From positions 2,825 through 66,824 of the forward strand of contig JAJZKU010000002.1 of assembly GCA_021850705.1 (NCBI GenBank): 64,000 bases of DNA, given 5' to 3'. Numbering within the stretch: the first letter of the stretch is position 1; each line of letters opens with the position of its first letter. Source of the stretch: Candidatus Micrarchaeota archaeon. GTDB lineage: Archaea > Micrarchaeota > Micrarchaeia > Micrarchaeales > CABMGC01. Both the position numbers and the translations under genes were made by a program. Positions 1-64,000 of the stretch are shown here, piece after piece. The notes beneath the pieces were generated by a model, which did not search any database, was not told where the DNA came from, and saw nothing but the letters and a program-made list of their open reading frames with translations.

Positions 1-130
1 CAAGGCTATAGTCATAAACAGGCCTGGAAGAGAGGGCAATATAAATGCCAAAAAGGCAGAGTAAGGTGTTTGCATACCTTCAAGAGTCTATGTATTTGAT
101 TCCTCAAAAGCACCAGCAGTAAAGAAGCTG

Positions 131-448
131 ATGGAGTACGATCCCTATCTTGATAAGAGCAAGAGTGATGAGGAGATAAGCAAGCTAAAAGAGGATAAAG
201 AAGCGAACATAATATTCGCAAGGCAGGATTATCAGATAAAGGACGGCATATCCCTTGATCTGGACAGGGAGAAGAGCTACCTGTGCATATCGGCAAACCA
301 AGAGTTCCTTGAGAGAGGGGAGCAGAAGCTGAAGAAGAGCATAGAAGGGCTTCAGCGCGCTGATGAAAAGACAGAGAACAAGGTAATAGAAATAATAGAG
401 AACGAGAGGAATCAGAGCGAACAGGGGCTCGGTGCAATTTTTGGGTAA
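131..448 (+). CDS. hypothetical 105-aa acidic/helical protein with a ribosomal-stalk (aP1/L12e)-like C-terminal tail
   Basis: ORF track. Starts MEY... and ends ...NQSEQGLGAIFG*, resembling the conserved GLxALFG C-terminal peptide of archaeal stalk proteins. The body is not recognisably P1-like. Confidence 0.5.
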   Translation: MEYDPYLDKSKSDEEISKLKEDKEANIIFARQDYQIKDGISLDLDREKSYLCISANQEFLERGEQKLKKSIEGLQRADEKTENKVIEIIENERNQSEQGLGAIFG

Positions 449-452
449 TTGA

Positions 453-1142
453 ACGAAGAAAACCGTATGCATCTCTATAGGCGGAAGCATACTCTCGAAA
501 GAGAGCGGGATAAACGTAAAATACGTAAATGAGCTAGCCGCGCTCCTTAAGAAGCGGATAAAGAACACCCGCTTCATATTCGTAGTAGGAGGTGGATACT
601 CGAGCAGGCTCTACATAAGCTCTACGAGGAGCATAATAAGCAATAATGCGATACTCGACCAGATAGGCATAGCGTTCACAAGGATAAATGCGCTGATACT
701 AAAGGACCTTCTATCAGAATTCAATGTTTACCCGAACATAGTAACAACGATGGAAGAACTCACTGCTGGGATAACGCTGAGCGACATAGTCATAATGGGA
801 GGGATAATACCTGGAATAACGACCGATTCTGTAGCTATGCTCGCATGCGAACTTACAGGGTGCAAAAAGATGATAAACATAAGCAGGGAGAATTACGTTT
901 ATGACAGGCCGATAAGGGAGAAGGGCGCAAAGAAGCTTCCAAAGCTCAACCATCAGCAGCTTGTCGATATAGCAAACAGATGTGACGATAGATCTGCTGG
1001 ATCCAATTTCATACTTGACTTCTTCGCAGCGAAGATAGCAAAAAGGTCAAACATAGACATACTATTCGTCAATGACAGCATAACGGAGCTGGCAAAGGCT
1101 CTGGATGGAAAGAAGCACACTGGCAGTATAGTAAGGAATTGA
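453..1142 (+). CDS. pyrH: uridylate (UMP) kinase, archaeal type
   Basis: The track ORF 750..1142 is only the C-terminal part (IVIMGGIIPGITTDSVA...). The same frame stays open back to the TGA at 450-452 and encodes TKKTVCISIGGSILS...FIFVVGGG, the conserved UMPK N-terminus. The total of 229 codons fits archaeal PyrH. There is no ATG/GTG/TTG before 750; the first codon, at 453, is ACG. Confidence 0.8.
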   Translation, partial: TKKTVCISIGGSILSKESGINVKYVNELAALLKKRIKNTRFIFVVGGGYSSRLYISSTRSIISNNAILDQIGIAFTRINALILKDLLSEFNVYPNIVTTMEELTAGITLSDIVIMGGIIPGITTDSVAMLACELTGCKKMINISRENYVYDRPIREKGAKKLPKLNHQQLVDIANRCDDRSAGSNFILDFFAAKIAKRSNIDILFVNDSITELAKALDGKKHTGSIVRN

Positions 1143-1170
1143 ATCTGAATAAGGAACTTAATCTAAAAAA

Positions 1171-1869
1171 TCAGTTCTTTGCCTGCACAGGATCTGCCTT
1201 CTTTACCTGCATAGATTCAGAATTCTTTATATCAGAGAGGCTCTGCAGTGCATAGTATGTTGCAAGCGCCATGTTGTACTTGTCTCTCGTTCTTCCTCTT
1301 GAGAAGGTCCACATATCCTTTATGCCTGCAAGTTCCAAGACGGTCCTTACCGTCTTGCTTGCTATGACCCCTACTCCTCTAGGAGCAGGTTTGAGTATGA
1401 CTTCTGAGCTGCCGCACTTGCCCTTGAGTATCAGTGGCAGAGAGTGTTCTGTTCCGCAGTTGCACTCCCACGAGCCGCATCCCAGCTTTATTGAAATTAT
1501 ATTCTTCTTAGCATCTATTATCGCAGACTCTATCGCAGGCCTTACCTCTATTCCCTTGCCCACTCCTATGCCTACATGACCTCTTCCGTCTCCGACGACT
1601 GCGGTGATCCTGAACTTCGCCTTCCTGTTGTTCTTGGTCATTCTCTGCACAGAAGCTATCTCAAGAACATTGTCCTTTATGTCTGGTATAAGCGTATTGA
1701 TTATCTCGACTTCGCGTATGTCCTTGCCCATGTTGAATATCTCTTCTACGCTCTTTATCTCCCCGTTCTTTACCATGAGTCCTATCTTTGTCTTTGGCTT
1801 CCACTCAGGAGCGGGAGCCTCTTCCCTGAAATTTCTTCTTTCTCGTCTATAATTTTCCAAAATAATCAC
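1171..1869 (-). CDS. rps5: 30S ribosomal protein uS5
   Basis: RITAVVGDGRGHVGIGVGKG motif. It is the last gene of the spc-like operon. Confidence 0.95.
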   Translation of the reverse strand: MIILENYRRERRNFREEAPAPEWKPKTKIGLMVKNGEIKSVEEIFNMGKDIREVEIINTLIPDIKDNVLEIASVQRMTKNNRKAKFRITAVVGDGRGHVGIGVGKGIEVRPAIESAIIDAKKNIISIKLGCGSWECNCGTEHSLPLILKGKCGSSEVILKPAPRGVGVIASKTVRTVLELAGIKDMWTFSRGRTRDKYNMALATYYALQSLSDIKNSESMQVKKADPVQAKN

Positions 1870-2441
1870 GCCTTCATGCTCTCTAATGCCTTCTTCGTAT
1901 CATTGAACAGCTTGCCGAGCGATTCAGGATCATGCCCCTCCTTTATGTATGCGCCGTACTGCTTCTCGAAGAGCTTCTTGTCCTTCTTCAATGATGTTGC
2001 ATAGCTTGCATCCGAATAATTATAAATGTCCTCCTTTATATCGAAGGTTCCGCGTATATTCATGCCTGCATCCTTGCATCCCTTTGCAAAGACGAATGAG
2101 AGCGAATTCTTTATCGGAGAATTCAGCCCTATGTCAAGTATGTACTCCTCTTTCTTGCCGCTTGCTACCTTCTTTCCGAGAAGATAACCCGTAAGATAAG
2201 CGGTTGCCCTGTTTGCCCTGCTCGGCCACTTCATCTTTACCAGCTCTCTTGAATCAGCCCTTGCCATCACCATATCTCCCTTCTCAGAGTATGTGACAAT
2301 CTGGCCTATTATTGTGCTGTTGGATCTCCTGAACACTACCCTTGTAATCCCTCCCTTTACCATTCCGAACCTCTTCTTATAGTTCGTGGCGGACTCTCTC
2401 CTTCTTCTGAATTTAACATTCTTTATAATCTTCTTTTTCAT
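1866..2441 (-). CDS. rpl18: 50S ribosomal protein uL18
   Basis: N-terminus KFRRRRESATNYKKR. Operon position is between L19e and S5, with a 4-nt overlap with rps5. Confidence 0.93.
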   Translation of the reverse strand: MKKKIIKNVKFRRRRESATNYKKRFGMVKGGITRVVFRRSNSTIIGQIVTYSEKGDMVMARADSRELVKMKWPSRANRATAYLTGYLLGKKVASGKKEEYILDIGLNSPIKNSLSFVFAKGCKDAGMNIRGTFDIKEDIYNYSDASYATSLKKDKKLFEKQYGAYIKEGHDPESLGKLFNDTKKALESMKA

Positions 2442-2938
2442 GAACCTCTCCTGTATCTGGCAGCAAGTGCCTCATTTATCTTCTTGACTTCAGCATCGCC
2501 TAGCTTTATCCCTGCTTCCTTCATGTGTGCTATAAGCGTTGCCTTTGTAGCATATACGTTTCCCTTTATGTGCCTGTAATAAGCGTTGTAAACCTTAGAA
2601 TCAACGAGACCCATGCCCTTAACCTCACGCAGGAGCGCTCTCTGAGCCCTTACCTTCTTCTCCCACTTCCTGCCCATTCTTGCCTTTCTTGTACCCTTTC
2701 TTCTGCCCGTACCTCTTCTCCTTCCTTCCTCTCTGAGTTTCTTGAGCTTCTTGGCGTTGAGACTGAGGTTCTTCTTCTCCTTTAAGGCATAGACCGCTCC
2801 GCTTGAGACTAACTTTCTCACATCCTCCTTTGTAAGTGCATTGTTTGCATCAGCCTCAGAGCCCTTCTTTATCCTTATCGCGCTCTCTCCTCTCTTCATG
2901 ATGAGTGACGCTGCTCTCTTTGTGAATTTTATACTCAT
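2438..2938 (-). CDS. rpl19e: 50S ribosomal protein eL19
   Basis: RRGTGRRKGTRKARMGRKWEKKVRAQR motif. Archaeal gene order. Confidence 0.93.
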   Translation of the reverse strand: MSIKFTKRAASLIMKRGESAIRIKKGSEADANNALTKEDVRKLVSSGAVYALKEKKNLSLNAKKLKKLREEGRRRGTGRRKGTRKARMGRKWEKKVRAQRALLREVKGMGLVDSKVYNAYYRHIKGNVYATKATLIAHMKEAGIKLGDAEVKKINEALAARYRRGS

Positions 2939-2942
2939 GATA

Positions 2943-3422
2943 TTAACCTTTTACATTGTTGCTTTTCTGATTTTCAGGCTTTGGTTTTGACTCTGCTCCT
3001 GCACTCTTCTGCTTTGCCTCTGTGCCGACAGTCTTTGGCTTCACCTCTGCCTTGAAGCTGTTCGAGATCCTTATCTTCTTCTCGTCAGCTACCTTCTGCA
3101 GCTCCATCCTGCTCCTCTTTGAAAGGTCATGGGCGAACTTTGCCGTTATCCCTTCCTTTCCTGCAAGCCCTTCGAGCTCGCCTCTGTTGTGGACCACGAA
3201 TTCCATAGTCCCATCCTGCCTTAAGAATCTAACCTTATCGCTGTTCTTGAAGCCTATCATGGGCATCACGCCCACATTCTTCTTCTTTGCGCGCATATGG
3301 TTGTCGTTTCCACGCTGGCTTCTCCAGACATTCTTTACTCTGGATCTGCGCTTTGCTCCGTAATTAGGTCTCTTGAATGTCGGAACCTTTCTCTTTACAA
3401 CCTTCTTTGCGTTTTTAACCAT
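2943..3422 (-). CDS. rpl32e: 50S ribosomal protein eL32
   Basis: FKRPNYGAKRRSRVKNVWRSQRGNDNHMR motif, with a Lys/Glu-rich C-terminal extension. Confidence 0.9.
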   Translation of the reverse strand: MVKNAKKVVKRKVPTFKRPNYGAKRRSRVKNVWRSQRGNDNHMRAKKKNVGVMPMIGFKNSDKVRFLRQDGTMEFVVHNRGELEGLAGKEGITAKFAHDLSKRSRMELQKVADEKKIRISNSFKAEVKPKTVGTEAKQKSAGAESKPKPENQKSNNVKG

Positions 3423-3426
3423 GATA

Positions 3427-3960
3427 TCACTCTTCTATTACTGTGTATATGCCATCCTGGAAGACGCGCGTGTCGTTGCCTCTTGCAGCGCATGCCTTCC
3501 TTATGTTTGCTACCGTCTGTCCTACATCATATCTGTCTATTCCTGTGACCGTGACGTCCTGTCCCTTTATCTCAACCTTGGTCTCTCCTACTATATTGGT
3601 CTTCCTCGGCACCTTTTCGCCGAAGATATTCTTTATGCTTATCTCTTTGCCCTTTATTTCAACGGACATCGGGAAGTGGGCGTATACTATCTTCATGTGT
3701 TCCTCTATGCCTTCATTAACTGCCTTTATTGCATCATTAAGTACGTTTGCAAGTGCATGCTCTGCTGTGCTCGCCCTCCTCTGCATGCTCTTTATTTTTG
3801 AGCCTTCTATGACAACAGCATTACCTTCTACCTTTACGCTGGCGAACTTCTTGTTGAACTTCTTTTTAGTGCTCCCGAGCTTGCCCTTTATCACTATATA
3901 ATCATTGTCAACGCTTATCTGCGTGCCATTCGGAATCTCTATCTTTTCCATAATCATCAA
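3427..3960 (-). CDS. rpl6: 50S ribosomal protein uL6
   Basis: IEIPNGTQISVDNDYIVIKGKLG N-terminus and operon position. Confidence 0.92.
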   Translation of the reverse strand: MMIMEKIEIPNGTQISVDNDYIVIKGKLGSTKKKFNKKFASVKVEGNAVVIEGSKIKSMQRRASTAEHALANVLNDAIKAVNEGIEEHMKIVYAHFPMSVEIKGKEISIKNIFGEKVPRKTNIVGETKVEIKGQDVTVTGIDRYDVGQTVANIRKACAARGNDTRVFQDGIYTVIEE

Positions 3961-4340
3961 TATACATAGGCTATTAGCCTTCCTCCTGTCTTGTTCTGCT
4001 TTGCCTCCCTGTTTGTAAGTATGCCCTTTGGCGTCGAGAGTATCAATACGCCGAAATCCTTGCTCGGTATGAATCTTGTCTCGTACTTCTGGAATTCGTC
4101 AAGCTTTATAGCATACCTTGGCTTTATAACTCCTATATCGTTTATCTTCTTCGACAAGCTTACCTTGAGCTTGCTGAACCTTCCATCCTTTACCTCCTCA
4201 AAACCGCTTATGTAGTTGTTATCCTTCATCTTTTCAAGGACGGCACGTATCAGCTTCGTGGAGCTTACCTCACACTCGTCGAACCCGTTGTTCTCATAGA
4301 CCTTTATCTTGTTTATAGCATCTGCGAATACGTCTACCAT
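3957..4340 (-). CDS. rps8: 30S ribosomal protein uS8
   Basis: The track ORF 3957..4403 overlaps rps14. The internal start MVDVFADAINKIK (ATG at 4340) gives the canonical S8 N-terminus. Confidence 0.9.
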   Translation of the reverse strand: MVDVFADAINKIKVYENNGFDECEVSSTKLIRAVLEKMKDNNYISGFEEVKDGRFSKLKVSLSKKINDIGVIKPRYAIKLDEFQKYETRFIPSKDFGVLILSTPKGILTNREAKQNKTGGRLIAYVY

Positions 4341-4348
4341 GAATATCA

Positions 4349-4483
4349 CTAATACTTCTCGAATCCTACCTCTCTTCCTACCTCCCTGAAGCATCTCCTG
4401 CATACGTAGAGGTCATAGGAGCGTATGAGGCCTCGTGCAGTTCCACATATCCTGCACTTTCTCTTTGCTCTTCCTTTCTGCAT
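4349..4483 (-). CDS. rps14: 30S ribosomal protein uS14 (short zinc-type)
   Basis: Not in the ORF track because it is under 60 aa. Manual translation of the minus strand gives MQKGRAKRKCRICGTARGLIRSYDLYVCRRCFREVGREVGFEKY* with a CxxC...CxxC motif. It lies between rpl5 and rps8 as in all archaea. Confidence 0.9.
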   Translation of the reverse strand: MQKGRAKRKCRICGTARGLIRSYDLYVCRRCFREVGREVGFEKY

Positions 4484-4509
4484 AAGTTCAAATGTCAATT
4501 TCATCAAAA

Positions 4510-5043
4510 TCACTCTTCCTCTCCGGTCTTCGCACCGAAGTTCTTCTGCATATACTCTTTTATCTCCTCCTTGCTTATTCCTCCATGCTTCTTGGAGACC
4601 TTGGAAGCTCTTACTCTCTTCAGTTCAACGCGCTTTCCCTTTCTTGCAAAAGCCGCATTGACATTCATTCCAAGCATTCCTATGGCAGGGTCGTACTTGA
4701 CTCCCTGCAGGTAAATGTATTCCTTTACACCGAAGCTTAATGAATTGTTCGATATGCATGAATCCTTGTATACGTTCTCATTTGCCTCAAGAGCTTTCTT
4801 TAACAGGATCCTGGCATCCTCATTTCTCAATGTCACCATCGCCCCTATTATCTGGCCCTTCCTTATTCCAAGCTCAGGTCTCCTTCTCTTCGAAAGCGTT
4901 GCAACAGGCTTCTTCCCTGTTATCTTCTCGAGCAGCATGCGTGCATTCTGGAACATGTTGTCATTGTCCCCTATGCCTATATTTACGACTACCTTGTCCA
5001 GGTAAATCTCTCTCATAGGGTTGACGTTCGCCATATTATGCAC
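4510..5043 (-). CDS. rpl5: 50S ribosomal protein uL5
   Basis: NPMREIYLDKVVVNIGIG motif and operon position. Confidence 0.93.
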   Translation of the reverse strand: MHNMANVNPMREIYLDKVVVNIGIGDNDNMFQNARMLLEKITGKKPVATLSKRRRPELGIRKGQIIGAMVTLRNEDARILLKKALEANENVYKDSCISNNSLSFGVKEYIYLQGVKYDPAIGMLGMNVNAAFARKGKRVELKRVRASKVSKKHGGISKEEIKEYMQKNFGAKTGEEE

Positions 5044-5713
5044 CTATAACTATTACATTCCTAAGAACGGTCTCTATCCTTCCGCCCTTTCCTTCTATCT
5101 CTACCGTAGGCTCCCTTCCTGCAGCTCCCTTCCTTATCTCTACTATGCTGCCTTTTTCAGCAGAGTGGATTCCGCTTATGATCAGGCACTGCGCGCCCTT
5201 CTCAAGCTTCACCACCTTCTCTATCTTTCCGTCGTTAAGCTTTACCGAATCATTTACATTTGCATCCTTTACTGCGGGTACTAAGGTGCCGTCATGGAGC
5301 CTGAGCATCAGCTTCCCTCCTTTGTAAACATACTTGCCAACTATCTTGAGAGTCTGCGCTTTGTTGTCGGTCTTTTCTGCGTTTATCCTGCCTTTGTTGT
5401 CAACTCCTATCCTGTAGACCTCATTGCTAGGGACAATCTCTACAATGTCCTCAAGCCCTATCGCAGCTCTCTCATCCTTTACTACCTTTCCATTAACCTT
5501 GACCTTGCCCTCCTTTATTACCTTCTTCATCTCATAGGTGCTGCTTCCGATGCCTATTGATTCCTTGAGAACGGTTACAAGGGCAACGCTGTTCTGGAGC
5601 GTGTGCCTGCCAAGCATAGGCTTTGCAATATACTTGCTCATTTTCTTGTCAACTCGCATGTATCTTGGGGATGCCATGCGGTTCAAATGGTTGCTGCCTC
5701 CTTTCTTGCTCAT
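5036..5713 (-). CDS. rps4e: 30S ribosomal protein eS4
   Basis: GGSNHLNRMASPRYMRVDKK N-terminus and operon position. Confidence 0.93.
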   Translation of the reverse strand: MSKKGGSNHLNRMASPRYMRVDKKMSKYIAKPMLGRHTLQNSVALVTVLKESIGIGSSTYEMKKVIKEGKVKVNGKVVKDERAAIGLEDIVEIVPSNEVYRIGVDNKGRINAEKTDNKAQTLKIVGKYVYKGGKLMLRLHDGTLVPAVKDANVNDSVKLNDGKIEKVVKLEKGAQCLIISGIHSAEKGSIVEIRKGAAGREPTVEIEGKGGRIETVLRNVIVIGA

Positions 5714-6087
5714 TTCACACTCCTCTTGAAAGATTCAAGCTTCTCCTTTCTCAGTTTGTCAGTATCATCAAGTTCTGTTATGTATACATTTGAAGCGCTA
5801 ATAGGTATCGGAAGCTCCTTGCCCTTTGCATTCTTCCTTACCACTCCGTTTACAGTTACCGTGTACCTCTTCAGGTCAACATCGCTTACCTTTCCTGATT
5901 TGCCCTTTGATGACCCTTTCATCACCATTACAGTATCACCCTTTCTGACAGCTATGCTCCTCTTCTTTATGCCAAGTTTCTCCGAAAGTTGCTTTGATAT
6001 GTGGGCATTGACCATATGCTGCCTGAGGTGCATAGGCGCACTGTATCTGAATATTCTCTGCTTTCTAGGTTTGCCGCTCTCTATCAT
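5710..6087 (-). CDS. rpl24: 50S ribosomal protein uL24
   Basis: KPRKQRIFRYSAPMHLRQHM and KGDTVMVMKGSSKGKSGKV (KOW) motifs. Confidence 0.93.
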   Translation of the reverse strand: MIESGKPRKQRIFRYSAPMHLRQHMVNAHISKQLSEKLGIKKRSIAVRKGDTVMVMKGSSKGKSGKVSDVDLKRYTVTVNGVVRKNAKGKELPIPISASNVYITELDDTDKLRKEKLESFKRSVK

Positions 6088-6498
6088 TCATACCACTCTT
6101 GACGCAATTCCTCCTATCTTGACAAACCTTTCGACTACCTCCCTTGCCATTGCACCCTTTACCTCTGTGCCTATAGGCAGGTTCTCGTCATTTACCATGA
6201 TCCCGGCATTATCCTCAAACTTTACCCTCATGCCATTAGAGCGCCTTATCGAGGCTCTCTGTCTTATTATGACCACACGCACTGGCTTTTTGATATACGT
6301 TGGATTACCCTTTCTGACGCTTGCAGATACTATGTCTCCTACGCCTGCAGCGGTAAGCTTTCCAGGTCTTCCGCCAGTCTTTCCTATTATATGTATCATC
6401 CTGAAGGTATATGCCCCGCTGTTATCTGCGCAGTGTATCTCTGTGCCAGGTATAAGTGTCTTTGTTACTTTTGAAGCTACTCCTTTCATAAAAATCAC
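6088..6498 (-). CDS. rpl14: 50S ribosomal protein uL14
   Basis: EIHCADNSGA motif and operon position. Confidence 0.93.
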   Translation of the reverse strand: MIFMKGVASKVTKTLIPGTEIHCADNSGAYTFRMIHIIGKTGGRPGKLTAAGVGDIVSASVRKGNPTYIKKPVRVVIIRQRASIRRSNGMRVKFEDNAGIMVNDENLPIGTEVKGAMAREVVERFVKIGGIASRVV

Positions 6499-6785
6499 TC
6501 TTTATTCTCAATTCCAGTTATGACGAAGGATTTGGTCTTGCTCAACCGTCTTGTCTCATGCATGTTTACGGTATCACCGAGCTTTGCGTTTATGCACTCC
6601 GGATTGTGTGCAGGTATTCTTGACCTCTTTCTTAAATATCTCTCGTATTTGTATATGTATCTGGTGTAGTCTAGCTTGACTATTGCGGTCTTCTTGACCT
6701 TGTCGCTTACGACTGTGCCAGTCACCAGCATGCCTCTTGTCTTAAGCCCATGGTGAACAGGGCAGTTTTTGTCGTTGCATTCCAG
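6495..6785 (-). CDS. rps17: 30S ribosomal protein uS17 (start uncertain, non-ATG/GTG/TTG)
   Basis: The track ORF 6495..6731 starts at MLVTGTVVSDK. The same frame is open up to 6797 and encodes ...LECNDKNCPVHHGLKTRG, the conserved archaeal S17 CxDxxCPxHG N-terminal motif. The only near-cognate codon upstream of that motif is CTG at 6785-6783. Confidence 0.8.
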   Translation of the reverse strand: MECNDKNCPVHHGLKTRGMLVTGTVVSDKVKKTAIVKLDYTRYIYKYERYLRKRSRIPAHNPECINAKLGDTVNMHETRRLSKTKSFVITGIENKE

Positions 6786-6789
6786 AAAA

Positions 6790-7080
6790 TCACTCTCTCA
6801 TTTTGTAAAACTTCAGGCTTTTTTCTATTCTGTCATACGGCCTGAAATTTATCTCTTCTCCTCTTACTACAAATCTTCTCTTAGACACATTGAACGCGAA
6901 TTTTGAATTCTTCTTTACTATGCTCTTTACGCCTTTGCCATCAAAGACTCTGAGGGTGTTTTTTGTCTCATCGATCACAAGACCGGAGATACCCTTTTGC
7001 TTTTTGTCCAAAGAATCTATGACCTTTACCTTTAGACCTATTAGCTCGTTAATGACGATGTTTCTGTTGCTGTAGTCCAT
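6790..7080 (-). CDS. rnp1: RNase P protein component 1 (Rpp29/Pop4)
   Basis: NELIGLKVKVIDSLDKKQKGISGLVIDETKNTLRV motif, immediately upstream of rps17 as in archaeal S10-spc clusters. Confidence 0.85.
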   Translation of the reverse strand: MDYSNRNIVINELIGLKVKVIDSLDKKQKGISGLVIDETKNTLRVFDGKGVKSIVKKNSKFAFNVSKRRFVVRGEEINFRPYDRIEKSLKFYKMRE

Positions 7081-7105
7081 GATAACCTTAAGCGTATAGT
7101 AAGTG

Positions 7106-7112
7106 TTTAAAT
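7106..7112 (-). promoter_or_regulatory. TATA box (TTTAAAT) for the Rpp29-to-S5 r-protein operon
   Basis: It lies 26-32 nt upstream of the ATG at 7080. The spacing implies a leaderless or very short-leader transcript. Confidence 0.45.
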
Positions 7113-7183
7113 GACCTACTTATTTAAACCTTTTGTTGTTCATCAGAGATTAAGCGCTGCATGTGTTGACGGCACTCTCGCTC

Positions 7184-7720
7184 TCACTTTTTCAATGTAG
7201 CATCGCCCTCCTTCCAGTTCACTGGGCAGAGCCCTCCTGTCTGCAGAGCGGTAACGACCCGGTATGTCTCATCAGTGCTTCTTCCAACATTATCGTGCGT
7301 AACCACTACGTACTTTATAATTCCATCAGGATCTATGACAAACAAACCTCTAAGGGCATTGCCCGTCCTGTCATCATAAACGTCATAAACTCTTGATATT
7401 ATTCCATTCCTGTCAGATGCCAGGTAGTACTGTATGCCCTGCAGCCTCTTGTCTGCCTCTATCCAGGCCTTATGCGTAAAAACGGTATCTGTGCTTACTG
7501 CTATGACCTCGCAGTTCTTGTTTAGGAACTTCTTGTAGTCCTTTGCAAAGCCCTCAAGCTCCGTAGGGCATACAAAGGTGAAGTCTGCCGGGTAGAAAAA
7601 GAGTATTACCCACTTTCCTCTGAAATCGCTCAACTTTATCTTCTTGAAATCATTATCCTTGAATGCCTCAGTCTCGAATGCCGGCGCTTCCTTGTTTATA
7701 AAATTCATTTTATCACTCAC
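7184..7720 (-). CDS. typical 2-Cys peroxiredoxin (AhpC/Tsa family)
   Basis: FFYPADFTFVCPTE peroxidatic Cys motif and GGLCPVNW resolving Cys motif. Confidence 0.92.
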   Translation of the reverse strand: MSDKMNFINKEAPAFETEAFKDNDFKKIKLSDFRGKWVILFFYPADFTFVCPTELEGFAKDYKKFLNKNCEVIAVSTDTVFTHKAWIEADKRLQGIQYYLASDRNGIISRVYDVYDDRTGNALRGLFVIDPDGIIKYVVVTHDNVGRSTDETYRVVTALQTGGLCPVNWKEGDATLKK

Positions 7721-7809
7721 AAATAGAACTTGGTAATATATCTACTAAAGCTAATAAAAACCTTGCTGAAACATGCTTTGCCAATAACTCATGCTATCCT
7801 GACAATGCT

Positions 7810-8325
7810 TCATACAGGTCCTGTATAATTTACATGCTCTCCATACTCTATCGAAAAGGAAGGCGCTGTCTCAAGGACCATATTCCCTATATTGCATATG
7901 CTATTCTGCGACAGAGGTGTCCCGGAATATGTATAATTGACCATTCCGTTAGATATCCAGGACTGTTTAAGTGGAATAAAGGTATTCTTCATCCAGAAGC
8001 ACTGCATCGAATCATTGCTGAATACGAAGAGAATTCCGGCACATTTGCCAAGCCCATTACAATTGCCTATTCCTGATGCATTCATATAGCCGAGCTGCTG
8101 AAGCCTGAGCGTATTAGCTATGTATACGTGATAGGAGGAATTGCCGATATTGAGCGTGCCAACACCAAACTCCATGTTGAGCAATGCTGTGCTGTTGTTA
8201 TTCTCTCTGCCAGTAGCAATGCCTAGCTGACTAAAGTAAACATATGTTATCGAAAATATAAGTAGAATGATGATAAGCATGACAACAATCTGAATCTTGC
8301 CATGACTCATATGATACACTTGCAA
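7810..8325 (-). CDS. membrane-anchored DUF192-like protein
   Basis: N-terminal TM helix. GILFVFSNDSMQCFWMKNTFIPL resembles the DUF192 (COG1430) core GMLF...FWMKNTxIPLD. Confidence 0.55.
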   Translation of the reverse strand: MQVYHMSHGKIQIVVMLIIILLIFSITYVYFSQLGIATGRENNNSTALLNMEFGVGTLNIGNSSYHVYIANTLRLQQLGYMNASGIGNCNGLGKCAGILFVFSNDSMQCFWMKNTFIPLKQSWISNGMVNYTYSGTPLSQNSICNIGNMVLETAPSFSIEYGEHVNYTGPV

Positions 8326-8676
8326 TCAGCCAGACAGTATGCCTGCTATTCCCCCATAAAGGCTGTACGCTTTCACTCCGTTTTCTGCAAGAGCATCTGC
8401 AAGTACCCTGGAAGTATTGCCATGCTGGCACACTATTACCGCCTCTTCAAACTTGCCTGCTACCTTCTTTATCTCGTCTTCCTCTCCATAATGCATATGG
8501 ACTATACGGAAGTCGTTTATGTCTATTATCTCTACCTTCTCCTCGTCAATGCCAAAGGTCTCACTTAAAAGCTGTACCTCAGAATAGTTTGACTCAAACA
8601 GCATTACCTTTTTCCCTTCTGCAACAAGCTTCTTTGCCTCTTCAATATCTATCTCAAAGTCATGTTCAGTTTTCAT
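8326..8676 (-). CDS. rhodanese-domain sulfurtransferase-like protein
   Basis: Active-site loop CQHGNTS followed by ...YSLYGGIAG. Confidence 0.75.
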   Translation of the reverse strand: MKTEHDFEIDIEEAKKLVAEGKKVMLFESNYSEVQLLSETFGIDEEKVEIIDINDFRIVHMHYGEEDEIKKVAGKFEEAVIVCQHGNTSRVLADALAENGVKAYSLYGGIAGILSG

Positions 8677-8771
8677 GAATCAGATTATGAGTATCATCAT
8701 ATTAAAATTAGTATGTTTAATCTCCAGGAGCTTCAAAAAAGCAACAAATTAAGCACAAGGTATCAGATAAA

Positions 8772-9983
8772 TTACTTGAGTCTTCTCAGCATCTCTTCAT
8801 ACTTGTCCAGCATCCGCTTCTCTGTAAAACGCTTTGATATTCCTAAGGATTCCTTCTGCAGTTCATGCCACCACTTACTGTCAGAATAAAGTTTCTCTAT
8901 AAGCTCTGCAAGTTCATGAGGATTATTCTCATCAAAAGCAGGCACGGTCTGCTTTCCTTCTTTGTTGAGATCGCTTACATAGGCGCTCTTGGAGAGTGCC
9001 ATTGGCAGGGCATGAGCAGCAGCTTCTAATACGGTTAATGCAAATCCCTCCCAGTGAGAAGGAAGAACAAAGAGTGAAGCTATGTTATAAACTGAGTTAA
9101 GTTCCTTATCTCCCATAACTCCGGCAAAAATTATTCGCGTATCATCAGCAGCTATCTCCTTGTACATCTCCATAGAAGGCCCATCTCCCACTATAAGCAA
9201 CTTCATATCCTCTCCTTCTATCTCTTTGAATGCCTTTATCAGTACTGACACGTTCTTCTGCCTCTCAAATAGCCTGCCTATGTATACTATTGTAAAGTCA
9301 TCCTTCCTTATTCCGAACTCTCTCCTCAATCTCTCCTCTGTCTTAGGATCCTTGTAAGCTTTTACGTCAGAACCATTTACTATTATCGATACCTTGTCTG
9401 TAATCCTGCTTATCTCATGATAATGCCTGTCATTGAGTGCCACATTCATGTCAAAGAAGGAGAAGAAATGCCTTCTCTTTCTCGCAAGGCTTGCGCCTAT
9501 TCTTCCTGTGCCCATACTAAGTGGTATGCCCTCCTTTGAGAAATACTTCATTGCAGTTGTTGAAGCGCTTCCATGATCGATGTAGACGGATTTGAAATTC
9601 AGCCCCATCTTTCTTAAGTACGATACCAGTGGAAAATCAGATATCGCATTTGCTATTATCACATCCGGATTTATTTTCTTAACCTTGTTAAATATCTCAT
9701 CCTTTTCAGCACCCAATCCCTTCATCCTTCTGACATATGCTGCGCTGTATGCTGCACGCACAATCCTCATTTCACTTAACCTGCTCTTCCTCGCTTCCAG
9801 TGCCTTACCTGTTCTCTTCAATATAATTCCATTCTTTTTATTGTCCATGTATAGGGTTTCATATCCCAAGTAGTATGTCTGCATCTTCCGCCTGCGAAGT
9901 CCGTCATAAAGCATCCTGACTACTCTCGACTGTCCTCCAGTCATATTGTGTTTTGACCCTGTGTCTACGAGAAGTATCTTCAT
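8772..9983 (-). CDS. glycosyltransferase, GT4 family (Glycos_transf_1)
   Basis: LPSHWEGFALTVLEAAAHALP motif (E-x7-E region). Confidence 0.85.
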   Translation of the reverse strand: MKILLVDTGSKHNMTGGQSRVVRMLYDGLRRRKMQTYYLGYETLYMDNKKNGIILKRTGKALEARKSRLSEMRIVRAAYSAAYVRRMKGLGAEKDEIFNKVKKINPDVIIANAISDFPLVSYLRKMGLNFKSVYIDHGSASTTAMKYFSKEGIPLSMGTGRIGASLARKRRHFFSFFDMNVALNDRHYHEISRITDKVSIIVNGSDVKAYKDPKTEERLRREFGIRKDDFTIVYIGRLFERQKNVSVLIKAFKEIEGEDMKLLIVGDGPSMEMYKEIAADDTRIIFAGVMGDKELNSVYNIASLFVLPSHWEGFALTVLEAAAHALPMALSKSAYVSDLNKEGKQTVPAFDENNPHELAELIEKLYSDSKWWHELQKESLGISKRFTEKRMLDKYEEMLRRLK

Positions 9984-11464
9984 CTGGAAGCACCAAAATT
10001 CTTCATAATAAAACTTTTTACTTCTGTAACAGAACTTACCTCTTGGCTATCAATTTTTGGATATGTGCCAAAGATGCCCTCTCTTATATGGTCTCCGCTC
10101 TTTGCATCTTCCGGATCCATGAACATGCTCTCCTTTGAAAAGTTGAATATGTCTATAGTGTGGCCTTTCTGCGCTTCTATAAGAAGGTCTGGAGCGATGA
10201 ATTTCTTGGTGCTATTGTAATAATCCTTACCGTCAAACATGTTCACGAACATCCTCTTTCCGTCCGAAGTCTTTACCATGGAAAGGTCTTCCTTCAACTT
10301 CATAATCAGTCTCTCCTTGCCGCTTTTTACAACCGGCGTTGCAAACCTTGAATCATTTATCCATATTGAGGCTACAGGATCATTTGATATGGCTGCGAAT
10401 ACCTTTGTCTTCTTCATATCAAAGTCAAAAAGATGCATTCTGGTGTAATCTGCAGCTGCAGCTCCGGTAAATACTGTGCTGAAGACCTTGTATGCTGCGC
10501 GTTTCATATGGTAAGGCATCCTGTCATAAGTGCTTCTCAGCCCGCTTTTCATTATGCGCTCTCGCATGGCATATCCTGCAGGCATCTTATTATCACTGCC
10601 TTTCATGAAGTCCTTTTTTACCTTCTCCTTGAGAAACAGATAACCATTTTGCATCAGCCAGTTATTAAGAAGGAATTTCTTCCTTATCGGTTGTGCTCCG
10701 TGGTCCGAGACTATAACTAGCCTGCCTCCATCATTGTCTATAAGCTGCATAACGTGTGCAATATATTTTGATATCTCAGAGTAGACAGGCAACAGGTATT
10801 CCTTCCAATCCTTCTTGTTCATAACGAAGTGCTGCAGTCTGTCTGTCTCAGTGAAGCAGACGTAAGAAAATCCATACCTCTTGTTCTTCATCATGCTAAT
10901 GGCTATATCTGAACGTGAACTAACGCTCTTTGCGAATATCTTTGAGGCCTCTTTCACATCCATCTTTCCTGCCTTTATCTCCTTCTCTATGTTGGGTTCT
11001 CCGTCAAACGAGTGCTTATTCATCAGCTCTTCAAGCTCCTTGCTGTTTGTCCTTGCCTGGAGAGGAAATCCTGTTATCATGTCGACATTTCCATAATCAG
11101 GAAGTGTTATGTCAGTAGCAGGCGTTATAACAAGGCATCTAATTCCTTTATGCGCAAGTTCCTTCCAGAATGGTGGAACTGCAGACGAATCATAATAGAC
11201 TATGTCTGGAGTATAGCTCTTTTTCATCACAAAGAAATCAGGAACACCGTGATCCTTAGGCTCAAGCCCTGTGTATATGCTTGGCCATGCCGGTCCCGTC
11301 ATAGGCGGAAGTGTAGATTCCATATTGTTTATGCAGCTACCGGAAAGGAGCTTCCTGAACGCCTGCATACCTTTCTCATCTTTAAGCTCCTCTAGTACCC
11401 AGAGTGGCACAGAGTCCATCCCTACCATGTAAAGCGGCTTTCTCTTCGATTCTGCCTTCTTCAA
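9980..11464 (-). CDS. type I phosphodiesterase / nucleotide pyrophosphatase family (alkaline-phosphatase superfamily)
   Basis: GMDSVP..., LPPMTGPAWPSIYTGLEPKDHGV and VIVSDHG motifs. A 4-nt overlap with the downstream GT4 gene suggests an operon. Confidence 0.75.
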   Translation of the reverse strand: MKKAESKRKPLYMVGMDSVPLWVLEELKDEKGMQAFRKLLSGSCINNMESTLPPMTGPAWPSIYTGLEPKDHGVPDFFVMKKSYTPDIVYYDSSAVPPFWKELAHKGIRCLVITPATDITLPDYGNVDMITGFPLQARTNSKELEELMNKHSFDGEPNIEKEIKAGKMDVKEASKIFAKSVSSRSDIAISMMKNKRYGFSYVCFTETDRLQHFVMNKKDWKEYLLPVYSEISKYIAHVMQLIDNDGGRLVIVSDHGAQPIRKKFLLNNWLMQNGYLFLKEKVKKDFMKGSDNKMPAGYAMRERIMKSGLRSTYDRMPYHMKRAAYKVFSTVFTGAAAADYTRMHLFDFDMKKTKVFAAISNDPVASIWINDSRFATPVVKSGKERLIMKLKEDLSMVKTSDGKRMFVNMFDGKDYYNSTKKFIAPDLLIEAQKGHTIDIFNFSKESMFMDPEDAKSGDHIREGIFGTYPKIDSQEVSSVTEVKSFIMKNFGASR

Positions 11465-11556
11465 TAAATCACTGATAGACTTAGTATATAGAATTACGAA
11501 ATTAAGATACGTTTAATATTATTAAAGAGTGTTCTTAAAGATAATGCATATGCCAA

Positions 11557-12210
11557 TTGGGTAATCTGATGAAAAAACCTGCTCCTGATGTAAAGAGGGT
11601 TCTGAACATACTTAAGTCAAGGTATGGTGAGAGCCCACATACGCAGTTAAAGCACAGGAATAATACTGACCTCTTTGTAGCTGTCCTTCTCTCACCCCAA
11701 TGCACGGACAAGCAGACCAACGCAGTTACAGAAAGGCTATTCAAAAAATACAGAACATTTGATGATTATGCAAATGCTGAGATAAAAAGACTGAGTACAG
11801 ATCTCAGCGGATTGAATTATTATAGGACAAAGGCAAGAAACCTGAAAGCATCTGCGCAGACGATAAAGAGCAGATTCGGTGGAAAGGTCCCGAGAAGTAT
11901 GGATGAGCTCATGGAGCTTCCTGGAGTGGGAAGGAAGGTCGCAAACGTGATGCTCAACGAGGGATTTGGAATATATGAAGGCATAGCCGTTGATACGCAC
12001 TGCGCAGTAGTATCAAGAAGGCTTGGGTATAGCAGGCACAGGGATCCTAAGAAAATAGAGCAGGACCTTCTGAGGAAGATTCCGGAAAAGGAATGGGGAG
12101 TAGTGTCAAATCTTTTCATAGAATTAGGCAGAGACACATGCAAAGCAGCAAGGAAGGAATGCAAAAGGTGCGTACTCAAAGACATATGTCCAAGCAGCAG
12201 CGTTTCATGA
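11557..12210 (+). CDS. nth: endonuclease III (DNA glycosylase/AP lyase)
   Basis: HhH-GPD motif LPGVGRKVANVML and C-terminal 4Fe-4S motif CKAARKECKRCVLKDIC. Confidence 0.9.
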   Translation: MGNLMKKPAPDVKRVLNILKSRYGESPHTQLKHRNNTDLFVAVLLSPQCTDKQTNAVTERLFKKYRTFDDYANAEIKRLSTDLSGLNYYRTKARNLKASAQTIKSRFGGKVPRSMDELMELPGVGRKVANVMLNEGFGIYEGIAVDTHCAVVSRRLGYSRHRDPKKIEQDLLRKIPEKEWGVVSNLFIELGRDTCKAARKECKRCVLKDICPSSSVS

Positions 12211-12276
12211 ATTCACACCTGCCGAACTCAGAGGATACGCTTATATATTACTAAAATCACCCAATAATCGTATACT

Positions 12277-12771
12277 ATGACAACCACTCAGAAAATTAAT
12301 GGCAAGAAGCTTAACGGATATTCATCTGACAGATCATTTATTGGAACAGAGGTCCTTATTCTTAGAAAAACAGATCACGAAAGTGCAGCAGCAAGTATAA
12401 TTGCTGAAAGCGAAAAACGAAAAGATACATGGCGTAAAGAGGTAGAGACTCCTGAACGTGCTGAGAACGAAAAGAGGTTTACGGACAAAGTACTCGATGC
12501 AATAGAATGTGATTCACAAGTAAAGGAAACGCTGATGTCTGTCTTTGATGACAAGATAATAAGGCGTGAGATTCAGGAGAGAGTTAGTGTAGGGCTTGCA
12601 TGTTGTTCAAGGGATAAAGAGAGTGCCAGCATATGGAAAATGTACATACTTACATACGGCAGGGTATCTGAACATGAAAAACAACAGTATGAAAATGAGA
12701 TAGTAAAAGTGATCATAAATGATATCCACTGCTACGCTAACAATATTATAAAAAGGTATAAACGTCCCTAG
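12277..12771 (+). CDS. hypothetical protein
   Basis: ORF track only; no recognisable motif. Confidence 0.45.
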   Translation: MTTTQKINGKKLNGYSSDRSFIGTEVLILRKTDHESAAASIIAESEKRKDTWRKEVETPERAENEKRFTDKVLDAIECDSQVKETLMSVFDDKIIRREIQERVSVGLACCSRDKESASIWKMYILTYGRVSEHEKQQYENEIVKVIINDIHCYANNIIKRYKRP

Positions 12772-12814
12772 CTAATCTATCATCCAGGGATATCTTGGGA
12801 TTAAAAAGAGGTCT

Positions 12815-13921
12815 TCACGGCAGGAAGTCCTTGTTCTTTATCTTCTCCTTTATGTAATCCTGGACAAATGTAAGTCTTGGGCCCTGCAGCGCGTCAGATT
12901 CGAGTTTTAGCTTCAGCTTTATCACCTTCTTCAACTCATCGGACCATTGTTCATGCACATTGATCCACTGGTAAGAAAGCATATCCTGTGCCCTTTTAAG
13001 ATCCACGTCTGTTGCTTTCAGAGTAAGATTCTTTAGAAAGTCGTACTTTTCTATATCTGATATGGTGACACCTATAAATCTCGCTTCAGGAGTCGCAATC
13101 GTATCGCCCATATATGCCAGATTAATGCTCCCTGTCTTTATCGTCCAGTATATATACCATCCCCACGCGTCTGCGTCGTTTAGCACATAGACCGGGAACT
13201 TCATATCTGCAAATTTCCTTATCAGCCTTCTTGTACCTCTCGAAGCCTGCCCTTCAGACGACATCAATATGCATCCCTCCTTTTTCCATATTCCGTCCTC
13301 GTTAAGCCTCTGCCACAGTGCCTGCTTCTCCACAACGAGTACGTATTTGGCCTTTACGTCTGCAAACTCGATATCGTTGTCTACATCGCTCGGTATCGCC
13401 CATCCGCTCCTGCCCATCTTGCTCGCATCTATCTCCTGTCTTTCACCTCCAAAGCTGTCTATTATCTTCATCTTCCCTGCGAGCAGTCCCTTCCTGTTGG
13501 TATTAAGATTAAGGTCCTCCCTTTTCAGATCCAATGCAACTTCCAGATCCTCAACAAGGGGGTTTGATTCAGCCTGTTCATTGAATATATTCTCGTCTAT
13601 ATCCTCTCCAAGCGAATGCTTCAGCTGATAATAAAGCCCTCTTATAGATGTATGCAGGTTCTCCTTTACGAACCTATGGCATTTTGATGCTATTGCAACG
13701 GTCTGCATGAACTTCTTGGACTGCGAGATGTTTACGAAATCCCTCTCTTCCTTCGCCTTGCCAAGTTTGAGATATCCTACCTTGGGATCAAAGTTTATAT
13801 TGGACCTGGTCCTTGTAGCTGTCACGAACTTGGGATTCTTTCCCTGCTTTATTTCCTTTACTATCTTTTCGCCAAGCTCCTCTAACTTCTTCTTTGATCC
13901 TTCTTCGGTCGCCATATTCAA
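12815..13921 (-). CDS. top6A: DNA topoisomerase VI subunit A (Spo11 family)
   Basis: YYQLKHSL (catalytic Tyr region), VLVVEKQALWQRL and Toprim DADAWGWYI motifs. Confidence 0.9.
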   Translation of the reverse strand: MNMATEEGSKKKLEELGEKIVKEIKQGKNPKFVTATRTRSNINFDPKVGYLKLGKAKEERDFVNISQSKKFMQTVAIASKCHRFVKENLHTSIRGLYYQLKHSLGEDIDENIFNEQAESNPLVEDLEVALDLKREDLNLNTNRKGLLAGKMKIIDSFGGERQEIDASKMGRSGWAIPSDVDNDIEFADVKAKYVLVVEKQALWQRLNEDGIWKKEGCILMSSEGQASRGTRRLIRKFADMKFPVYVLNDADAWGWYIYWTIKTGSINLAYMGDTIATPEARFIGVTISDIEKYDFLKNLTLKATDVDLKRAQDMLSYQWINVHEQWSDELKKVIKLKLKLESDALQGPRLTFVQDYIKEKIKNKDFLP

Positions 13922-13922
13922 A

Positions 13923-15908
13923 TCACACTTCTAACGGTTCTCTCTCCAATCTGTCCGTCTCTATATACTTCCTCAGCTTGCTTATCATCTCGTCTCTGCG
14001 CTTGCTCTTCTTCAGCGCATACTGGAGAACATCCGCGATATTCTTTACAGGTATTATCTTTATCTTATTGAGGCTCTTCTTATCTATATTAACGTCACCC
14101 GCATTGTTCTGAGGTATAAGGACACACTTCATCCCTGCATTTATTGCAGCACTGACCTTGTTTGATATGCCTCCTACAGGCAGGACATCCCCTCTTACCG
14201 ACAGGGACCCTGTCATTGCAATCTCCTGGGATACAGGTATGCCTTCCAAAGCAGAGATGACAGCCACTGCTATTGAGATGCTTGCACTGTCTCCTTCAAC
14301 ACCTTCATACGTCTGCACGAACTGTACGTGAATGTCATAGCTTGCCATATCCCTGTTCATGTGCCTCTTTATGAGTGCGCCTGTGTTCTTCACCGCCTCT
14401 CTTGCTATCGTGCCTAGTTTACCAGTAGGTATAAGCTTACCCTCGGTCCTTGAGCTTGCCTTTGTCACCTCTGCAACTATCGGTAGAACAATTCCTGAAG
14501 AGAGATAAGATGATCCTACTATTGCAAGTCCGTTCACTCTGCCAATCGCATAACCAGTACTTCTGAATATCTGGTAATCTTTTCTGTACTCCAGAGACTG
14601 CTCAACGAACTGAGCTTCCAGAGGTTTTGTAACCTTGAAGCTTTCCATGACATCCTCTTCTGTAACAATCTTCCTGCCTTTCTCCCTTGCTATGTCTCCT
14701 GCAGCCCTTATTATGCCGCCGAGGTCCCTGAGTATGAGCGTGAGCCTATTCTTCCTGCCGCTCCTTCTCTTTGCCTCATCTATTATCGTCATGCACGCCC
14801 CGTAGCTGAAAGGAGGTATCTTGCCATCCTTCTTTATTTCCTGTGCTATGAACCTTACAAGTTCATCCCTGTTCTTTTCCGTATCGGGCATCGTGTCTTC
14901 CATGTATACTTCGTATCCATAACCGCGTATTCTTGATCTCAAGGCAGGATGCATCTTGGGAACATCCTGAAGGTTTCCTGCTGCTACTAGAAGGAAGTCG
15001 CATGGTACCGGTTCGGTCCTTACCATAGCCCCTGAACTGAGTTCGCTCTGTCCTGTTATAGCATACTTCTTCTCCTGCATTGCAGTAAGAAGCTCCTGCT
15101 GGCTCTTAGCTTCGAGATTTGAAACTTCGTCTATGAAGAGAACGCCTTTGCTTGCCTTGTGAACAGCGCCGCTGTCCACTCTCATATGCGGAGGCGTTCC
15201 CAGGCCTCCCGATTGCAGCGGATCGTGCTTGACATCGCCGAAGAGCGCACCTGCCCTCGCTCCAGTAGCTTCTATGAATGGAGCATGTACAAGTCCTGTA
15301 TTATCGACTATAAGCTTTGGTTCATTTGTATCGAACATTCCGGGAAGCACTCCTGCACCTGCACGTCTGAATGTGCCTACGAAGAGTGCAGCCGCACCGA
15401 ATACAAGCACTCCGAGCATGATTGCACCGAGGAATATTATCTGTGAGTTGTTGAGTATGTTAAGGAATGTGGCTATTATCGCAATGACTACAAGCACTAT
15501 GAGTATCGGCACTATCCAGTTCCTCTGCTTGCCCATGTCCACTTTTCCTGCCATCTTCTCCTTCTGCACTATCTGCCTACCCTGCCCGTCTCCAAGTGGC
15601 TTTCCGCTGGCAAGAATCTCCTTCGCATTAGGGTATGTCTTTACTACCTTTATCAAAGGCTTATTGTCATCATTCACGTTCTTATACGCGAGCACATCCT
15701 CAAGGTCTGCTGCGGGAAGAAGTTCTGCCATGGCCTGTGCCAGCAGCGTCTTTCCCGTTCCAGGAGAGCCTATCAGAAGCACATTCCTGTGCTGTTTTGC
15801 TGCCTTTTTTATTATCGCAGTAGCCTTTTCCTGTCCTATTATCTGGTCTATGAGCTTATCCGGAATCTTTATTTCATCGGTGCTCTTGAACTTTTTCATA
15901 AGAATCAT
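13923..15908 (-). CDS. lon: archaeal membrane-bound Lon protease (LonB)
   Basis: Walker [14 protein letters not shown], two TM helices inserted in the AAA+ module, and a C-terminal Lon protease domain ([16 protein letters not shown]). Confidence 0.92.
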
Positions 15909-15940
15909 CTAAAATTCGACACTAGATATTCTTTATGCAT

Positions 15941-15950
15941 ATTTATAAAT
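15941..15950. promoter_or_regulatory. palindromic TATA element ATTTATAAAT shared by divergent lon and mazG-like genes
   Basis: Perfect palindrome between divergent starts (lon ATG at 15908; mazG-like ATG at 15964 or 15982). Confidence 0.4.
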
Positions 15951-15963
15951 ATCTCTCCTTAAA

Positions 15964-16302
15964 ATGCAAAGTAGTGGTCAAATGGATTTCGAAGAGTATC
16001 AACGCGAAGCTAACAAGACGGCAGTCTACCCTAAGAACCTTGATGGTGCATTCTTCTACCCTTCAATAGGATTGGCGGGAGAGGTAGGAGAGCTTCTTAA
16101 CAAGATAAAGAAGATCGCAAGGGATAACCATGAGATTGACAGGGAGAATCTTAAGGGGGAGATAGGAGACATACTCTGGTACCTAGCACAACTCTCAACA
16201 GAGCTTGGAATAGATTTCGAGGATGTTGCACTGCATAATCTGGAGAAACTTAAGAGCAGGCAAGAGAGGGGAAAGATATCAGGCAGCGGGGATAATAGAT
16301 AG
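15964..16302 (+). CDS. MazG-like nucleotide pyrophosphohydrolase
   Basis: GLAGEVGELLNKIKK ... EIGDILWYLAQL motifs (EExxE/D). The TATA spacing favours the second ATG (15982, MDFEEYQ...) as the real start. Confidence 0.85.
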   Translation: MQSSGQMDFEEYQREANKTAVYPKNLDGAFFYPSIGLAGEVGELLNKIKKIARDNHEIDRENLKGEIGDILWYLAQLSTELGIDFEDVALHNLEKLKSRQERGKISGSGDNR

Positions 16303-16304
16303 CC

Positions 16305-17132
16305 TCAGGATTTAACAAATCTCTTGTAGAAGACTACGGGCAGGAAGCCAACGACACCTACTACAAAAGATTCTAGCAGTACTGTAAGTATGATTGAGAC
16401 GATGCCTCCGAGTATTGGATTTACTACAGAGAATCCAATTGAAAAAATCTCAGTTATTGCATACGCCACTACATACGCTATTCCTGAAAGTATCAGTAAT
16501 CCTATTATGCTCCAGAAATATTTCCTTGCAACTCCAAAGCTCTTCTTTACTGCTGTGATTCCGCTGCTTCCATCAAGCATTGCGAGAGGCACAGCCATAA
16601 AGAACAGATTTCCTAATATAGCTGCAACCACGATAAATACGAGTGCAGTTATGCCCAAGGTTGACAGGAAAAGCAACGGATGTGAGATTACTCCAGAACC
16701 AGCTCTGTTTGATAAGATATACAGCAAATCAGGCGTTATGATTATGCCTAATACAATCACAATCGCAACTGTCTGTATTACTGATGTCCATAGCATCTTT
16801 CTGTAAACTCTTTCTGAATCCTTGAATGCCTTATCCAGAGTTGTCTTACTATTCCTTTTCATTCCCTGTATTGCAAGCGAATAGTATACCCCATTCCATA
16901 TCGGGCTTATCAGAATCGCTATTATAAATACTACTAAAACTATCGGTATAGCTGCCACAGGTGAAGTAATGCCAGAAACTGCTCCTAGAACTGCGCCTGC
17001 CGTAAGGAGAACTAAGAGAATTCCCAATACTACAAATATAACGAGAATGAGTACGTACAATCCAAGAAGCTTAAGATAGTTCTTCTTTGCAATATACATG
17101 CTCTCTCTGAAGACATTAATTATACTGGCCAC
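16305..17132 (-). CDS. multi-pass membrane protein, tandem paralog 1 (DUF975 / GDPD-membrane-domain-like)
   Basis: Multiple predicted TM segments. It shares long identical blocks with the neighbouring gene (AVPLAMLDGSSGITAVKKSFGVARKYFWSIIGLLILS). Confidence 0.7.
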   Translation of the reverse strand: MASIINVFRESMYIAKKNYLKLLGLYVLILVIFVVLGILLVLLTAGAVLGAVSGITSPVAAIPIVLVVFIIAILISPIWNGVYYSLAIQGMKRNSKTTLDKAFKDSERVYRKMLWTSVIQTVAIVIVLGIIITPDLLYILSNRAGSGVISHPLLFLSTLGITALVFIVVAAILGNLFFMAVPLAMLDGSSGITAVKKSFGVARKYFWSIIGLLILSGIAYVVAYAITEIFSIGFSVVNPILGGIVSIILTVLLESFVVGVVGFLPVVFYKRFVKS

Positions 17133-17235
17133 GGATTAATATAATAAGAAACATTTAAAAGCAATGTAATCCGGAGAAGCTGAAGAGCATTGCTGAAGAG
17201 GTAAAAATACCTAGACAGTTGGATAATAGATAGCT

Positions 17236-18069
17236 TCAGGATTTAACAAATCTCTTGTAGAAGACTACGGGCAGGAAGATGACTACACCTGCTACAAAAG
17301 AGTCCAGCAGTACTGTGAGTATTAACGAAACGATACTTCCCAGTACTGGATTTACTAAAGAGAATATAACTGAGAAAATCAAAGTTATTACATACACTAT
17401 TATGTACGCTATTATTGAAAGTATCAATAAGCCTATTATGCTCCAGAAATATTTCCTTGCAACTCCAAAGCTCTTCTTTACTGCTGTGATTCCACTGCTC
17501 CCATCAAGCATTGCTAGTGGAACAGCTATAAAGAACAAATCTCCCAATATTACTGAAACCACAAAAACTACAATTGCAGTTATAACCAGGGGTAAAATGG
17601 AAGATCCTGAATTTGAAACCCCTGGGGAACCGTATATACTTGATATGGCCTGCTGAACTCCACCTAATGATACTATAGATACGCCTATAATTATGCCTAA
17701 TACAATTACAATTACCACTGCCTGTATTATGGCTGTCCACAGTATCTTTCTGTAAACTCTTTTGGAATCATCAAATGCCTTACCTAAATCTGTATTACTA
17801 TTCTTTTGCATTCCCTGTATTGCAAGTGAATAATACATCCCATAAAATATCGGGCTTATCAGAAGCGCTATGATGGATATTATGATAAGTACAGGTATAA
17901 ATGAAAGAGAGGGAACTGCTCCTAAAGCAGCACCAAATACAGAAAAAAGTACAATAACTCCTAATATTGCGTATGCGATAAGAATGAGTACGTACAGTCC
18001 AAGAAGCTTAAGATAGTTCTTCTTTGCAATATCCATGCTCTCTTTGAAGACATTAACTATGCCGGCCAC
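17236..18069 (-). CDS. multi-pass membrane protein, tandem paralog 2
   Basis: Same architecture as 16305..17132, with identical N- and C-proximal blocks. Confidence 0.7.
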   Translation of the reverse strand: MAGIVNVFKESMDIAKKNYLKLLGLYVLILIAYAILGVIVLFSVFGAALGAVPSLSFIPVLIIISIIALLISPIFYGMYYSLAIQGMQKNSNTDLGKAFDDSKRVYRKILWTAIIQAVVIVIVLGIIIGVSIVSLGGVQQAISSIYGSPGVSNSGSSILPLVITAIVVFVVSVILGDLFFIAVPLAMLDGSSGITAVKKSFGVARKYFWSIIGLLILSIIAYIIVYVITLIFSVIFSLVNPVLGSIVSLILTVLLDSFVAGVVIFLPVVFYKRFVKS

Positions 18070-18127
18070 GGATTAATATAATAAGAAACATTTAAAAACA
18101 TTAGTAATACGGAGAAAATGCTTCATG

Positions 18128-19354
18128 TCATTTTATGTTCAGGCTCATGAGTATCAGTACCGATATTACATAGAATGGTATTGCAAGAATGAATGTAGAG
18201 AGATATGATACATTTGCATATAGATAACCGGAGAATATCTGTGCAGGGAAGGCAGCAATAAGTGGCATTACGCTGAACAGAGCCATCAGCTTCCCGCGCT
18301 GCTCCTTTTCAGAGAGATTGCCTTCAAGAGTTGACATGGATGGCTGTGCTATCGCACCGCCCACACCACCTGTAACGCTCCAGGCCAGTAGATCATTCAT
18401 GCCGTTTGAGGATACAAAGATGAACATTGACAGCGGAGAGAAGAGGGCTGCAAGTATGGTTGCCTTCTTCAGCCCTGCGCGTTTTATTATCCTAACTGAA
18501 GGAATCAGGACAATTACGGTTGCAAGACCTGTAATTCCGCTTAGCAATCCGTAGGTTATTGGAGACAGGCTCAGCTGCTTTACAAGATATATTGATACGA
18601 AGATGGTAGTAAAGCTTGCAGCTATGCTAGAAGTTACGGTATACCAGAGCAGCTTCTTCGCATCGCTGTTTGCCTTTTTGATAGTGTAAGCATAATCGCT
18701 TATCATACTCCTGAAGTTCTTCAGGAAAGGCTCCTTAAGCCGGGGCTTGGGCTTATATGTCTCACCAAGCTTTACCGAGCGGTAGAACATCGCTGTCAAT
18801 CCTAGAATACCGCTTGCAAAGAATGCTATCTTCAATCCGTTTATATCTCCATAGTTAACCATCAGCAGACCGCCTATAACTGGTGCAAATACTGCAGGAA
18901 GGGTATTGAGTATTGCAAAGGACGCAAATCCCGAAGGGCGCATATCCTGCCTCATCGATTCAGTCAGCACAGAGTTGAATGCAGGCGTGTATATGCTACA
19001 GATTGATCCTATTATGACAGGAACGAGTATAAACTGCCAGGTGTTTATGAAGAGATAAAGGAAGGCGCTTCCTGCAGCTACAGTACTGAATATAACTATG
19101 ACCTTTCTCCTTCCAAATACGTCAGCAAGATACCCTCCCAGAACAAGTGCAATTGCAGTCACGACGGAGCTTATCGCTGCCATTACTGCAATGTACAGCA
19201 GAGGCATTCCTAGCGCCTTGAAGAATATAGACTGGAATGGTGAATACATGAAGCTGCCGATTCCCCATATTGCAGAGGTAAGCGTTATTATCCATGCATC
19301 TTTAGGCAGATAAAACCTGAATCCATCAGTCTTATTTCCTTTGCGTGTGGCCAT
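18128..19354 (-). CDS. MFS transporter
   Basis: About 12 hydrophobic segments and a GGYLADVFGRRKV loop 2-3 motif. Confidence 0.85.
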   Translation of the reverse strand: MATRKGNKTDGFRFYLPKDAWIITLTSAIWGIGSFMYSPFQSIFFKALGMPLLYIAVMAAISSVVTAIALVLGGYLADVFGRRKVIVIFSTVAAGSAFLYLFINTWQFILVPVIIGSICSIYTPAFNSVLTESMRQDMRPSGFASFAILNTLPAVFAPVIGGLLMVNYGDINGLKIAFFASGILGLTAMFYRSVKLGETYKPKPRLKEPFLKNFRSMISDYAYTIKKANSDAKKLLWYTVTSSIAASFTTIFVSIYLVKQLSLSPITYGLLSGITGLATVIVLIPSVRIIKRAGLKKATILAALFSPLSMFIFVSSNGMNDLLAWSVTGGVGGAIAQPSMSTLEGNLSEKEQRGKLMALFSVMPLIAAFPAQIFSGYLYANVSYLSTFILAIPFYVISVLILMSLNIK

Positions 19355-19554
19355 GTTTCATCTTTTCATTAGTAAAGAAATATAAACAGAGATTATCTGC
19401 ATATTCCGAAGAATAGATAATTACAGTCCGCATAATGTAAAGGCAGAGAGTCTAACATAATTAGTAATGACCTTCCCAACCCTCTGAACAGGTTATACAT
19501 GTTGTATATATAATCCTTGTAGCAAGTTAGACAAAAAACGTTGTGGCAGTCATA

Positions 19555-19562
19555 TTTAAATA
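19555..19562 (+). promoter_or_regulatory. TATA box TTTAAATA upstream of the small ORF at 19593
   Basis: About 31-38 nt upstream of the ATG at 19593. Confidence 0.35.
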
Positions 19563-19592
19563 TGGTCTATTGCATCTATCGAGTGTGTATTT

Positions 19593-19790
19593 ATGCACAA
19601 AACCAAAGAAATAACCTCTGAGAGTAAACAGGCAGAAGCAGATTCAACACAGAAAAACCAGAAGGTCACGGTTCTTGATCAGCAGGGCAGATTCTCTTCA
19701 GAACAACGTATAGAAAAGGAGGACACAGATCCGACGGACCTGAGAAGAGGAGGCATGTCCAAGCCCTTCCTTAGGAAGGCTACTTTCTAG
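19593..19790 (+). CDS. small hydrophilic hypothetical protein (65 aa)
   Basis: ORF with a well-placed TATA box; no homology recognised. Confidence 0.35.
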   Translation: MHKTKEITSESKQAEADSTQKNQKVTVLDQQGRFSSEQRIEKEDTDPTDLRRGGMSKPFLRKATF

Positions 19791-19963
19791 ATTCTGAAAT
19801 ATTTACAGCAAGACGAATGCTCTTAGATACTTTTAAATATCACAAAAACCTATCTTCTTCCATCAGTCTTTATGCATTCTTTAATCAACTGACGACCAGA
19901 CAAAATAAGACTAGCTAGAGAAAATGCGTCGTAAAGACCGCGTGTGTTTAACAATCATAAGAG

Positions 19964-20251
19964 ATGAACAATATGAAATTAGTTGAAATATGGAGAGGAA
20001 ATAAAGCTGCAAAAGCAGAAGCAGATGAGGCCATAGCTGCAGGCATAGATGCATTTGTTGCTGCCTTCAGAGATAAATTGAACCTCGGTTCAATAGATAC
20101 AAGTGCAGGGAAGACGCCTTTCGGCACAACAGTCATAGATACTTCTCATGATACTGGCTTTAATCAAGTACCAATATCTAGAATTAAGGTAGCACTGTCT
20201 CAAGAAACACTTCGTTTTCTGCGAAGAAGGCATCAGGAAGATGGCAAATAA
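19964..20251 (+). CDS. hypothetical protein (95 aa), first gene of the beta-helix cluster
   Basis: ORF track; co-directional and tightly spaced with the next four genes. Confidence 0.45.
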   Translation: MNNMKLVEIWRGNKAAKAEADEAIAAGIDAFVAAFRDKLNLGSIDTSAGKTPFGTTVIDTSHDTGFNQVPISRIKVALSQETLRFLRRRHQEDGK

Positions 20252-20266
20252 ACCCCTACTGATTAG

Positions 20267-20914
20267 ATGATACTCTCAAAGAGCAGTACTGCAGACGAAG
20301 CAATCTGTGCGGAAAGGAAAGGCACAGTAGTCATACCTGGTGACCTTGTACTTTATAGAAGTACTAGATATCCTGGAAGCGTCATTGTACAGGGGAATAT
20401 AACAGGATACAGGGGAAGAGGATATAACCTGACTATTCTCGATGGAGATCTTTCTGCACAGGACATAATAATCGGAGACCTTAAACTGTCTGGAAACGTG
20501 AGGGCAAGATCCATAGACGTTCAGAATCTCCGTTGCAACAATGTATCTGCAGTAAGGGAGCTGTACTGTAACAATATATCTGCTGCAAATATCTCTGCAG
20601 ATGAGATATGCGCTAAGAGAGTAAAGGCAGAAGGAGATATCACTGCCCGCATTCTGATATCCCTTGCCAGTATATCTGCAAAGGATCTGCTTGTAGATTA
20701 TGTGAGCGCAGTGAAAGATATAAGCATAAGGAATGCCGAGGCAAAGGACAGCATAATCACAGAAAAGGACATATTCTACAATCTGATATGCCACGCCCAC
20801 AGGAAGGTATGGTACAGGCATGCGTATCCGCAGTTTGAAAATGCTCCTCCCCCATTCGTATCTAATGAGGATATAGATATCAAAAACATCCTTTACAAGG
20901 GAAAAAGAGGTTAA
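20267..20914 (+). CDS. beta-solenoid repeat protein, bactofilin-like
   Basis: Periodic short repeats: GDLKLSGNVRARSIDVQNLRCNNVSAVRELYCNNISAANISADEICAKRVKAEGDITARILISLASISAKDL. Confidence 0.5.
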   Translation: MILSKSSTADEAICAERKGTVVIPGDLVLYRSTRYPGSVIVQGNITGYRGRGYNLTILDGDLSAQDIIIGDLKLSGNVRARSIDVQNLRCNNVSAVRELYCNNISAANISADEICAKRVKAEGDITARILISLASISAKDLLVDYVSAVKDISIRNAEAKDSIITEKDIFYNLICHAHRKVWYRHAYPQFENAPPPFVSNEDIDIKNILYKGKRG

Positions 20915-20918
20915 TTGT

Positions 20919-21353
20919 ATGAAAATAATGAGAACGGATAAACAGAAGGTGCAAGAGACCGTAATAAAAGGCAATCTTGTACTAGAAGGAGATATGTCGT
21001 ACCATGGCAATCTGGTAGTAGAAGGAAGTGTATCTGGCACGTGCGGTTCAAGATTCAACTTAGAAGTAAACGGTGATTTACGTGTATCTGGAAATGTGTC
21101 TGTAAGCAAGTTAACAGTCACAGGTAACATGCATTCCGATGCCAATATCTCAGCAAGATCAATATCTGCCCTTGACATCTCAGCATGCAGCATATCTGCC
21201 AACAGTGTACGTGCGCGTGATATAACAACATGCGAGATTCGTTCATATTCAGTAACTGCACACTCAATATCCCGTAATCCAGAATGCGGGCATGCAGAAA
21301 AGACAAAGGAGCAGTTATTCGTATCTCTTAAGAGGAATCCAATACTATATTAG
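20919..21353 (+). CDS. beta-solenoid repeat protein, bactofilin-like (polymer-forming cytoskeletal DUF583-like)
   Basis: VIKGNLVLEGDMSYHGNLVVEGSVSG...LEVNGDLRVSGNVSVSKLTVTGNMHSDANISARSISALDISACSISANSVRA matches the G-x-hydrophobic periodicity of bactofilin windings. Confidence 0.5.
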   Translation: MKIMRTDKQKVQETVIKGNLVLEGDMSYHGNLVVEGSVSGTCGSRFNLEVNGDLRVSGNVSVSKLTVTGNMHSDANISARSISALDISACSISANSVRARDITTCEIRSYSVTAHSISRNPECGHAEKTKEQLFVSLKRNPILY

Positions 21354-21379
21354 AAGTTCTAAATATATATTAGTAATAA

Positions 21380-22033
21380 ATGATTTACTTGCGTTTAAGG
21401 ATAAACAGTGATAATATGCAGACAATGCAAAAAATGATACAGGAAATAAAGGCAGCACAGCATCCACTGTCACAGGTGCCGATAATTTTCAAGAGATTAA
21501 TAAGAGAGGATGCTCTTGAAGATGGCAAAGGCTCATACGGAGATACTATGGCGCGAAGGCTGACTCCTGTAAAGCTTGAGATACCTGAGGAATATGTACA
21601 TGTGACTCTGAAGCTTGCTGCAATGTCCTTTCTGTTTAATGATGACTTCAGAACAGACCTCTTTATGAATTCCACTACCATGATACAAGGCAAGAGCAGA
21701 ACAAGCGAGGGTTACTTCGAGATACTTGAAAATCATAGGACCAGAGTCGGAACACACGCAAATGGGATATTCAGACCTGTAGATAAATATACTTTCTACA
21801 ACCTACCTACAGAGAAGAGATCATTTCACTTGTGCGGAAGAATTGGCGGTTTATACATAGATGCAGATCCTAAGAGGGGCCTTATAGTGTATACAACTCC
21901 TTTCCACCCTGATGACCTCAGCATAGCGCTAGCAAGAAGGTCAGACCTTGACCCGGTTATATACGGTGAACAAATGTCAAGGGGTAAGGCATTTATTAAT
22001 ACTCTAAAGTCTGTAACAAGAAGATATCTATAA
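21380..22033 (+). CDS. orphan 'LPxxR' family protein, member 1
   Basis: Shares FYNLPTEKRSFHLCG and a C-terminal ...RRYL with 22057..22656, 58623..59099 and 59161..59682. The likely true start is MQTMQKM at 21416. Confidence 0.55.
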   Translation: MIYLRLRINSDNMQTMQKMIQEIKAAQHPLSQVPIIFKRLIREDALEDGKGSYGDTMARRLTPVKLEIPEEYVHVTLKLAAMSFLFNDDFRTDLFMNSTTMIQGKSRTSEGYFEILENHRTRVGTHANGIFRPVDKYTFYNLPTEKRSFHLCGRIGGLYIDADPKRGLIVYTTPFHPDDLSIALARRSDLDPVIYGEQMSRGKAFINTLKSVTRRYL

Positions 22034-22056
22034 TTCTAACAATATATTGGATATTC

Positions 22057-22656
22057 TTGATAAATATTGGTGGTAGTATTACCATAATAAAGGAGTATAC
22101 GAAAGAGATAAAGCCGGTATTCATATCTGATGATAAAGTAACCCCAGCAGAGCTTAAGGGTGCTATGAGAAAGGGATGCAGGGAGGCTACTCCTGCAGAA
22201 ATTGCATTAATGTATGTGTATGGCGACTTTCTCCAAGATAATTTTGGTCTGGTCTTTGCTAATGAGTTGCACGAGAAAGGGGCGGTGCGGACATCAATAA
22301 AAGGACTAGGTGGGAGATATGGCTATCATGAGATACAAAACAACGGTTCCTTCACACATATAACTGATATTGCTAAATTTGCCAAACTCCCTTCACAAAG
22401 ACGCGCACTGCTTATTCCAGGGGATAGTTATCTGATGTTCGGATGCCATCTTCCGTATACTGATGGGGATCCGGACGCATACCTAAAAGTATCAGCTGAC
22501 GATTTTGACGATATGACCCAGATTGTCCGCATAGATCCAAAGACAAAGTCCGTAAAAAGGCTTGATCTGGATCCTGAGCTGAAGAAGCATCATTTTGCAT
22601 ATGTAAAAGATGATAGCGAGATGGTTCTGATCAAGGCACGCAGGTATTTAGAGTGA
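22057..22656 (+). CDS. orphan 'LPxxR' family protein, member 2
   Basis: PVFISDDKV...CREATPAEIALMY and FAKLPSQRRALLIPG align with the paralogs at 58.6-59.7 kb. Confidence 0.55.
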   Translation: MINIGGSITIIKEYTKEIKPVFISDDKVTPAELKGAMRKGCREATPAEIALMYVYGDFLQDNFGLVFANELHEKGAVRTSIKGLGGRYGYHEIQNNGSFTHITDIAKFAKLPSQRRALLIPGDSYLMFGCHLPYTDGDPDAYLKVSADDFDDMTQIVRIDPKTKSVKRLDLDPELKKHHFAYVKDDSEMVLIKARRYLE

Positions 22657-23320
22657 TACTAATAATATTTTAGCTATTCTAAATAAATGTTAGATTACTT
22701 ATACTGATCAGGAATTAATGCCTTTTCTTTCCATATTATTGAATTATAATAGTATATATGTATTAAACAATTGATTTCCAAAATACTGGTACAAATCAAC
22801 AACAGCTTAAAGTCATGTATTTCAGATTTATGGAAAATAAGGGCTTTCTGTGAAGCCATCCATATTATTGTAAAAAACAGGATAAAAATAATGCTTTTCC
22901 TCGTGCTTGTATTTTTCTGCCAGATCTATGGAAGATACATTAAAGTTATCAATAATATGGAATTTTGATAAACAGGCTTGTAAAGGCCGGGATTTTACAA
23001 GGAAGAACCATGCCCAAATCTCCGACGACAAATTTTGCGCAGAATTGCGTTTTAAGAAATGATTATCAGTACATCAAATAAAAACCAGGTAGGAGCGACA
23101 TGTTCTTTAAACTCAAATAAAAGCACGTTATATAATTACTAATAATATATGAGAAATACTAATATAATATTAGAATACTACTGCTATGCAAAAGTGCTAC
23201 AATTCATATTTGCAATAATAAGATGAAAAGACAGAAGATAAAACTCCTGCCAGAACTGGATCCATCTCCAGCTTATATTAAGCTACCAATATCCTGATCC
23301 TATTATCCCTTTTTATACCT

Positions 23321-23803
23321 TCATCTACGGTGTCCCATCCAGATACGGCCTCCGTCCCTATCTCCATAATATCTATATGGCATATCTCCATAGCCTCTGT
23401 CATAATCATAATCCGGTGCTCTATAACCATAGTTCAATATTCTTCCTCCATAGTCATAATCAGGTACGGTGTAACTATAGTTAGGTACTGTATAATCGTA
23501 GCTATACCCGTAACCAGGTATTGCTCCAGGATTATAATATGGTAAAACCCCTCCATAATTGTAATACCATCCTCCATTCGGATAGCTGTATGGGTTTGTC
23601 TCACTATAAACTATCTGCCCGTCAGTATATCCTCCAACCATGCCTACCTGTCCGTAAAAAGGCACACAGCCTGATACTGAAGCGGTAGCTGCCAATGCTG
23701 CTCCTACTACTGCCACCTTTCTGACAGCTTCTTTAAACGTACTTGATCTCGCTTTCTGCTCACCTACAGTTGTAGAATCAGTAACTCTTGCCATTGTTTT
23801 CAT
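23321..23803 (-). CDS. Tyr/Gly/Pro-rich secreted protein with lipobox-like signal anchor
   Basis: N-terminus ...TFKEAVRKVAVVGAALAATASVSGC, then low-complexity repeats (YSYDYTVPNYSYTVPDYDYGG...). Confidence 0.6.
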   Translation of the reverse strand: MKTMARVTDSTTVGEQKARSSTFKEAVRKVAVVGAALAATASVSGCVPFYGQVGMVGGYTDGQIVYSETNPYSYPNGGWYYNYGGVLPYYNPGAIPGYGYSYDYTVPNYSYTVPDYDYGGRILNYGYRAPDYDYDRGYGDMPYRYYGDRDGGRIWMGHRR

Positions 23804-23961
23804 TATACCACATACAACTTGTGGTTTTTACCATTGATAAAGATTTTTTGGTGAACGACAAACGACTAAATGGATATTTACAAGATGCAGGATCATCTGC
23901 CGACTGCTAACTGCAATAAATAAAAAGAAAGGGCAGATGCCTGGCACCTGCCCATAACTGT

Positions 23962-24498
23962 CTACTCTATCTTCCAGCTGCCATCAGGCTGTTGGCACGC
24001 AACTCCTTTTATCGTCTGTGCCTGCCCGCCTATGAAACCTGTCGTGACATAGCTTCTGCATACCTGCCCAGCTGCCTGTCCATTCTGCGGTACATACTGC
24101 TGTGTAGGGGTTACGCTATACCTGTTTCCATATGGGTTTGTCCAGACAGTCGTCCTGCCTACAGGGTTTTCAGTTATTGCATTATATGCATTTATCTGGT
24201 CCTGCCTGTCCATGCTCCTGCCTATGGAACCACCTATGTAAGCTCCTGCAAGCGTTCCTATTATAGTGGCTGCAGCCCTTCCTTCTCCCTGTCCTATCTG
24301 GCTTCCAATCACTCCTCCTAGGACTCCTCCAACTAACTGGCCATTCTGCTGGTATGTTGCGCATCCTGCTGCAGATACTGCAACAACCGCTCCTACCACT
24401 GCGCCTCTCACAGCGTTCTTGAATGTATCTACTCTCTTATTCCATTCCTTATGCGCTGCTCCTGTATTTCTCTCGCTGCTCTTTTGTTTTGTCTCCAT
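23962..24498 (-). CDS. glycine-zipper / 17-kDa-surface-antigen-like lipoprotein
   Basis: N-terminus ...TFKNAVRGAVVGAVVAVSAAGC (lipobox-like). Glycine zipper GGVLGGVIGSQIGQGEGRAAATIIGTLAGAYIGGSIG. The C-terminal domain contains conserved Cys residues. Confidence 0.7.
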   Translation of the reverse strand: METKQKSSERNTGAAHKEWNKRVDTFKNAVRGAVVGAVVAVSAAGCATYQQNGQLVGGVLGGVIGSQIGQGEGRAAATIIGTLAGAYIGGSIGRSMDRQDQINAYNAITENPVGRTTVWTNPYGNRYSVTPTQQYVPQNGQAAGQVCRSYVTTGFIGGQAQTIKGVACQQPDGSWKIE

Positions 24499-24550
24499 TA
24501 TATCACGTTAAAATAACTCCTAATAGATTAAAGCATATTCCTTAAATGGA

Positions 24551-25033
24551 CTACTCTTTATTATCTGAATTCAGGTAGCCTTTTATTGTACGTGTATACT
24601 TTACTGCGTTGTTATCCGTGTCAGGCTCTGCGCTTCTTCTCAATTCCTTCAGAAGCTCATTATGCTCTTCGTCAAGCTGTTCATATATCTCCTTTATCAT
24701 CGCACTATGATCGCTGTCAGTTACAGTAAATTCATCAGTAGATACAGTAACGGAGTATCTATACCAGCTATCAAAATGTCCCTCATAGTATTTTTTCATC
24801 AACTTTACTGCAACATCTATGCCTTCTACCCGTACACTGCCTGAATAGCTGCCTAACTGATCTGTCTTAGGATCAGGCGCATCGTACTGCCATGTGCTGA
24901 CCATCTTTGCAAGCTTAAATGCCTCTACGCCTGTCAAGGAATGCATTTCGCGATACTCTTCGCTTACCTCTCTTTTAACCGTGGCTATCTCCTCTTCTCT
25001 CAATGCTACTCTTCCTATTCTTTTTGTCTCCAT
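24551..25033 (-). CDS. orphan protein, tandem copy A (160 aa)
   Basis: Differs from copy B at two residues. Confidence 0.7.
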   Translation of the reverse strand: METKRIGRVALREEEIATVKREVSEEYREMHSLTGVEAFKLAKMVSTWQYDAPDPKTDQLGSYSGSVRVEGIDVAVKLMKKYYEGHFDSWYRYSVTVSTDEFTVTDSDHSAMIKEIYEQLDEEHNELLKELRRSAEPDTDNNAVKYTRTIKGYLNSDNKE

Positions 25034-25085
25034 TATATCACGTTAAAATAACTCCTAATAGATTAAAGCATATTCCTTAAATGGA

Positions 25086-25568
25086 CTACTCTTTATTATC
25101 TGAATTCAGATAGCCCTTTATTGTACGTGCATACTTTACTGCATTGTTATCCGTGTCAGGCTCTGCGCTTCTTCTCAATTCCTTCAGAAGCTCATTATGC
25201 TCTTCGTCAAGCTGTTCATATATCTCCTTTATCATCGCACTATGATCGCTGTCAGTTACAGTAAATTCATCAGTAGATACAGTAACGGAGTATCTATACC
25301 AGCTATCAAAATGTCCCTCATAGTATTTTTTCATCAACTTTACTGCAACATCTATGCCTTCTACCCGTACACTGCCTGAATAGCTGCCTAACTGATCTGT
25401 CTTAGGATCAGGCGCATCGTACTGCCATGTGCTGACCATCTTTGCAAGCTTAAATGCCTCTACGCCTGTCAAGGAATGCCTTTCGCGATACTCTTCGCTT
25501 ACCTCTCTTTTAACTGTGGCTATCTCCTCTTCTCTCAATGCTACTCTTCCTATTCTTTTTGTCTCCAT
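25086..25568 (-). CDS. orphan protein, tandem copy B (160 aa)
   Basis: Near-identical to copy A, 535 bp away. Confidence 0.7.
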   Translation of the reverse strand: METKRIGRVALREEEIATVKREVSEEYRERHSLTGVEAFKLAKMVSTWQYDAPDPKTDQLGSYSGSVRVEGIDVAVKLMKKYYEGHFDSWYRYSVTVSTDEFTVTDSDHSAMIKEIYEQLDEEHNELLKELRRSAEPDTDNNAVKYARTIKGYLNSDNKE

Positions 25569-25625
25569 TATATCACGTTCAAAAATCCTAACTAGATTAA
25601 AGCATATTAATTAAAAGGACTACTC

Positions 25626-26114
25626 TTAATTATCCGATTTCAGATAGCCCTTTATTGTACGTGCATACTTTACTGCATTGTTATCCGTGTCAGGCTCTAT
25701 GCCTCTTCTCAATTCCTTCAGAAGCGCATTATGCTCTGCGTCAAGCTGTTCATATAGCTCTCTTATCATCGGTCTGACATTATACCCTCTGTCAGTTCCA
25801 GTAAATTCATCAGTAGATACGGTAACGGAGTACATGTGCTCGATACCTCCAAACTCTCCAACACAGCGTTCTTTCATCAGCTTTACTGCAACATCTATGC
25901 CCTCTACGCATACATTGCCTGAATAGCTGCCTACCTGCTCTGCCTTCTTAGGATCAGGTCCATAGTACTGCCATGTGCTGACCATCTTTGCAAGCTCAAA
26001 GGCTTCTACGCCTGTCAAGGAATGCTTTCTGCGATACTCTTCGTTTACTCCTCTCTTCATTTCATTTATCTCATCTCCTCTCAATGCTACTCTTCCTATG
26101 CTCTTTGTTTCCAT
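25626..26114 (-). CDS. orphan protein, tandem copy C (diverged)
   Basis: The track ORF runs to 26135. The internal METKSIGRVALRGDEI... aligns with the METKRIGRVALREEEI start of copies A and B. Confidence 0.65.
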   Translation of the reverse strand: METKSIGRVALRGDEINEMKRGVNEEYRRKHSLTGVEAFELAKMVSTWQYYGPDPKKAEQVGSYSGNVCVEGIDVAVKLMKERCVGEFGGIEHMYSVTVSTDEFTGTDRGYNVRPMIRELYEQLDAEHNALLKELRRGIEPDTDNNAVKYARTIKGYLKSDN

Positions 26115-26135
26115 AATACCATCATTAAAAATCAA

Positions 26136-26483
26136 TTACTTCCTCACTTCTTTCTTCAGCTCCTTCTTGTGCTTGACATAGACGTTCCTCATCGTAAGCG
26201 CATGCGAGCATGGGTTTCCGTAGAAGTGTGCAGAGGTGCAGGTGCATCTGCTCTCAGCTATGTCATTGCCTTTTGACAGCCTCATCTTCACCCCGAAGTA
26301 TGTGCCTCCGTGCTCCTCACTCTCAACATATCCCTTAATCAGATGTGAACCCGGGGTTATTCCGCCATGTATCTCCTTTATCCTAACGCTTTTGTCGTAG
26401 CTCTCTATAATGAAGCTCTCCTTACTGACCTGCGCTGTAGGATATGTAACAGGCCTGTACTTTGCTCTTACCGATTCCTGCAT
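26136..26483 (-). CDS. small SWIM zinc-finger protein
   Basis: CTCTSAHFYGNPCSHAL is a CxCx(n)CxH SWIM signature. A paralog lies at 47396..47755. Confidence 0.75.
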   Translation of the reverse strand: MQESVRAKYRPVTYPTAQVSKESFIIESYDKSVRIKEIHGGITPGSHLIKGYVESEEHGGTYFGVKMRLSKGNDIAESRCTCTSAHFYGNPCSHALTMRNVYVKHKKELKKEVRK

Positions 26484-26616
26484 CTAATCAACTAATTATT
26501 TACAACAAAAATGAACAAATTATTCATATATAAACCTGCATGGTGCCATACGTGCAAAGGCTAATGCCTTCGGATACTGCCTTTTTATAGGTTTGTTGCA
26601 AGGCTACTTACTATTG

Positions 26617-27456
26617 ATGCTGATGGCAGGCAGACTTAAGATAGCATATTACGGAGAAGAGGGCTCGTACAGCGAGCAGGCTGCTATTAAACATTTTGGT
26701 AATTCCTATGTTTTTCAAGGGTACAGATTCCTCCCCGAGATATTTGATGCAGTCAAGAATGGCACAGCATACGGGATAGTGCCGATAGAAAACTCAACAG
26801 AAGGGCCTGTAACTCAGACGTATGACCTGTTGCTGGAATCCGATCTGACCATAGTTGGAGAGGAAGTTGTAAAGATAGATCACTGCCTCATAGCAAATCC
26901 CGGAATTGGCATGAAGGACATAAGAACCGTATATTCACATCCACAGGCACTTGGACAGTGCCGCAGTTACATAGAGAAACATGGCTTCAATTCCATACCT
27001 TTCTATGATACTGCCGGGAGTGTAAAGATGATAAAGGAAAAAAAGCTAAAAGATTCAGCTGCAGTTGCGAGCAGCATGGCAGCCTCTGTCTATAAGATGA
27101 AGGTTCTTGCCAAATCGATACAATCGAATAAAAGGAACTTTACAAGATTTATAGTAATGGCAAAGAAGAGCAAGACAACAGAGTGGAACAAGACATCGAT
27201 AGCTTTCGGCAGCAGACACAGGGCGGGTTCTCTCTTTCATGCACTAAACTGCTTTGCAAAGAATGGGATAAACCTTCTTTACATAGAATCCCGTCCGATA
27301 ATCGGAAGGCCTTGGGAGTATAACTTTTATATAGACTGTGAAGGAAGCATCAAGGACAAAAAATTAAGCGCTGCAATAAAAGAGCTACGAAAGGATGCAA
27401 CCTTCGTCAAGATACTGGGCTCATACAAGAGCGCAAGAAGGTTAAACAGAAGTTAG
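26617..27456 (+). CDS. pheA: prephenate dehydratase with C-terminal ACT domain
   Basis: KIAYYGEEGSYSEQAA, PIENSTEGPV, TRF and ESRP motifs. The track start is TTG at 26593. The ATG at 26617 fits the TATA-like CTTTTTATAG at about 26581. Confidence 0.88.
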   Translation: MLMAGRLKIAYYGEEGSYSEQAAIKHFGNSYVFQGYRFLPEIFDAVKNGTAYGIVPIENSTEGPVTQTYDLLLESDLTIVGEEVVKIDHCLIANPGIGMKDIRTVYSHPQALGQCRSYIEKHGFNSIPFYDTAGSVKMIKEKKLKDSAAVASSMAASVYKMKVLAKSIQSNKRNFTRFIVMAKKSKTTEWNKTSIAFGSRHRAGSLFHALNCFAKNGINLLYIESRPIIGRPWEYNFYIDCEGSIKDKKLSAAIKELRKDATFVKILGSYKSARRLNRS

Positions 27457-27471
27457 TAAAATACGGATTCT

Positions 27472-28317
27472 TCAGGGCTGTCTAAGGACGTTGCTGATTG
27501 TCTTGGCTAATTCTGGTTTTCGTGCAGCACTCATAAGTTCCTCTTTCAACTCTCTGTATGTATATGTAAGAAGTTTCCTCTCTGTTCTCTCCAGATCAAA
27601 ATCATTAGCCGTAAATATCGCTGTGGCAAAATTAGTCCCGGCCAAATACACACTCTTTCTAAGGACATCGGTTCTTTCTATGGAACTGTCTCTGAACAGG
27701 TCTATTATCGTTGACAACTTTTCATTGCTCATCTCCTTTTCATAAGGCGATGACTTAGCATAATTTCCAATAAGGGTAAACATTACAGGAAGAATGGCTG
27801 TCTCATAAGGGTTTATGAGCTCGAATACCGACTTCACTATGCCTTTGGGACTGCTGTCCTTCGCCGCTGCCAAAGCCCCTTGTATGAACGTAGCACAGCC
27901 CTCTTCTAAAGACCATATCGCTTTAGAGTTTGTGTTTTCGGCAGAACCTGAATAATCGCTTTCATTAGAAGCCCCTGTAGTATTCCTTACATGATGCACG
28001 AGCTCATGGCTTATTATCTCTCTGACTCTGCCTTCTTCATTGAAGTCGTTTATGAAGAGCTTCCCTCCACAGTTAACATGATACATATACTTTCCGTCGC
28101 ACTCTTTCCTCAACATCTCAAGGCACTCGAATCTTTCCTCTACAGAATGCACATTCTCTCCCATGGAAATTCCGCTCAGGGTTATTATTCTGGGCAACTG
28201 ACTCTCCTTTTCCGTAACTCTGTTGTACTGTTTCAATATATCTTCGGCAGTGAATCTGACGAATTCAATGCTTGCAGCTTTTGCCCTTTTCTGATCATTT
28301 GATACGACCATACCCAT
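27472..28317 (-). CDS. hypothetical protein with HExxH zinc-metallopeptidase motif
   Basis: IISHELVHHVRN motif; no family recognised. Confidence 0.5.
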   Translation of the reverse strand: MGMVVSNDQKRAKAASIEFVRFTAEDILKQYNRVTEKESQLPRIITLSGISMGENVHSVEERFECLEMLRKECDGKYMYHVNCGGKLFINDFNEEGRVREIISHELVHHVRNTTGASNESDYSGSAENTNSKAIWSLEEGCATFIQGALAAAKDSSPKGIVKSVFELINPYETAILPVMFTLIGNYAKSSPYEKEMSNEKLSTIIDLFRDSSIERTDVLRKSVYLAGTNFATAIFTANDFDLERTERKLLTYTYRELKEELMSAARKPELAKTISNVLRQP

Positions 28318-28347
28318 AACATCAACAAAGGTTAGACATCAACAAAA

Positions 28348-28566
28348 CTAGAACTTATATTCTTTAGGGATATTCTTCTGTGCCTTAGAAGGCAAACTCT
28401 TCCCCTTTCTTGCAAGTACTCTGGGAGGATTGGCTATTTGCCTATTAACAGAACGAAACAGTGGTCCAAATGCCTCGGCAGTAATTTCATATTCTATCCC
28501 GGCTACCTCCAGTCCAAGTTCATCATCGCTTACTCCATACTGGTTTATTCTCTTTATACGGCTCAT
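28348..28566 (-). CDS. small hypothetical protein (72 aa)
   Basis: ORF track. It is co-directional with the HExxH gene and 30 nt upstream of it. Confidence 0.4.
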   Translation of the reverse strand: MSRIKRINQYGVSDDELGLEVAGIEYEITAEAFGPLFRSVNRQIANPPRVLARKGKSLPSKAQKNIPKEYKF

Positions 28567-28781
28567 AAAATCTCACCATTAGACTTATTCAAAGCAATAG
28601 TGTAAGATTACGCCGTTTCTTATTTATAAACATATCTACCATGTGCGACGAACAGCTACAAAATCATTGATTTTTAGGCATATCTCCGAGGACACATCAG
28701 TATACTCCAGCATGAAGAGAAACGGTACCTATTAAATATCTGTCGTGCATGGTTTCGGCAAAGGGCGAACATGCAGGGGTA

Positions 28782-28789
28782 TTTAAAAT
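28782..28789 (+). promoter_or_regulatory. TATA box TTTAAAAT upstream of 28824
   Basis: About 35-42 nt upstream of the ATG. Confidence 0.35.
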
Positions 28790-28823
28790 ACCAACCCTCT
28801 CATCTTAATCCTTTGTTGGTACA

Positions 28824-29999
28824 ATGGCAAATCATCTGAAGACCGGTGACAGCACTGTAGCTGTCAATATGCGCGCTCTCTTTTCATCATCGCCGCAGCA
28901 GGCTATACAGGAAGCTATGAGAAACGGAAATGGCAACGGACACAACGGGAAGCACAATGGCAACGGCACACGGGCAGAGGGCAAGCATCTGCTAGAAATG
29001 CTCCATACACTACAGGAAAGGGAGCGTACTGGTATTGAGGTAATAAGGGATATGGTGATACCGGTATACCGCACAGTAGTTGATCAGAGCAGGCCTCTAC
29101 AGTATGGCGTTCCATCCAAAGAGACTATAGATGCGATAGCACCGTATATGCCAAAAGAGGAACTGGAAAGAATAAGCGGGAAGATGCGATTTATAGCAGA
29201 TCCTGTAGTGCAGGACGTAGGATCTGTTCCTGACGGGGTAATAAAAAGAAAGGAACAGCCTCTTGATACGGGATTGGCAATGGTTACTGCTGTTGCTGCG
29301 AATACCGGACTTGCGTTCATAGAATCTGAGCCTGGACATAAGGAGGATCTTCAGAGGATAATATTGGGCGATCTTGAGCCGACCGGCCTATTGGCAAGGA
29401 AGCACTCACAGGTCATACCATTCAACGGCAGGAAGATAGAGGTAGGTACGTGGCAGAAGCTGAACTACATAGATCCTGCTGCAGTCGAACATCCTGAAGA
29501 GTCTATGCGTTTCTATGTTACGATATTCGAATCTACAAATCATGTCCTGATGAGGAAGAAGATCAGGAACGGTTCGCCCACGGCAGCCAAGGACATAACA
29601 GAGGATGTGGAGAAGGTTGTAGAAGGACTTGGAGTAAAGAACGGGGTAGCGGTAGTGTTCGGAATGCATACCACAATAGGTACTGCGCTGATGAAGCCTG
29701 AGAATGTTGACAATATGATACACCTTCTGAATACAGTTGCGCCAAATGACCTTGACCCTAACCTGCGCGTTCCATATCGGCACCACCTGAACGTTAATGA
29801 CGGAAACGGACATAGCCACATACAGAGCCTTCTTATGGGCACGACGGTTCTTGTGCCTGTGAAAGATGGAAAGGTAAACGTTGGTGAGCGCAGGATAATG
29901 GCCTTTGATTTCGACGACAATCAGGCGCCAAGAGAACGCGGATTCACCATAACTGTGATAAAGGATAATAGTGAAGAGCGCTCTCTGCTGAGGGAGTAG
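28824..29999 (+). CDS. YjbQ/UPF0047-family protein with long N-terminal extension containing a second, degenerate YjbQ-like segment
   Basis: C-terminal half: VAVVFGMHTTIGTALMKPE...NGHSHIQSLLMGTTVLVPVKDGKVNVG... Central part: VIPFNGRKIEVGTWQKLNYID (YjbQ GTWQ motif). Confidence 0.65.
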   Translation: MANHLKTGDSTVAVNMRALFSSSPQQAIQEAMRNGNGNGHNGKHNGNGTRAEGKHLLEMLHTLQERERTGIEVIRDMVIPVYRTVVDQSRPLQYGVPSKETIDAIAPYMPKEELERISGKMRFIADPVVQDVGSVPDGVIKRKEQPLDTGLAMVTAVAANTGLAFIESEPGHKEDLQRIILGDLEPTGLLARKHSQVIPFNGRKIEVGTWQKLNYIDPAAVEHPEESMRFYVTIFESTNHVLMRKKIRNGSPTAAKDITEDVEKVVEGLGVKNGVAVVFGMHTTIGTALMKPENVDNMIHLLNTVAPNDLDPNLRVPYRHHLNVNDGNGHSHIQSLLMGTTVLVPVKDGKVNVGERRIMAFDFDDNQAPRERGFTITVIKDNSEERSLLRE

Positions 30000-30012
30000 A
30001 CAGTATTGCAAA

Positions 30013-30978
30013 ATGAAAGAAAATCAAGCAGGCAGTACTTCAGAAGGGAAGAGAATCAGAATGCTGATGACTATGGGTAATGATGAGAAGGAGATAGGAA
30101 TAGTGGGATTAGGCAGTATGGGACTTAACATATCAAAGGTACTGCTAAGGAATGGATATGCTCTTACTGTGTATAACAGGAGTGTCGATAAATACGCGCA
30201 TTTTAATGACAGTGAAGAGGTGACGTGCACAAGCAGCATGGACGAATTCGCAGAAAAGCTCCAGCAGAAAGGAAAGGATGCGATCGTATGGATGATGCTG
30301 CCCGGAGGCGAACCTACAAACAGCATGCTCTCAGAGTTGTCGTCAATTCTGAACAAAGGAAGCGTAATAATAGACGGATCAAATTCCGATTCTGCAGACT
30401 CTGTATCAAACTACAATAAGCTGCGTGGTAAAGGCATAGAGTATCTTGACGTCGGTGTTGCAGGAGGCCCGGACGATGTTCTGAAAGGAGTGGCGATAAT
30501 GGCAGGCGGAGATAAGGAGACATTTGATAAAGTCAAGGAGATATTACAGGAAGTTGCAGGAGGAAGGGAGAGATGCGGATATGTCGGAGAGAGCGGAAGC
30601 GGTCACAGGCTAAAGGCAGCACACAATTCAATCTTCTATTCCATATTTCCAATATTTGCCGAGACGGCTGCGGCGGTAATCGAACAGAACAACGGAGACA
30701 AGGAGACGGCAGAAGAGTCCCTCAGGCTCCTCAGCATAGCTCCTCCAATAACAAAAGGTATACCTGAAGCCATACTAAACGCTTTCAGGAGCGGCGAACT
30801 CTTCAAAGAAGCTCCAAAAGTATCTGTATCTAAGATGGTAAGCTCATATGTGGACAGCGCCGAGAAGAAGGGCACACCACTTGATATAACCAAAGAGGTG
30901 CTGAAGAGCTACCCGGAAATGCGCGACAGCACCAAGAAAGTGTATTCAGGAGCCAAGAAGATACTGACAGGGCATTAG
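30013..30978 (+). CDS. 6-phosphogluconate dehydrogenase-like (short Gnd/YqeC-type) NAD(P)-binding dehydrogenase
   Basis: Rossmann motif IGIVGLGSMGLN. Also YLDVGVAGGPDDVLKGVAIMAGGD and GESGSGHRLKAAHNSI. The start may be one of the internal Met codons before the Rossmann motif. Confidence 0.7.
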   Translation: MKENQAGSTSEGKRIRMLMTMGNDEKEIGIVGLGSMGLNISKVLLRNGYALTVYNRSVDKYAHFNDSEEVTCTSSMDEFAEKLQQKGKDAIVWMMLPGGEPTNSMLSELSSILNKGSVIIDGSNSDSADSVSNYNKLRGKGIEYLDVGVAGGPDDVLKGVAIMAGGDKETFDKVKEILQEVAGGRERCGYVGESGSGHRLKAAHNSIFYSIFPIFAETAAAVIEQNNGDKETAEESLRLLSIAPPITKGIPEAILNAFRSGELFKEAPKVSVSKMVSSYVDSAEKKGTPLDITKEVLKSYPEMRDSTKKVYSGAKKILTGH

Positions 30979-32255
30979 CCGTTGGCAGCCTGCTGGCTTA
31001 GTTTTGCTTTCTTGGAGTAGTGCGACTCTACATATTTCTCAAGGTGCTTCTTGAATTCCTCAGTTGCAATATCAGCCTTTACTGCGGCAACCTGCTTGCC
31101 GTCTTCATATATGAGGCATGAAGGATTCTCTCCGCTGCCAGGGAGTGATATGCCTATCTGGGCCATTCTTGACTCTCCTGGTCCGTTTACAACGCAGCCC
31201 ATGACTGCAACCTTCATCTCCTCTACGCCGTCATATCCGGAGCTCTTCCATTCAGGCATGCGCTCCTGCAGATATCCTGTAAGATCCTCTGCCATCTCCT
31301 GGAAGGTTGTAGATGTCGTCCTTCCGCATCCCGGGCAGCTCGTTACCAAAGGCGAAAAGTGCCTTATGTCAAGCGACTGAAGAATCTGCCTGCATACTTT
31401 TACCTCTTCAGCCCTGCTCGATCCAGGAGTCGGCGTAAGCGATACTCTTATCGTGTCCCCTATTCCCTGTGTAAGTAGCAATGACAGTGCTGCCGATGAC
31501 GCTGCAACTCCCTTGCTCCCTATTCCTGCTTCAGTTAGCCCAAGATGAAGTGGCTGTTCTATCCTCGAGGAAAGCATCTCATATGCCTTTACCATCTTTG
31601 AAACTTCTGAAATCTTGGTGCTGACTATTATCTTGTTAGGCTCCATTCCATACTCTATGGCCTTATTGACCGACTGTACAGCACTCTCGACGACAGCTCC
31701 GACCATTATGTCATCTGCGCTCTTCTGCACAGCTGCCTTTGTATTGTCATCCATCATCTTAGTAAGCACTGTTGGGTCAAGCGACCCCCAGTTAACGCCT
31801 ATTCTTACAGGTTTGTCATGATCCTTTGCAACATCGAGTATCGCCTTGAAGTTATCGTCATGCTTCTCCCCGAAGCCTACATTCCCAGGGTTTATCCTGT
31901 ACTTGTCAAGAGCATCTGCACACGAAGGAACCTCCCTGAGCAGCTGATGCCCGTTGTAATGGAAGTCGCCTATCAACGGTATGTTGTAACCGAGATCGTC
32001 AAGCGCCTTCCTTATGTCTGTTACTGCGCGTGCCATCCTCAGATTCTGTACGGTGAACCTGACGAGCTCCGAACCTGCCTTATGCAGCTCTATTATCTGT
32101 GCCACTGTTGCCGTTACGTCTCCTGTATCGGTATTGGTCATGCTCTGTATCGCAACAGGGTGCTCTGACCCTATATACATGTCCCTTACTCTTACCTGCA
32201 AGCTCTTTCTCCTTGGTCTCCAGTCTGTATCTTTTTTCATGCTTATTGTTGCCAT
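30975..32255 (-). CDS. ispG: 4-hydroxy-3-methylbut-2-en-1-yl diphosphate synthase (MEP pathway)
   Basis: PVAIQSMTNTDTGDVTATVAQI, YRINPGNVG, PLHLGLTEAG, GIGDTIRVSL and CPGCGRT motifs align along the whole length with bacterial GcpE. Confidence 0.92.
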   Translation of the reverse strand: MATISMKKDTDWRPRRKSLQVRVRDMYIGSEHPVAIQSMTNTDTGDVTATVAQIIELHKAGSELVRFTVQNLRMARAVTDIRKALDDLGYNIPLIGDFHYNGHQLLREVPSCADALDKYRINPGNVGFGEKHDDNFKAILDVAKDHDKPVRIGVNWGSLDPTVLTKMMDDNTKAAVQKSADDIMVGAVVESAVQSVNKAIEYGMEPNKIIVSTKISEVSKMVKAYEMLSSRIEQPLHLGLTEAGIGSKGVAASSAALSLLLTQGIGDTIRVSLTPTPGSSRAEEVKVCRQILQSLDIRHFSPLVTSCPGCGRTTSTTFQEMAEDLTGYLQERMPEWKSSGYDGVEEMKVAVMGCVVNGPGESRMAQIGISLPGSGENPSCLIYEDGKQVAAVKADIATEEFKKHLEKYVESHYSKKAKLSQQAANG

Positions 32256-32259
32256 ATGC

Positions 32260-33207
32260 TCACATACTCCTTGAAAGAGGTCTGTTGAGTTCGTAAGGCA
32301 TGGTGAATTTCATATTCTCCTTTATCGCTTGCACGCTCTCTACCGTAGCGCCACGATCCTTGAAGTACTGTGCAAGCTCCTGGACAAGATATTCGGGAGC
32401 GCTTGCCCCTGCAGAAATCCCCACTGTCTTCTTGCCTTCAACCCACTCCTCCTTAAGCTCACTTACGCTGTCTATAAGATACGCATCGACTCCAAGCGCC
32501 TTTGCTGTATCAGCTAACCTGTTTGAGTTTGAAGAGTTCTTGCTGCCAAGAACAAATACAACATCACACCTGCTTGCAGCCTGTTTTATAGCTCCCTGCC
32601 TGTTTGTAGTTGCATAGCATATGTCAGAAGATGGCGGAGCCTTGAGCTGCGGGAATCTCTTCTTAAGTGCATCTATGACTCCCATACACTCGTCTACAGA
32701 GAGTGTAGTCTGTGTCAGATATGCAAGCTTCGAAGGATCCTTCACTTTTATATCCTTGACCTCTTCAGGCGTCTCAACTATCTGTGTTATGTCTGGTCTT
32801 ATCCCCATCACGCCCATAGCTTCAGGATGATTCCTGTGTCCTATGTACAATATCTCAAGGCCTTCCTTTGCAAACCTTCCTACTTCAATATGTATCTTCG
32901 ATACAAGAGGGCATGTGGCATCTATGGTAGAGAGCTTCCTCGCTCTTGCCTCCTCCCTTATCTTCGGCGCTATTCCGTGCGCAGAGAAGACGCAGATGCT
33001 CCCTTCAGGTATCTCAGATATCTCCTCTACGAATATCGCCCCTTTCTTACGCAGTGCATCGCACACCGTCTTGTTATGCACTATCTCGTGCTTCACATAT
33101 ATTGGTGCACCGAAGTTCGCAATCGCTTCTTCCACAGTATCTACTGCACGCTCCACTCCTGCACAGAATCCTCTTGGTTCTATCAAAATTACCTTTTCAA
33201 CACTCAT
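32260..33207 (-). CDS. ispH: 4-hydroxy-3-methylbut-2-enyl diphosphate reductase (MEP pathway)
   Basis: PRGFCAGVERAV, FSAHGIAP and DATCPLVSKIH motifs are typical LytB. Confidence 0.92.
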   Translation of the reverse strand: MSVEKVILIEPRGFCAGVERAVDTVEEAIANFGAPIYVKHEIVHNKTVCDALRKKGAIFVEEISEIPEGSICVFSAHGIAPKIREEARARKLSTIDATCPLVSKIHIEVGRFAKEGLEILYIGHRNHPEAMGVMGIRPDITQIVETPEEVKDIKVKDPSKLAYLTQTTLSVDECMGVIDALKKRFPQLKAPPSSDICYATTNRQGAIKQAASRCDVVFVLGSKNSSNSNRLADTAKALGVDAYLIDSVSELKEEWVEGKKTVGISAGASAPEYLVQELAQYFKDRGATVESVQAIKENMKFTMPYELNRPLSRSM

Positions 33208-33373
33208 CTTACTCCCTTATTATTTCTGGCTGTATTACGACTGATTATCCCTCACAGATTTATAACTATATGCGGCTACCGAATTATTTATAATAGAATA
33301 CCTGTTAATGGCATATGACGAAATATTATTAGACAGTACCGTGTACCTTCTGTAATTATCCGTGCGTCATCTT

Positions 33374-34630
33374 TTATTCATTAACTGCACTTTTGGAGAG
33401 AACCTCATTGTAATTATGCGTCACATACTTTCTTGCCCATGAGTCTGCCTCTATTATCTGTTCTAGTGTAGGCTCCTTATTGACAGAATGGGAATCTAGT
33501 GCGCTCTCTATCAGCTTTGGCATATCTGTAAACCTTATTCTCCCATTGCAGAAGAGCTCCACAGCTGTTTCGTCCGCACCATTCAGTACGGCAGGCGCGC
33601 TCCCGCCAAGCCTCCCTGCCCTGTATGCAAGGGCTATACTTGGGAAGCGCTCAATATCAGGCTCTTCAAAATCAAACCTCCCTATCTTTGAGAGCTCAAG
33701 CCTCTTCAGTCCCGTGTCTATCCTGTATGGATAGGTAAGCGCATACGCTATCGGATATCTCATATCGTGAGGTCCCTGCTGTACCTTTTGGCTTCCGTCT
33801 ATCAACTGGACGCCAGAATGGACTATACTCTGAGGATGCACTACTATCCTTACTTTATCAACATCAACCCCGAATATAGATGCTATCTCTATTACTTCCA
33901 TCCCCTTGTTCATGAGCGTTGCAGAACGTATCGTTATCAGCCTGCCCATGTCCCATGTAGGATGCTTCAAAGCCTGCTGCACAGTAGCCTTGTCAAGTTC
34001 ATCCTTCTTCCACTCTCGGAAAGGACCCCCTGAACAGGTGAGTATGAAATGGCCTATGTTGTTCTTTGCGCCTCTGTGCAGATGCCATATCGCACTGTGC
34101 CTGTCTTCCGAAGCATATATCTCAGGCTCCAATGTCTGCCATATCGCATTCGGTTCGCTGTCTATCGGCAGTATCTCTACATTATGCCTCTTTGCAGCTT
34201 CCGTTATCAGCCTGCCTGCAGTCAGGAAGGCCTCCTTGTTTGCTACCGGCACAGTATTTCCTGCTTCAATAGCTGCAAGTGTCGGTGCAAGTCCTGCAAA
34301 TCCTGCAGTCGCTATAACCACATATCCGTTGCTTATGCTCATGCAAAGATCCACCGCTTCCTGTTCCCCGGACAGTATAGTGGTCTTAATCCCCTTCCCG
34401 GAAAGCCGCATCCTGAGCTCCTTTGCTTTATCATCATTGACTACTACTGCTCTTTCAGGGCTGAACTCCAGAATCTGCTTCTCAAGAATGTCTATGTTGC
34501 TATTGCATGCCAATCCGTATACTTTGAAGTTTCGTTTGCCTGAGAGTCTTTTAACAACGTCAAGCGTCTGCGTCCCTATCGAACCGGTAGAACCATGTAT
34601 TACCAATGGTATCTCGTCATCCATAGCCAC
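33374..34630 (-). CDS. dxr: 1-deoxy-D-xylulose 5-phosphate reductoisomerase (MEP pathway)
   Basis: HGSTGSIGTQTLDV, ANKEAFLTAG, PIDSEPNAIWQ and LKHPTWDMG motifs. Confidence 0.92.
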   Translation of the reverse strand: MAMDDEIPLVIHGSTGSIGTQTLDVVKRLSGKRNFKVYGLACNSNIDILEKQILEFSPERAVVVNDDKAKELRMRLSGKGIKTTILSGEQEAVDLCMSISNGYVVIATAGFAGLAPTLAAIEAGNTVPVANKEAFLTAGRLITEAAKRHNVEILPIDSEPNAIWQTLEPEIYASEDRHSAIWHLHRGAKNNIGHFILTCSGGPFREWKKDELDKATVQQALKHPTWDMGRLITIRSATLMNKGMEVIEIASIFGVDVDKVRIVVHPQSIVHSGVQLIDGSQKVQQGPHDMRYPIAYALTYPYRIDTGLKRLELSKIGRFDFEEPDIERFPSIALAYRAGRLGGSAPAVLNGADETAVELFCNGRIRFTDMPKLIESALDSHSVNKEPTLEQIIEADSWARKYVTHNYNEVLSKSAVNE

Positions 34631-34747
34631 ACGGACAACTTATCGCATGCTCTCAGTATATATTAATTGGGATACATTCGTCAATCTCCAATTTATTACT
34701 AGAAGAGAAAAAGAAAAAGGATAAGAAAATTAAAAGGTAATGTATTG

Positions 34748-35446
34748 TCAGTATCCGTATCTGAATGCATTTACGGTATTCGCAACGGCATAAACGCCGT
34801 TCGCTACTGCATAAGAATTATTCTCTGCAGCATAAGAGTAGTTCTCTGCAGCATAAGATCGGTTAACCACTCCCTGCTGTGCCGCTTCCTCCTGTGCTAA
34901 GGCGTACCTGTCTCTCAGCAGTTTATGTGCGAAAGCCATCTTCTCCTGATCTAATTGATACACCATATGTAAACGTGTCTCCAACAGCTTGTCTTTCATA
35001 TTCAATGCTGTTTCCTGTATGGATGGCTGAGCTGCAGCATATCTGTTCGGAGTCCGTATTACTTCCACCACAGTATGTTGTACAGGAGCCTGAGTGTAAT
35101 GTGCTGCTTCAGGCTCTGCAGCAACTTTGTTGTAAGAAGGCTGCGTAGTCTTCTGCACTAAGTATGTGCCAACAAGATGAAGTGTTTTTTCGAATCCGCC
35201 GTGTGTCCCTATCTGATAAGCTCCAAGCAAAGCAGCTCCTGTAAGAAGCACCGCTGGCCATTTCTTACCGTGCTTTGGCTTATATTCGGGCTCTTTTTGC
35301 TTGGGCTGAGCGTTTCTATAAGTATTCTGTTCTGCCTGTCTGCTGCTTGAAGCATTCTTATGCAATGCGTTAGGTCTATCGGTATCTTTATCCTCTCTCC
35401 TGTCATCAGTTGTGTTATCCTTTCTAGCTTTGAATTTGTTCATCAA
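34748..35446 (-). CDS. single-pass membrane protein with basic N-terminus and Tyr/Ala/Asn repeat C-terminus
   Basis: TM segment WPAVLLTGAALLGAYQIG. C-terminal repeats YAAENYSYAAENNSYAVANGVYAVAN. Confidence 0.55.
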   Translation of the reverse strand: MMNKFKARKDNTTDDRREDKDTDRPNALHKNASSSRQAEQNTYRNAQPKQKEPEYKPKHGKKWPAVLLTGAALLGAYQIGTHGGFEKTLHLVGTYLVQKTTQPSYNKVAAEPEAAHYTQAPVQHTVVEVIRTPNRYAAAQPSIQETALNMKDKLLETRLHMVYQLDQEKMAFAHKLLRDRYALAQEEAAQQGVVNRSYAAENYSYAAENNSYAVANGVYAVANTVNAFRYGY

Positions 35447-35567
35447 AATCCCATATATTATTTATTCATTTATGGTATTTAAAGCATGCGGTATGCGTTG
35501 GATGAATGTCAATCTGGAAGGAAGAGCGGAAATATGAACGCAAAGACTCTAATCGGTATCTTATGAA

Positions 35568-35592
35568 GCCTGCACGCTTAGACCGTGCAGGC
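35568..35592. other. perfect 9-bp stem hairpin (GCCTGCACG-cttagac-CGTGCAGGC) in a divergent intergenic region
   Basis: Read directly from the sequence. It is not positioned as a terminator for either flanking gene. Confidence 0.6.
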
Positions 35593-35799
35593 CTTTAGTC
35601 CCCTCCCTATCCTTTCGGATATACCCCTTCTTCTGTAAAGTGCGCATTATTTGCCTTTGTTTATCGTTACGGTTTTCTGGTATTTAAAGCTATTGTACAA
35701 ACCGATTCTGAAGAGGAAAAACCGCAGCACAACAGAAGAAAAACAGAAGGATTTGTTATCTGTTTATAAATGTTTACTGCAAGGTAGATAACGATTAGC

Positions 35800-37332
35800 A
35801 TGAACAAAGGAGCTGTCGTTGGAGCAATAGTGCTCTTGGTGATAATAATAGCAGGTGCATACCTGATACTGCAGAACCAGGCGAATCTGGGAAGCAATGC
35901 AAATCTTGCAGTGATCAGCCTTACGGACCCGCCTAATGTCCCTAATGGTACAACATCACTCATGATATCATATTCGGCAGTGCAGGCGCATGTAGTAAAT
36001 GCAAGTTCATCAGGATGGGTAAACATACAGGGAAGCGGTTCTGTTGACCTTCTCTCGCTAGTCAACGTATCTCAGATAATAGCCAATTCTGGCATAGCTG
36101 CAAATTCAACGATAAACATGGTAAGATTCAAAGTGAATTCTGCCAATATAACAATAAACGGAGTAACTTCCAATGTCAGCGTGCCAAGCAGCATGATAAC
36201 TGCAAACGTAAGCAACAGCGGAAACAATACCTCGCATATACTTGTAGACCTCTCTCCTTCAATAGTGGCAATATACACCAACTCATCGACCGTGTTTATC
36301 ATGGTTCCGTCAGTACGCGCAGTCGCCTTTGCAGGAAGCCATGGCCATGTGCAGATAGGGACAAGAGCACAGCTAAACTCATCAGAAAAGGCAGAGATAG
36401 CTGTAAGGCCAAATCTAAGCATAACGGGTGAATCTGTGATGAGCTCAGGAAACACCAGCACAGTCAGCGTAACAGTGAAGAATAACGGCAACCAGAGCAT
36501 AACAATAAGGCATGTGATGGTAAGAGGAAGCATGCAGGTAGTTGTAAAGCCATTCGCGAGCGTAGACGCATCAGAGAATGCGAATGTGAACTCATCTGAA
36601 GGTGCTGGGATAAACGCCTCAGGAAAATCAGAAACTAATGTAAATTCACAGAGAAGGCCACTTGTCATGGGAGTACTGAATGGCAATGCCAATGCAAGTG
36701 CAAATGCAAGCGGTTTAGGTGCCAACCTTAACGGCTCTTACGGCATAGGTCTGCACAATGGTAACATCAGCGTAAACGAGAGCACAATCGTCAACAATGG
36801 CAAGGCGTTGCTCAATGAGACCATACATGTGGTTGCAGGCAACGTGGTTAAGATAGGAGACCTATTCATAAATGGAAATGCAATAACCTCTGGAAACGTC
36901 AGCATAAACGGCTCAGTTGTCAGGATAGGCAACATAGTAAGTATAAATAACGGAGAGATAGAAGTTGACGGAAGAGGTACAGGCGTCAGGATAAGCGGAC
37001 AGGGAGCCCAGGAAGCAGCCAACATAGGCGCAAATATAAAAACCAGAGTAAGCACCTTGGCGACTCTTGGGATAGAGATAAATGACCTGAGATCGGTGAA
37101 CTTTGCAGTATCGAGCAACGGCACATTGATACTGCCTAACTCGGAGAGGTCTGCTGAGGGAGAGAACGGATATGTTCTTGCTCCTGGTGCACAGGCAACA
37201 TTCACCTATTCGGGGACCATGTCTGCAGGAAACGGCCATGTGCTGATAAACTTTGTTCCTGGAAGCAATTACCGCGTTTATATACAAGGACAGGAAGGAG
37301 CAAATGCAAGGGCAAACGTAACTGCGTCATAA
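35800..37332 (+). CDS. N-terminally anchored, Asn-rich surface protein (possibly DUF4382-like N-domain)
   Basis: TM/signal segment GAVVGAIVLLVIIIAGAYLIL. The protein is rich in N-x-S/T sequons (NGTT, NASS, NVSQ, NSTI, NITI, NVSV...). Confidence 0.65.
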   Translation: MNKGAVVGAIVLLVIIIAGAYLILQNQANLGSNANLAVISLTDPPNVPNGTTSLMISYSAVQAHVVNASSSGWVNIQGSGSVDLLSLVNVSQIIANSGIAANSTINMVRFKVNSANITINGVTSNVSVPSSMITANVSNSGNNTSHILVDLSPSIVAIYTNSSTVFIMVPSVRAVAFAGSHGHVQIGTRAQLNSSEKAEIAVRPNLSITGESVMSSGNTSTVSVTVKNNGNQSITIRHVMVRGSMQVVVKPFASVDASENANVNSSEGAGINASGKSETNVNSQRRPLVMGVLNGNANASANASGLGANLNGSYGIGLHNGNISVNESTIVNNGKALLNETIHVVAGNVVKIGDLFINGNAITSGNVSINGSVVRIGNIVSINNGEIEVDGRGTGVRISGQGAQEAANIGANIKTRVSTLATLGIEINDLRSVNFAVSSNGTLILPNSERSAEGENGYVLAPGAQATFTYSGTMSAGNGHVLINFVPGSNYRVYIQGQEGANARANVTAS

Positions 37333-37345
37333 TAAGGTGACGCAG
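37322..37345 (+). terminator. 8-bp stem hairpin spanning the stop codon of 35800..37332
   Basis: CTGCGTCA-taataagg-TGACGCAG. There is no strong T-run, so terminator function is uncertain. Confidence 0.3.
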
Positions 37346-37360
37346 CTGCCCTTGCATATG

Positions 37361-37368
37361 TTTAAATA
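37361..37368 (+). promoter_or_regulatory. TATA box TTTAAATA upstream of 37399
   Basis: 31-38 nt upstream of the ATG. Confidence 0.4.
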
Positions 37369-37398
37369 GTTTGCAGAGAAAATGCTCCTAGTGGTCAA

Positions 37399-37713
37399 AT
37401 GGCAAAATCAAAAAGCCAAAAGAGTGAGAGAAACCTCATACTATGTGTCGGCACATACTTTTTCACATGGTTATCAGGCATAGCAGTATACCTATTCGTA
37501 AATAAGAAGGAGGATGCGTACCTCAAGTTCCATGCACTGCAGGCGATACTTCTTGGCGTTGTGATGTTTGTAATATTCTGGATACCAATCCCATTCCTTC
37601 CTATTCTATCACTGATACTGTGGCTGTATGGCTTATATGTAGGGTACGAGGCGTCTCAGGGCAACGATATAGAGATGCCAATAATAGGAGAGTTTGTAAA
37701 GAAGCACATGTAA
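37399..37713 (+). CDS. small membrane protein, DUF4870-like
   Basis: Three hydrophobic segments and a KFHALQAILLG motif. Confidence 0.6.
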   Translation: MAKSKSQKSERNLILCVGTYFFTWLSGIAVYLFVNKKEDAYLKFHALQAILLGVVMFVIFWIPIPFLPILSLILWLYGLYVGYEASQGNDIEMPIIGEFVKKHM

Positions 37714-37778
37714 ACTCTCTTGCATATCCGCATGATAAACGGCAAGTGCCAATTATGCCGAAGTTAAATAGGGCTTAA

Positions 37779-38363
37779 TCATACCGATGTCGAAGCTGTC
37801 GTATATACTGTAGTCGTAGATACAGATACTGTCTGAGAAGTTGTCCATAGCATAACGCGCAGCTCTGCAGGAACTCCATTATCCAAGATTACAGGAGTGT
37901 CTTGAACCACTACTGTAGTGGCATTATATGCCAGAGGATTTGGCCCTATGGTAAGGTTGTACAACTGCGGCGAGTAAATGACTATATAATAGTTATAGCT
38001 TACTCCAAGAAGCTGTTTTGATGCATCATAGTTGATTAGAGATAAGGCATAGAGCTTTGCTATCTTTGCTTCTGACAACCTGCCGCCTGTGCTGCTTGCA
38101 AGTCCTATGCTGGTATTTGTCCATGTTGACAGGTTTGCCGGATCTACTGAATAATACCAGTTGGAAGGAGTTCCTGTTGTCAACAGTCTGTTGGTAAGCT
38201 GCTGCATATCTGACTGCATATTACCATATGCATTCGAGTATGTTATAGAAAACTGCTGCGACACATTAAACCAGACATAGGTAAGAATAACCATGGTTAT
38301 TGCAAATATCACTATCGCAAAGATCATATCCATAGACCAGAATTGCAGCTTCATGTTCCCCAA
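37779..38363 (-). CDS. pilin-like protein (class III signal-like N-terminus)
   Basis: MKLQFWSMDMIFAIVIFAITMVILTYVWF is a short basic N-terminus plus a hydrophobic helix. Sequon-rich, with a Thr/Ser-rich C-terminus. A 13-nt overlap with the upstream giant gene suggests an operon. Confidence 0.6.
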   Translation of the reverse strand: MGNMKLQFWSMDMIFAIVIFAITMVILTYVWFNVSQQFSITYSNAYGNMQSDMQQLTNRLLTTGTPSNWYYSVDPANLSTWTNTSIGLASSTGGRLSEAKIAKLYALSLINYDASKQLLGVSYNYYIVIYSPQLYNLTIGPNPLAYNATTVVVQDTPVILDNGVPAELRVMLWTTSQTVSVSTTTVYTTASTSV

Positions 38364-41300
38364 CTCAAAGGTATCTGCTCAGTATATGTTATTGGCAACT
38401 GATTGTTATAAAGTTGATATACCTGCCCTGATGTAAGCGAGACGTTATAATACTCTATATTTGCTACGCTGCCTGCAAGATTAGGACCAACTATGATGGG
38501 GCTTGACGGTATTCCTGATGAAGAAGTGCCTTTAGCCAGAAGCACTCCATCGGCATAATAACTTACGTTCTTTCCATCAAACGTGCCCACTACATATGTC
38601 CACTTTCCAATAGGAAATGTTGTGACATTATTTGAAGTTGCGCTCCCTCCACCAACTGTAAATCCTTGTTTTGACGAAGTTCTGAAAAGCCCGTAATTCG
38701 AACTTCCAGGAGTGCCCAGATAAACTCCTGGTCCTGAAACCGGCTGGTCCAGATATACCCATGAAGCTATGCTGAAGTGCTGATAATTGTGATTATCGGC
38801 TACTATCGCATTACCCGAACCCAGTGAGGATACTCCATAGCTGTTCAGTGAAGGTATCGCAGAAGGATTTACTAAATATTCATAAGTTGTGGCATTCTCA
38901 GTACCGTTATTCCCATTACCGCTGTAATCATTTGCATTTCCATTAAGCGGCCACCATCCTACCAGCCCATCATTAGGTCTTGGCATGCCGTAGATTCCGG
39001 AATTATATAACATACTAACTTCCTTCTTAGATAACGGCACGCTGTATAACTGCACGTTTGCCATGGATCCATTTAATGCGTATGCCTCTCCAGAACTGTA
39101 TGAGTTGCCTATATCGAACGGTACTGATTGCGCAAGATTAAGATGCGCGCTTAGCATGGCGGAATCCGCTGTCGTATTGTCTAGATATACGGTTACCTGT
39201 CCTGTGCTTCCATTATACTCTGCAGTCACCATCTCCCAGGTATTTAGAGGAAAGGATGGCAATCCATTGCCGCCATATCCTGTCCATTTCACTATCTGTC
39301 CTCCAACAAGAAGGACATATTCCAAAGCAGCGGCATCGGTACACGCATAAAACTGGAATCCTGTGCTAGCACTGCTATCTCCAGCTACGCTTTCCCAGCC
39401 GGTACACGAATTAAGTTTAATCCATGCGGTGATTGTGAACGATCCTGTAGTTAATACGTCTGCATAATTCTTTATATTATTGACAGCCATGTAGCTGCCG
39501 TCTGCATGGCTGAAACCGGTTGCAAGAAAACGGGCAGTATTGTTGGGTACAGTCTGTTGCATGTTCTGGGAGACGAATCTGAAGCTGCCTGTTCCAAATC
39601 CGTTGTCATTATTACTGCTGTAGTCATTCGTATTCCCATTTAGTGGCCACCAGCCTACAAGTCCGCCAAGCAAAGGCATTCCGCTAATTCCCTCATGATA
39701 AAGAAGGGATATCTGGGATTCAGAAAGTGAAGCATCATAAACCTGTGCATTGGCAATAGCACCGTTGAAATACGTACCGACTGCCCCGGGAAGTATGGTC
39801 CCATATCCTATGTACAGCGGGCTCTTTGACACTACGAGATTGCTTCCTGTGCCTGAATTGGATCTGCATGCAGTATTGACACATATCGTTGCAGTTCCGT
39901 TCGAGTTAAGAGACCCTACAACAAAAGACCATTCGCCGATAGGGACCTTTACCCCAGAATAGATGGGCGTGGATGCCAGTACTCCGTCCATTACCGCATA
40001 TCCACTCGCATTTATTGATATTTCATACTGTAAGCCCTTTGCGATTATGCCTGCCCCGTTCCTGTTGTCTGCCGAGTATCTTTTAGGGTAAACCCATGCG
40101 GCAAGTGTGACAGAATTCGTTGGATCAAGCGAAGCAGAATCAGCGACGTTTACATAGCTATCATATCCTGTGAACTGTCCGACATAATTCACATTGTTCC
40201 AGTATCCGTTCTCCAGAGTACCAGGATCCAAACTGTTAGCAAAATTGAAGATAACATTGCCTTGGTTAGTATTAAGCGGCCACCAGCCGGAGAGATTCTT
40301 CGCAGTATATGCGTTTCCTTCAAAAGGAGTGACCTTGACATTGGCATATCCTGTATTGTTTGTCTGCATCAGGAAAGCTGTTGCAATACCGTTGTTATTT
40401 GTAAAATTAGAAGCAGACTGGCCGTTTCCTTCAAAGCTGCCAAGAGTTGATGAAAAGCCCACAAGGTCACCTTTTACAGGAGACAGGGTAACATTTGTCA
40501 CATTTGCATATATTTGTGCTACAGTAGGATAAACCACCTGATATGCTCTTCCATCGTTTCCATTTCCACTGTAATCATTTGCATTGCCATTCAGCGGCCA
40601 CCATGCAGATAGGTTATCCGACCTGACAGGCGCTCCGTTTATTCCACCATTCTGGAGCTGGGTTATCTGGTTAGAGTTAAGTGCAGTACTGTATATCTGC
40701 AGGTCAGATACCGAACCGCTGAACGGGGTACCGCTCTGGCAGGCTCCCTGTCCGCTATTGTAAGTATAATCGGTTGAACCTAAGACCAGGTTGTAGATAT
40801 AACTTGCAGAATCCAATGGCACTACTCCGTTTGCGATAGTCTTCCTCCCATTTACATAAAGCGCAAGCTTGTTTGTGGCATCGGAGTATGTCCAAGCTAC
40901 AAAGTACCACGTATTGCTCTTTATCGGAAGGAAGGCTTCTGATGAACCTCTGTTAATGTTCTGGAAACCACCATATATATTATTATTAGACACATATATC
41001 ATAGGGCCAAAGCAGTAGCTTCCCTGCTGGGATGTTCCATAATTGACTACTGCCATATGTCCTGAACTAGGCGGCAATTGTTTTACATATACCCATGCAG
41101 ACATTGTTATCGCGTTGTAGACAAACGGCTGCAAAAGGCTCGGAGAGTTTGCAACGTAAATGTAGCTGTCCTGCCCATTCATCTGTGCTACGTGCGTTAC
41201 TTTAGTGTATACATCAAGGCCTGAACCTTGTGCATAGGTGGTGTTGCACACATAATCTATGCATATATCTCCGTGAGAGTTCTGCAGATATATCAGACCG

Positions 41301-41698
41301 CTTGCAACAGGCATGTTGTATGTATGAATGGCATTAGGGGATTCGTACTGTTGCGAGGAAATTACTCTGGCTACAGGAGCATAAGCATAAGCGTACGAAA
41401 GCTTTCCAGTAGCATTATTATACACTATTACCGTCCCTGAGGAAGTGATAGATAGGTTATAATTCACAAGACCTGCGCCTGAAGGAAGGCTGACATTCTG
41501 AGCATACCCGTTGCCTAAAGATGATGCGGTATTTATATCCTGTGCTATTGTCTGCGCTATTACCTGCAGCTGCGCATAATCCTGCTGCTGCGACTGCTCA
41601 ACGCGCTGCGTCGCTACCAAGCCGAATATCAGAACGAATATTATCAGCACGAACGAGAATACTATTACATAATCTATTGAGAGTTGGGCCTTTACCAT
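38351..41698 (-). CDS. giant pilin-signal protein with multiple LamG (concanavalin A-like lectin) modules
   Basis: The likely start is MVKAQLSIDYVIVFSFVLIIFVLIF (track ORF extends to 41725). There are four WWPLN(G/T)N... inter-module linkers (e.g. LVGWWPLNGNANDYSGNGNNG), each preceded by a ..LQIYSTALNSNQI..-type LamG_3 C-terminal strand. Confidence 0.8.
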   Translation of the reverse strand: MVKAQLSIDYVIVFSFVLIIFVLIFGLVATQRVEQSQQQDYAQLQVIAQTIAQDINTASSLGNGYAQNVSLPSGAGLVNYNLSITSSGTVIVYNNATGKLSYAYAYAPVARVISSQQYESPNAIHTYNMPVASGLIYLQNSHGDICIDYVCNTTYAQGSGLDVYTKVTHVAQMNGQDSYIYVANSPSLLQPFVYNAITMSAWVYVKQLPPSSGHMAVVNYGTSQQGSYCFGPMIYVSNNNIYGGFQNINRGSSEAFLPIKSNTWYFVAWTYSDATNKLALYVNGRKTIANGVVPLDSASYIYNLVLGSTDYTYNSGQGACQSGTPFSGSVSDLQIYSTALNSNQITQLQNGGINGAPVRSDNLSAWWPLNGNANDYSGNGNDGRAYQVVYPTVAQIYANVTNVTLSPVKGDLVGFSSTLGSFEGNGQSASNFTNNNGIATAFLMQTNNTGYANVKVTPFEGNAYTAKNLSGWWPLNTNQGNVIFNFANSLDPGTLENGYWNNVNYVGQFTGYDSYVNVADSASLDPTNSVTLAAWVYPKRYSADNRNGAGIIAKGLQYEISINASGYAVMDGVLASTPIYSGVKVPIGEWSFVVGSLNSNGTATICVNTACRSNSGTGSNLVVSKSPLYIGYGTILPGAVGTYFNGAIANAQVYDASLSESQISLLYHEGISGMPLLGGLVGWWPLNGNTNDYSSNNDNGFGTGSFRFVSQNMQQTVPNNTARFLATGFSHADGSYMAVNNIKNYADVLTTGSFTITAWIKLNSCTGWESVAGDSSASTGFQFYACTDAAALEYVLLVGGQIVKWTGYGGNGLPSFPLNTWEMVTAEYNGSTGQVTVYLDNTTADSAMLSAHLNLAQSVPFDIGNSYSSGEAYALNGSMANVQLYSVPLSKKEVSMLYNSGIYGMPRPNDGLVGWWPLNGNANDYSGNGNNGTENATTYEYLVNPSAIPSLNSYGVSSLGSGNAIVADNHNYQHFSIASWVYLDQPVSGPGVYLGTPGSSNYGLFRTSSKQGFTVGGGSATSNNVTTFPIGKWTYVVGTFDGKNVSYYADGVLLAKGTSSSGIPSSPIIVGPNLAGSVANIEYYNVSLTSGQVYQLYNNQLPITYTEQIPLSWGT

Positions 41699-41862
41699 TG
41701 CAACGCAATTTATAGTAACCAACACAGCTTAAAAAAGATTTAGTTACGTCTCTTTCACAAAGCCTTACAGATACCTATTTAAACTCTAAAATAAATTAAT
41801 TATTCAATCGCCGCCAGCCGTAATATAATAAGGTTTGAATTTAACATAATATGTGTTTGTAA

Positions 41863-44091
41863 ATGAAGGGAATCGTCTTTACACTTGATGCTGTTTTTGC
41901 AATAATGATAGCCACGATTGCGATATCTATTTTATTATACTTCAATTATGCTCCTGTAAATCAATACAGCGTAGAGGCTTCTTCAGTCGGTTCCTTAGTA
42001 AGTATGTTATCAACTACGAATTTAGCGAATTTCAGCTCCCCACTTGCTGCCCAGATTAACAACCAGTATCAAGCCATAAATCAGGAATGGCCTGAATTCT
42101 ACCAGAGCGACAACGGTTCAAATAGCAACATTAACGGTCCGAATACTGACAGCGTTCTTATGGTATACAACACCTCTTCCCCATATATAAACGCCAACGG
42201 CATTGTTGCAGCAGGAGGAGCAATAAACTTCCTAAATTGTCAATGTGGAGTATATTATAATTCATATGGATATGTAGTACAGTCCCAAGGTCTTTATGCG
42301 GACAATCAAGGTTACTTAATCTATTACGATAACGCATACGTCTCTGCTAATAACATTAATGTGACTAATGGACAATGGTCATTTAAACTGCCCTCTTCTT
42401 CGAGTCAGATATCCTCACCAATATTGGGATATGATGGAATGATCATTGTCCCGGTTTATACTAGCGGAAATTCTGCAGAAACAGGAATAATAGGAATACA
42501 CGCGAATAACGGTACGGAAGCATGGATTCTGAACATAGGTGGCGAGGTTAACTCTATTGCCATAGCAAATGGCGATATGGCTGCTGCAGTTGGGAATACG
42601 GTTAAGGTATTTGGATACCAGGGAAGCGGTGTCCCTATAAGTATTTACAATAATACGTATGCATACTTGCCAACCAGAATAGTTTTCTACGACGGATCAT
42701 TTTATGTTGCAGATTCCTCATCGACCTCAGGCATATCTGTCTACAACAATGCGCTTTTTTCTCAGTCAACATCTAATTATGACTCTGGAGTCGGGAACGT
42801 GAGCTCAGGATCTTGGACAGTCCACATGCCTCAATATATAGGCAAATCTCTGATCGGTGGGCAGCCTGTTGCCACAAGTGGGAACCTGTATACATTATGG
42901 TCCAATAAATATTTAGTAGACCAAAATCCAGATAACGGTAAGATAAAATGGGCTATACAGATACCTTACTCCGGTGCATTATCCCCGCGAATGATACTTG
43001 CATACGGGGAACTTTATGTGGTTGTGGGAAGTAAGCTTATCTCATTCGGAAGCTGCCCAGGAATTTCATCAAGGTCCATACTCTCAAACTTAATCTCTTT
43101 CTATGCTAACGGGCTATCAAGCTGTGCAGATACGCTTCTAAGTACTGCAAATCCATCACAAAATGCTTCTGTGATGACATCATCTGGAGATACGACCGGC
43201 ATTACATATGAAAATAAAACTCTTATGTATCCATACGTGCTTAACTTTACAGGATATGATAGCTATGTTCGTATATCAAATAACAGTGCACTAAGTCCAG
43301 AAGCAGGCCCAAATGGGAAAATGTCCCTATGTGCATGGTATAACATAGTCTCTTTATCAGGTTATTATGGCCCTTTAATAAAAGGGAAGAATCCACCGAG
43401 CAATGGCAATGCATGGGAGTACACGCTTGATCAGAAAGGCTATACTGGTCCATCGTCCCATCCCTCATTTACTGTATGGAGTCCTTCCGGTGCGAATATA
43501 GCTTATGGGGAGGCCAATTCAATAACGTTTAATAGTATGTTAAATAACTGGTCATTCGCATGCTTTACTTATGATTATCCGGACCAGAAGGCATATTACT
43601 ACTTTAACGGAGTACAGTATAATGCAAGTATTACCAACGCATATGGTCCGGCTTCTGCAGGCAATGGGAGCATTGTCATAGGCGCCGGAGAGAACCCGTC
43701 AAATCCTTCCACCAACCCGGGATACTCTAAGGTGATGGTCTCAGATTTACAGATTTATAATGCGATACTATCCAAAAGCCAGATAAAGATGTTATATCAG
43801 CAGGGCATTACTGCCTCGCCGATACAATCTGACGGTCTTGTAGGCTGGTGGCCTCTCGGAGGGGATGCGAACGATTACAGCGGCAACGACCATACAGGAT
43901 TTATATCATATGCAATTCCAGCTTATGCAGGATTCATATCCCCCAGCTATCAAGACTCTCAAACTGTTAGTGTATCAAAAGTGATAGTCCTATCGCAATT
44001 CTCAGGAGAGACAAGAATTTACAACTCCTTTTATATAGTAAGTCCATCAGCTAGTTATGAATTCATAGGTGGGGTATATAGCTGGAGATAA
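41863..44091 (+). CDS. pilin-signal protein with PQQ-like beta-propeller repeats and a C-terminal LamG module
   Basis: MKGIVFTLDAVFAIMIATIAISILLY N-terminus. NGTEAWILNIGG and DNGKIKWAIQIP repeats resemble PQQ_2/BamB-like blades. Also SDLQIYNAILSKSQIKMLYQQG...LVGWWPLGGDANDYSGNDHTG. Confidence 0.75.
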   Translation: MKGIVFTLDAVFAIMIATIAISILLYFNYAPVNQYSVEASSVGSLVSMLSTTNLANFSSPLAAQINNQYQAINQEWPEFYQSDNGSNSNINGPNTDSVLMVYNTSSPYINANGIVAAGGAINFLNCQCGVYYNSYGYVVQSQGLYADNQGYLIYYDNAYVSANNINVTNGQWSFKLPSSSSQISSPILGYDGMIIVPVYTSGNSAETGIIGIHANNGTEAWILNIGGEVNSIAIANGDMAAAVGNTVKVFGYQGSGVPISIYNNTYAYLPTRIVFYDGSFYVADSSSTSGISVYNNALFSQSTSNYDSGVGNVSSGSWTVHMPQYIGKSLIGGQPVATSGNLYTLWSNKYLVDQNPDNGKIKWAIQIPYSGALSPRMILAYGELYVVVGSKLISFGSCPGISSRSILSNLISFYANGLSSCADTLLSTANPSQNASVMTSSGDTTGITYENKTLMYPYVLNFTGYDSYVRISNNSALSPEAGPNGKMSLCAWYNIVSLSGYYGPLIKGKNPPSNGNAWEYTLDQKGYTGPSSHPSFTVWSPSGANIAYGEANSITFNSMLNNWSFACFTYDYPDQKAYYYFNGVQYNASITNAYGPASAGNGSIVIGAGENPSNPSTNPGYSKVMVSDLQIYNAILSKSQIKMLYQQGITASPIQSDGLVGWWPLGGDANDYSGNDHTGFISYAIPAYAGFISPSYQDSQTVSVSKVIVLSQFSGETRIYNSFYIVSPSASYEFIGGVYSWR

Positions 44092-44113
44092 TGTTCTTTA
44101 TGGATGATTGTTT

Positions 44114-47100
44114 ATGAAACTGCAACTTATGACAATAAGTGTTTTGATTCTGTTTATTCTTATGCTAGCCGAATTAGTGATATTCATAACACTGAATACT
44201 GGATATGCCAGTTTATCACAATCATATTCGCAACAAAGCAACCTTCTGAGTTATAAGTCGTATCTAATCTCAACCAGCAAAGCGTTTGCAGCCAAAGCAC
44301 TACACGATGCTTTGTTTAGCTTAGCGGTTTATGAATATAATAGCGGAGGACCTAATTTTATTACTAATTCCTCAGAATACATTTCACAGATAGTCAAAAA
44401 CGGCACTGTACCTAATGAATATGTTTATGTATCATATAATGGAGCTGGCCCCGGGATAAACTCTTATAATTACGGGGATCTTAATGATCCATCTACATTT
44501 ATCTTTTTTAACGGATCTGTAGAAGCTCAACCTCCTTACGGCGTCTCCAATATAGTAATAAAGGAATCTATGCCATCGGTCTACCAAAACGGCCCGTATA
44601 ACATATCTGTAGCATATACTGAATATGTTAGTCTTAACGCGAGTGGCGTCATCTATAAATATGAAATACCTGTAAATGCCACCATATCTTTAAACGGGAC
44701 TCCTGACTTATATTATGCCCAGCAAGGGATAACAAGGTACATAAATTTTGGAAACGTTTCCACTCTTATAACAAATATTGGTAACTCCGAAGCGCTTAAC
44801 GGGACTACTGGTCTGTTTGCATTTGGCAGCGTTCTGGATTACGGGAGCAATACGGTGTGCCCAAGCAATAATGCGCTAATATCATCGCAGATAATATTTG
44901 CCACAGACAACGCCCAGAATATAAACTGCAACGGAAGCAATTTTGGCGGAATAATCTCATATAACTCTCCTTCTGCAATTCCTGCCAATTATGTAGCATA
45001 CCTAAACTACCCTGTTGCATCAAACTATATATCGAATAGTATAAACGATGGCCAAGCAGTTCTTCTATACGGACCTTCTCTAGAAACCCTAGATACACAT
45101 GGTCTGATAAATGCAATAAATAACGGTTATTACTTTGCCTCTCCTTTTGCTCCGTCATACCTTGACAGGGCAGATGGGAATCTTGGAAATAGCTCTATAG
45201 ACGGCATATTTACTTTTACAGGATATAACAAAAGAGTAGCGTATCTTACAGAAAATTCATACATAGCAGGTAACGGGGTAACTATAGCAAACATAACGAA
45301 CCTTGAGTGGGTGTACCCTATGAGCAACCAATCGTTCGGTCCTATAGCGGAATTCGGCGGATCTACAGAGAATTCTGGTTTTTATAATATAAGTCTTGAC
45401 AATGGAAATATAGTAATATGGAATGGGGCTAAGAAGTACGTAAGCTCATTCATTGTTCCTACGTACAGGTGGAGCTTAATAGGATTCTCATTAAACAAGA
45501 GTTTTATAAGAGTATTCGATAATGGGAATTCACAGCTGTTCTCTTCGCTCTCCAATCCATCACCAAGCCCAAATAACAAAGATTTTATAATAGGCGCCCA
45601 GTTAGGAAACAATAATTATTATACAAAAATGGCCATATCAGACCTGCAGCTGTATAACAATACACTGAATACGCAGCAGGTGTATAAAGTATATCAAGAT
45701 GGAATTGGCAGCCTCCCTATACCCGATTCGAATATTATTTTGTGGTTGCCGCTAAACAATAATGCTAATGACCTTAGTGGAGTTGACGGCTATAGCTATA
45801 CCATATGGACAAACGGTATTGGAACAATATATTATGCCAATAGACATAATATTATCCCATACAGGGTCAATTATTTATATCCGCAGAACTATAACCGGGA
45901 CAGTGCACTTATAGTCCCATCTGCACAGCCAACCTTCCCCATACCTGGAATTCTTGCATGCAGCAACAATCAGCAGTGCGCCAACTTAACCTCTCCTCAT
46001 CTATACCTTTCAGATATACCTTTGGAATACGGGCCAAGCCTTGCTGCTTCATTCAATCCAAGTGTCAGCAGCATGATAGTAACACAACAGCTAAATGCAA
46101 CTCCTCTTACAAAATCCACATCATTCACTTTCTCGACATGGATATACGGCTACGGCCCCACTACCGGCGGAGAGACCATAGCAAACAGTTCAAATAACAA
46201 CAACGATGCGGGATTTGACCTATTATTCTCAAAACTAGGAAATGGTCAGTCTGATTATATATTATCAATGGCACCTTGCTGCAACAACAGGCTTCCGTGG
46301 CCTAACGGGGTCGAAAGTTTTCCACTTAACACATGGGAGATGGTAACTGCAGAGTACAACACAACTACCGGGATAGCAAGCGTTTATCTCAACTCCACTC
46401 TATTCGTATCTAAGAACGTCGGGAAAGGGCTAAATGTTGCACAGCTTCTCCCTATTTATCTAGGAAGTAACAGTGTAAGCGGAGGACCGACTTACTCATT
46501 CAACGGACTAATGTCAGACGTGCAGTTATACAATACAAGCCTGAACAACGGTCAAATATCTTCGCTCTATTCTGAGGGAATAGCAGGTGCTCCAATACAA
46601 TCAAGCACTCTTGTTGCCTGGTGGCCGCTTAACGGGAATGCAAATGATTACAGCGGAAACGGAAATAATGGTTTTACATACAACCTTACTTATACTCCAA
46701 TAACAGGATATTCTGATTATGGAACGTCTACGCCTACTGCCATATCTGATGAATGGCAAGCTCTTGGTTTTGGAGCTGCGCCGCAACAGAGCATCTTCTG
46801 GAACGTTACCGGATGGACGAGTTCAAGTGGCATACTCCCATACTCATCTGTCACGGCGAGTCCTGCACTTCCGCAAGGAGTCAGTGTCGAAACATCAAAT
46901 ATTGCAGGATGGTACGGCATACCTACATACAGGAACAATGCCAATGGCCTTCCAGGTTTCACAGGATGGGCTTACGAGAGCAATACGATAACCGGCAGGC
47001 AGATAAACCTGATGAATGCAGTGCCATTTCCTGTGCCTTTCAACGCTCTCAACAATGCAATAGCGTGTGGTTCTGGAACCGGATACACTGCAACAGCAAA

Positions 47101-47341
47101 CCTTACTCTCACCGGAACATATACTGTAAACGTATATATTACTGGGGCTACTCAAGTATTCTACAGACAGGAAGGGTCGGATATCTGGAATCCCATTCTT
47201 CCTTCGGCAGCCTGGGGCTCAAACAACGGCCAGACATATTCGGGAAGCTTTACGCTTACCCCTGGCGCATACCAATTTGCAGTAGACTATGAAGAATCCT
47301 GCGGGACAGGTGTCAGCTCATTCTCAATGAGTTACGGATGA
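44114..47341 (+). CDS. giant pilin-signal protein with LamG modules and a PA14-like C-terminal domain
   Basis: MKLQLMTISVLILFILMLAELVIF N-terminus (track start is TTG at 44108). LamG linkers IILWLPLNNNANDLSG and LVAWWPLNGNANDYSGNGNNG. C-terminus: TLTGTYTVNVYITGATQVFY...FTLTPGAYQFAVDYEESCGTG. Confidence 0.78.
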   Translation: MKLQLMTISVLILFILMLAELVIFITLNTGYASLSQSYSQQSNLLSYKSYLISTSKAFAAKALHDALFSLAVYEYNSGGPNFITNSSEYISQIVKNGTVPNEYVYVSYNGAGPGINSYNYGDLNDPSTFIFFNGSVEAQPPYGVSNIVIKESMPSVYQNGPYNISVAYTEYVSLNASGVIYKYEIPVNATISLNGTPDLYYAQQGITRYINFGNVSTLITNIGNSEALNGTTGLFAFGSVLDYGSNTVCPSNNALISSQIIFATDNAQNINCNGSNFGGIISYNSPSAIPANYVAYLNYPVASNYISNSINDGQAVLLYGPSLETLDTHGLINAINNGYYFASPFAPSYLDRADGNLGNSSIDGIFTFTGYNKRVAYLTENSYIAGNGVTIANITNLEWVYPMSNQSFGPIAEFGGSTENSGFYNISLDNGNIVIWNGAKKYVSSFIVPTYRWSLIGFSLNKSFIRVFDNGNSQLFSSLSNPSPSPNNKDFIIGAQLGNNNYYTKMAISDLQLYNNTLNTQQVYKVYQDGIGSLPIPDSNIILWLPLNNNANDLSGVDGYSYTIWTNGIGTIYYANRHNIIPYRVNYLYPQNYNRDSALIVPSAQPTFPIPGILACSNNQQCANLTSPHLYLSDIPLEYGPSLAASFNPSVSSMIVTQQLNATPLTKSTSFTFSTWIYGYGPTTGGETIANSSNNNNDAGFDLLFSKLGNGQSDYILSMAPCCNNRLPWPNGVESFPLNTWEMVTAEYNTTTGIASVYLNSTLFVSKNVGKGLNVAQLLPIYLGSNSVSGGPTYSFNGLMSDVQLYNTSLNNGQISSLYSEGIAGAPIQSSTLVAWWPLNGNANDYSGNGNNGFTYNLTYTPITGYSDYGTSTPTAISDEWQALGFGAAPQQSIFWNVTGWTSSSGILPYSSVTASPALPQGVSVETSNIAGWYGIPTYRNNANGLPGFTGWAYESNTITGRQINLMNAVPFPVPFNALNNAIACGSGTGYTATANLTLTGTYTVNVYITGATQVFYRQEGSDIWNPILPSAAWGSNNGQTYSGSFTLTPGAYQFAVDYEESCGTGVSSFSMSYG

Positions 47342-47395
47342 ATCATAAGCCTAATATATCAGTCCTTAGTACTTTCAAAGAATTATGGTCTTGAT

Positions 47396-47755
47396 ATGCC
47401 TGAAACAGTAACAAAAACGGAATATAAACCATTTACCATGACCAAAAAGCAGCTAGCTTCAGAAGAGTTCGCATTTGTGAACGGTAACAAGAGCGTCATG
47501 ATAGAACGCATAGCTGACGGCAGGATCCCGGGTTCGTACCTTCTGAAAGGATATGTAGAGAGCAAAGAAAGGAAGGGAACATACTTCCAGGTCGATATAG
47601 TAATATCTGATAGCAAGCATAACAGCATACCCTGGAGCAACTGCACCTGTACGAGTGCCCATTACAGGTCAAATCCTTGCCATCATGCACTGCGGATGAG
47701 GGATGTCTTCCTTGCAAACAGAAATAATATGCTGAAAGCAGTCATGAGAAGATAG
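47396..47755 (+). CDS. small SWIM zinc-finger protein (paralog of 26136..26483)
   Basis: CTCTSAHYRSNPCHHAL motif plus a shared block PGSYLLKGYVESKERKGTYF. Confidence 0.75.
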   Translation: MPETVTKTEYKPFTMTKKQLASEEFAFVNGNKSVMIERIADGRIPGSYLLKGYVESKERKGTYFQVDIVISDSKHNSIPWSNCTCTSAHYRSNPCHHALRMRDVFLANRNNMLKAVMRR

Positions 47756-47805
47756 GTTAAGCAGAAGGATAAATTATATTAATCTGAATTTACAATGGTA
47801 TTAGT

Positions 47806-48867
47806 ATGAAAAGCGGGAAGCTTATTGGCCTTGGGATAAATGCTGCAAAAAGCAATCTCACGGAGCTTAAAAGGCCTTACAAGATGACATTCGCAATAAC
47901 CTATAGATGCCAGTCCAGGTGTCTTACATGCAACATATGGCAGCGAAAGCCTGTAAATGAACTGACAACAGATGAGATCAGGGAGTTTGCAAAAAAGAAC
48001 AACTATTTCAGATGGTTAGAGATTACAGGCGGAGAACCATTCCTCAACAGCGATATTGTTGAGATAGTAAAGGCCTTCGTTCAGAATTCAGATGGTCTTT
48101 TCATACTCACGATGCCTACAAATTCACTCTGCAACCAGGAGATGCTTGTAGGAAAGCTAAAGCAGATACTTGATCTAGGAATACCGAAAGTATCGATAAC
48201 ACTCAGCCTTGATGGCAATAGGGAGCTGCATGACAGGATCAGGGGCATCCCAGGTAACTTTGACAGGGTGATGTCCATGGCAAGAAGGCTTAAGGAGCTG
48301 CAGAAGGAGTACAAGAACCTCTTTTTTGTCTTCGGCTATACTATGTCAAGACTTAACCAGGGTCACCTTGAAGAGACAATAAACGATGTAAGGAAGGAGC
48401 TGCCATGGGCAACCGCCAACAATTTCCATGTGAATGTGGGCCAATTATCCGGCATGTATTACGGAAATGAGGATATGCAGATAGCAGCTGACAGGGAGTC
48501 CGTAGCTAAAGAGGTCAAGATGCTGCTAAAGATGAGAAAGAAGGAGATCGGGATAATTCCCATAATAGAAGGCATATTCCTGCGTAAGCTTGTCGACTAT
48601 GTCACTACTGGCAAATCTCCTATGAGGAGCAGGAGCATGGACGTCTCGCTCTTCCTTGACAGCTATGGCAATGTCTTCCCTTCGATAATGTGGGATAAGA
48701 AGATAGGAAACATACGGGATACAGGATATGACCTTGGGAAGATTTGGTCGAGTCAGGAAGCCGATGAGATAAGGAAGAGCATAAAGGAAGGGAAGGAGCC
48801 TGATTCATGGACCGCATGCGAAGCATATCAGACAATAGTAGGAGATATAAAAGAAGCAGTAATATAG
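47806..48867 (+). CDS. radical SAM protein
   Basis: ITYRCQSRCLTCNIW (CxxxCxxC) and LEITGGEPFL motifs. Confidence 0.85.
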   Translation: MKSGKLIGLGINAAKSNLTELKRPYKMTFAITYRCQSRCLTCNIWQRKPVNELTTDEIREFAKKNNYFRWLEITGGEPFLNSDIVEIVKAFVQNSDGLFILTMPTNSLCNQEMLVGKLKQILDLGIPKVSITLSLDGNRELHDRIRGIPGNFDRVMSMARRLKELQKEYKNLFFVFGYTMSRLNQGHLEETINDVRKELPWATANNFHVNVGQLSGMYYGNEDMQIAADRESVAKEVKMLLKMRKKEIGIIPIIEGIFLRKLVDYVTTGKSPMRSRSMDVSLFLDSYGNVFPSIMWDKKIGNIRDTGYDLGKIWSSQEADEIRKSIKEGKEPDSWTACEAYQTIVGDIKEAVI

Positions 48868-48883
48868 TATATCTTGCTACGGT

Positions 48884-50596
48884 GTGTTCTTGGCATATAT
48901 TCTGGGATTATGGGATGGGCACGATTCAGGCGCGGCCCTCATTGAAGACGGAAAGGTAGTATTTGCTGCAAACGAAGAAAGGTATACCAAGCGCAAGCTG
49001 GAGATAAAGTTTCCTTACAATGCCATAAGCAATGCGCTCGAATTCGCAGGCATAAAGCCATCTGATGTAGAAACAATAGCATTTCCTACTACTGAGTTAA
49101 CAAAGACAATCTCAAGAGTATTTCCAAATCAGAAAGAAGCATACTATAAGTTCAGGAGAAGGAAGATACCGAAGCCGAGGATGGAAAGGCTGATGCACTA
49201 CTACAAGTATGCAACAACCACAATAGGCGTGCTTCCCCTCTGTGATTCGGTGAGCAAGAGCGTAATAGACAGGCAGCTGAAGCACATAGGATTCAGCAAG
49301 TTCAAGCTCTATTCGATAGATCATCATATGGCGCATGCCGCTACTGCTGCATTTACTTCAGGAATTGACCACGCTCTTGTAATAACGCTTGATGGCCTGG
49401 GAGACGGTCTTTCAGGAAGCATCTCTGTACTGGAGAACGGGAAGCTGGAGCGAAAAGCAACAATACCTGCAAGGGATTCAATAGGCATATTCTACGAGCA
49501 GGTAACCAATCTGGTGGGCATGCGTGAACTTGAGGATGAAGGGAAGGTAATGGCTATGGCAGATTACTCATTCCCGTTCCCATTCGAAGAGAACAAGCTC
49601 AAGGATTTCTACAGCGTTGACGGCATTAAGATAAGGGCAAAATACGGTCCTGTAAAGCAGTATCAGATGCTTGACAGGCTCCTGTGGACGATACCTCGGG
49701 AGCAGTTTGCATATATGGCCCAGCAGCTTCTTGAAAAGATAGAGAGCGAACTTGTTGCAAATGCCATATCACATTTCGGGATAGACTCTGTAGTCTTTTC
49801 AGGAGGCATCATGTCCAATGTAAAGGCAAATATGCGCATAAGAGAGATAGACGCGCTTAAAAAATGGTACATCTTCCCGCACATGGGTGATGGCGGAATA
49901 GCCCTTGGAGCTGCAATGTACGCAGATTACCAGACAAGAGGAACGCACTCTTATGAATTCGAGAATGCCTATCTTGGCAATTCTTACAATGAAGACAGGA
50001 TACTTCAGGCTCTTAAGGAAGAAGCCAATGTCTCTTATCAGCTGGATAGTGACAGGTTCAATCACGCTGCAGAACTGATAGACAATGACGAGTATGTATT
50101 CTGGTTCAACGGGCGGATGGAGTACGGTCCCAGGGCTCTTGGAGACAGGAGCATACTGGCAAATGCCGGATCAGATACCGTAAAGGACAAGCTAAATACG
50201 TACGTAAAGCAGAGAGAGTGGTACCAGCCTTTTGCCCCTTCTATTCTAAGAGATGATGCAGAACAGCTTCTTGAAAATGTGAAGGGCCACGATCGTTTTA
50301 TGACAATGGCATACGCGATACAGAAGGACAAGAAGGAGGTAATGAAATCGGTAGTGCATGTTGACCTTACGGCAAGACCGCAGATGGTGGGAGAAGAGAA
50401 CAGGGATTATATGGAGCTTATCAAAGCCGTAAAGAACAGAACTGGCTTCGGTGTCGTACTAAACACAAGCTTCAACATACACGGTTCACCCATAGTTGCA
50501 TCTCCTCAAGATGCTCTGCTTACGATGAAGAAGACCAAGACCAGATACATGTTCCTTGGAGAGTATTTTGTGGAGAATAATGAGGCTGCTAAATGA
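48884..50596 (+). CDS. carbamoyltransferase (NodU/CmcH family)
   Basis: ILGLWDGHDSGAALIEDGKVVFAANEERYTKRK N-terminus, HHMAHAATA, and a C-terminal YGPRALGDRSILA motif. Confidence 0.88.
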   Translation: MFLAYILGLWDGHDSGAALIEDGKVVFAANEERYTKRKLEIKFPYNAISNALEFAGIKPSDVETIAFPTTELTKTISRVFPNQKEAYYKFRRRKIPKPRMERLMHYYKYATTTIGVLPLCDSVSKSVIDRQLKHIGFSKFKLYSIDHHMAHAATAAFTSGIDHALVITLDGLGDGLSGSISVLENGKLERKATIPARDSIGIFYEQVTNLVGMRELEDEGKVMAMADYSFPFPFEENKLKDFYSVDGIKIRAKYGPVKQYQMLDRLLWTIPREQFAYMAQQLLEKIESELVANAISHFGIDSVVFSGGIMSNVKANMRIREIDALKKWYIFPHMGDGGIALGAAMYADYQTRGTHSYEFENAYLGNSYNEDRILQALKEEANVSYQLDSDRFNHAAELIDNDEYVFWFNGRMEYGPRALGDRSILANAGSDTVKDKLNTYVKQREWYQPFAPSILRDDAEQLLENVKGHDRFMTMAYAIQKDKKEVMKSVVHVDLTARPQMVGEENRDYMELIKAVKNRTGFGVVLNTSFNIHGSPIVASPQDALLTMKKTKTRYMFLGEYFVENNEAAK

Positions 50597-51726
50597 AGAT
50601 AGCGATGGTATACGATGTGCCATATCCGTGGCATGTGGGAGGAATAGAAGCGATGCATTATAATGCAGCTGTAGAGCTTGCAAAGAAGCACGAGGTTCAT
50701 TTCTTCACCACAAAATGGCCAGGAATGGGTGATGATTTTGTCCATAAGGGCATACACTACCACGCAACCCGCGAAACAAACCAGGAAAAGATCTACAGGC
50801 ACGGAAGGCGTTCCATAAGGGAAGCAGCGCTCTTCAATTCCTCAATAATCAAACTTTTCGGGTACAACTTCGATGTCGTAATAACCGACTACTTCCCGAT
50901 GCTGCATCTGCCTCTGGTAAAGCTTTACTGCAGGAGCAGAGGGTCAAGGCTAATCATAGCTGTCGCTGAGTACTGGGATGCTGAGTACTGGAAAACATAC
51001 CTGGGAGGGGCATCATGGCCAGTAGCAAGCGCCTTCTCATCTTCTGCAATTAAAGGCGCAGATGCATATGTGACAATCAGCAGCGCTACCATGAAAAAGA
51101 TGGTAGAAGCCGGAATCAACAAGGACAAGATAAACATATTCGCTCCGGTAATAGATAAAAAAGATTTTGGCGGCTTGCTCCACAAGAAGGGTAAGCATTC
51201 AAAGCAGATAGTGTTCTCAGGCAGGATGATAAAGGAAAAGAGGATTGACAAATTGCTCAGCGTACTACAGCAGGCAAACAAGATCGGAGCAAATGCCAAG
51301 GGAGTTATAATGGGAAGCGGCCCTGAAAAGGACACACTGATAAAGATGTCTAATAAGATGGGACTTGACAAAACCGTCAGATTTATGGATTTCTACAAGG
51401 ACAAGAGGAAATTCTATGACCTTTTGAAGAGTTCATCATTGCTGCTAAACATGTCTGAAAGGGAAGGACTCAGCATAATATGCATAGAGTCTGCAGCTCT
51501 TGGGATACCAGTTCTTCTTCCATCATACTCTCCAATACCTGTAGAGGTTAGGGAGATGTGCATAGTAAAGGATGAGAAGGATATCCCTGCAGAGATAAAA
51601 AGAGTGATGAACAGTAAGGATATCGGCTCTCTAGTAAAGAAAAGGGAGAACCTGAAGAGATATCTTGTATCAGAGACCAATCCTTTTTATTCAAGATTAT
51701 TCAAGCGTATTGGTGCAGAGCTTTAG
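50593..51726 (+). CDS. glycosyltransferase, GT4 family
   Basis: MSEREGLSIICIESAALGIPVL motif. A 4-nt overlap with the carbamoyltransferase gene. Confidence 0.8.
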   Translation: MKIAMVYDVPYPWHVGGIEAMHYNAAVELAKKHEVHFFTTKWPGMGDDFVHKGIHYHATRETNQEKIYRHGRRSIREAALFNSSIIKLFGYNFDVVITDYFPMLHLPLVKLYCRSRGSRLIIAVAEYWDAEYWKTYLGGASWPVASAFSSSAIKGADAYVTISSATMKKMVEAGINKDKINIFAPVIDKKDFGGLLHKKGKHSKQIVFSGRMIKEKRIDKLLSVLQQANKIGANAKGVIMGSGPEKDTLIKMSNKMGLDKTVRFMDFYKDKRKFYDLLKSSSLLLNMSEREGLSIICIESAALGIPVLLPSYSPIPVEVREMCIVKDEKDIPAEIKRVMNSKDIGSLVKKRENLKRYLVSETNPFYSRLFKRIGAEL

Positions 51727-51779
51727 ACTAAATGCTTATATCCTTTACCTATGACCAATAATTATTCGGTGCTTTAAAA

Positions 51780-54599
51780 ATGAACCATGAGGAGATAGAG
51801 AGCAAATGGCAACAGGAATGGAGTGAGGCTTCTGTATTTGATGCCGACCCTGATCAGCGCCAGTCATACATGGTCACAGCAGCTTTTCCTTACGTAAACG
51901 GACCGCCCCACATGGGGCACGTACGCACTTATGGAACAGCAGATGTTCTTGCAAGATACAAGAGGATGCGCGGCTTCAATGTACTATTTCCTATAGGTTA
52001 TCATGTTACTGGAACTCCGATAATCGCACAGTGCAAGAGGATAAAGAGCAAGGATCCCATCCTAATAAAGGATCTCAAGAAATTCGGCATATCCGATGAA
52101 GACATTGAGAAGATGGAGGACCCGATGTATCTCGCATCATACTTCATAAACGAGTTCAGAGACGCATTTCACGCACTCGGATTTAGCATGGACTGGAGAA
52201 GGCAGCTTATATCAATAGACCCTAAGTTCAGCAAATTCGTAGAATGGCAATTTTCAATACTCAATGAAAACGGGCTTCTTACAAAAGGGAAACATCCTGT
52301 AGGATGGTGCCCCAATGAGAACAATGCGGTAGGAATGCATGATACAAAGTCGGATACTGAGCCTGAGATAGAGGAGATGCTTGGAATAAAGTTCCAGGTA
52401 GAGAATGAGGATTACAAGATAGCGTGTGCCACATACAGGCCTGAGACTCTTTACGGTGTTACAAATATCTTCATCAAGGACGGGGTAAGATACGCTATAT
52501 GCGAGGTTAACGGTGAGAAACTATGCCTTTCAAGCACAGCTGCAGAGAGTATGGCATATCAGGCGAATGTCAAGGTTATATCAGAGATAACAGCGGCAGA
52601 CCTGTTTGACAAGAAGTATATAAATCCTATAAATGGAAATGCAGTTCCTGCCCTTCCTGGATTCTTTGTCGATGAAAAGTTTGGCACAGGAATAGTAATG
52701 AGTGTTCCTGCACATGCTCCTTTCGATTATGCTGCACTGCTGGACCTGAAGAAAAAAGGTTCAGAAACTGCAGCTGCAATCTTGCCAATAAAAGTGATAG
52801 AATTAGACGGTCCTGCTAAAGGACAGGAGATACCATCGGTAGCTTACATAGATGTCGAGAGTCAGGAAGGTGATCCTGACAGCGGTGCAATAGAAGCTGC
52901 TACAAAGAACCAGTATAAGGAAGAGCTGAGGAGCGGAGTCATGATCATGGGCGATTACAAAGGACAGAAAGTAAAGATAGCTCGTGACAGTATGTGGAAG
53001 GATCTTATAGCAAGCAATGATGCATTTGTAGTCCGTGTAATCGCAAACGGTGCAGTATGCAGATGCGGTTTTTCGGTAGTGGTAAAAATAGTGGATGATC
53101 AATGGTTCCTCAATTACGGCGATGAAGGATGGAAGGTTAAGGCGCGCGAGGCCCTTAAGAATACAAAGATTCTCCCTGAAAAGCTAAGACCTACATTCGA
53201 AGGCGCATTGGAATGGATAAATCTCCGCGCAGTTGCAAGGGCGCAAGGGCTGGGTACAAAGTTCCCTCTTGATAATACCAAGATAATAGAGTCCCTCTCA
53301 GACTCAACCATTTACATGTCCCTTTATACAATATGGAACATTATAGAAAAAGTAGAGAGTGAAAAGCTTACAAAGGAGTTTTTCGACTATGTATTCCTTG
53401 GAAAAGGCTCTGCCGAAGCTATATCAAAAACTACAGGCATATCTTATGAGATTATTAAGAGAAGCAAGGAGTCATTTGACTATTGGTACACGTTTACATC
53501 AAGGCACTCCGGCGTAGATCTTATATTTAACCATCTGACCATGTACCTTTTCAACCACTCGATAATCTTCAACAGTAAGCACTGGCCAAAGCAAATAGCT
53601 ATAAACGGGACTGTTTTGTGCGAAGGAGAAAAGATGTCGAAGAGTCTGGGCAATACTGTTGATGTAAAAGAAGCGTTAGGAAAGCACGGTGCAGACGTAA
53701 CAAGATTCGTGATTATCTGCAGTGCAGACCTGTTTGGAGATTCTGAATATAGTAACGATGCCGCACGAGGTATAAAAGAGCGAATTGAGTATATAGACTC
53801 GATAGCAGGGAACCTTAGCCTGTATTCACCATCAGAATTGAGACATATAGACTATTGGATGTACTCCAGACTTAACAGGAAGATAATTACGGTTACCGAA
53901 GCTATAGACAAACTTGAGCTCAGGACAGCATCCACAGCTGCTTTGTACGAAGCCGTTATCGATCTAAAGAGATACTTCCTTAGAGGGGGTAACAACCAGA
54001 TAGTTATAACAGAGTATCTCTCAAACATTGCACTTATGCTTGGCCCACTTACACCTCATTTCTCAGAGGAACTCTGGCACAAGATAGGTAATGATACACT
54101 TGTCGCGAAGGAAAAGTGGCCCACTGCAAACGAATCGATGCTTAACAGCAAGATGGAGATGGAAGAGGAGCTAATGGATAAAATGATAGAGGACTCAAAG
54201 CATGTACTCGACCTTGTAAAAAGAAAGGGCCAGGAGCCTAAAGAGATAAAGTACATAGTTGCAAGCGAATACAAGTACATACTTAACAATGAGCTCGCAA
54301 AGGACAAGAATGTAAAGCGCGTAATGGAGATGATAAAGAGCGGTGAGCTTGAGAACAGTTATCAGATAAAATTTGATCTTCAGAAGTGCATGGATTTCGT
54401 CTCATCTATGGCAAAGCACATAAACACGGTAAATACGGTTGAGACCAACCCTGCAGACCAATACGACATAATAAATGATGCAAAAGAGTACATCGGCAAC
54501 GGAACCGGCTGCAGGATAACCGTTGAGAAGGAAGAAGAGTCCAAATCTTCAAAGGCAGCTGCATCTACGCCGATGAAGCCTGGAATAGAGATACTGTAA
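51780..54599 (+). CDS. leuS: leucyl-tRNA synthetase (archaeal type)
   Basis: PYVNGPPHMGHVRTY (HIGH) and KMSKSLGN (KMSKS) motifs; 939 aa. Confidence 0.95.
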   Translation: MNHEEIESKWQQEWSEASVFDADPDQRQSYMVTAAFPYVNGPPHMGHVRTYGTADVLARYKRMRGFNVLFPIGYHVTGTPIIAQCKRIKSKDPILIKDLKKFGISDEDIEKMEDPMYLASYFINEFRDAFHALGFSMDWRRQLISIDPKFSKFVEWQFSILNENGLLTKGKHPVGWCPNENNAVGMHDTKSDTEPEIEEMLGIKFQVENEDYKIACATYRPETLYGVTNIFIKDGVRYAICEVNGEKLCLSSTAAESMAYQANVKVISEITAADLFDKKYINPINGNAVPALPGFFVDEKFGTGIVMSVPAHAPFDYAALLDLKKKGSETAAAILPIKVIELDGPAKGQEIPSVAYIDVESQEGDPDSGAIEAATKNQYKEELRSGVMIMGDYKGQKVKIARDSMWKDLIASNDAFVVRVIANGAVCRCGFSVVVKIVDDQWFLNYGDEGWKVKAREALKNTKILPEKLRPTFEGALEWINLRAVARAQGLGTKFPLDNTKIIESLSDSTIYMSLYTIWNIIEKVESEKLTKEFFDYVFLGKGSAEAISKTTGISYEIIKRSKESFDYWYTFTSRHSGVDLIFNHLTMYLFNHSIIFNSKHWPKQIAINGTVLCEGEKMSKSLGNTVDVKEALGKHGADVTRFVIICSADLFGDSEYSNDAARGIKERIEYIDSIAGNLSLYSPSELRHIDYWMYSRLNRKIITVTEAIDKLELRTASTAALYEAVIDLKRYFLRGGNNQIVITEYLSNIALMLGPLTPHFSEELWHKIGNDTLVAKEKWPTANESMLNSKMEMEEELMDKMIEDSKHVLDLVKRKGQEPKEIKYIVASEYKYILNNELAKDKNVKRVMEMIKSGELENSYQIKFDLQKCMDFVSSMAKHINTVNTVETNPADQYDIINDAKEYIGNGTGCRITVEKEEESKSSKAAASTPMKPGIEIL

Positions 54600-54636
54600 G
54601 CTTATCTAATCCTCAAGACAATAATAAGATCCTTTT

Positions 54637-55392
54637 TCAAAACAGACGTACATTGCTGCTGAATACTGAGAAGAACAGGGCAATTATCAGCATGAAGATA
54701 AAGCTGAAGAGAAGATATGCTACCGGGAATATGAAAAGCAGTATTATGAATATTGTCAATACTGTTGCTCCATAAATTGCTTTATTCCATCTGAACACTT
54801 TGCTGCCGTCAAGTGGATATATGGGGAGCATGTTGAAGAAAGCAAGTATTATGCTTATGAGAAGCGTGAGGTTTATCAGATTCTCCAGATATGGGAGAGT
54901 CAGTATGCCGTTTCCGAATGTGACTAGAAGATGCGATGTGAAAGAGCCACCGTAAATCGCAATGCCTGTTATAAAGAATACTGCAAAAACCGCGAAGTTT
55001 GTGAGAGGACCTGCCAATGAAACTATGCCCTCTTCCTTCCTTGTGAATGTGCTGGTGTATATGATTGTTGCTCCAGGTATGCCAAGAAGGAAACCAAACA
55101 GTGAAGAAACCAGTGTTATAAGTACGCCTATATCAGATTTCTTGAATGCAGCTATTGCACCGTACTTCTGCGCAGTCTTCTTATGCATGTATTCATGAAG
55201 TATGAATGATAATGAGACTGCAACTAGTGACATCGGGAAGAAGTATATTAACAATGAGAAGCTTGACCCTATGCCGCCTGCGAATATTACTGAGAATGCA
55301 AAGGCCAGAACAAGATCGGCTATAACTATGTCTTCTATCTCTTTCTTGAGAAGATCCTGCTCACGTATGTACATGCCCATGATTACACGCAA
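54637..55392 (-). CDS. site-2 protease family (M50) membrane metalloprotease
   Basis: HEYMHKKTAQKYG (HExxH) and NMLPIYPLDGSKV motifs; polytopic. Confidence 0.85.
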   Translation of the reverse strand: MRVIMGMYIREQDLLKKEIEDIVIADLVLAFAFSVIFAGGIGSSFSLLIYFFPMSLVAVSLSFILHEYMHKKTAQKYGAIAAFKKSDIGVLITLVSSLFGFLLGIPGATIIYTSTFTRKEEGIVSLAGPLTNFAVFAVFFITGIAIYGGSFTSHLLVTFGNGILTLPYLENLINLTLLISIILAFFNMLPIYPLDGSKVFRWNKAIYGATVLTIFIILLFIFPVAYLLFSFIFMLIIALFFSVFSSNVRLF

Positions 55393-55411
55393 GTAACTTT
55401 ATAACACAACG

Positions 55412-55419
55412 TATATAAA
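55412..55419 (+). promoter_or_regulatory. TATA box TATATAAA for tRNA-Gln
   Basis: Centred about 31 nt upstream of tRNA position 1. Confidence 0.45.
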
Positions 55420-55446
55420 AATGAATCATTTAATAGCAATACCTGG

Positions 55447-55519
55447 AGCCCCGTAGTCTAGTGGTCAAGGATAGCGGACTCTGAATCCGTTGACGCCAGT
55501 TCGAATCTGGCCGGGGCTA
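55447..55519 (+). tRNA. tRNA-Gln (anticodon CUG), 73 nt, no encoded CCA, no intron
   Basis: Manual fold. Acceptor AGCCCCG/CGGGGCT, D-stem GTCT/GGAT, anticodon stem GCGGA/TCCGT with loop CTCTGAA, 4-nt variable loop, T-arm GCCAG-TTCGAAT-CTGGC, discriminator A. Confidence 0.9.
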
Positions 55520-55553
55520 TCTGTTTTATTATATCAACAAGGACCTTTTCTTG

Positions 55554-56183
55554 TCAATCTGTCCTGTGAGGAAGGCTCTTTACCTTCATCTTGTTTACAA
55601 GTTTTGTTATATCTGCATCTTTGTCAAGGTCATTAGTGCTAATGTTTGTCCTTATGCGTTCGCAGGTCTCGCTGAATATCTCACTTACTGCAACCCCTGA
55701 ATCTGCAGATTCAAGCTCCTTGATAACAGATTCGGCAAACTTGCCAAAATCATCAGATGCCTTTGTCAGATACACTTTTACTGCATCTATAACCTTCTTT
55801 GCGTTTTCCAGCCCTTGTTCCCCTTCGAGCATACCATACGAATCTAACCTGTCTCCCAGCTCCGCAACAGGTGTTATACAAGAATTACATAATATATCCT
55901 CGTAAACTCCAAATGCATGAATTATCGACTCTTTAGTATCTGGAATTTTCATATTATCACGCATGAATCCTGATTTGCGCATGCGCCCTTCGTATATTGA
56001 ATCCTGTTCCACAAAATATTCCGAATACTCTTCAGCTCTCTTAAGGAAAGCTGTTTTTAACATGTTGAAGCTAGGTTGCAAAGAGGAGTGCATTTGCTTT
56101 GGAAGCTCAACGACTGCGTCTGCAAACACGTTATTGCCTTCAGACATACGCACGTTCAAGCCTTCCGTTATTCTTGTTAGCAT
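55554..56183 (-). CDS. hypothetical helical protein
   Basis: The track ORF extends to 56306 and would overlap the divergent gene start. The TATA box at 56219-56226 favours the MLTRITEG... start at 56183. Confidence 0.5.
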   Translation of the reverse strand: MLTRITEGLNVRMSEGNNVFADAVVELPKQMHSSLQPSFNMLKTAFLKRAEEYSEYFVEQDSIYEGRMRKSGFMRDNMKIPDTKESIIHAFGVYEDILCNSCITPVAELGDRLDSYGMLEGEQGLENAKKVIDAVKVYLTKASDDFGKFAESVIKELESADSGVAVSEIFSETCERIRTNISTNDLDKDADITKLVNKMKVKSLPHRTD

Positions 56184-56218
56184 CGGATCACCTGTAATTC
56201 TTTGGTTAAACCCATTCA

Positions 56219-56226
56219 TATAAATA
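56219..56226 (-). promoter_or_regulatory. TATA box for 55554..56183
   Basis: The minus strand reads TATTTATA. It is centred about 39 nt upstream of the ATG at 56183. Confidence 0.35.
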
Positions 56227-56272
56227 TGTTTAGAATAACGCCCAGTGTAAGACCGGCAACGTATTCCTGCAG

Positions 56273-56280
56273 ATATAAAT
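56273..56280 (+). promoter_or_regulatory. TATA box ATATAAAT for 56305..56760
   Basis: Centred about 28 nt upstream of the ATG, implying a leaderless mRNA. Confidence 0.4.
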
Positions 56281-56304
56281 ATCACGGTCTGCTTATCTGT
56301 AATC

Positions 56305-56760
56305 ATGTCTTCAAAAGAAAGCCTGACATTGTGGCATGGAAGCCCAAGGAAGCTGATTGGAGAGTTCCTATTGCCTCACAAGGCAACAGATGTATCAGGA
56401 AGACCTGAAAACTGCCACGACGGCGTATACGCACTGGAAAAGCGCGAATTTGCAATAGTCATGGGTATACTTAATAGTAAAGGAATAGAGGTAGGCAGCA
56501 CCCTGGATTTTAGCAAGGATGTCCCTGAAGGCATTGTGATAGGCGGATGGCCGAAACAAGAAACTGTATACCTTTACAGACTTTCTGCTAAAACCTTCCA
56601 AAAGATAGACAGTAATCAGTGGGTTTCCCACTCAAGAGTAAAACCATGTGAGATCATTGAGATAAAGGTGAAGAATTTCATACATCTGGTAAGGCCTGCA
56701 ACAGATGAAGAAAGGGCTAACTTCCTTAATAATTCAAAACCGAAGCGTGTGCCAAGATAA
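56305..56760 (+). CDS. hypothetical protein with ADP-ribosyltransferase-fold-like (PARP/Arr/Tpt1/DUF3990-like) N-terminal motif
   Basis: LTLWHGSPRKLIGEFLLP ... DGVYALEKREFAIVMG resembles the H(G)[ST] ... [VI]Y.. layout of H-Y-[ED] ART-fold enzymes. Confidence 0.35.
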   Translation: MSSKESLTLWHGSPRKLIGEFLLPHKATDVSGRPENCHDGVYALEKREFAIVMGILNSKGIEVGSTLDFSKDVPEGIVIGGWPKQETVYLYRLSAKTFQKIDSNQWVSHSRVKPCEIIEIKVKNFIHLVRPATDEERANFLNNSKPKRVPR

Positions 56761-56793
56761 CTCTTTGTTTTGTTGAGGAAGAAATTAGAAAGA

Positions 56794-56801
56794 TTTAAAT
56801 A
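56794..56801 (+). promoter_or_regulatory. TATA box TTTAAATA upstream of tuf (long leader)
   Basis: About 115 nt upstream of the ATG at 56915. An AGGTG Shine-Dalgarno-like element sits just upstream of the start codon. Confidence 0.35.
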
Positions 56802-56914
56802 TCTTGGTAATTATACTATACTTGGTTTCTTCAGTTCCTTTTAATGGAACCTCTACTATGAGGTTTCTGGGAATGTAGGAATTATAGACTGATAGATATT
56901 ATACTTAGGTGAAT

Positions 56915-58186
56915 ATGATGGCAGAAAAACCACACATGAACTTGATTTTCATAGGTCATATAGACCACGGAAAGTCAACATCTGTAGGAAGACTTTTGTT
57001 TGATACAAAGGCAGTAACAGAGCAGGATATGAAGAAGCTCAAGGAAGAGGTAGCGAAGTACAACAGACCTACCTTCGAGTTCGCTTTCGTCATGGACCAG
57101 CTCAAGGAGGAGAGAGAAAGAGGAATAACAATAGACATTATGCACAGGGAGTTCCAGACTCCGAAGTACTACTTTACAGTAATAGACGCCCCCGGTCACA
57201 AGGACTTCGTAAAGAATATGATTACGGGAGCAAGCCAGGCAGACGCCGCAGTTCTCGTAGTCTCATGCCCTGACGGAGTTCAGGCACAGACAAGGGAGCA
57301 CGCATACCTTGCAAAGGTCCTCGGAATAAATCAGCTCATAGTCGGTCTTAACAAGATGGACGCTGCAGGATATGATAAGGCAAAGTACGAAGAGGCAAAG
57401 GCAAAGGTCTCAGAATTGCTCAAGACAGTAGGATATGATATAAACAAGATACCTTTTGTACCTTATTCGGCACAGGCAGGAGATAACGTAAGCTCAAAGT
57501 CAGACAAGCTCTCGTGGTACTCAGGCCCTACATTACTAGAAGCCCTTGACGCACTTCAGGTTCCAAACAAGCCTGTAGACAAAGCGCTAAGGCTCCCTAT
57601 ACAGGACGTATACAGCATATCAGGTTTCGGAACCGTACCTGTAGGAAGAGTAGAAACAGGCGTAATGAAGCCAGGAGACCAGATAATAATAATGCCGGCT
57701 GGAGTAAAGACAGATGTGAAGAGCATTGAGATGCACCAGCAGGCAATGCAGAAGGCAGAGCCTGGAGACAATATAGGATTCAACATAAAGGGCGTTGACA
57801 AGAAGGATATAAGGAGAGGGGATGTGGTAGGCCCGGCATCAAATCCTCCAACAGTGGTACAGGAGTTCACTGCCCAGATAGTGGTGATAAACCATCCTAC
57901 TGCAATAGCAGCAGGATATACCCCGGTGTTCCACATACACACCGCCCAGATAGCATGCACCTTCGTCGAACTGGTAGAGAAGAAGGATCCTAAGACAGGT
58001 CAGACAATGCAGAAGAACCCTGAGTTCCTCAAGAACGGTGATGTCGCCATAATAAAGGTCAAGCCTTCAAAGCCAATCTGCGCTGAGAAGTTCAGTGAAT
58101 TCCCTCAGCTCGGCAGGTTTGCAATAAGGGATATGGGACAGACAGTAGCAGCGGGAGTAATACTCGAAGTAGTGAAGAAGCAGTGA
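56915..58186 (+). CDS. tuf: translation elongation factor aEF-1 alpha
   Basis: [24 protein letters not shown] and NKMD motifs. The track start is GTG at 56909. The ATG at 56915 is preceded by AGGTG. Confidence 0.95.
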
Positions 58187-58187
58187 T

Positions 58188-58499
58188 TTGTTGCCAGTCG
58201 CAAGGATAAAAATAATAAGCAGGAACAAGAAGGATGCCGGAGTCATAGCCAAGCAGATAGTAGATATAGCGAAGGGTCTCGGAGTGAAATTCAAGGGCCC
58301 TGTGCCGCTTCCTACAAAAAGGCTTAAGATAGCTACAAGAAAGACTCCTTGCGGAGATGGCTCCCATACGTATGAGCACTGGGAGATGCGAATACACAAC
58401 AGACTGGTCGAGATAGATGGCAATGAACAGGCTCTGAGGCAGGTGATGAGGATACCTGTTCCGGATACTGTCCAGGTGCTGCTCAATCTCTCTGCCTGA
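58188..58499 (+). CDS. rps10: 30S ribosomal protein uS10
   Basis: ARIKIISRNKKD...PVPLPTKRLKIATRKTPCGDGSHTYEHWEMRIHNRLVEI. Conserved tuf-rps10 pairing. Confidence 0.93.
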   Translation: MLPVARIKIISRNKKDAGVIAKQIVDIAKGLGVKFKGPVPLPTKRLKIATRKTPCGDGSHTYEHWEMRIHNRLVEIDGNEQALRQVMRIPVPDTVQVLLNLSA

Positions 58500-58518
58500 T
58501 TTTGTCTTTTGATACGCT

Positions 58519-58547
58519 GCCCTGGCATTCTGTCAGGGCTTCTTTTA
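58519..58547 (+). terminator. hairpin GCCCTG...CAGGGC followed by a T-rich tract after rps10
   Basis: The stem is at 58519-58524 / 58534-58539, followed by TTCTTTTA. An oligo-T tract (TTTTGTCTTTT) also directly follows the stop codon. Confidence 0.4.
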
Positions 58548-58622
58548 TAAAACTACCTACTGTTAAGTATGCCTGCTGCCAGATGATTAATAAATCACGG
58601 GATATAAAATATATCCGATACC

Positions 58623-59099
58623 ATGATGGTGCTGAACAGAGGAGAGACAAACGCTTCGCATAAAGTTCTGATATCTGAGCAAAAAGTAGTATCTGCAGAT
58701 GCGCATAAAATAATTCCTGACGGCTACAGAATTATTACCTTAAAAGAGGTCCTGCTCCATTACACTACGGATTCAGATTTTAGGGCATATCTGAGCGAGA
58801 ACAATAAAGTATGGATAGGGAAGATGGGCGTAGAAAGCAACGGATTTCACGAGATATGTGAGGACTTATCCTTCTCAAAGATAGGGCGTGAGGCATACAT
58901 TGCATTGCCTATGCAATTCAGGTCATATCATACTGCTGGACCGGAGCGAATAGGGGCAGCAGTACATGACAACGGCTACGGATACAATTCTCTAAACATA
59001 GATGGCTTTCTAGGAAGTACCTCTTACAAGGCCAAAGTAATGTATGTCCCTGCCAAGGAAGAGCTTAAAGAGCATATTGTCAATGTTCAAAGAGGCTGA
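58623..59099 (+). CDS. orphan 'LPxxR' family protein, member 3
   Basis: VLISEQKVVSADAHKIIPDGYRIITLKEVLLHY and YIALPMQFRSY align with 59161, 22057 and 21380. Confidence 0.6.
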   Translation: MMVLNRGETNASHKVLISEQKVVSADAHKIIPDGYRIITLKEVLLHYTTDSDFRAYLSENNKVWIGKMGVESNGFHEICEDLSFSKIGREAYIALPMQFRSYHTAGPERIGAAVHDNGYGYNSLNIDGFLGSTSYKAKVMYVPAKEELKEHIVNVQRG

Positions 59100-59160
59100 C
59101 AGAGTTTGCAGATTAGTATTATAAATCAGATCGGGTCTAAATTTTTTAGGCGTTGAGACA

Positions 59161-59682
59161 ATGGAGATAACGAAGAGCCACTTCCTTACTGATACTAATC
59201 AGGTATTCATATCGACAAGAAAGGTGATGGCACAGGCTGCACAGATAGCAGTTCCAGAAGGCTACAGGCAGGCTACGCTGAAAGAGGTCGCATTTAGATA
59301 CAAACATGACGAGGAATTCAGAGCTACGCTCTCAAAGTGCTGTGCATGGGTCGATAAAAGAGGTCTGGATACAGATGACTATCACCAGGTGCATAATGAC
59401 GGAACTATGACAAAGGTGGATGCAGATACATACTTAACATTGCCAGCTGGCAGCAGGGCCTTCCTCAGGCAAGGCGGAATGTATGTAACTGCTACGTGCA
59501 ACACTGACGCTGATGAAGGAAGACTGCTTGTCGATGCCATACGAGACGGTGCCGAACTTGCGAATGTGGCTTATGTTAGGAATCCGTTCCATCATAAATT
59601 TAACAGAATCTACCACGATGCAAGTAAATTCAAGAGATATATGCGTGGAATTGATCCTGCTGCAAGGTCATCTGATATCTGA
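59161..59682 (+). CDS. orphan 'LPxxR' family protein, member 4
   Basis: VFISTRKVMAQAAQIAVPEGYRQATLKEVAFRY and YLTLPAGSRAFLRQGG. Confidence 0.6.
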   Translation: MEITKSHFLTDTNQVFISTRKVMAQAAQIAVPEGYRQATLKEVAFRYKHDEEFRATLSKCCAWVDKRGLDTDDYHQVHNDGTMTKVDADTYLTLPAGSRAFLRQGGMYVTATCNTDADEGRLLVDAIRDGAELANVAYVRNPFHHKFNRIYHDASKFKRYMRGIDPAARSSDI

Positions 59683-60624
59683 GAGCGAAGACGCTATTAT
59701 TGGCAGTATCAGCGTCGCGTCCCCATCTATATTCACATGCCTTGCCTTCTCCTTTATCTTTCCCCAGGAGATAGCCTCCCTTGTCCTCGCTCCTGAAAGG
59801 CTTCCATCGTACTCCTGTGCGGTTGTTATGTATACCGTATAATCGAATCCTCCACGGAATTGTGCCCACCATATGGCATGGTGCTTCGATATGCCTCCAC
59901 CTATGCAGAGAGCTCCTGCCTTCTTCGCATCCCATATTGTATCGCTCATCAACTGCTCATCCCCAAGCAGGTTTATCCTGAACTTCTTGTGCTCCTGATA
60001 GAACTGCCATAGCTGATATCCTACAGAACCATCGGTTATGCCAGGTATTATCAGAGGTATGTTATTCTTGTACGTCCAGTAAAGCAGGGAATTATCCTTG
60101 TTAACGAACTTGCCCAGCTTCCAGTTGAATTCGTGAGTCGTTATGTCTGTTATTCCATCGGCATTAAGTTCGTTCAGGAATTTTGCCATCTTTTCCTCTA
60201 TCATAAGGCCATATGATTCAACAGGAACAAGTACATTTCCCAATCTGTGTATGTCCAGCTTATGCAGCATCGTATCGTCCATCTCAAATGCTCCGTGATA
60301 ATAGTTGCCGAAAGCCCTTGCTATATCGTGGTCAAGAGTGCCGCACGTGCTTATCATCAGGTCAAACCACTTCCTCTTTGCAGCCTCTACTATTATGCCA
60401 CGCAGGCCCGTAGCCATTATATCTGCAGGGAATGACAGTATGTTTGTTGAACTCTCATCCGATATCATGTCACGCAGTATCTTTGCGCCTTCACTGACCT
60501 TCTTCGCAGAGAAACCTCCCATGTCCCAGAGCTTGTCAACAAACTTCTTGGAATCCGCGTCTATGCTAAAATCAGTCACCTTCTCAACCAGAAGGGCTTT
60601 TCTCGCTTCGTTTTTGCTTGCCAT
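59668..60624 (-). CDS. dys: deoxyhypusine synthase
   Basis: MISTCGTLDHDIARA, IPGITDGSVGYQ and GGGISKHH motifs. Confidence 0.9.
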   Translation of the reverse strand: MASKNEARKALLVEKVTDFSIDADSKKFVDKLWDMGGFSAKKVSEGAKILRDMISDESSTNILSFPADIMATGLRGIIVEAAKRKWFDLMISTCGTLDHDIARAFGNYYHGAFEMDDTMLHKLDIHRLGNVLVPVESYGLMIEEKMAKFLNELNADGITDITTHEFNWKLGKFVNKDNSLLYWTYKNNIPLIIPGITDGSVGYQLWQFYQEHKKFRINLLGDEQLMSDTIWDAKKAGALCIGGGISKHHAIWWAQFRGGFDYTVYITTAQEYDGSLSGARTREAISWGKIKEKARHVNIDGDATLILPIIASSLSDIR

Positions 60625-60665
60625 AATAACACTTGTAAAATATAATATTAATATTCTGTTGTCTT

Positions 60666-61307
60666 TTATCTCTTAGAAACGTAATCAAAATAACTAAGCG
60701 CCTTGTCAGTTATGACCTGTCTTTCGGCCTTCAGGTTCTTGTATAACATGTCTCCAGATATAGAAGAGAATTTGATTATAGAATCTCCTTCTATTACTAC
60801 AGAACCAAATATATGCGCCCTATCTATCAATGCATTGCCCCTTATTGTAGCAGAATCCCCGACATCAGAGTGTGATAAGATAACTTTGCTTGATGGAAAT
60901 CCATGTCCGCCGTAGATCTTTGCTCCATCCCGTATCTCCGAAACATATATCTCCACACATCCTTCTATCTCCGCTGCTCCGCGTATCCTTGAACATGTGA
61001 CCTTTACATTTCCAGATACCAGCGCGTTGTCTTCTACAGTAGACCATTTATCCAGGTATGTGCTATCGTCAACATGCGCCGTTTTTTCTACAAAACCTCC
61101 TACAGCATCTGCATATTTGTTTATATGCCGCTCAAAGTGCCGCAGTGTTTCGTTTTCTGAGACAGTTACAAACATTGTTGATGTGTCTATTCTCGAAATC
61201 TCTGATACGCTCTTTACTTGCCTTGAAGAGCTGCTGTTTCTAAGCACCTCCCTGAAAGAATCATTGCTATTATATTCATTCGGTATCTCTATCTTGGTTA
61301 CTGCCAT
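60666..61307 (-). CDS. beta-helix (hexapeptide/bactofilin-like) repeat protein, paralog 1
   Basis: VSGNVKVTCSRIRGAAEIEGCVEIYVSEIRDGAKIYGG...ATIRGNALIDRAHIFGSVVIEGDSII. Shares the N-domain RHFERHIN...GGFVEKTA with 61396..61914. Confidence 0.55.
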   Translation of the reverse strand: MAVTKIEIPNEYNSNDSFREVLRNSSSSRQVKSVSEISRIDTSTMFVTVSENETLRHFERHINKYADAVGGFVEKTAHVDDSTYLDKWSTVEDNALVSGNVKVTCSRIRGAAEIEGCVEIYVSEIRDGAKIYGGHGFPSSKVILSHSDVGDSATIRGNALIDRAHIFGSVVIEGDSIIKFSSISGDMLYKNLKAERQVITDKALSYFDYVSKR

Positions 61308-61395
61308 TCTAACACCGTAATATTACAGAATATGACCTGCCTGTCTGAACCCCAGATATGATAATGGACAAGAAAGTTTTTAATAATAGGTCTTC

Positions 61396-61914
61396 TTACT
61401 TTCTGTCGCTTTTTATCTCTCCATTCATGCTCATGTTATGATAAGCATAATCTCCTGAAACTACCGAGTTTTTAATAAGAATGTGCTTTTTCTGGGAAGC
61501 ACTTACTGTAACCTGATCAAAAATCTCAGAATTGTTGATTGTTATCATGCTGCCTTCCCTAGCCACCACTACGGCATCCCCATATACTCTTGCGCCATTC
61601 AGCAATCTAACATCTCCTGTTACTGTAGCTTCTCCTTCAACCGTAGCTTTTTTATCTATGAATACCTCAAATCCGGCAGATGCGGTACTCTCTACAAATC
61701 CTCCTGTAGCGCCATTTGGATTCGTATGTCTGAAGAAGTGCCTCTCATGGCCATCTTTGCCTGTCACTATAACCATCTGGATCAATTCAGGTACATCTTT
61801 CAGTTCAGAGACACTCTCCTTCCTTACGGCAGGTATCTTCCTTTCCTTTCTTCCGTGACCACCGTGTGCATCCTTAAGTTCCCTCTCTTTTATCGCCATG
61901 GTATCCCCTTCCAA
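61396..61914 (-). CDS. beta-helix (hexapeptide/bactofilin-like) repeat protein, paralog 2
   Basis: RHFFRHTNPNGATGGFVESTA then ATVEGEATVTGDVRLLNGARVYGDAVVVAREGSMITINNSEIFDQVTVS. Confidence 0.55.
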   Translation of the reverse strand: MEGDTMAIKERELKDAHGGHGRKERKIPAVRKESVSELKDVPELIQMVIVTGKDGHERHFFRHTNPNGATGGFVESTASAGFEVFIDKKATVEGEATVTGDVRLLNGARVYGDAVVVAREGSMITINNSEIFDQVTVSASQKKHILIKNSVVSGDYAYHNMSMNGEIKSDRK

Positions 61915-61980
61915 TATATCTGACTGTTATATAATATAAAAATTAGCAGGTAATCGTAATTACCTTCCGTAAATGCCGGC

Positions 61981-63168
61981 TCATTTCTTTTTTGATGGAG
62001 CAGTAGTTACGATAACATAATTGCCCGTTCCTTCCGCACGCACGTTATAAGCTCCTCCGCTTACAGCCCATTCTTTTGTGCCGCTCATTATCAAAGGTTC
62101 TACTTTTTTATTGTTTATTTCGTATAAACTTAATACACCTTCAAGATTTTTTGACTTAACAACTTCATTATTGCCATAACCTGATATTGTAAGTCCCGTA
62201 CTATCCTCATTATTGAATATCATATATGCCTTCTCCAGACCTTTTACGTGATAGGTAACTCTATCGAACACATGCATTTTCTCTCTGTATAACATACCCT
62301 TTTCTGCAGGAAACTGGCCGAATTTTATAACTAAATTATCCCCTTCTTTCTTTGCAGTGATGTCCAGACCTATGCCTGCTGGAAATTCGATCTCCTGGGC
62401 ATATTTGTTGTATACATAATAAACATTCCATCTCTTCTGCCCGTAATAGCCCTGATAACCTTTGCCCCGCATCAAGTGCGTTGGATTGTTCACAGGAGGT
62501 AATTTAGTGAAAGCATCTTCAACACCACGTTCCACTGCATTAAGGATCGAGGTTGATGGTAATTTGTATATCTCAGATGTATTCAGATAGACGATACTAT
62601 GGCTATAGCTTCCCCTAACTTCAAGTATATTCTGTACAAAAAGTGTCTGATCGCCGTTACTACTTACTACCTTTATGTATGTACTTAACGGTATTGAAAA
62701 CTGATGCATTAAAGGAACATAATTGCTTGCCTGTTTACCATTCTTATAGTAATAAGATGTACCGTCAGCACTGTTCAGATAGATAGTACCAAAGACGTCA
62801 TTTGTCCTTTTCCCTGAAGCAGTAATTATTCCTGTAGCCTGATATGGCCTTGTCATTTCCTCTGATATGGCCTTCGGTATTTCCATAGTACGTTTCACTG
62901 ATTTGTAAGTAGATATGCCTATGTCTTTTGAGGCCACCCCGAATCCCACTAACATTGCCCCTACGACGGCACCTTCAATTGCCCGCCCTATAATCTTTGC
63001 TGTCATCGAATGCTCAACAATATGTGACTTCTTATGCTCTTCTTGTTTGGGCTTCTGCTCCTCGCTTTCTTCTGCCACGCGTACGTTTATGTTGCGTACC
63101 AAACGGTCCAACTCATCCGTTTCTATTCTTTTAACATTACTAATATCATTTCTTGGTTTGTATCTCAT
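61981..63168 (-). CDS. membrane-anchored hypothetical protein (395 aa)
   Basis: Charged N-terminus then AKIIGRAIEGAVVGAMLVGFGVAS, similar to the anchors of 23321 and 23962. The large extracytoplasmic domain is unrecognised. Confidence 0.55.
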   Translation of the reverse strand: MRYKPRNDISNVKRIETDELDRLVRNINVRVAEESEEQKPKQEEHKKSHIVEHSMTAKIIGRAIEGAVVGAMLVGFGVASKDIGISTYKSVKRTMEIPKAISEEMTRPYQATGIITASGKRTNDVFGTIYLNSADGTSYYYKNGKQASNYVPLMHQFSIPLSTYIKVVSSNGDQTLFVQNILEVRGSYSHSIVYLNTSEIYKLPSTSILNAVERGVEDAFTKLPPVNNPTHLMRGKGYQGYYGQKRWNVYYVYNKYAQEIEFPAGIGLDITAKKEGDNLVIKFGQFPAEKGMLYREKMHVFDRVTYHVKGLEKAYMIFNNEDSTGLTISGYGNNEVVKSKNLEGVLSLYEINNKKVEPLIMSGTKEWAVSGGAYNVRAEGTGNYVIVTTAPSKKK

Positions 63169-63353
63169 TATAGTCGCCAGGATTTATTCTTCCTTACAGT
63201 ATGCTAGTAAAAAAATTAAAACTGTCAAGTGCTGTTAAGAGAGCCATTCTGCTATATATACCTTTTGCTTCAGAGGATAGGCCTTCTTGCGAAGTATACC
63301 GAAACCTTTAAATATCTTATTATGCCCTTATTGATTGCTTATTTTGAGAAAGA

Positions 63354-63361
63354 TTTAAAAG
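63354..63361 (+). promoter_or_regulatory. TATA box TTTAAAAG upstream of tfb
   Basis: About 45-55 nt upstream of the GTG codons at 63405 and 63414. A second TTTAAATA lies at 63307-63314. Confidence 0.35.
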
Positions 63362-63413
63362 TATATCTCATGTTTCGGGATTGCAATAACATTATGTTTA
63401 ACAGGTGTTAAAA

Positions 63414-64000
63414 GTGGCAAAATCAAGTAAACCTACAAAAAAGAAACAGATAAGTGTAAGCAGACCTACGGTAGCGACTCATCCTAGAACGGTAGAGCTG
63501 AGCGATTCTGTAGAGGTCAGCGTGCCCCCTGCCCAGGAAAAAAGAGATATGGGCAGCACTACAAAGAAGTGTCCTAGCTGCGGATCTATGGAAATAATCT
63601 TTGACAATGAAAGGGGAGAGTATATCTGCAACAGCTGCGGACTGATAATAGAAGAAAATGTTACCGATACAGGACCGGAATGGAGAGCATTCGATGCTGA
63701 TCAGAGGAATGCAAGGGCAAGAACCGGTGCTCCAATAAGATATATGAAGCCGAACAAGGGCCTTGTCACCGAGATAGATATGTATAATAAGGATATAAGA
63801 GGGACAAAGCTTCCTTCAAAGAGACAGGCACAACTTTACAGAATGAGAAAGTGGCACAAGAGGGCAAGCATAGCAAGTTCAAGCGAGAGGAACTATCTTG
63901 TAGCTCTTCCTGAACTAAACAGAGTGGCAAGCTATCTGGGGCTTCCGGAGAACATAAGGGAGCAGGCGGCTTTGCTATACAGGCAGTGCGTCAAGAATAA
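63414..64000 (+). CDS. tfb: transcription initiation factor TFB (partial, runs off the window)
   Basis: Manual translation gives a Zn-ribbon KKCPSCGSMEIIFDNERGEYICNSCGLII, then PEWRAF...ARTGAP (B-reader/linker) and the start of the cyclin fold. The GTG at 63414 is preceded by AGGTG. An alternative ATG start at 63549 (MGSTTKKCPSCGS) is possible. Confidence 0.88.
   Translation, partial: MAKSSKPTKKKQISVSRPTVATHPRTVELSDSVEVSVPPAQEKRDMGSTTKKCPSCGSMEIIFDNERGEYICNSCGLIIEENVTDTGPEWRAFDADQRNARARTGAPIRYMKPNKGLVTEIDMYNKDIRGTKLPSKRQAQLYRMRKWHKRASIASSSERNYLVALPELNRVASYLGLPENIREQAALLYRQCVKN

Follow-up and report, generated by a model that had tools for sequence, protein, structure and literature searches.

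A conserved Micrarchaeota gene cluster in which bactofilin-type genes adjoin members of a previously undescribed protein family

We describe a cluster of six co-directional genes at positions 19593-22656 of a 64-kb stretch of archaeal DNA (the window, by which we mean the whole stretch that was analysed), in which two genes for bactofilin-type proteins are followed by two members of a previously undescribed family of small soluble proteins, here called LPxxR. In our best explanation the cluster would be a chromosomal operon of one Micrarchaeota clade, encoding a membrane-bound bactofilin scaffold together with lectin-fold clients or adaptors, and we put the probability of this reading as a whole at roughly 45%.

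Host and architecture of the cluster

Micrarchaeota are tiny symbiotic archaea that live as episymbionts dependent on a host cell. The window is chromosomal DNA of this DPANN group, ten of its syntenic genes being 84-99% identical to those of the metagenome-assembled genome (MAG) Candidatus Micrarchaeota archaeon DBS1-1.bin141. In public gene calls on identical contigs the same genes appear, c65, c92, B215, B144, LP217 and LP199, with products of 65, 92, 215, 144, 217 and 199 aa, and the intergenic gaps from c92 to LP199 measure 15, 4, 26 and 23 nt. All ORFs listed in the initial annotation lie where it placed them and agree with these calls; its five-gene cluster is co-directional and tightly packed as described, but has six genes, the additional one being a 65-aa ORF at 19593 that is kept in every relative.

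The gene order is common to at least five diverged relatives, in which B215 identity falls as low as 47%, and in all five of the diverged relatives examined B215 and an LPxxR gene are adjoining, tightly spaced and co-directional. LP217 orthologues were found solely beside B215, and B215 solely beside LP217. Purifying selection acts on every cluster gene (dN/dS 0.12-0.35). The surrounding region (TopoVI, LonB, MazG, MFS and others) is itself syntenic throughout the clade, and therefore the conserved adjacency of B215 and the LPxxR gene says little about whether they are functionally tied. No transmembrane segment or signal peptide was predicted in any cluster protein.

Reading the sequence upstream, we found a TATA-like box (TTTAAATA, 19555..19562, + strand) about 31 nt 5' of the c65 ORF, which is a candidate archaeal promoter, and a second one (TTTTAAATAT, 19831-19840) that separates c65 from c92. 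The first gene, c65 (19593..19790, + strand), encodes a small, basic (pI 9.2) and very hydrophilic protein with the conserved motif TVLDxQGRFS...DLRRGGxxKPFLRK; it is called in all relatives with a length of 64-72 aa, at 42-69% identity and a dN/dS of 0.17-0.35. The second, c92 (19973..20251, + strand), runs for 92 aa from the publicly called ATG at 19973, an alternative start at 19964 giving 95 aa, and encodes a small basic protein with an A/E/K-rich, helix-like N-terminal segment. It is fast-evolving, being called in all relatives yet at only 22-36% identity, and its dN/dS of 0.12 between relatives L009 and L012 indicates purifying selection. Neither c65 nor c92 has a Pfam match.

Bactofilin-type proteins

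Bactofilins polymerise independently of nucleotides into non-polar filaments, and their core is a right-handed triangular beta-helix of about six windings. By its Pfam match B144 (20919..21353, + strand), a 144-aa protein paralogous to B215 but shortened, is a bactofilin: it scores 35.4 bits against PF04519 (Bactofilin/DUF583), where the gathering cut-off is 27.9 (E 1.3e-8), in a match that spans profile positions 1-66 of 98 and hence only two thirds of the domain. The profile is matched by 8/8 B144 orthologues (E<1), and one source (JGI) names a B144 orthologue 'cytoskeletal protein CcmA (bactofilin family)'. B144 is lineage-restricted, being absent from L011-L014, and in L015 its place is taken by a 143-aa repeat protein of no relation to it.

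The 215-aa B215 (20267..20914, + strand) is a putative bactofilin-type beta-solenoid protein, linked to the family indirectly, via B144, with which it is homologous by blastp (E 3.5e-9) and by hhalign (probability 97%, E 7e-11 over 55 columns); none of 12 orthologues gave a direct PF04519 match (E<1). The bactofilin likeness first proposed for both proteins thus holds directly for B144 but only through B144 for B215, while the quoted windings and the xISAxxI runs are present in both. Hydrophobic autocorrelation of the bactofilin-like proteins peaks at lags 5 and 15-16, and in B215 at 5 and 16. Matches of B215 and B144 to the FapA beta-solenoid and to tail fibres are weak, and their profiles found no solved bactofilin by sequence (E<=10).

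B215 begins with MILSKSST and its orthologues with MIFSK, MFSKK or MAFSK, so that its MI(L/F)SK N-terminus reads like the bactofilin membrane-targeting peptide (MFSKQAKS; consensus MFSKKKK; PMC12448750). That peptide is missing from B144, which starts with MKIMRTDKQK. B215 also carries a conserved C-terminal extension (ICHAHRK..YRHAYPQFENAP..FVSNEDIDIKN) and surpasses every other cluster gene in conservation, its orthologues being 47-93% identical with a dN/dS of 0.13-0.19.

The LPxxR family and its predicted fold

Four LPxxR genes lie in the window, all on the + strand. LP217 (21380..22033) encodes a divergent member with an N-terminal extension and a C-terminal RRYL; its true start is probably the ATG at 21416 (MQTMQKM), as in most orthologues, which adjoin B215 in every relative (dN/dS 0.19-0.32). 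LP199 (22057..22656) has a TTG start and ends in RRYLE; L015, the most distant relative, has an orthologue of it at 59% identity, the gene is missing from L009 and L012, and the orthologue P0044 matches the family profile with an E-value of 1.8e-24. The LP158/LP173 pair is of the same multi-copy family and lies outside the bactofilin operon: LP158 (58623..59099) stands directly 3' of EF-1alpha and S10, a position conserved in L018-L020 and L028, and has an intact PDGYRIITLKEV motif, and LP173 (59161..59682) provided the sequence for our structure model.

The four proteins are paralogous, as the initial annotation had held. All-vs-all blastp of the window ORFs places their similarity well above chance (21380 and 59161, E 6e-7; 21380 and 58623, E 2e-6; 22057 and 59161, E 8e-8; 58623 and 59161, E 1e-18), and 21380 and 22057, which match each other directly with only E 0.002, nonetheless join one family profile. 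The motifs described as common to the four are so only in part: (F/Y)xxLPxxxR(A/S) occurs in 4/4, but P(D/E)GYRxxTLxEV is intact only in 58623 and 59161, being degenerate in 21380 (PEEYVHVTLKLA) and 22057 (RKGCREATPAEI), and the C-terminal RRYL is found only in 21380 and 22057. An RRYL end and a degenerate GYR motif peculiar to LP217 and LP199 among the paralogs suggest specialisation.

At 50% identity the family comprises about 106 representatives or clusters (E<=1e-3), and its matches in genome collections come from nine Micrarchaeota loci and a single MAG that is labelled Euryarchaeota. It has no Pfam model, its profiles gave no PDB sequence match, and 0/111 members match PF07603 (DUF1566), PF00059 (Lectin_C) or PF03781 (FGE-sulfatase) at E<0.1.

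In the C-type lectin fold two helices pack onto a pair of antiparallel sheets and the N-terminal strand pairs with the C-terminal one; a motif of DUF1566 is WRLPTxxEL. A confident AlphaFold2 model of LP173 (pLDDT 88.1, pTM 0.79, from 111 sequences) predicts two main helices and two beta-sheets, followed by a helical tail. The five best Foldseek matches of this model in the PDB are all C-type lectin domains (probability 0.23-0.85, 4/5 of them at least 0.5; E 0.034-0.46); the lowest rmsd among the lectin-fold PDB matches, 5.3 at a TM-score of 0.43, is that of the Legionella Lcl/DUF1566 domain (8q4e), and the best BFVD matches are BZLF2-like (probability 0.91) and UL45. These matches are weak, every E-value being above 0.03 and the TM-scores 0.3-0.46, with none at E<=0.001 or TM 0.5, and the fold is weakly predicted as C-type-lectin-like, of the type of DUF1566 and of the targets of diversity-generating retroelements (DGRs). 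The DUF1566 and C-type lectin link, initially put forward as speculative, gains real support from the pLDDT 88 model, from lectin folds ranking first in both PDB and BFVD and from a family member that is a DGR target (below), but not from any Pfam profile. The LPxxR proteins are probably cytoplasmic, because they have neither a signal peptide nor conserved disulfide cysteines.

Alternative explanations

The genomic contexts of the family bear on whether the cluster is a functional unit. LPxxR genes stand after EF-1alpha and S10 (window, L018, L028), before L3-L4-L23-L2 (L021/L024), after S11 (L026), beside aIF5B (L029) and near diphthamide synthase (L025); in further cases the neighbours are an integrase and a reverse transcriptase, or SMC/FtsZ. 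Outside the clade neither the clade-built profile nor Pfam scans of selected flanking genes detected a bactofilin-like neighbour of an LPxxR gene, and therefore the two families do not co-occur generally: the conserved neighbourhood that the initial annotation looked to is real in 5/5 diverged relatives within the clade, but was not detected beyond it. Contexts so many and unrelated, together with tandem LPxxR pairs elsewhere (L032, L033), are what one would expect if LPxxR were a multi-copy family of general ligand-binding or sensor proteins dispersed over Micrarchaeota genomes, two of which are in one clade kept 3' of a bactofilin gene by general synteny as neighbours without a common function. 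The synteny of the entire region, the TATA-like box that LP217 has of its own, and the gain or loss of LP199 and B144 between lineages all fit this explanation. It nevertheless seems unlikely to us in view of the gaps of 4-26 nt and single orientation in 5/5 diverged relatives, the exclusive pairing of LP217 orthologues with B215, and the RRYL end and degenerate GYR motif that set LP217 and LP199 apart.

The same contexts could also be taken to mean that the family is linked to translation, as ribosome- or factor-associated proteins, with LP217 and LP199 as paralogs derived from them, for in several lineages the genes lie directly beside translation genes and are mostly co-directional with them. 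We consider this quite improbable. DPANN genomes, which are small, abound in translation genes, a single ancestral site may account for both the S10 and the L3 positions, and the genes of the second module copy proposed in the initial annotation (see below) have TATA-like boxes of their own; moreover, the members beside an integrase and reverse transcriptase or SMC/FtsZ do not fit, a DGR-diversified lectin fold would be unsuited to a conserved ribosomal role, and the isoelectric points of the family are mixed (median 8.2).

The initial annotation had seen the same two-family combination twice within 40 kb, its second copy resting on two paralogous beta-helix proteins (60666-61307 and 61396-61914, both on the - strand; blastp E 1e-11). 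Each LPxxR pair does have two beta-helix-type proteins within 2 kb, and both arrangements are conserved in close relatives. However, 60666 and 61396 have no blastp similarity to B215 and B144, with a profile-profile (hhalign) probability of 1%, and are probably of the left-handed hexapeptide/YdcK-like type where the other pair is bactofilin-like: their own Pfam matches are all below curated cut-offs (LbH_EIF2B E 2e-5, YdcK_fam E 5e-8, hexapeptide weak), and most of 73 homologues carry PF18836, PF00132, PF25087 or PF25084. They also lie on the strand opposite to LP158 and LP173, beyond a deoxyhypusine synthase gene, and no such pairing was found in other Micrarchaeota. We therefore reject 60666/61396 as a second beta-helix pair of the module, and a duplicated module is very improbable.

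One family member, P0090 on L034, is the single case of a DGR target. Its variable region (6345-6446) lies at the C-terminal end of the lectin-like domain, the template repeat (6847-6951) and a reverse transcriptase adjoin, and 16/20 mismatches fall on template adenines (14/18 in the 81-nt core, P about 8e-7); its neighbours include an integrase and a HicA toxin gene. DGR variable regions are mostly located in C-type lectin folds, the DUF1566 class included (PMC5758913). That the cluster functions as a defence system or is carried as cargo by a mobile element, being made up of DGR-related or phage-derived beta-helix fibres and receptor-binding proteins, would accord with P0090 and with the weak resemblance of B215 and B144 to a tail-fibre PHROG and a solved tail-fibre protein, but has very little likelihood given that there is no PADLOC match, that the PHROG matches are weak and repeat-based (E 1e-3 to 7e-3), that the window holds no reverse-transcriptase homologue (E<=10; E<=0.01 once L034 was included), no template repeat, no repeat touching any LPxxR gene and no integrase or other phage-like gene near the cluster, that the chromosomal position is fixed and syntenic, that no family member was found among 2.9 million viral contigs, and that an identical protein on 12 contigs from different samples means no hypervariation.

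Proposed mechanism

In the scaffold model that we favour, B215, with B144 where present, would polymerise without nucleotide at the cytoplasmic face of the membrane, and the polymer would serve as a positional scaffold. LP217 and LP199 would be its clients or adaptors, and may hold a specific ligand through a variable C-terminal face, the one that undergoes retroelement diversification in a relative. A broader proposal is that Micrarchaeota have expanded a family of cytoplasmic lectin-fold binding proteins that is theirs alone, with retroelements hypermutating some members, and that in one clade two of these proteins have become wired to a membrane-bound bactofilin polymer; we hold this to be improbable. 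If it were true, bactofilin and lectin-fold proteins would together form a positioned, evolvable binding platform, for example at the site of contact between episymbiont and host cell.

Comparison with known systems

The 60666/61396 pair resembles the YdcK-type and hexapeptide left-handed beta-helix proteins of the isoleucine-patch superfamily in its YdcK-solenoid, hexapeptide and LbH matches, but about 60 aa at the N-terminus of each protein are unique to it. The LPxxR proteins share with DGR C-type-lectin variable proteins and with DUF1566/Lcl a predicted fold of helices and sheets that finds its best structural matches among lectin domains, and their strand-helix motif GYRQATLEEV recalls WRLPTxxEL; they differ from DUF1566, Lectin_C and FGE-sulfatase in having no HMMER-level similarity, and from Lcl/DUF1566 proteins in the absence of a signal peptide and conserved disulfide cysteines and in the helical tail after the domain. 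P0090, with its adenine-mutagenised variable region beside a template repeat and reverse transcriptase, behaves as DGR variable proteins do, whereas the four copies in the window have no retroelement nearby and are invariant between samples.

Archaeal bactofilins have been described in Haloferax volcanii as the halofilins HalA and HalB, which are thought to scaffold the membrane, HalA combining two fused bactofilin domains with a helical hairpin and HalB differing in architecture; the accompanying survey reports mainly Euryarchaeota, with no mention of DPANN in the main text (PMC11459167). B215 and B144 would join them as archaeal members of the bactofilin superfamily; the published description gives HalA and HalB no lectin-fold partner (PMC11459167). 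In contrast to bacterial bactofilins, the host is a DPANN archaeon, and B215 falls under Pfam detection and continues at its C-terminus in a long conserved extension. The likenesses are several: a small putative beta-solenoid protein with a PF04519 match, an N-terminal M-hydrophobic-hydrophobic-S-K peptide in B215, and two paralogs encoded side by side, as are BacA and BacB in Caulobacter. Just as BacA and BacB recruit PbpC, the proteins described here have co-encoded candidate partners, which would be soluble lectin-fold proteins rather than cell-wall enzymes.

Cluster organization and conservation

We found that the six co-directional genes at 19593-22656 (+) form a conserved, selected and tightly packed cluster. 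The ORFs named in the initial annotation are present in the sequence, and on contigs with an identical 217-aa protein public gene calls agree, at 65, 92, 215, 144, 217 and 199 aa (starting here at 19593, 19973, 20267, 20919, 21380 and 22057). All lie on one strand, with 182 nt after the 65-aa gene and subsequent gaps of 15, 4, 26 and 23 nt. TATA-like boxes occur at 19555-19562, at 19831-19840 and, before the 217-aa gene, at 21360-21369; for this gene the Met at 21416 is the start in most orthologues. A sequence scan of the cluster proteins revealed no transmembrane segment or signal peptide.

In related loci the cluster follows a divergent MFS transporter, with products of 64, 92, 215, 146 and 203 aa in L009, 72, 92, 215 and 212 aa in L011, 64, 92, 220 and 206 aa in L012, and 67, 95, 212, 143, 217 and 191 aa in L015. 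The 215-aa and 217-aa types were neighbours in every locus compared, while the presence of the fourth and sixth genes varies; the 144-aa gene is absent in L011-L014, and in L015 its slot (L015:6814-7245) holds an unrelated 143-aa protein with GVQ..L.N-type repeats and without a Pfam match. A 308-aa antisense ORF at 20276-21202 (-), overlapping the 215-aa and 144-aa genes, was rejected because public gene calls, in which it is uncalled, and purifying selection in the plus-strand frames back the plus-strand genes; the repetitive codon content of these two genes most likely gives rise to it.

Downstream of the cluster lies a 660-nt AT-rich stretch (22657-23320) without a conserved ORF or Rfam match, a variable spot which in relatives holds other genes (302 aa in L012, 1199 aa in L013). 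Beyond it, at 23321-24498 (-), are two small proteins with a hydrophobic stretch ending in Cys (lipobox-like), one Tyr/Gly-rich and the other with the glycine-zipper domains PF05433 and PF13488, and this pair is kept just downstream of the cluster in relatives.

The window encodes EF-1alpha, S10 and other ribosomal proteins of archaeal type as well as deoxyhypusine synthase, and ten of its genes have syntenic matches at 84-99% amino-acid identity on a contig of isolate DBS1-1.bin141 (L028); it is therefore a Micrarchaeota (DPANN) chromosome. Elsewhere in the window, Dxr, IspH (LytB) and IspG (GcpE) lie in a row at 30975-34630 (-) with strong Pfam matches; such bacterial-type MEP-pathway genes have already been described as horizontally acquired in several Micrarchaeota orders (PMC12892359). 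Three paralogous ORFs in tandem (160-169 aa), two of them 98.75% identical and none with a Pfam match, adjoin a gene for a 115-aa SWIM zinc-finger protein that has a 46%-identical paralog 21 kb away (24551-26483 (-) and 47396-47755 (+)). Three very large proteins of 1124, 742 and 1077 aa (38351-47341) have pilin-like hydrophobic N-termini and common repeats, and two of them Laminin_G_3/concanavalin-A-like lectin and pentaxin domains; they are probably adhesins on the cell surface.

Bactofilin-like proteins

The cluster holds one Pfam bactofilin and a larger homologue with a membrane-targeting-like peptide. The repeat windings and xISAxxI runs noticed in genes 20267 and 20919 are present, and the suggestion that both encode bactofilins (PF04519) was correct for the 144-aa protein (35.4 bits, cut-off 27.9, profile positions 1-66 of 98) and all eight of its orthologues, one of which is named 'CcmA (bactofilin family)' in one source, but none of 12 orthologues of the 215-aa protein gives a direct Pfam match. 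The two are nonetheless homologous (profile-profile probability 97%, E 7e-11; blastp E 3.5e-9 in an all-against-all comparison of window ORFs). Neither profile found a solved bactofilin by sequence. Hydrophobic periodicity at lags 5 and 15-16 fits predicted three-faced windings of ~16 residues. The putative beta-solenoid fold of both proteins rests on homology. The 215-aa protein is the best-conserved product of the cluster, at 79-80% identity in comparisons that give 63-64% for the 217-aa protein, and with a dN/dS of 0.13-0.19; the 144-aa gene resembles a truncated duplicate. This bactofilin-like family was detected in this clade only.

The LPxxR family

The proposed paralogy of genes 21380, 22057, 58623 and 59161 was borne out: among window ORFs, blastp joins 21380 to 59161 (E 6e-7) and 58623 (E 2e-6), 22057 to 59161 (E 8e-8) and 58623 to 59161 (E 1e-18), and all four belong to one family although 21380 and 22057 match each other directly at E 0.002 only. 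Of the motifs said to be shared, LPxxxR(A/S) occurs in all four, but only 58623 and 59161 have an intact GYR..TL.EV, and RRYL is confined to 21380 and 22057. We dropped a reading of this RRYL end as an HbYX-like proteasome tail because Arg precedes the Tyr and orthologues of the 199-aa protein (22057) do not retain the motif.

Among 5.8 billion proteins a word-indexed search returned only 19 LPxxR clusters, all without a name, while HMMER run in full against 1.84 billion representatives gave 106 matches at E<=1e-3 (57 at E<=1e-10) with a common core of ~125 residues. Scanning one genome per species yielded ten loci, nine in Candidatus Micrarchaeota MAGs and one in a MAG labelled Euryarchaeota; two metagenome scans gave nothing and one 1.3-kb locus, respectively. 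Members are small (median 176 aa), mostly without a strongly hydrophobic segment (flagged in 7 of 119), and present in several copies per genome, often as tandem pairs (two in the window, one each in L032 and L033). No convincing Pfam match was found among 111 members, no Pfam domain hinting at function in the multi-domain members P0086, P0115, P0126 and P0135, and no sequence match to the PDB with the family profiles.

An AlphaFold model of the 217-aa protein built from 19 sequences (pLDDT 57) was discarded, its Foldseek matches to cyclic-nucleotide-binding domains (E>2) being meaningless. The model of the 173-aa paralog (59161), from 111 sequences, reached pLDDT 88.1 and pTM 0.79. Its top five PDB matches were all C-type lectin domains, led by ovocleidin-17 (E 0.034, probability 0.85) and including MCL, echicetin, collectin-11 and an endocytic receptor, and among viral models BZLF2-like (probability 0.91) and UL45, both lectin-like, were best. 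An early hunch of a DUF1566/C-type-lectin link was thus a good one, if on weak matches: the DUF1566 C-terminal domain of Legionella Lcl came at PDB rank 15, with the lowest rmsd (5.3 A) among the lectin-fold matches. Every E-value exceeded 0.03 and every TM-score was below 0.5, so the lectin-fold assignment is consistent but weak; on this model the family probably adopts a lectin fold.

A retroelement on another contig lends independent support to this fold. On L034 (ENA ERZ25039472 contig_94796), the LPxxR protein P0090 adjoins an integrase upstream, a reverse transcriptase and, downstream, a HicA gene. The end of its lectin-like domain contains a stretch of 81-105 nt (variable region 6345-6446) that recurs at 6847-6951, immediately upstream of the reverse transcriptase, whose coding sequence is broken into two ORFs (6982-7404 and 7551-8015). 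Adenines of the second copy, the template repeat, account for 14 of 18 mismatches in the 81-nt core (hypergeometric P ~8e-7) and for 16 of 20 over 105 nt. The motifs LGNLTSQ and YVDD in the reverse transcriptase are marks of enzymes of diversity-generating retroelements (DGRs). By these sequence features the element (L034:5992-8015) is a DGR that targets an LPxxR protein, a case that rests on P0090, contigs of further members looked up being too short to judge. [quoted passage not shown] A DGR in the window was rejected, as neither a reverse transcriptase nor a template repeat of DGR type was found there. The 217-aa protein is identical on 12 contigs that come from different samples, and therefore the window's LPxxR copies are not being diversified.

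What the cluster may do

We propose, at a probability of roughly 45%, that the bactofilin-like proteins would polymerize on the membrane, that this polymer would act as a scaffold for the two cluster members of the new, probably lectin-fold family, and that the variable C-terminal face of the fold would serve these two in ligand binding. The main alternative, that the bactofilin-like and LPxxR genes are adjacent without functional meaning, seems unlikely but deserves the most weight: the whole region is syntenic throughout the clade, which could by itself keep the genes together, whereas the short gaps between them argue against chance and are better evidence of coupling than synteny. A general co-occurrence of the two families, as initially supposed, did not hold, since LPxxR genes elsewhere in Micrarchaeota showed no bactofilin-like neighbour with a clade-built profile or in Pfam scans of selected flanking genes.

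It is improbable that the LPxxR family is instead linked to translation. Its genes do recur beside translation genes, with the second window pair after EF-1alpha and S10 (58623-59682) and others before the L3 operon (L021:8001-8609), after S11 (L026:7001-7585), beside aIF5B (L029:6992-7633) and near diphthamide synthase (L025:6980-7567), but they also lie beside the retroelement and beside SMC and FtsZ, and the pattern may reflect small, translation-rich genomes or a real link.

We give very little credence to a duplicated beta-helix plus LPxxR module, which the initial annotation had seen in genes 60666 and 61396 near the second LPxxR pair. These two match each other (blastp E 1e-11 among window ORFs) and, below threshold, LbH_EIF2B, YdcK and hexapeptide profiles; PF18836, PF00132, PF25087 or PF25084 is found in most of their 73 homologues, some of which are named 'isoleucine patch superfamily', and both are probably left-handed beta-helix proteins. 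Against 20267 and 20919 they give no blastp match and a profile-profile probability of 1%. The pair also lies on the opposite strand, beyond the deoxyhypusine synthase gene, and the supposed second module is therefore not a copy. Adjoining the pair is a 395-aa protein (61981-63168 (-)) with a marginal thermopsin match (25.7 bits, cut-off 25), an arrangement kept in L018-L020 and L028. A defence or mobile origin of the cluster is equally far-fetched, for despite weak matches to tail-fibre repeats (PHROGs among them) there is no PADLOC match, no LPxxR member in the viral contigs searched and no non-coding RNA in the cluster locus by Rfam, whose single match is a tRNA at 55447.

Should the link between the two families not be functional, this would be one more lineage-specific cluster of hypothetical proteins, common in DPANN genomes. 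The LPxxR family is a candidate for the specific recognition of host, virus or self, most such genes being unannotated in these organisms, and a DPANN bactofilin operon with candidate co-encoded clients would offer a handle on envelope organization in ultra-small symbiotic archaea.

Lectin-fold DGR targets in DPANN are already known as a class; this family has no Pfam model. To our knowledge, experiments on archaeal bactofilins have so far concerned only the halofilins of Haloferax, and the literature searched held no paper on bactofilins and Micrarchaeota together. Archaeal bactofilins as such are already known (PMC11459167). The N-terminus of the 215-aa protein, MILSK (MIFSK, MFSKK or MAFSK in orthologues), resembles the bactofilin membrane-targeting peptide MFSKQAKS, of global consensus MFSKKKK (PMC12448750).

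Follow-up and report, generated by a model that had tools for sequence, protein, structure and literature searches.

How do three genes of the bacterial-type MEP pathway come to sit on an archaeal contig, and are they likely to work there? The question is posed by a 64,000-nucleotide stretch of DNA from a Candidatus Micrarchaeota archaeon (the window), which carries the following genes in close succession:

33374-34630, minus strand: dxr, 418 aa (listed start GTG, with an in-frame ATG 2 codons further downstream)
32260-33207, minus strand: ispH/lytB (HMBPP reductase), 315 aa
30975-32255, minus strand: ispG/gcpE (HMBPP synthase) of the Thermus type, 426 aa

The original prediction described full-length, co-directional dxr, ispH and ispG genes with clear motifs and, indeed, three minus-strand open reading frames fill exactly that span, each with profile matches above cutoff. 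Dxr contains three Pfam domains (PF02670, PF08436 and PF13288; E 1e-31 to 5e-40) and scores 398 bits against the NCBIfam model TIGR00243 (cutoff 316), that is at the equivalog level. IspH matches Pfam LYTB (9.3e-93) and NCBIfam TIGR00216 (ispH_lytB; 331 bits, cutoff 188), and IspG matches Pfam GcpE (4.6e-112) and the NCBIfam models ispG_gcpE (371 bits, cutoff 280) and NF001540 (434 bits, cutoff 345). By these scores, the assignment of the predicted proteins to the Dxr, IspH and IspG families lies far beyond chance. We consider it highly probable, judging from sequence, that the Dxr, IspH and IspG encoded in this segment are functional enzymes of a Micrarchaeales-type archaeon (Candidatus Micrarchaeota, DPANN), of ancient and mosaic bacterial descent, a phenomenon already published for the Micrarchaeales.

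The stop codon of ispH and the ATG of ispG are separated by the predicted 4 nt (read at 32256-32259), and dxr and ispH by 166 nt. A TATA-like element, TTAATATATA, lies ~30 nt upstream of the listed GTG of dxr and ~35 nt upstream of the in-frame ATG, and the 166-nt gap 5' of ispH holds TATA-like boxes and a GGGAG motif. dxr may hence be transcribed as one unit and ispH-ispG as a tightly coupled pair, with an A/T-rich TATA-like element preceding each putative unit.

Dxr converts DXP to MEP by NADPH reduction and rearrangement, and IspG and IspH are [4Fe-4S] enzymes that take MEcPP via HMBPP to IPP/DMAPP. By the established enzymology of their families, the window's proteins would catalyze these same steps, and the IPP/DMAPP products would feed archaeal lipid and polyprenol synthesis, beside the mevalonate route reported for the order. 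The closest solved structure for Dxr is E. coli Dxr (3e-86); in the alignment with it, GSTGSIG (the NADPH motif), DSE, HPxWxMG, SATxxNKGxE and HPQS are all retained, and the class I characters (metal ligands D, E and E; substrate-loop residues) are present. The His that follows DSE is replaced by a Pro that is invariant throughout the archaeal clade. For IspH, the closest structure is E. coli IspH (3zgl, 4e-103), with which the three cluster cysteines and the His/Glu/Thr/Ser-Ser-Asn/Ser substrate residues align. IspG aligns over its full length with T. thermophilus GcpE (4s38, 8e-143), comprising a TIM-barrel and a C-terminal [4Fe-4S] domain whose CxxC...C...E ligands are retained (SCPGCGRT and GCVVNGPGE). 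The dN/dS values are 0.06-0.11 for dxr, 0.04-0.09 for ispH and 0.03-0.045 for ispG. By these comparisons, all three genes are under strong purifying selection and their catalytic residues are intact; the conserved residues and the dN/dS of 0.03-0.11 indirectly support the prediction that the enzymes are active.

What of the rest of the pathway? Only three of the seven MEP steps had been seen in the window, and tblastn with E. coli and three archaeal seed sets likewise finds no Dxs, IspD, IspE or IspF in the 64 kb; in the close relatives, too, the 10 kb on either side of the cluster contain none of the four. Clusters of sister lineages (more distant Micrarchaeaceae) do include ispD and ispE, and a search seeded with Micrarchaeaceae IspD returned only three archaeal clusters at ≥48% identity, none of them from window-type genomes. 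Dxs, IspD, IspE and IspF would have to be encoded in another part of the genome, or their steps carried out by other proteins. Two genes of the opposite strand adjoin the cluster:

30013-30978, plus strand: 6-phosphogluconate-dehydrogenase-like (6PGDH-like) NAD(P)-binding oxidoreductase, 321 aa, convergent with ispG (the stop codons overlap by 4 nt)
28824-29999, plus strand: long YjbQ/UPF0047 protein, 391 aa, ending 13 nt upstream of the 6PGDH-like gene

The 6PGDH-like protein matches Pfam NAD_binding_2 (1.8e-36), its best NCBIfam matches are short 6PGDH models that all fall below cutoff, and its dN/dS is 0.13. It adjoins ispG in the window and in the related loci L001-5, L010, L011 and L014; in L092 and L093 it is found no more than two genes away from ispH. 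In the long YjbQ, a degenerate half resembling YjbQa is fused to one resembling YjbQb, with an N-terminal extension. Residues 257-377 match Pfam UPF0047 (PF01894; 1.2e-24, 87 bits, cutoff 27); HMMs built from relatives' separate YjbQa/YjbQb pairs match residues 146-187 weakly (i-E 2e-4) and residues 256-365 (i-E 3e-20); and nine PDB chains of the family, all uncharacterised proteins, match at E 2e-10 to 1.5e-3.

Upon comparison of the loci, we noticed that a YjbQ pair or fusion lies ≤3 kb from ispH/ispG in 11 of 15 distinct Micrarchaeota-type loci, often with the 6PGDH-like gene. Three different arrangements occur: YjbQ sits between ispE and ispH, 4 nt before ispH, in L009; it sits 3 nt before ispG in L092; and it is fused and convergent in the window and L093. 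YjbQ is missing from all 68 bacterial dxr loci and from both archaeal loci with a canonical ispF (L094 and L176), and in the archaeal type B clusters dxr, ispD, ispE, ispH and ispG are accompanied by two YjbQ genes but by no ispF. By gene neighborhood, the YjbQ duplicate or fusion is a specific and recurrent partner of ispH/ispG, and it is the only fresh lead here.

One reading of this partnership, which we rate as unlikely, is that the MEP route is rewired in Micrarchaeales: the canonical IspF, and perhaps Dxs, would be absent, and the tandem or fused YjbQ would be a dedicated pathway component that supplies the missing step. The most economical guess is that YjbQ replaces IspF in the cyclisation of CDP-ME2P to MEcPP; in a weaker version, it would assist the Fe-S enzymes IspG and IspH as an accessory factor. 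The 6PGDH-like enzyme could supply NADPH/reductant or a pentose-phosphate precursor. The distribution just described is in line with this reading, as are the purifying selection on the long YjbQ (dN/dS 0.045-0.155) and the literature on UPF0047, which describes only promiscuous activities (a thiamin-phosphate-synthase activity and suppression of a pdxB deletion), no physiological function and, as far as we found, no link to isoprenoids. Yet the Micrarchaeales pathway has been called 'complete' (PMC12892359), a survey of 4,400 bacterial genomes found IspF to be kept by essentially all MEP-using species (PMC10663253), four Micrarchaeota-type loci lack both YjbQ and ispF in their vicinity, and the conservation of a neighborhood inside one phylum could partly reflect shared ancestry. 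Moreover, because the loci were inspected within ±10 kb of each gene, ispF and dxs may lie elsewhere. Sequence and profile comparison do not place YjbQ in the IspF family: the YjbQa/b and IspF (YgbB, PF02542) profiles have no homology (hhalign probability 0.07%, E 0.72), and Pfam finds only UPF0047. Any IspF-like role would be an analogous replacement. Should the linkage be functional, the role of a family of unknown function could be put to a concrete test, and the finding would bear on isoprenoid-precursor synthesis in host-associated, reduced-genome archaea. Either version of the rewired route, if true, would give the widespread UPF0047 family its first physiological role, and the IspF version would be the first known exception to the reported IspF invariance among users of the pathway.

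The visibility of only three steps could also mean that the pathway is broken and that Dxr, IspG and IspH are relics, decaying or re-purposed for substrates of another kind, for example intermediates taken from a host. Host dependence is common in Micrarchaeota, and the reported presence of a mevalonate pathway in the order adds to this picture. The low dN/dS values and the complete retention of catalytic residues argue against decay, and IspG, at 77-98% identity, is the locus's most conserved protein across the phylum. The known hosts are archaea that are not known to contain MEP intermediates, so that salvage would have no obvious source. We therefore regard relic genes as improbable, and the preferred reading remains that of three functional enzymes.

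From where did these enzymes come? Their nearest non-archaeal relatives are all bacterial, at no more than ~50-60% identity, and belong to Chloroflexota or Clostridia for Dxr, to Thermus-type, Deltaproteobacteria and soil taxa for IspG, and to a mix of Actinobacteria, Lentisphaera and Burkholderiaceae for IspH. Against the archaeal full-cluster locus L176, IspH and IspG are 67% and 69% identical, compared with 41% for Dxr, 33% for IspD and 28% for IspE. L092, L093 and L175 have the pair ispH-ispG but no window-type dxr, and L176 combines the pair with another dxr; the pair comprises ~80 clusters, versus 19 for window-type dxr and only 3 for window-type ispD. Judged from these relationships, the genes descend from bacterial genes through ancient, mosaic transfer, ispH and ispG being an old pair common to other Micrarchaeota-like archaea. 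dxr (with ispD and ispE in sister lineages) forms a separate archaeal clade, nearest to Chloroflexota/Dehalococcoidia, that arrived separately, from a probably Chloroflexota-like source; this donor assignment is tentative because the tree is unrooted and the bacterial sampling biased.

The contiguity, common direction and bacterial type of the three genes might instead suggest that this organism recently received a complete bacterial dxr-ispH-ispG operon in one step. This is very improbable: the 68 bacterial dxr loci examined show uppS-(cdsA)-dxr-(rseP)-ispG and never the order dxr-ispH-ispG, their IspG proteins are mostly 34-38% identical to the window's, the nearest bacteria differ for each gene, ispH-ispG is separable from the window-type dxr, and the clades are deep and their composition ameliorated. 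Thus, of the original prediction that the genes were acquired from bacteria, the bacterial descent stands, with the genes native in the archaeon, but the uptake of one bacterial cluster by this genome is not supported. Rather than a transferred operon, the archaeal 'cluster' is an archaeal assembly of genes with different histories.

The cluster had been described as embedded among typical archaeal genes, and the contig bears this out:

1171-5713: ribosomal proteins L19e, L32e, S4e, L18/L5e and S5
12815-13921: Topo VI-A
13923-15908: LonB
56909-58186: aEF-1alpha
59668-60624: deoxyhypusine synthase

The gene order around the cluster (Laminin_G_3 giant proteins, DUF4382, dxr-ispH-ispG, 6PGDH-like, long YjbQ, prephenate dehydratase) is conserved in GCA_027333995.1 and GCA_027342585.1 (NCBI), ERZ27236945 (ENA), SRR7268657 (Logan) and 3300024473 (JGI). 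In GC and tetranucleotide content, which the original prediction had proposed as a check for a chimeric contig, the segment matches the rest of the window and gives no sign of a chimera: the GC of the three genes (0.47-0.49) is similar to that of the ribosomal proteins, LonB and EF-1alpha, and the tetranucleotide correlation (r = 0.81) falls at the 21st percentile among windows of the same size. In codon usage, the three genes lie at a distance of 0.11-0.14, where the window averages 0.16 ± 0.04. That a 3.7-kb bacterial fragment was misassembled into the archaeal contig, for which only the segment's GC, the window's highest (mean 0.44), might speak, is refuted by the conserved synteny and has next to no probability left, since both junctions are found again in five or more independent assemblies that differ in sample and pipeline (Dxr identity 78-93%), the segment does not stand out from the window in codon usage or tetranucleotide content, and the best bacterial identities are only ~50% (Dxr), 54% (IspH) and 62% (IspG). 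dxr, ispH and ispG are native to the archaeal chromosome, with synteny conserved in related genomes.

How far does the trait extend? Window-type Dxr occurs in 12 GTDB species titled Candidatus Micrarchaeota or Micrarchaeaceae, at 56-93% identity (58% for L009/L018, from the MAG DRTY-7_201709_bins_20). In an unrooted neighbor-joining tree of 85 sequences, whose bacterial sampling is biased by the search patterns, the archaeal Dxr clade is monophyletic with 100% support (100/100) and a Chloroflexota group lies nearest. The IspG clade comprises ~80 clusters (at 90% identity) in Micrarchaeota-like archaea, several of them named Candidatus Mic..., at 69-98% identity. By these clades and the composition, which is fully ameliorated, the trait is old and lineage-wide. 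The original prediction had inferred a horizontal acquisition from bacteria, to be considered unremarkable if phylogenies revealed a broad, vertically inherited archaeal clade; with 12 species in the Dxr clade and ~80 clusters for IspG, such a clade is what we find, and a remarkable acquisition by this genome is not supported. The phenomenon is also already published.

Bacterial-type MEP genes in Micrarchaeota are already known, and the window is one more instance of an anciently acquired, lineage-wide trait; the main finding matters little in itself, such genes being documented in DPANN archaea including Micrarchaeales. Reports of them from DPANN archaea date from 2018-2021, and a report on the Micrarchaeales themselves from 2025 (PMC12892359, Natl Sci Rev 2025). 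The latter study describes Micrarchaeales, Norongarragalinales and Zaosheniarchaeales as carrying a bacterial MEP pathway gained by horizontal transfer after the orders diversified, and treats it as complete at the order level. Its systems belong to the same phylum and comprise the same genes as the window's; the gene order, the mosaic of origins that sets dxr apart from ispH/ispG, and the neighboring YjbQ and 6PGDH-like genes are absent from its account. The MAG that holds L009/L018 bears a name of the type given to MAGs in that study. Co-located bacterial-type MEP genes, attributed to horizontal transfer out of several bacterial groups, were reported from Woesearchaeota and other DPANN archaea (PMC8204110, PMC8421398 and PMC6107057). 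Like the window, these clusters and our loci L094 and L176 hold bacterial-type genes, with IspG 59% (L094) and 69% (L176) identical to the window's. Unlike the window, they hold the full set of seven genes (with dxs, and with ispF or a fused ispDF) and lack YjbQ; they share just 41-43% identity with the window in Dxr and, in IspH, just 26% for L094, against 67% for L176. The bacterial uppS-cdsA-dxr-rseP-ispG neighborhood (Chloroflexota and others) encodes Dxr proteins 41-47% identical to the window's, Chloroflexota/Dehalococcoidia being nearest in the tree, and a cis-prenyltransferase gene lies near the archaeal type B clusters as in this uppS neighborhood. It differs from the window in its gene order, in having no adjacent ispH or YjbQ, and in the low identity of its IspG given above. 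Lastly, the C-terminal half of the 391-aa neighbor is a clear member of the YjbQ/UPF0047 family (TIGR00149; PDB 1xbf, 1vmh, 1ve0, 1vph and 2p6c), and compared with the known UPF0047 proteins, the archaeal YjbQ is duplicated (YjbQa and YjbQb) or fused, and linked to ispH/ispG.

The three co-directional open reading frames that the original prediction read as dxr, ispH (lytB) and ispG (gcpE) lie exactly at the positions it gave, all on the minus strand, and Pfam and NCBIfam assign them unambiguously. We judged the NCBIfam TIGR equivalog models against their curated cutoffs. The MEP genes and the two neighboring genes considered here are:

28824-29999, plus strand: long YjbQ/UPF0047 protein, 391 aa (Pfam 1.2e-24, residues 257-377)
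30013-30978, plus strand: divergent 6PGDH-like oxidoreductase, 13 nt after long YjbQ, its stop codon overlapping that of ispG
30975-32255, minus strand: ispG, 426 aa (Pfam GcpE 4.6e-112; TIGR equivalog above cutoff)
32260-33207, minus strand: ispH, 315 aa (Pfam LYTB 9.3e-93; TIGR equivalog above cutoff)
33374-34630, minus strand: dxr, 418 aa (three Pfam Dxr domains; TIGR equivalog above cutoff)

Only 4 nt separate ispH from ispG, and 166 nt separate dxr from ispH. IspH matches the E. coli IspH structure (4e-103) and retains all three cluster cysteines together with the His, Glu, Thr, Ser-Ser-Asn and Ser substrate residues, and IspG matches the Thermus thermophilus GcpE structure end-to-end (8e-143) with its CxxC...C...E ligands in place. 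Dxr matches the E. coli Dxr structure (3e-86) and keeps the GSTGSIG, DSE, HPxWxMG, SATxxNKGxE and HPQS motifs. The sole clade-wide difference is P160, a proline where E. coli Dxr has a histidine after DSE; every one of the 14 archaeal-clade sequences in the alignment shares it. The window Dxr also has a longer loop ahead of its GGPF motif. Pairwise dN/dS against three relatives is low throughout (dxr, 0.06-0.11; ispH, 0.04-0.09; ispG, 0.03-0.045).

The surrounding genes are typically archaeal, as first described: the window encodes ribosomal proteins L19e, L32e, S4e, L18/L5e and S5, Topo VI subunit A, LonB, aEF-1alpha, deoxyhypusine synthase and a thermopsin-like protease. The window Dxr has its nearest relatives (78-93% identity) on contigs of five assemblies made independently of one another (two MAGs at NCBI and one each from ENA, Logan and a JGI metagenome), and all five share one order, namely giant Laminin_G_3 proteins, DUF4382, dxr-ispH-ispG, the convergent 6PGDH-like gene, long YjbQ and prephenate dehydratase. 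The composition of the three genes also fits the window: their codon-usage distance from its remainder is 0.11-0.14, under the window mean of 0.16 +/- 0.04; their GC content (0.47-0.49) is akin to what the genes for ribosomal proteins, LonB and EF-1alpha show; and by tetranucleotide correlation (0.81) the segment ranks at the 21st percentile among windows of its own size. Flanks recurring in at least five assemblies, together with these composition checks, rule out a chimeric contig misassembled from a bacterial genome. With conserved synteny, fitting composition and low dN/dS, dxr, ispH and ispG are resident genes and are predicted to be functional.

Several other features of the window caught our attention. 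Three very large open reading frames (38351-41725, minus strand, 1124 aa; 41863-44091, plus strand, 742 aa; 44108-47341, plus strand, 1077 aa) lie beyond dxr; two of them carry repeated Laminin_G_3/ConA-like lectin domains, and the three are conserved beside the MEP cluster in close relatives. These large proteins are probably surface or attachment proteins. On the minus strand at 23321-26135, five small open reading frames of 160-178 aa stand in a row, two of them exactly 160 aa and back to back (24551-25033 and 25086-25568) and one with glycine-zipper membrane domains; the row is probably a tandem paralog family. Two adjacent paralogous DUF7847 membrane proteins (16305-17132 and 17236-18069, both minus strand) are the lowest-GC genes in the window (0.37-0.40).

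How widespread are these genes? Scanning the archaeal-clade Dxr alignment against one genome per GTDB species recovered Dxr of 56-93% identity in 12 species whose titles read Candidatus Micrarchaeota or Micrarchaeaceae archaeon; below this range, identity drops sharply to 47% or less, in bacteria, mainly Dehalococcoidia. An 85-sequence neighbor-joining tree, unrooted and with a bacterial sample skewed by the search patterns, groups the 27 archaeal Dxr sequences as monophyletic in every one of 100 bootstraps and places a group of 13 Chloroflexota sequences nearest to them. The IspG clade is much larger, with about 80 clusters (69-98% identity), some of which bear the name Candidatus Mic..., followed by a tier at 57-62% that includes other DPANN (named 'archaeon' or Candidatus Dia...) and Deltaproteobacteria. 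A metagenome scan with the IspG alignment, dominated by two general patterns, RINPGNVG and KPVRIGVN, returned soil sequences only (53-58% identity) and no Micrarchaeota loci. The Dxr and IspG clades reveal a broad, vertically inherited archaeal lineage of MEP genes, the very case that the original prediction said would make the genes unremarkable, and the rarity implied at the outset does not hold.

This distribution is in line with published work. PMC12892359 (Natl Sci Rev 2025) reports a bacterial MEP pathway in Norongarragalinales, Zaosheniarchaeales and Micrarchaeales, with most MEP genes except dxs gained horizontally after those orders diversified, and the mevalonate pathway in the same three orders; the 'complete' pathway that it describes may be valid at the level of the order. 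MEP genes have also been found in a few DPANN archaea (PMC6107057) and in Woesearchaeota (PMC8421398; PMC8204110). The bacterial-type MEP genes here are an ancient Micrarchaeota trait of mosaic origin that runs through the whole lineage and has been published before.

Of the proposed horizontal acquisition from bacteria, bacterial descent stands, and gene-by-gene identities point to a mosaic. All 68 bacterial dxr loci follow the order uppS-(cdsA)-dxr-(rseP)-ispG, none has dxr-ispH-ispG, and their IspG proteins are mostly only 34-38% identical to that of the window. The nearest named non-archaeal IspH proteins (about 50-54% identity) belong to Actinobacteria, Lentisphaera and Burkholderiaceae. 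Among related loci from other assemblies, the archaeal locus L176 (3641-11227) holds a full canonical cluster (ispE, ispH / dxr, ispD, ispF, dxs, ispG) in which IspH and IspG fall in the window's clade (67% and 69% identity), whereas Dxr (41%), IspD (33%) and IspE (28%), compared with the Micrarchaeales versions, fall outside it. In a second full canonical archaeal cluster, L094 (1-11272, named Candidatus Dia...), IspG is 59% and IspH only 26% identical. These differences show that ispH and ispG are an old archaeal pair, that the window-type dxr and the ispD and ispE of sister lineages arrived separately, and thus that the MEP 'cluster' was put together within archaea. A Chloroflexota-like source for the separately acquired genes is tentative, because the tree is unrooted and bacterial sampling biased.

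The remaining steps, Dxs, IspD, IspE and IspF, were not detected in the 64-kb window, as originally noted, or within 10 kb of the cluster in close relatives: tblastn with seeds from E. coli, L009 (a relative with 58% Dxr identity), L094 and L176 gave no match. Pfam scans of most window open reading frames of at least 150 aa, antisense overlaps aside, likewise found no MEP genes beyond dxr, ispH and ispG. The Micrarchaeota loci show three architectures:

Type A (the window plus three or more other relatives at species level): dxr-ispH-ispG followed by the convergent 6PGDH-like gene and long YjbQ
Type B (L006, L009, L021): dxr-ispD; ispE on the opposite strand; YjbQa, YjbQb, ispH-ispG; a cis-prenyltransferase a few kb on
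Type B variant (L017, L019): as type B without ispD and ispE
Type C (L007, L008, L016): dxr-ispH-ispG alone

Three ispG-clade loci (L092, on a 1.05-Mb contig, L093 and L175) contain ispH and ispG with no dxr within 10 kb. With type B IspD as the seed, only three archaeal clusters were recovered that shared at least 48% identity.

The association of YjbQ and the 6PGDH-like gene with ispH and ispG is a new lead. HMMs made from YjbQa and YjbQb, which are separate genes in type B loci, match different halves of the 391-aa window protein: the degenerate YjbQa type matches residues 146-187 (i-E 2e-4) and YjbQb matches residues 256-365 (i-E 3e-20). This shows it to be a YjbQa/YjbQb fusion; its dN/dS of 0.045-0.155 indicates purifying selection. 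Of 15 distinct Micrarchaeota-type loci, 11 have a YjbQ pair or fusion no more than 3 kb from ispH/ispG. It takes three arrangements, and in two the linkage is clearly operonic, with 4 nt between YjbQ and the following ispH in L009 and 3 nt between YjbQ and the following ispG in L092. None of the 68 bacterial dxr loci has it, nor does either of the two archaeal ispF-bearing clusters (L094, L176). The 6PGDH-like oxidoreductase is also a recurrent neighbor of ispH/ispG in Micrarchaeota (L001-L021, L092, L093). Functional coupling of YjbQ to IspG/IspH is plausible. No physiological function has been described for the YjbQ family, whose only recorded properties are a promiscuous thiamin-phosphate-synthase activity and, in multicopy, the ability to suppress a pdxB deletion, and our literature search found neither a YjbQ-isoprenoid link nor an IspF-less MEP pathway. 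That YjbQ replaces IspF we consider improbable, since ispF may simply sit elsewhere in these genomes; essentially all MEP-using species in a bacterial survey keep IspF (PMC10663253). YjbQ is not a divergent IspF homolog (hhalign probability 0.07%).

Other genes recur near archaeal MEP loci. Three type B loci (L006:6518-7459, L009:55-993, L021:840-1742) have, a few genes upstream of dxr, an aldo-keto reductase with about 30% identity to E. coli YajO, whose annotation is alternative DXP synthase; this low identity, the several genes separating the reductase from dxr and its absence from the window count against a YajO-like route to DXP. NUDIX hydrolase genes appear at L001:8342-8806, L007:7049-7615 and L094:5081-5443, the last between ispD and ispF, and none adjoins the window cluster. 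In type B loci, a UPPS-type cis-prenyltransferase lies 1.5-3 kb downstream of ispG (L006:19177-19875, L009:12352-13059, L017:7581-8267, L019:7168-7866). Its proximity hints that MEP products feed polyprenol synthesis, and the arrangement echoes the linkage of uppS to dxr in bacteria.

What the first reader, a model, noticed from the sequence alone, without database searches (positions are those of the whole stretch)
37779..47341. Divergent four-gene cluster of giant pilin-signal proteins built from lectin-type modules (LamG, PQQ propeller, PA14-like)
Seen: two genes on the minus strand (37779..38363 and 38351..41698, which overlap) and two on the plus strand (41863..44091 and 44114..47341) diverge from a 137-bp (track ORF ends) to 164-bp (preferred start) AT-rich promoter region. 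All four proteins start with a short basic N-terminus followed by an uninterrupted hydrophobic helix of about 20 residues. The N-termini are MVKAQLSIDYVIVFSFVLIIFVLIF, MKGIVFTLDAVFAIMIATIAISILLY, MKLQFWSMDMIFAIVIFAITMVIL and MKLQLMTISVLILFILMLAELVIF. This is the layout of archaeal class III (type IV pilin/archaellin-like) signal peptides, which are cleaved after [KR]-[GA]. The three large proteins (about 1115, 742 and 1075 aa) contain seven copies in total of the LamG_3 linker signature (L/I)xxWWPLNGNANDYSGNGNNG, each preceded by ..Q(I/L/V)Y...L...(Q/E)(I/V)..LY. The 742-aa protein also has PQQ/BamB-like propeller repeats. The about 1075-aa protein ends in a PA14-like domain. All are dense in N-x-S/T sequons. 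No pilus ATPase, platform protein or prepilin peptidase lies in the window. Inference: this is a surface-fibre or pilus-displayed multivalent carbohydrate-binding adhesin system. Candidate roles are cell-cell or host attachment, or polysaccharide capture. This exact architecture is not a characterised system as far as I know.
Basis: partly seen in the sequence, partly recalled or inferred. Interest (0 to 1): 0.8.

Follow-up and report, generated by a model that had tools for sequence, protein, structure and literature searches.

The report
Pilin-like lectin adhesin genes, Micrarchaeota
Four neighbouring genes of a tiny symbiotic archaeon (Micrarchaeota) encode pilin-like proteins, three of them giant and loaded with sugar-binding-type modules; in related genomes they sit next to a pilus-assembly machine, so they are probably the sticky subunits, likely at the tip, of a pilus used to grab a host or a surface.

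Summary
The four ORFs exist at the stated coordinates. All start with a short basic leader and a hydrophobic helix. The three large ones hold seven WWPL…DYSGNG motifs and Laminin_G_3 domains. The 742-aa protein has a BamB/YxaL-like propeller (AF2 + Foldseek E 7e-12). Its relatives hit Pfam PQQ_2. The last 215 aa of the 1075-aa protein have only weak PA14 links.

The window is from a Micrarchaeota (DPANN) archaeon. The four genes form a phylum-wide module: 40 distinct loci carry all four. In 36 they are colinear (A, small, B, C). In 29 of those they lie beside a convergent operon with a FlaI/TadA-like ATPase and two TadC-like proteins.

The N-termini are strictly conserved. Position -2 is K/R. 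Position +1 is always Q in two families. Three families always have an acidic residue at +5 or +6; the fourth never does. This resembles EppA-type (Epd) pilins and the bacterial minor-pilin set in which one subunit lacks Glu5.

The divergent layout is a lineage-specific inversion, and the machinery operon is missing from this locus.

Best reading: modular minor pilins or adhesins of an Epd/Tad-like type IV pilus. Published genomics had partly noted this; nothing has been tested experimentally. I call it a new variant of a known kind, of moderate interest.

The parts
38351..41698 (-). Gene A (1115 aa). N-terminus is class III-like: MVK-A|QLSID..., with Q at +1 and D at +5. A pilin-like N-domain of about 165 aa is followed by four Laminin_G_3 modules.
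   Evidence: Laminin_G_3 E 2.8e-59, 4 stretches; in 45 distinct orthologues, +1 is Q in 45/45 and +5 is acidic in 45/45; the N-domain is found in 50 loci.
39599..40201 (-). Hypervariable segment of A (aa 500-700, second LamG module).
   Evidence: 34-41% identity to L001 and L006 here. The rest of A is 66-94% identical (mostly 83-94%), and neighbouring housekeeping genes are 89-96% identical.
37779..38354 (-). Small gene (191 aa). A bare pilin-like subunit starting MK-L|QFWSMD..., with Q at +1 and D at +6. Its start overlaps the stop of A.
   Evidence: AF2 pLDDT 76.6, helix 8-57 followed by an alpha/beta head. Q at +1 in 51/51 and D at +6 in 51/51.
41699..41862 (.). AT-rich (29% GC) divergent intergenic region. 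It was created by inversion of the A-small pair in this lineage.
   Evidence: 36 of 40 loci are colinear, and only the window, L001, L006 and L007 are divergent.
41863..44091 (+). Gene B (742 aa). N-terminus MK-G|IVFTLD... with D at +6, then a beta-propeller, a LamG module and a conserved C-terminal strand ...VYSWR.
   Evidence: invariant M1 K2 F6 T7 D9 F12 A13 down to 24% identity. Also.
42154..43047 (+). PQQ/BamB-like beta-propeller of B (aa 98-395).
   Evidence: AF2 gives all-beta structure over 98-395. Foldseek matches YxaL 7eq5_B at E 7.3e-12 (TMt 0.59) and BamB 8orr at E 1.1e-11. PQQ_2 in 7 of 15 aligned family members.
43165..43812 (+). LamG-type beta-sandwich of B (aa 435-650), followed by the WWPLGGDANDYSGN motif.
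   Evidence: Laminin_G_3 in 7 of 15 aligned family members; tblastn of LamG pilin P0070 hits 43126-43944.
44114..47341 (+). Gene C (1075 aa). N-terminus MK-L|QLMTIS... with no acidic residue at +1 to +8. A conserved N-domain of about 380 aa of unknown fold is followed by two LamG modules and a C-terminal domain.
   Evidence: Laminin_G_3 E 2.7e-19, 2 stretches. N-domain hits with E down to 1e-75 across the phylum; no acidic residue at +1..+8 in 55/55.
46694..47338 (+). C-terminal 215-aa domain of C. It belongs to a rare family with a weak PA14-like signature.
   Evidence: 23 representatives among 1.8e9 proteins; weak phmmer hit to a 5xPA14 protein; hhalign probability 82% over 64 columns; best PDB hit is the RsgI3 PA14 dyad 6qe7 at E 0.013; no Pfam PA14 hit.

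Best explanation
The four genes encode one bare type IV pilin-like protein and three giant modular ones, from a Micrarchaeota archaeon. They are the conserved accessory (minor-pilin/adhesin) set of an Epd/Tad-like archaeal type IV pilus.

Shown:
- The four families are co-inherited across the phylum, usually as one operon in the order A, small, B, C.
- In most genomes they lie beside a convergent operon encoding a FlaI/TadA-like ATPase, two TadC/FlaJ-like platform proteins and two accessory proteins.
- Their N-termini carry a strictly conserved class III-type motif: K/R at -2, a small residue or Leu at -1, Q or a hydrophobic residue at +1, then about 20 hydrophobic residues.
- Families A, small and B always have an acidic residue at +5 or +6. 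Family C never does.

Inferred:
- An A24 prepilin peptidase encoded elsewhere cleaves the leader.
- The ATPase and platform machine extracts the proteins from the membrane through their N-terminal helices.
- They assemble as a complex, most likely at the tip, of a filament whose major pilin is encoded elsewhere.
- The subunit lacking the acidic residue (C) sits uppermost, and the small subunit acts as nucleator or stabiliser.
- The complex displays six to seven LamG modules (Pfam resolves six), a propeller and a PA14-like module, which bind glycans. Candidate ligands are on the host (for acidophilic Micrarchaeota, wall-less Thermoplasmatales) or in a biofilm matrix.

In this lineage the A-small pair has been inverted. 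The machinery operon is no longer at the locus, so assembly must rely on machinery encoded elsewhere in the genome.
For: Synteny:
- The relative locus L003 has the four genes next to T2SSF x2 and T2SSE.
- tblastn with gene-specific pieces finds all four genes in 40 distinct loci. Of these, 36 are colinear and 29 of the 36 have TadC2-TadC1-p228-ATPase-p418 within 10 kb. Five of the other seven are cut by a contig end.
- The machinery proteins score as FlaI (E 6.6e-75), TadA (1.7e-46) and ArlJ/FlaJ-like.

N-terminal motif:
- Statistics are, and the B alignment is invariant at the N-terminus down to 24% identity.
- The Q+1/E+5 signature and the layout of one ATPase plus two TadC match M. maripaludis Epd pili and EppA substrates (PMC4371748; PMC4858521).
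- Hundreds of roughly 300-aa Micrarchaeota LamG proteins start with [KR][SA]-QSAMEYLMTYGW, so LamG grafted on a pilin is a common design in this phylum.

Structure and surface character:
- The AF2 model of the small protein has a 50-residue N-terminal helix and an alpha/beta head.
- B contains a propeller and a LamG sandwich.
- Sequon density is high and charged residues are depleted, as expected of surface proteins.
- Individual modules are hypervariable (26-41% identity) while neighbouring genes are 89-96% identical, as expected of exposed ligand-binding parts.

Precedents:
- S. sanguinis PilA/PilB/PilC form a tip complex of modular pilins, and PilC carries a ConA-like lectin (PMC9934059).
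- In Mia14, LamG proteins are linked to type IV pilus loci and an A24 peptidase is present (PMC5498576).
Against: - The 64-kb window holds no ATPase, TadC or A24 peptidase. Whether this genome has them could not be checked.
- Two of the four window proteins have Leu at -1. That is not a classical prepilin peptidase site, and processing is untested.
- No curated pilin model reaches threshold. Class_IIIsignal scores E 0.23, Pilin_N 0.18 and DUF7287 0.01-0.2.
- Foldseek and PDB profile searches with the small protein find no pilin.
- The N-terminal helix of B is broken after about 22 residues in the model, in a low-confidence stretch.
- No major pilin was identified.
- Ligands are unknown. LamG, propeller and PA14 folds are not always lectins.
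Confidence: 0.7

Rival explanations
1. The proteins are N-terminally anchored cell-surface adhesins. The hydrophobic N-terminus is an uncleaved signal anchor, and the proteins stay in the membrane as a lectin coat. Adjacency to the pilus operon in relatives reflects co-regulation of surface functions, not incorporation into a filament.
For: - Leu at -1 in two of the four window proteins, and in 16/45 (A) and 19/51 (small) orthologues.
- No curated pilin family hit.
- No pilin fold match.
- The machinery is absent from the locus in this lineage although the genes are intact.
Against: - A simple anchor would not need an invariant K/R at -2, Q at +1 and an acidic residue at exactly +5 or +6 across about 50 orthologues per family.
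- 29 of 36 colinear loci abut the ATPase and TadC operon.
- The motif class equals that of EppA-type pilins.
Confidence: 0.15
2. The proteins form a bindosome-like or pseudopilus-like surface assembly. They are processed like pilins but build a short, cell-proximal structure that captures polysaccharides or glycoproteins for feeding, as proposed for Sulfolobus sugar-binding proteins with class III signals.
For: - A weak N-terminal resemblance of C to BasB (E 0.027).
- The relative ATPase gives a sub-threshold BasE hit (E 2.7e-35).
- The proteins carry many lectin-type modules.
- No major pilin is encoded in the locus.
Against: - The BasB and BasE scores are far below cut-off (14 vs 230 bits; 122 vs 1000 bits).
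- No ABC transporter or solute-binding fold is linked to the locus.
- Stand-alone major pilins are the rule in clade-1 archaeal pili.
- The ATPase scores best as FlaI/TadA-like.
Confidence: 0.1
3. In this lineage the cluster is a remnant. After the assembly operon was lost from the locus, the four genes no longer function and are decaying or have been co-opted.
For: The machinery operon is absent between C and the LeuRS/M50 genes, although it lies next to the M50 orthologue in at least 13 other loci. A cassette of p119, radical SAM, carbamoyltransferase and GT4 sits there instead.
Against: - All four ORFs are intact in the window and in L001 and L006. In L007 the contig ends within C.
- The small protein is 90-98% identical and the pilin-like N-domain of A 89-95% identical between these genomes.
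- Proteins 99-100% identical to B (P0001) and to the small protein (P0027) are in the public collection, and P0027 is encoded on contigs from at least six metagenome samples.
- Pilin sets are known to work with machinery encoded elsewhere (PMC4858521 abstract).
Confidence: 0.05

Closest known systems
Epd (EppA-dependent) type IV pili of Methanococcus maripaludis, i.e. the 'clade 1' archaeal T4P of Makarova et al. 2016
   Same: - One FlaI/TadA-like ATPase plus two TadC-like proteins.
- Several co-encoded minor pilins, with the major pilin encoded elsewhere.
- Processing motif [KR]-[GA]-Q with an acidic residue at +5.
- Large LamG-like (DUF2341) proteins predicted to be tip adhesins.
- The Mia14 paper assigns one of its two T4P loci, which has a CpaF-type ATPase and two TadC, to this group.
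   Different: - Here the adhesive modules are fused to the pilin-like N-termini themselves.
- The set is a fixed quartet: A, small, B, C.
- The modules are Laminin_G_3, a propeller and a PA14-like domain rather than DUF2341.
- Leu is frequent at -1.
- No EppA was found at the loci.
- I did not test orthology of the ATPase to EpdL.
Streptococcus sanguinis minor-pilin tip complex PilA-PilB-PilC (modular type IV pilins)
   Same: - A small non-modular pilin plus large modular pilins that carry grafted adhesive modules.
- PilC carries a concanavalin A-like lectin that binds glycans.
- The complex is modelled at the pilus tip (PMC9934059).
   Different: - It is bacterial, with three rather than four subunits and one module each.
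- Sequence homology was not tested.
- The archaeal proteins are 2-3 times larger, with up to four LamG modules in one chain.
Bacterial four-minor-pilin tip complexes (GspH/I/J/K; FimU-PilV/W/X) with the PilY1 adhesin
   Same: - Four co-encoded pilin-like proteins, one of which lacks the acidic residue at +5 (GspK-type). Here C lacks it in 55/55 orthologues.
- The effector PilY1 has a beta-propeller. Makarova et al. report that DUF2341, the domain of the large archaeal proteins, is also present in PilY adhesins.
   Different: - The resemblance is by analogy only; no sequence or fold match was obtained.
- The propeller here is fused to a pilin-like subunit rather than being a separate protein.
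- The acidic residue is at +6 in two of the families.
LamG-like protein expansion of 'Ca. Mancarchaeum acidiphilum' Mia14 and other DPANN archaea (arCOG07813)
   Same: - Same phylum and same domain type.
- The authors note that some LamG proteins are linked to type IV pilus loci and propose host interaction (PMC5498576).
   Different: - That paper does not describe the conserved quartet, its pilin-type N-terminal motifs, the propeller subunit or the subunit without an acidic residue.
- In its Supplementary Table 2 only one 'secreted component' is listed for the locus.
Haloarchaeal Tat-fimbriae protein TafC (NCBIfam NF052521)
   Same: A LamG-type region is shared (E 1.1e-23 for A). TafC is also a fimbrial subunit.
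   Different: - The score is 84 bits against a cut-off of 410, and only the LamG part aligns.
- Tafi are Tat-secreted and assembled by strand donation, not by a type IV pilus machine.
- There is no twin-arginine motif here.

Membership tests
Type IV pilin-like proteins (class III signal peptide) | A short basic leader ending in [KR]-[G/A/S], followed by about 20 hydrophobic residues. | tested here: inconclusive
   In the window, A (K-A|Q) and B (K-G|I) fit. Small and C have K-L-Q. Family-wide, -2 is K/R in 42/45, 51/51, 52/52 and 55/55. Position -1 is G/A/S in 25/45 (A), 31/51 (small), 50/52 (B) and 52/55 (C), and mostly L otherwise.
Type IV pilin-like proteins (class III signal peptide) | A conserved acidic residue near +5 of the mature N-terminus, absent in one tip subunit. 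| tested here: met
   A has E/D at +5 in 45/45. Small has D at +6 in 51/51. B has D at +6 in 52/52. C has none within +1..+8 in 55/55.
Type IV pilin-like proteins (class III signal peptide) | Genetic linkage to a PilB/FlaI-type ATPase and a PilC/TadC-type platform protein. | tested here: met
   Not met in the window itself. Met in 29 of 36 colinear orthologous loci.
Type IV pilin-like proteins (class III signal peptide) | Cleavage by an A24 prepilin peptidase (PibD/FlaK/EppA). | not testable with these tools
   No A24-like ORF in the window or in the 10-kb flanks by motif scan, or by Pfam on the multi-TM ORFs of the window. Mia14 has one, MIA14_0570. The genome of this organism could not be searched.
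Type IV pilin-like proteins (class III signal peptide) | Pilin fold: a long N-terminal alpha-helix packed on a beta-sheet head, with matches to solved pilins. | tested here: inconclusive
   The AF2 model of the small protein has helix 8-57 plus an alpha/beta head at pLDDT 76.6. Foldseek's best hit is E 0.017 with TM 0.22, to ribosomal proteins. The PDB profile search found no pilin.
Type IV pilin-like proteins (class III signal peptide) | A hit to the curated models PF04021 Class_IIIsignal or PF07790 Pilin_N. | tested here: not met
   The window proteins give no hit. Relatives reach only E 0.18-0.23. These models are very short, so the test has little power.
Laminin_G_3 (PF13385, ConA-like lectin/glucanase superfamily) | A Pfam hit above the gathering score. 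| tested here: met
   A scores 200 bits (4 stretches) and C 70 bits (2 stretches), against a cut-off of 27.6. B itself is below threshold, but 7 of 15 aligned B family members hit and the model shows a beta-sandwich at 435-650.
PQQ-like / BamB-type beta-propeller (PF13360) | A propeller fold with PQQ_2 repeats. | tested here: met
   B scores E 0.027, below threshold. PQQ_2 is found in 7 of 15 aligned B family members, best 5.8e-19. Foldseek matches YxaL and BamB at E 7e-12 to 1e-11 with TMt 0.55-0.59. This says nothing about PQQ binding.
PA14 domain (PF07691) | A Pfam hit, or a clear profile or fold match to PA14. | tested here: inconclusive
   No Pfam hit at E<=10. There is a weak phmmer hit (E 7e-4, five stretches) to a 5xPA14 protein. 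hhalign gives probability 82% and E 1e-5 over 64 columns. The best PDB hit is the RsgI3 PA14 dyad at E 0.013. No structure model was made.
TafC Tat-fimbrial protein (NF052521) | A full-length match above the cut-off of 410 bits, and a Tat signal. | tested here: not met
   Scores are 84 and 36 bits, and only the LamG region aligns. The N-termini have no RR motif.
Bindosome assembly pilin-like protein BasB (NF053670) | A match above the cut-off of 230 bits. | tested here: not met
   14 bits, E 0.027, covering only N-terminal residues 1-48 of C.
Four-minor-pilin tip complex (GspHIJK-like) | Homology or fold similarity of the subunits to the H, I, J and K pilins, and a requirement for filament priming. 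| not tested
   Only the count of four and the one subunit without an acidic residue are shared. No multimer modelling or genetics was possible.

The most novel reading that the evidence does not exclude
The quartet may be the archaeal counterpart of the bacterial four-minor-pilin tip complex. It would be a roughly 3,100-residue pilus tip in which three of the four subunits are themselves giant lectin arrays: six to seven LamG modules, a propeller and a PA14-like module. The small subunit would nucleate the complex, and the subunit without an acidic residue would cap it. Its hypervariable modules would be the host-range determinants by which Micrarchaeota (DPANN) recognise the glycocalyx of their Thermoplasmatales hosts.
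Probability: 0.35. Interest if true: 0.75.

Novelty: new variant of a known kind. Interest (0 to 1): 0.55.

Why it matters
How DPANN archaea find and hold their hosts is largely unknown. Pili-like connections between ARMAN cells and Thermoplasmatales were seen by electron microscopy years ago, without a molecular assignment (recounted in PMC5498576).

This work defines a phylum-wide four-gene set of pilin-like proteins that is linked to pilus machinery and has hypervariable lectin-type modules. That set gives concrete candidates for the attachment and host-specificity apparatus. The candidates can be tested in the existing co-cultures (Mia14, Ca. Micrarchaeum harzensis).

It also extends the concept of modular pilins, established in Streptococcus sanguinis, to archaea and to much larger multi-module subunits. 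Finally, it hints that a four-subunit tip complex with one subunit lacking Glu5 may be ancient or convergent across domains.

Tried and rejected
- Foldseek of the small-protein model against the PDB gave only insignificant ribosomal-protein hits. A PDB profile search with A2 gave nothing. There is therefore no direct fold evidence for a pilin.
- My third homologue search used a C-terminal query that still contained the LamG end and the WWPL linker. It was swamped by 988 LamG proteins, so it gave no alignment for the PA14-like domain and no structure could be predicted for it. It did reveal the LamG-pilin family.
- A motif scan for A24 peptidases (G.GD[VIALFMT]K in hydrophobic ORFs) found nothing in the window or in the 84 loci fetched up to that point. 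This is a weak test.
- The TafC and BasB hits from NCBIfam were considered and rejected as memberships.
- The tandem 160-aa ORFs at 23.3-26.1 kb were checked as possible major pilins. They are soluble or glycine-zipper proteins with no class III N-terminus.
- No stand-alone LamG pilin or other Q-x-x-x-E pilin N-terminus exists in the window outside gene A.
- The sigma-70 promoter scan was not used, because the organism is archaeal.

Full report
**1. What is in the sequence**

The ORF list and translations confirm four genes:
- small: 37779-38354(-), 191 aa
- A: 38351-41698(-), 1115 aa
- B: 41863-44091(+), 742 aa
- C: 44114-47341(+), 1075 aa

A and small overlap at an ATGA-type junction. A and B diverge from a 164-bp region of 29% GC.

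Pfam gives Laminin_G_3 for A (E 2.8e-59, four stretches) and for C (E 2.7e-19, two stretches). It gives nothing at threshold for B or small.

A regular-expression count finds seven W[WL]PL...D(Y/L)SG motifs, four in A, one in B and two in C. Five are preceded by the Q(I/V/L)Y...L...(Q/E)(I/V)..LY signature.

Sequon density is 1.9-2.6 per 100 aa. It is 0-0.7 in ten of eleven other proteins of the window. K+R+E+D is about 8-9% here against about 25% in those proteins, which is typical of surface proteins of an acidophile.

**2. Organism and distribution**

The window encodes archaeal LonB and Topo VI-A. Homologues of B come from metagenomes and MAGs labelled Micrarchaeota, Micrarchaeia or 'Marsarchaeota'.

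A scan of one genome per GTDB species with the B alignment returned 562 candidate relatives. The 80 best were almost all Candidatus Micrarchaeota MAGs. Proteins 99% identical to B and 100% identical to small are in the public collection, and the latter is encoded on contigs from several metagenome samples. The genes are therefore real and belong to a natural population.

**3. The decisive context**

In the relative locus L003 the four genes are colinear: an 891-aa LamG protein, a 181-aa small protein, a 727-aa PQQ+LamG protein and a 655-aa LamG protein. They are followed by a convergent operon with two T2SSF proteins, an unknown 228-aa protein, a T2SSE ATPase and a 418-aa coiled-coil protein.

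I then ran tblastn against all fetched loci with gene-specific pieces: the pilin-like N-domain of A, small, the N-terminus plus propeller of B, and the 380-aa N-domain of C. I left LamG out to avoid cross-hits. The results:
- 40 distinct loci carry all four genes.
- 36 of them have the order and orientation A, small, B, C.
- 29 of those 36 have TadC2-TadC1-p228-ATPase-p418 within 10 kb.
- Five of the other seven are cut by a contig end within 2 kb.

The ATPase scores as FlaI (E 6.6e-75) and TadA (E 1.7e-46). One platform protein scores as ArlJ/FlaJ-like.

Only the window and its close relatives L001, L006 and L007 have the divergent layout, and none of these has the machinery nearby. An M50-like peptidase gene follows p418 in at least 13 canonical loci, and in L051 it is followed by LeuRS. 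In the window its orthologue (50% identity) lies at 54637-55392, next to LeuRS. The space between C and LeuRS is occupied by a 119-aa gene, a radical SAM gene, a carbamoyltransferase gene and a GT4 glycosyltransferase gene.

The window locus is therefore the ancestral pilus locus. Within it, the A-small pair was inverted and the five-gene machinery operon was lost or moved.

**4. Are they pilins?**

Evidence for:

(a) The N-termini are the most conserved part of each family. In the B alignment M1, K2, F6, T7, D9, F12 and A13 are invariant down to 24% overall identity. Position counts across distinct orthologues:

| Family | n | -2 K/R | -1 | +1 | Acidic residue |
|---|---|---|---|---|---|
| A | 45 | 42 | L16 A13 G7 S5 | Q 45/45 | +5, 45/45 |
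| small | 51 | 51 | A25 L19 G6 | Q 51/51 | D at +6, 51/51 |
| B | 52 | 52 | G38 A12 L2 | hydrophobic | D at +6, 52/52 |
| C | 55 | 55 | G27 A25 L3 | Q 37/55 | none at +1..+8, 55/55 |

(b) A +1 glutamine with a +5 acidic residue is the signature of EppA substrates of the M. maripaludis Epd pilus (processing sites RAQI, KGQV, KGQL, KGQI). That pilus also uses one ATPase and two TadC paralogues (PMC4371748).

(c) Hundreds of roughly 300-aa single-LamG proteins of Micrarchaeota begin with [KR][SA]-QSAMEYLMTYGWAILIIA. This is the same motif class as family A, which reads K-x-QIALE[FY]LIV[FY]SF. A LamG module on a pilin N-terminus is thus a standard design in this phylum.

(d) The AF2 model of the small protein (pLDDT 76.6, pTM 0.64) has a continuous helix over residues 8-57, followed by an alpha/beta head.

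Evidence against or missing:
- No curated pilin model reaches threshold.
- Foldseek and PDB profile searches give no pilin match.
- Leu at -1 is unusual for known prepilin peptidases.
- No A24 peptidase was found in the window or the flanks.
- Processing is untested.

**5. The modules**

*Gene B.* The AF2 model has pLDDT 72 and pTM 0.73. It shows an N-terminal helix, an all-beta region over 98-395, two helices, a beta-sandwich over 435-650 and C-terminal strands. Foldseek's top hits are the eight-bladed propellers YxaL (E 7.3e-12, TMt 0.59) and BamB (E 1.1e-11). Trypanosome sialidases, which combine a propeller with a lectin domain, also appear. Seven of the 15 aligned B family members hit PQQ_2, and seven hit Laminin_G_3.

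*C-terminal domain of C.* The last 215 aa belong to a rare family, with 23 representatives at E<=1e-3 among 1.8e9 proteins. Pfam finds no PA14. Three independent weak signals nevertheless point to PA14:
- a phmmer hit with five stretches to a protein with five PA14 domains;
- hhalign probability 82% and E 1e-5 over the C-terminal 64 columns;
- a best PDB hit to the RsgI3 PA14 dyad 6qe7 at E 0.013.

I rate 'PA14-like' as plausible but unproven. Within the fetched loci this domain occurs only in the window lineage, L038 and L068.

**6. Evolutionary pattern**

I compared the window with L001, L006 and L007.
- Neighbouring LeuRS, DXR and radical SAM proteins are 89-96% identical.
- The small protein is 90-98% identical.
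- The first 500 aa of A are 83-94% identical to L001 and L006.
- A aa 500-700 (the second LamG) drops to 34-41% against L001 and L006.
- B is 56-59% identical overall, with aa 100-200 and 700-742 at 26-30%.
- C aa 1-600 is 49-76% identical, while its C-terminal part is 78-98% identical.

Such localised hypervariability is what one expects of exposed, ligand- or host-contacting parts. This is an inference.

**7. Mechanism proposed**

*Shown:* the co-inherited quartet, the class III-type N-termini, the machinery linkage in relatives, the lectin-type and propeller modules, the glycoprotein-like composition and the hypervariable modules.

*Inferred:* the proteins are inserted into the membrane and their leaders are removed by an A24 peptidase. 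The ATPase and TadC machine extracts them through their N-terminal helices. They assemble as a minor-pilin complex of a pilus whose major pilin is encoded elsewhere, which is the rule in clade-1 archaeal pili (PMC4858521). I place the complex at the tip on three grounds. The modules are too bulky for the shaft. One subunit, C, lacks the acidic residue, as GspK-type tip subunits do. And the S. sanguinis PilA-PilB-PilC complex offers a precedent (PMC9934059). The complex would mediate glycan-dependent adhesion to host cells or to matrix. My confidence is about 0.7 for pilus-associated pilin-like adhesins and about 0.35 for the specific four-subunit tip-complex model.

**8. Rivals**

- Uncleaved signal-anchor surface adhesins (0.15)
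- A bindosome-like or pseudopilus capture structure (0.10)
- A non-functional remnant in this lineage (0.05)

The evidence for and against each is given in the rival section of this report.

**9. Relation to what is known**

- Makarova et al. 2016 predicted large LamG-like (DUF2341) tip adhesins and several minor pilins in clade-1 archaeal T4P loci.
- Golyshina et al. 2017 noted an expansion of LamG-like proteins in Mia14 with 'some linked to type IV pili loci'. They listed a CpaF-type ATPase, two TadC, one 'secreted component' and one A24 peptidase.
- Literature searches found no paper that describes the quartet, its motifs or any experiment on it.

I therefore classify the finding as a new variant of a known kind: modular type IV pilins, or minor-pilin adhesin sets. 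Its value is moderate but real, because it gives testable candidates for DPANN host attachment.

Noticed in passing
window 30975-34630 (-): Three genes of the bacterial-type MEP isoprenoid pathway lie in a row in an archaeal genome: IspG/GcpE (30975-32255, E 4.6e-112), IspH/LytB (32260-33207, annotated by synteny with L001) and DXR (33374-34630). The block is conserved in L001, L006 and L007. Archaea normally use the mevalonate route.
   Followed up: no
window 47396-55392: An M50-like peptidase and LeuRS flank the pilus machinery operon in other Micrarchaeota. Here they are preserved, but the five-gene machinery operon is absent. A 119-aa SWIM-like gene, a radical SAM/SPASM gene, a carbamoyltransferase and a GT4 glycosyltransferase lie between C and LeuRS. 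This may be a glycan-modification cassette, given the heavily sequon-rich neighbours.
   Followed up: partly
window 35800-37332 (+): A 510-aa DUF4382 protein has a class III-like N-terminus (MNK-G|AVVGAIVLLVIIIAG). It has the highest sequon density in the window, at 5.1 per 100 aa. It is syntenic with the cluster only in the window lineage. It may be another pilin-signal or S-layer-type surface glycoprotein.
   Followed up: partly
proteins P0060-P0095 (not in the window): Hundreds of roughly 300-aa single-LamG proteins of Micrarchaeota carry the N-terminus [KR][SA]-QSAMEYLMTYGWAILIIA (Q at +1, E at +5). This is a large family of 'LamG pilins' sharing the WWPLNGNANDYSGNG motif. They could be major pilins or alternative tip subunits of the same pili.
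   Followed up: partly
window 39599-40201 (A), 42160-42460 and 43960-44088 (B), 44114-45900 (C): These segments show mosaic hypervariability, at 26-41% identity (49-76% in the C segment) to the closest relatives. Flanking genes are 89-96% identical. This suggests diversifying selection or module swapping.
   Followed up: partly
window 24551-26483 (-) and 47396-47755 (+): Three tandem, nearly identical 160-169-aa ORFs (24551-25033, 25086-25568, 25626-26135) have no Pfam hit. Next to them is a 115-aa ORF (26136-26483) that is 46% identical to the 119-aa SWIM-like ORF just downstream of gene C.
   Followed up: no
window 23321-24498 (-): A glycine-zipper, 17-kDa-antigen-like protein (23962-24498) sits beside a Tyr/Gly/Pro-rich 160-aa protein (23321-23803). 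Both have hydrophobic N-terminal segments. These are unusual, bacterial-looking small surface proteins.
   Followed up: no
window 16305-18069 (-): Two adjacent paralogous proteins with about nine TM segments each (275 and 277 aa). The second hits DUF7847 above the Pfam cut-off (E 6.5e-10); the first scores below it (E 5.8e-4).
   Followed up: no
extreme C-termini of small, B and A (e.g. window 44056-44088): A short conserved C-terminal strand follows the last module. In B it reads ...V(Y/V)xW(R/K) with W741 invariant, in small ...V/I-x-L/V-W-T, and in A ...PLSWG. It may return the chain to the pilin-like base or mediate subunit contacts.
   Followed up: no
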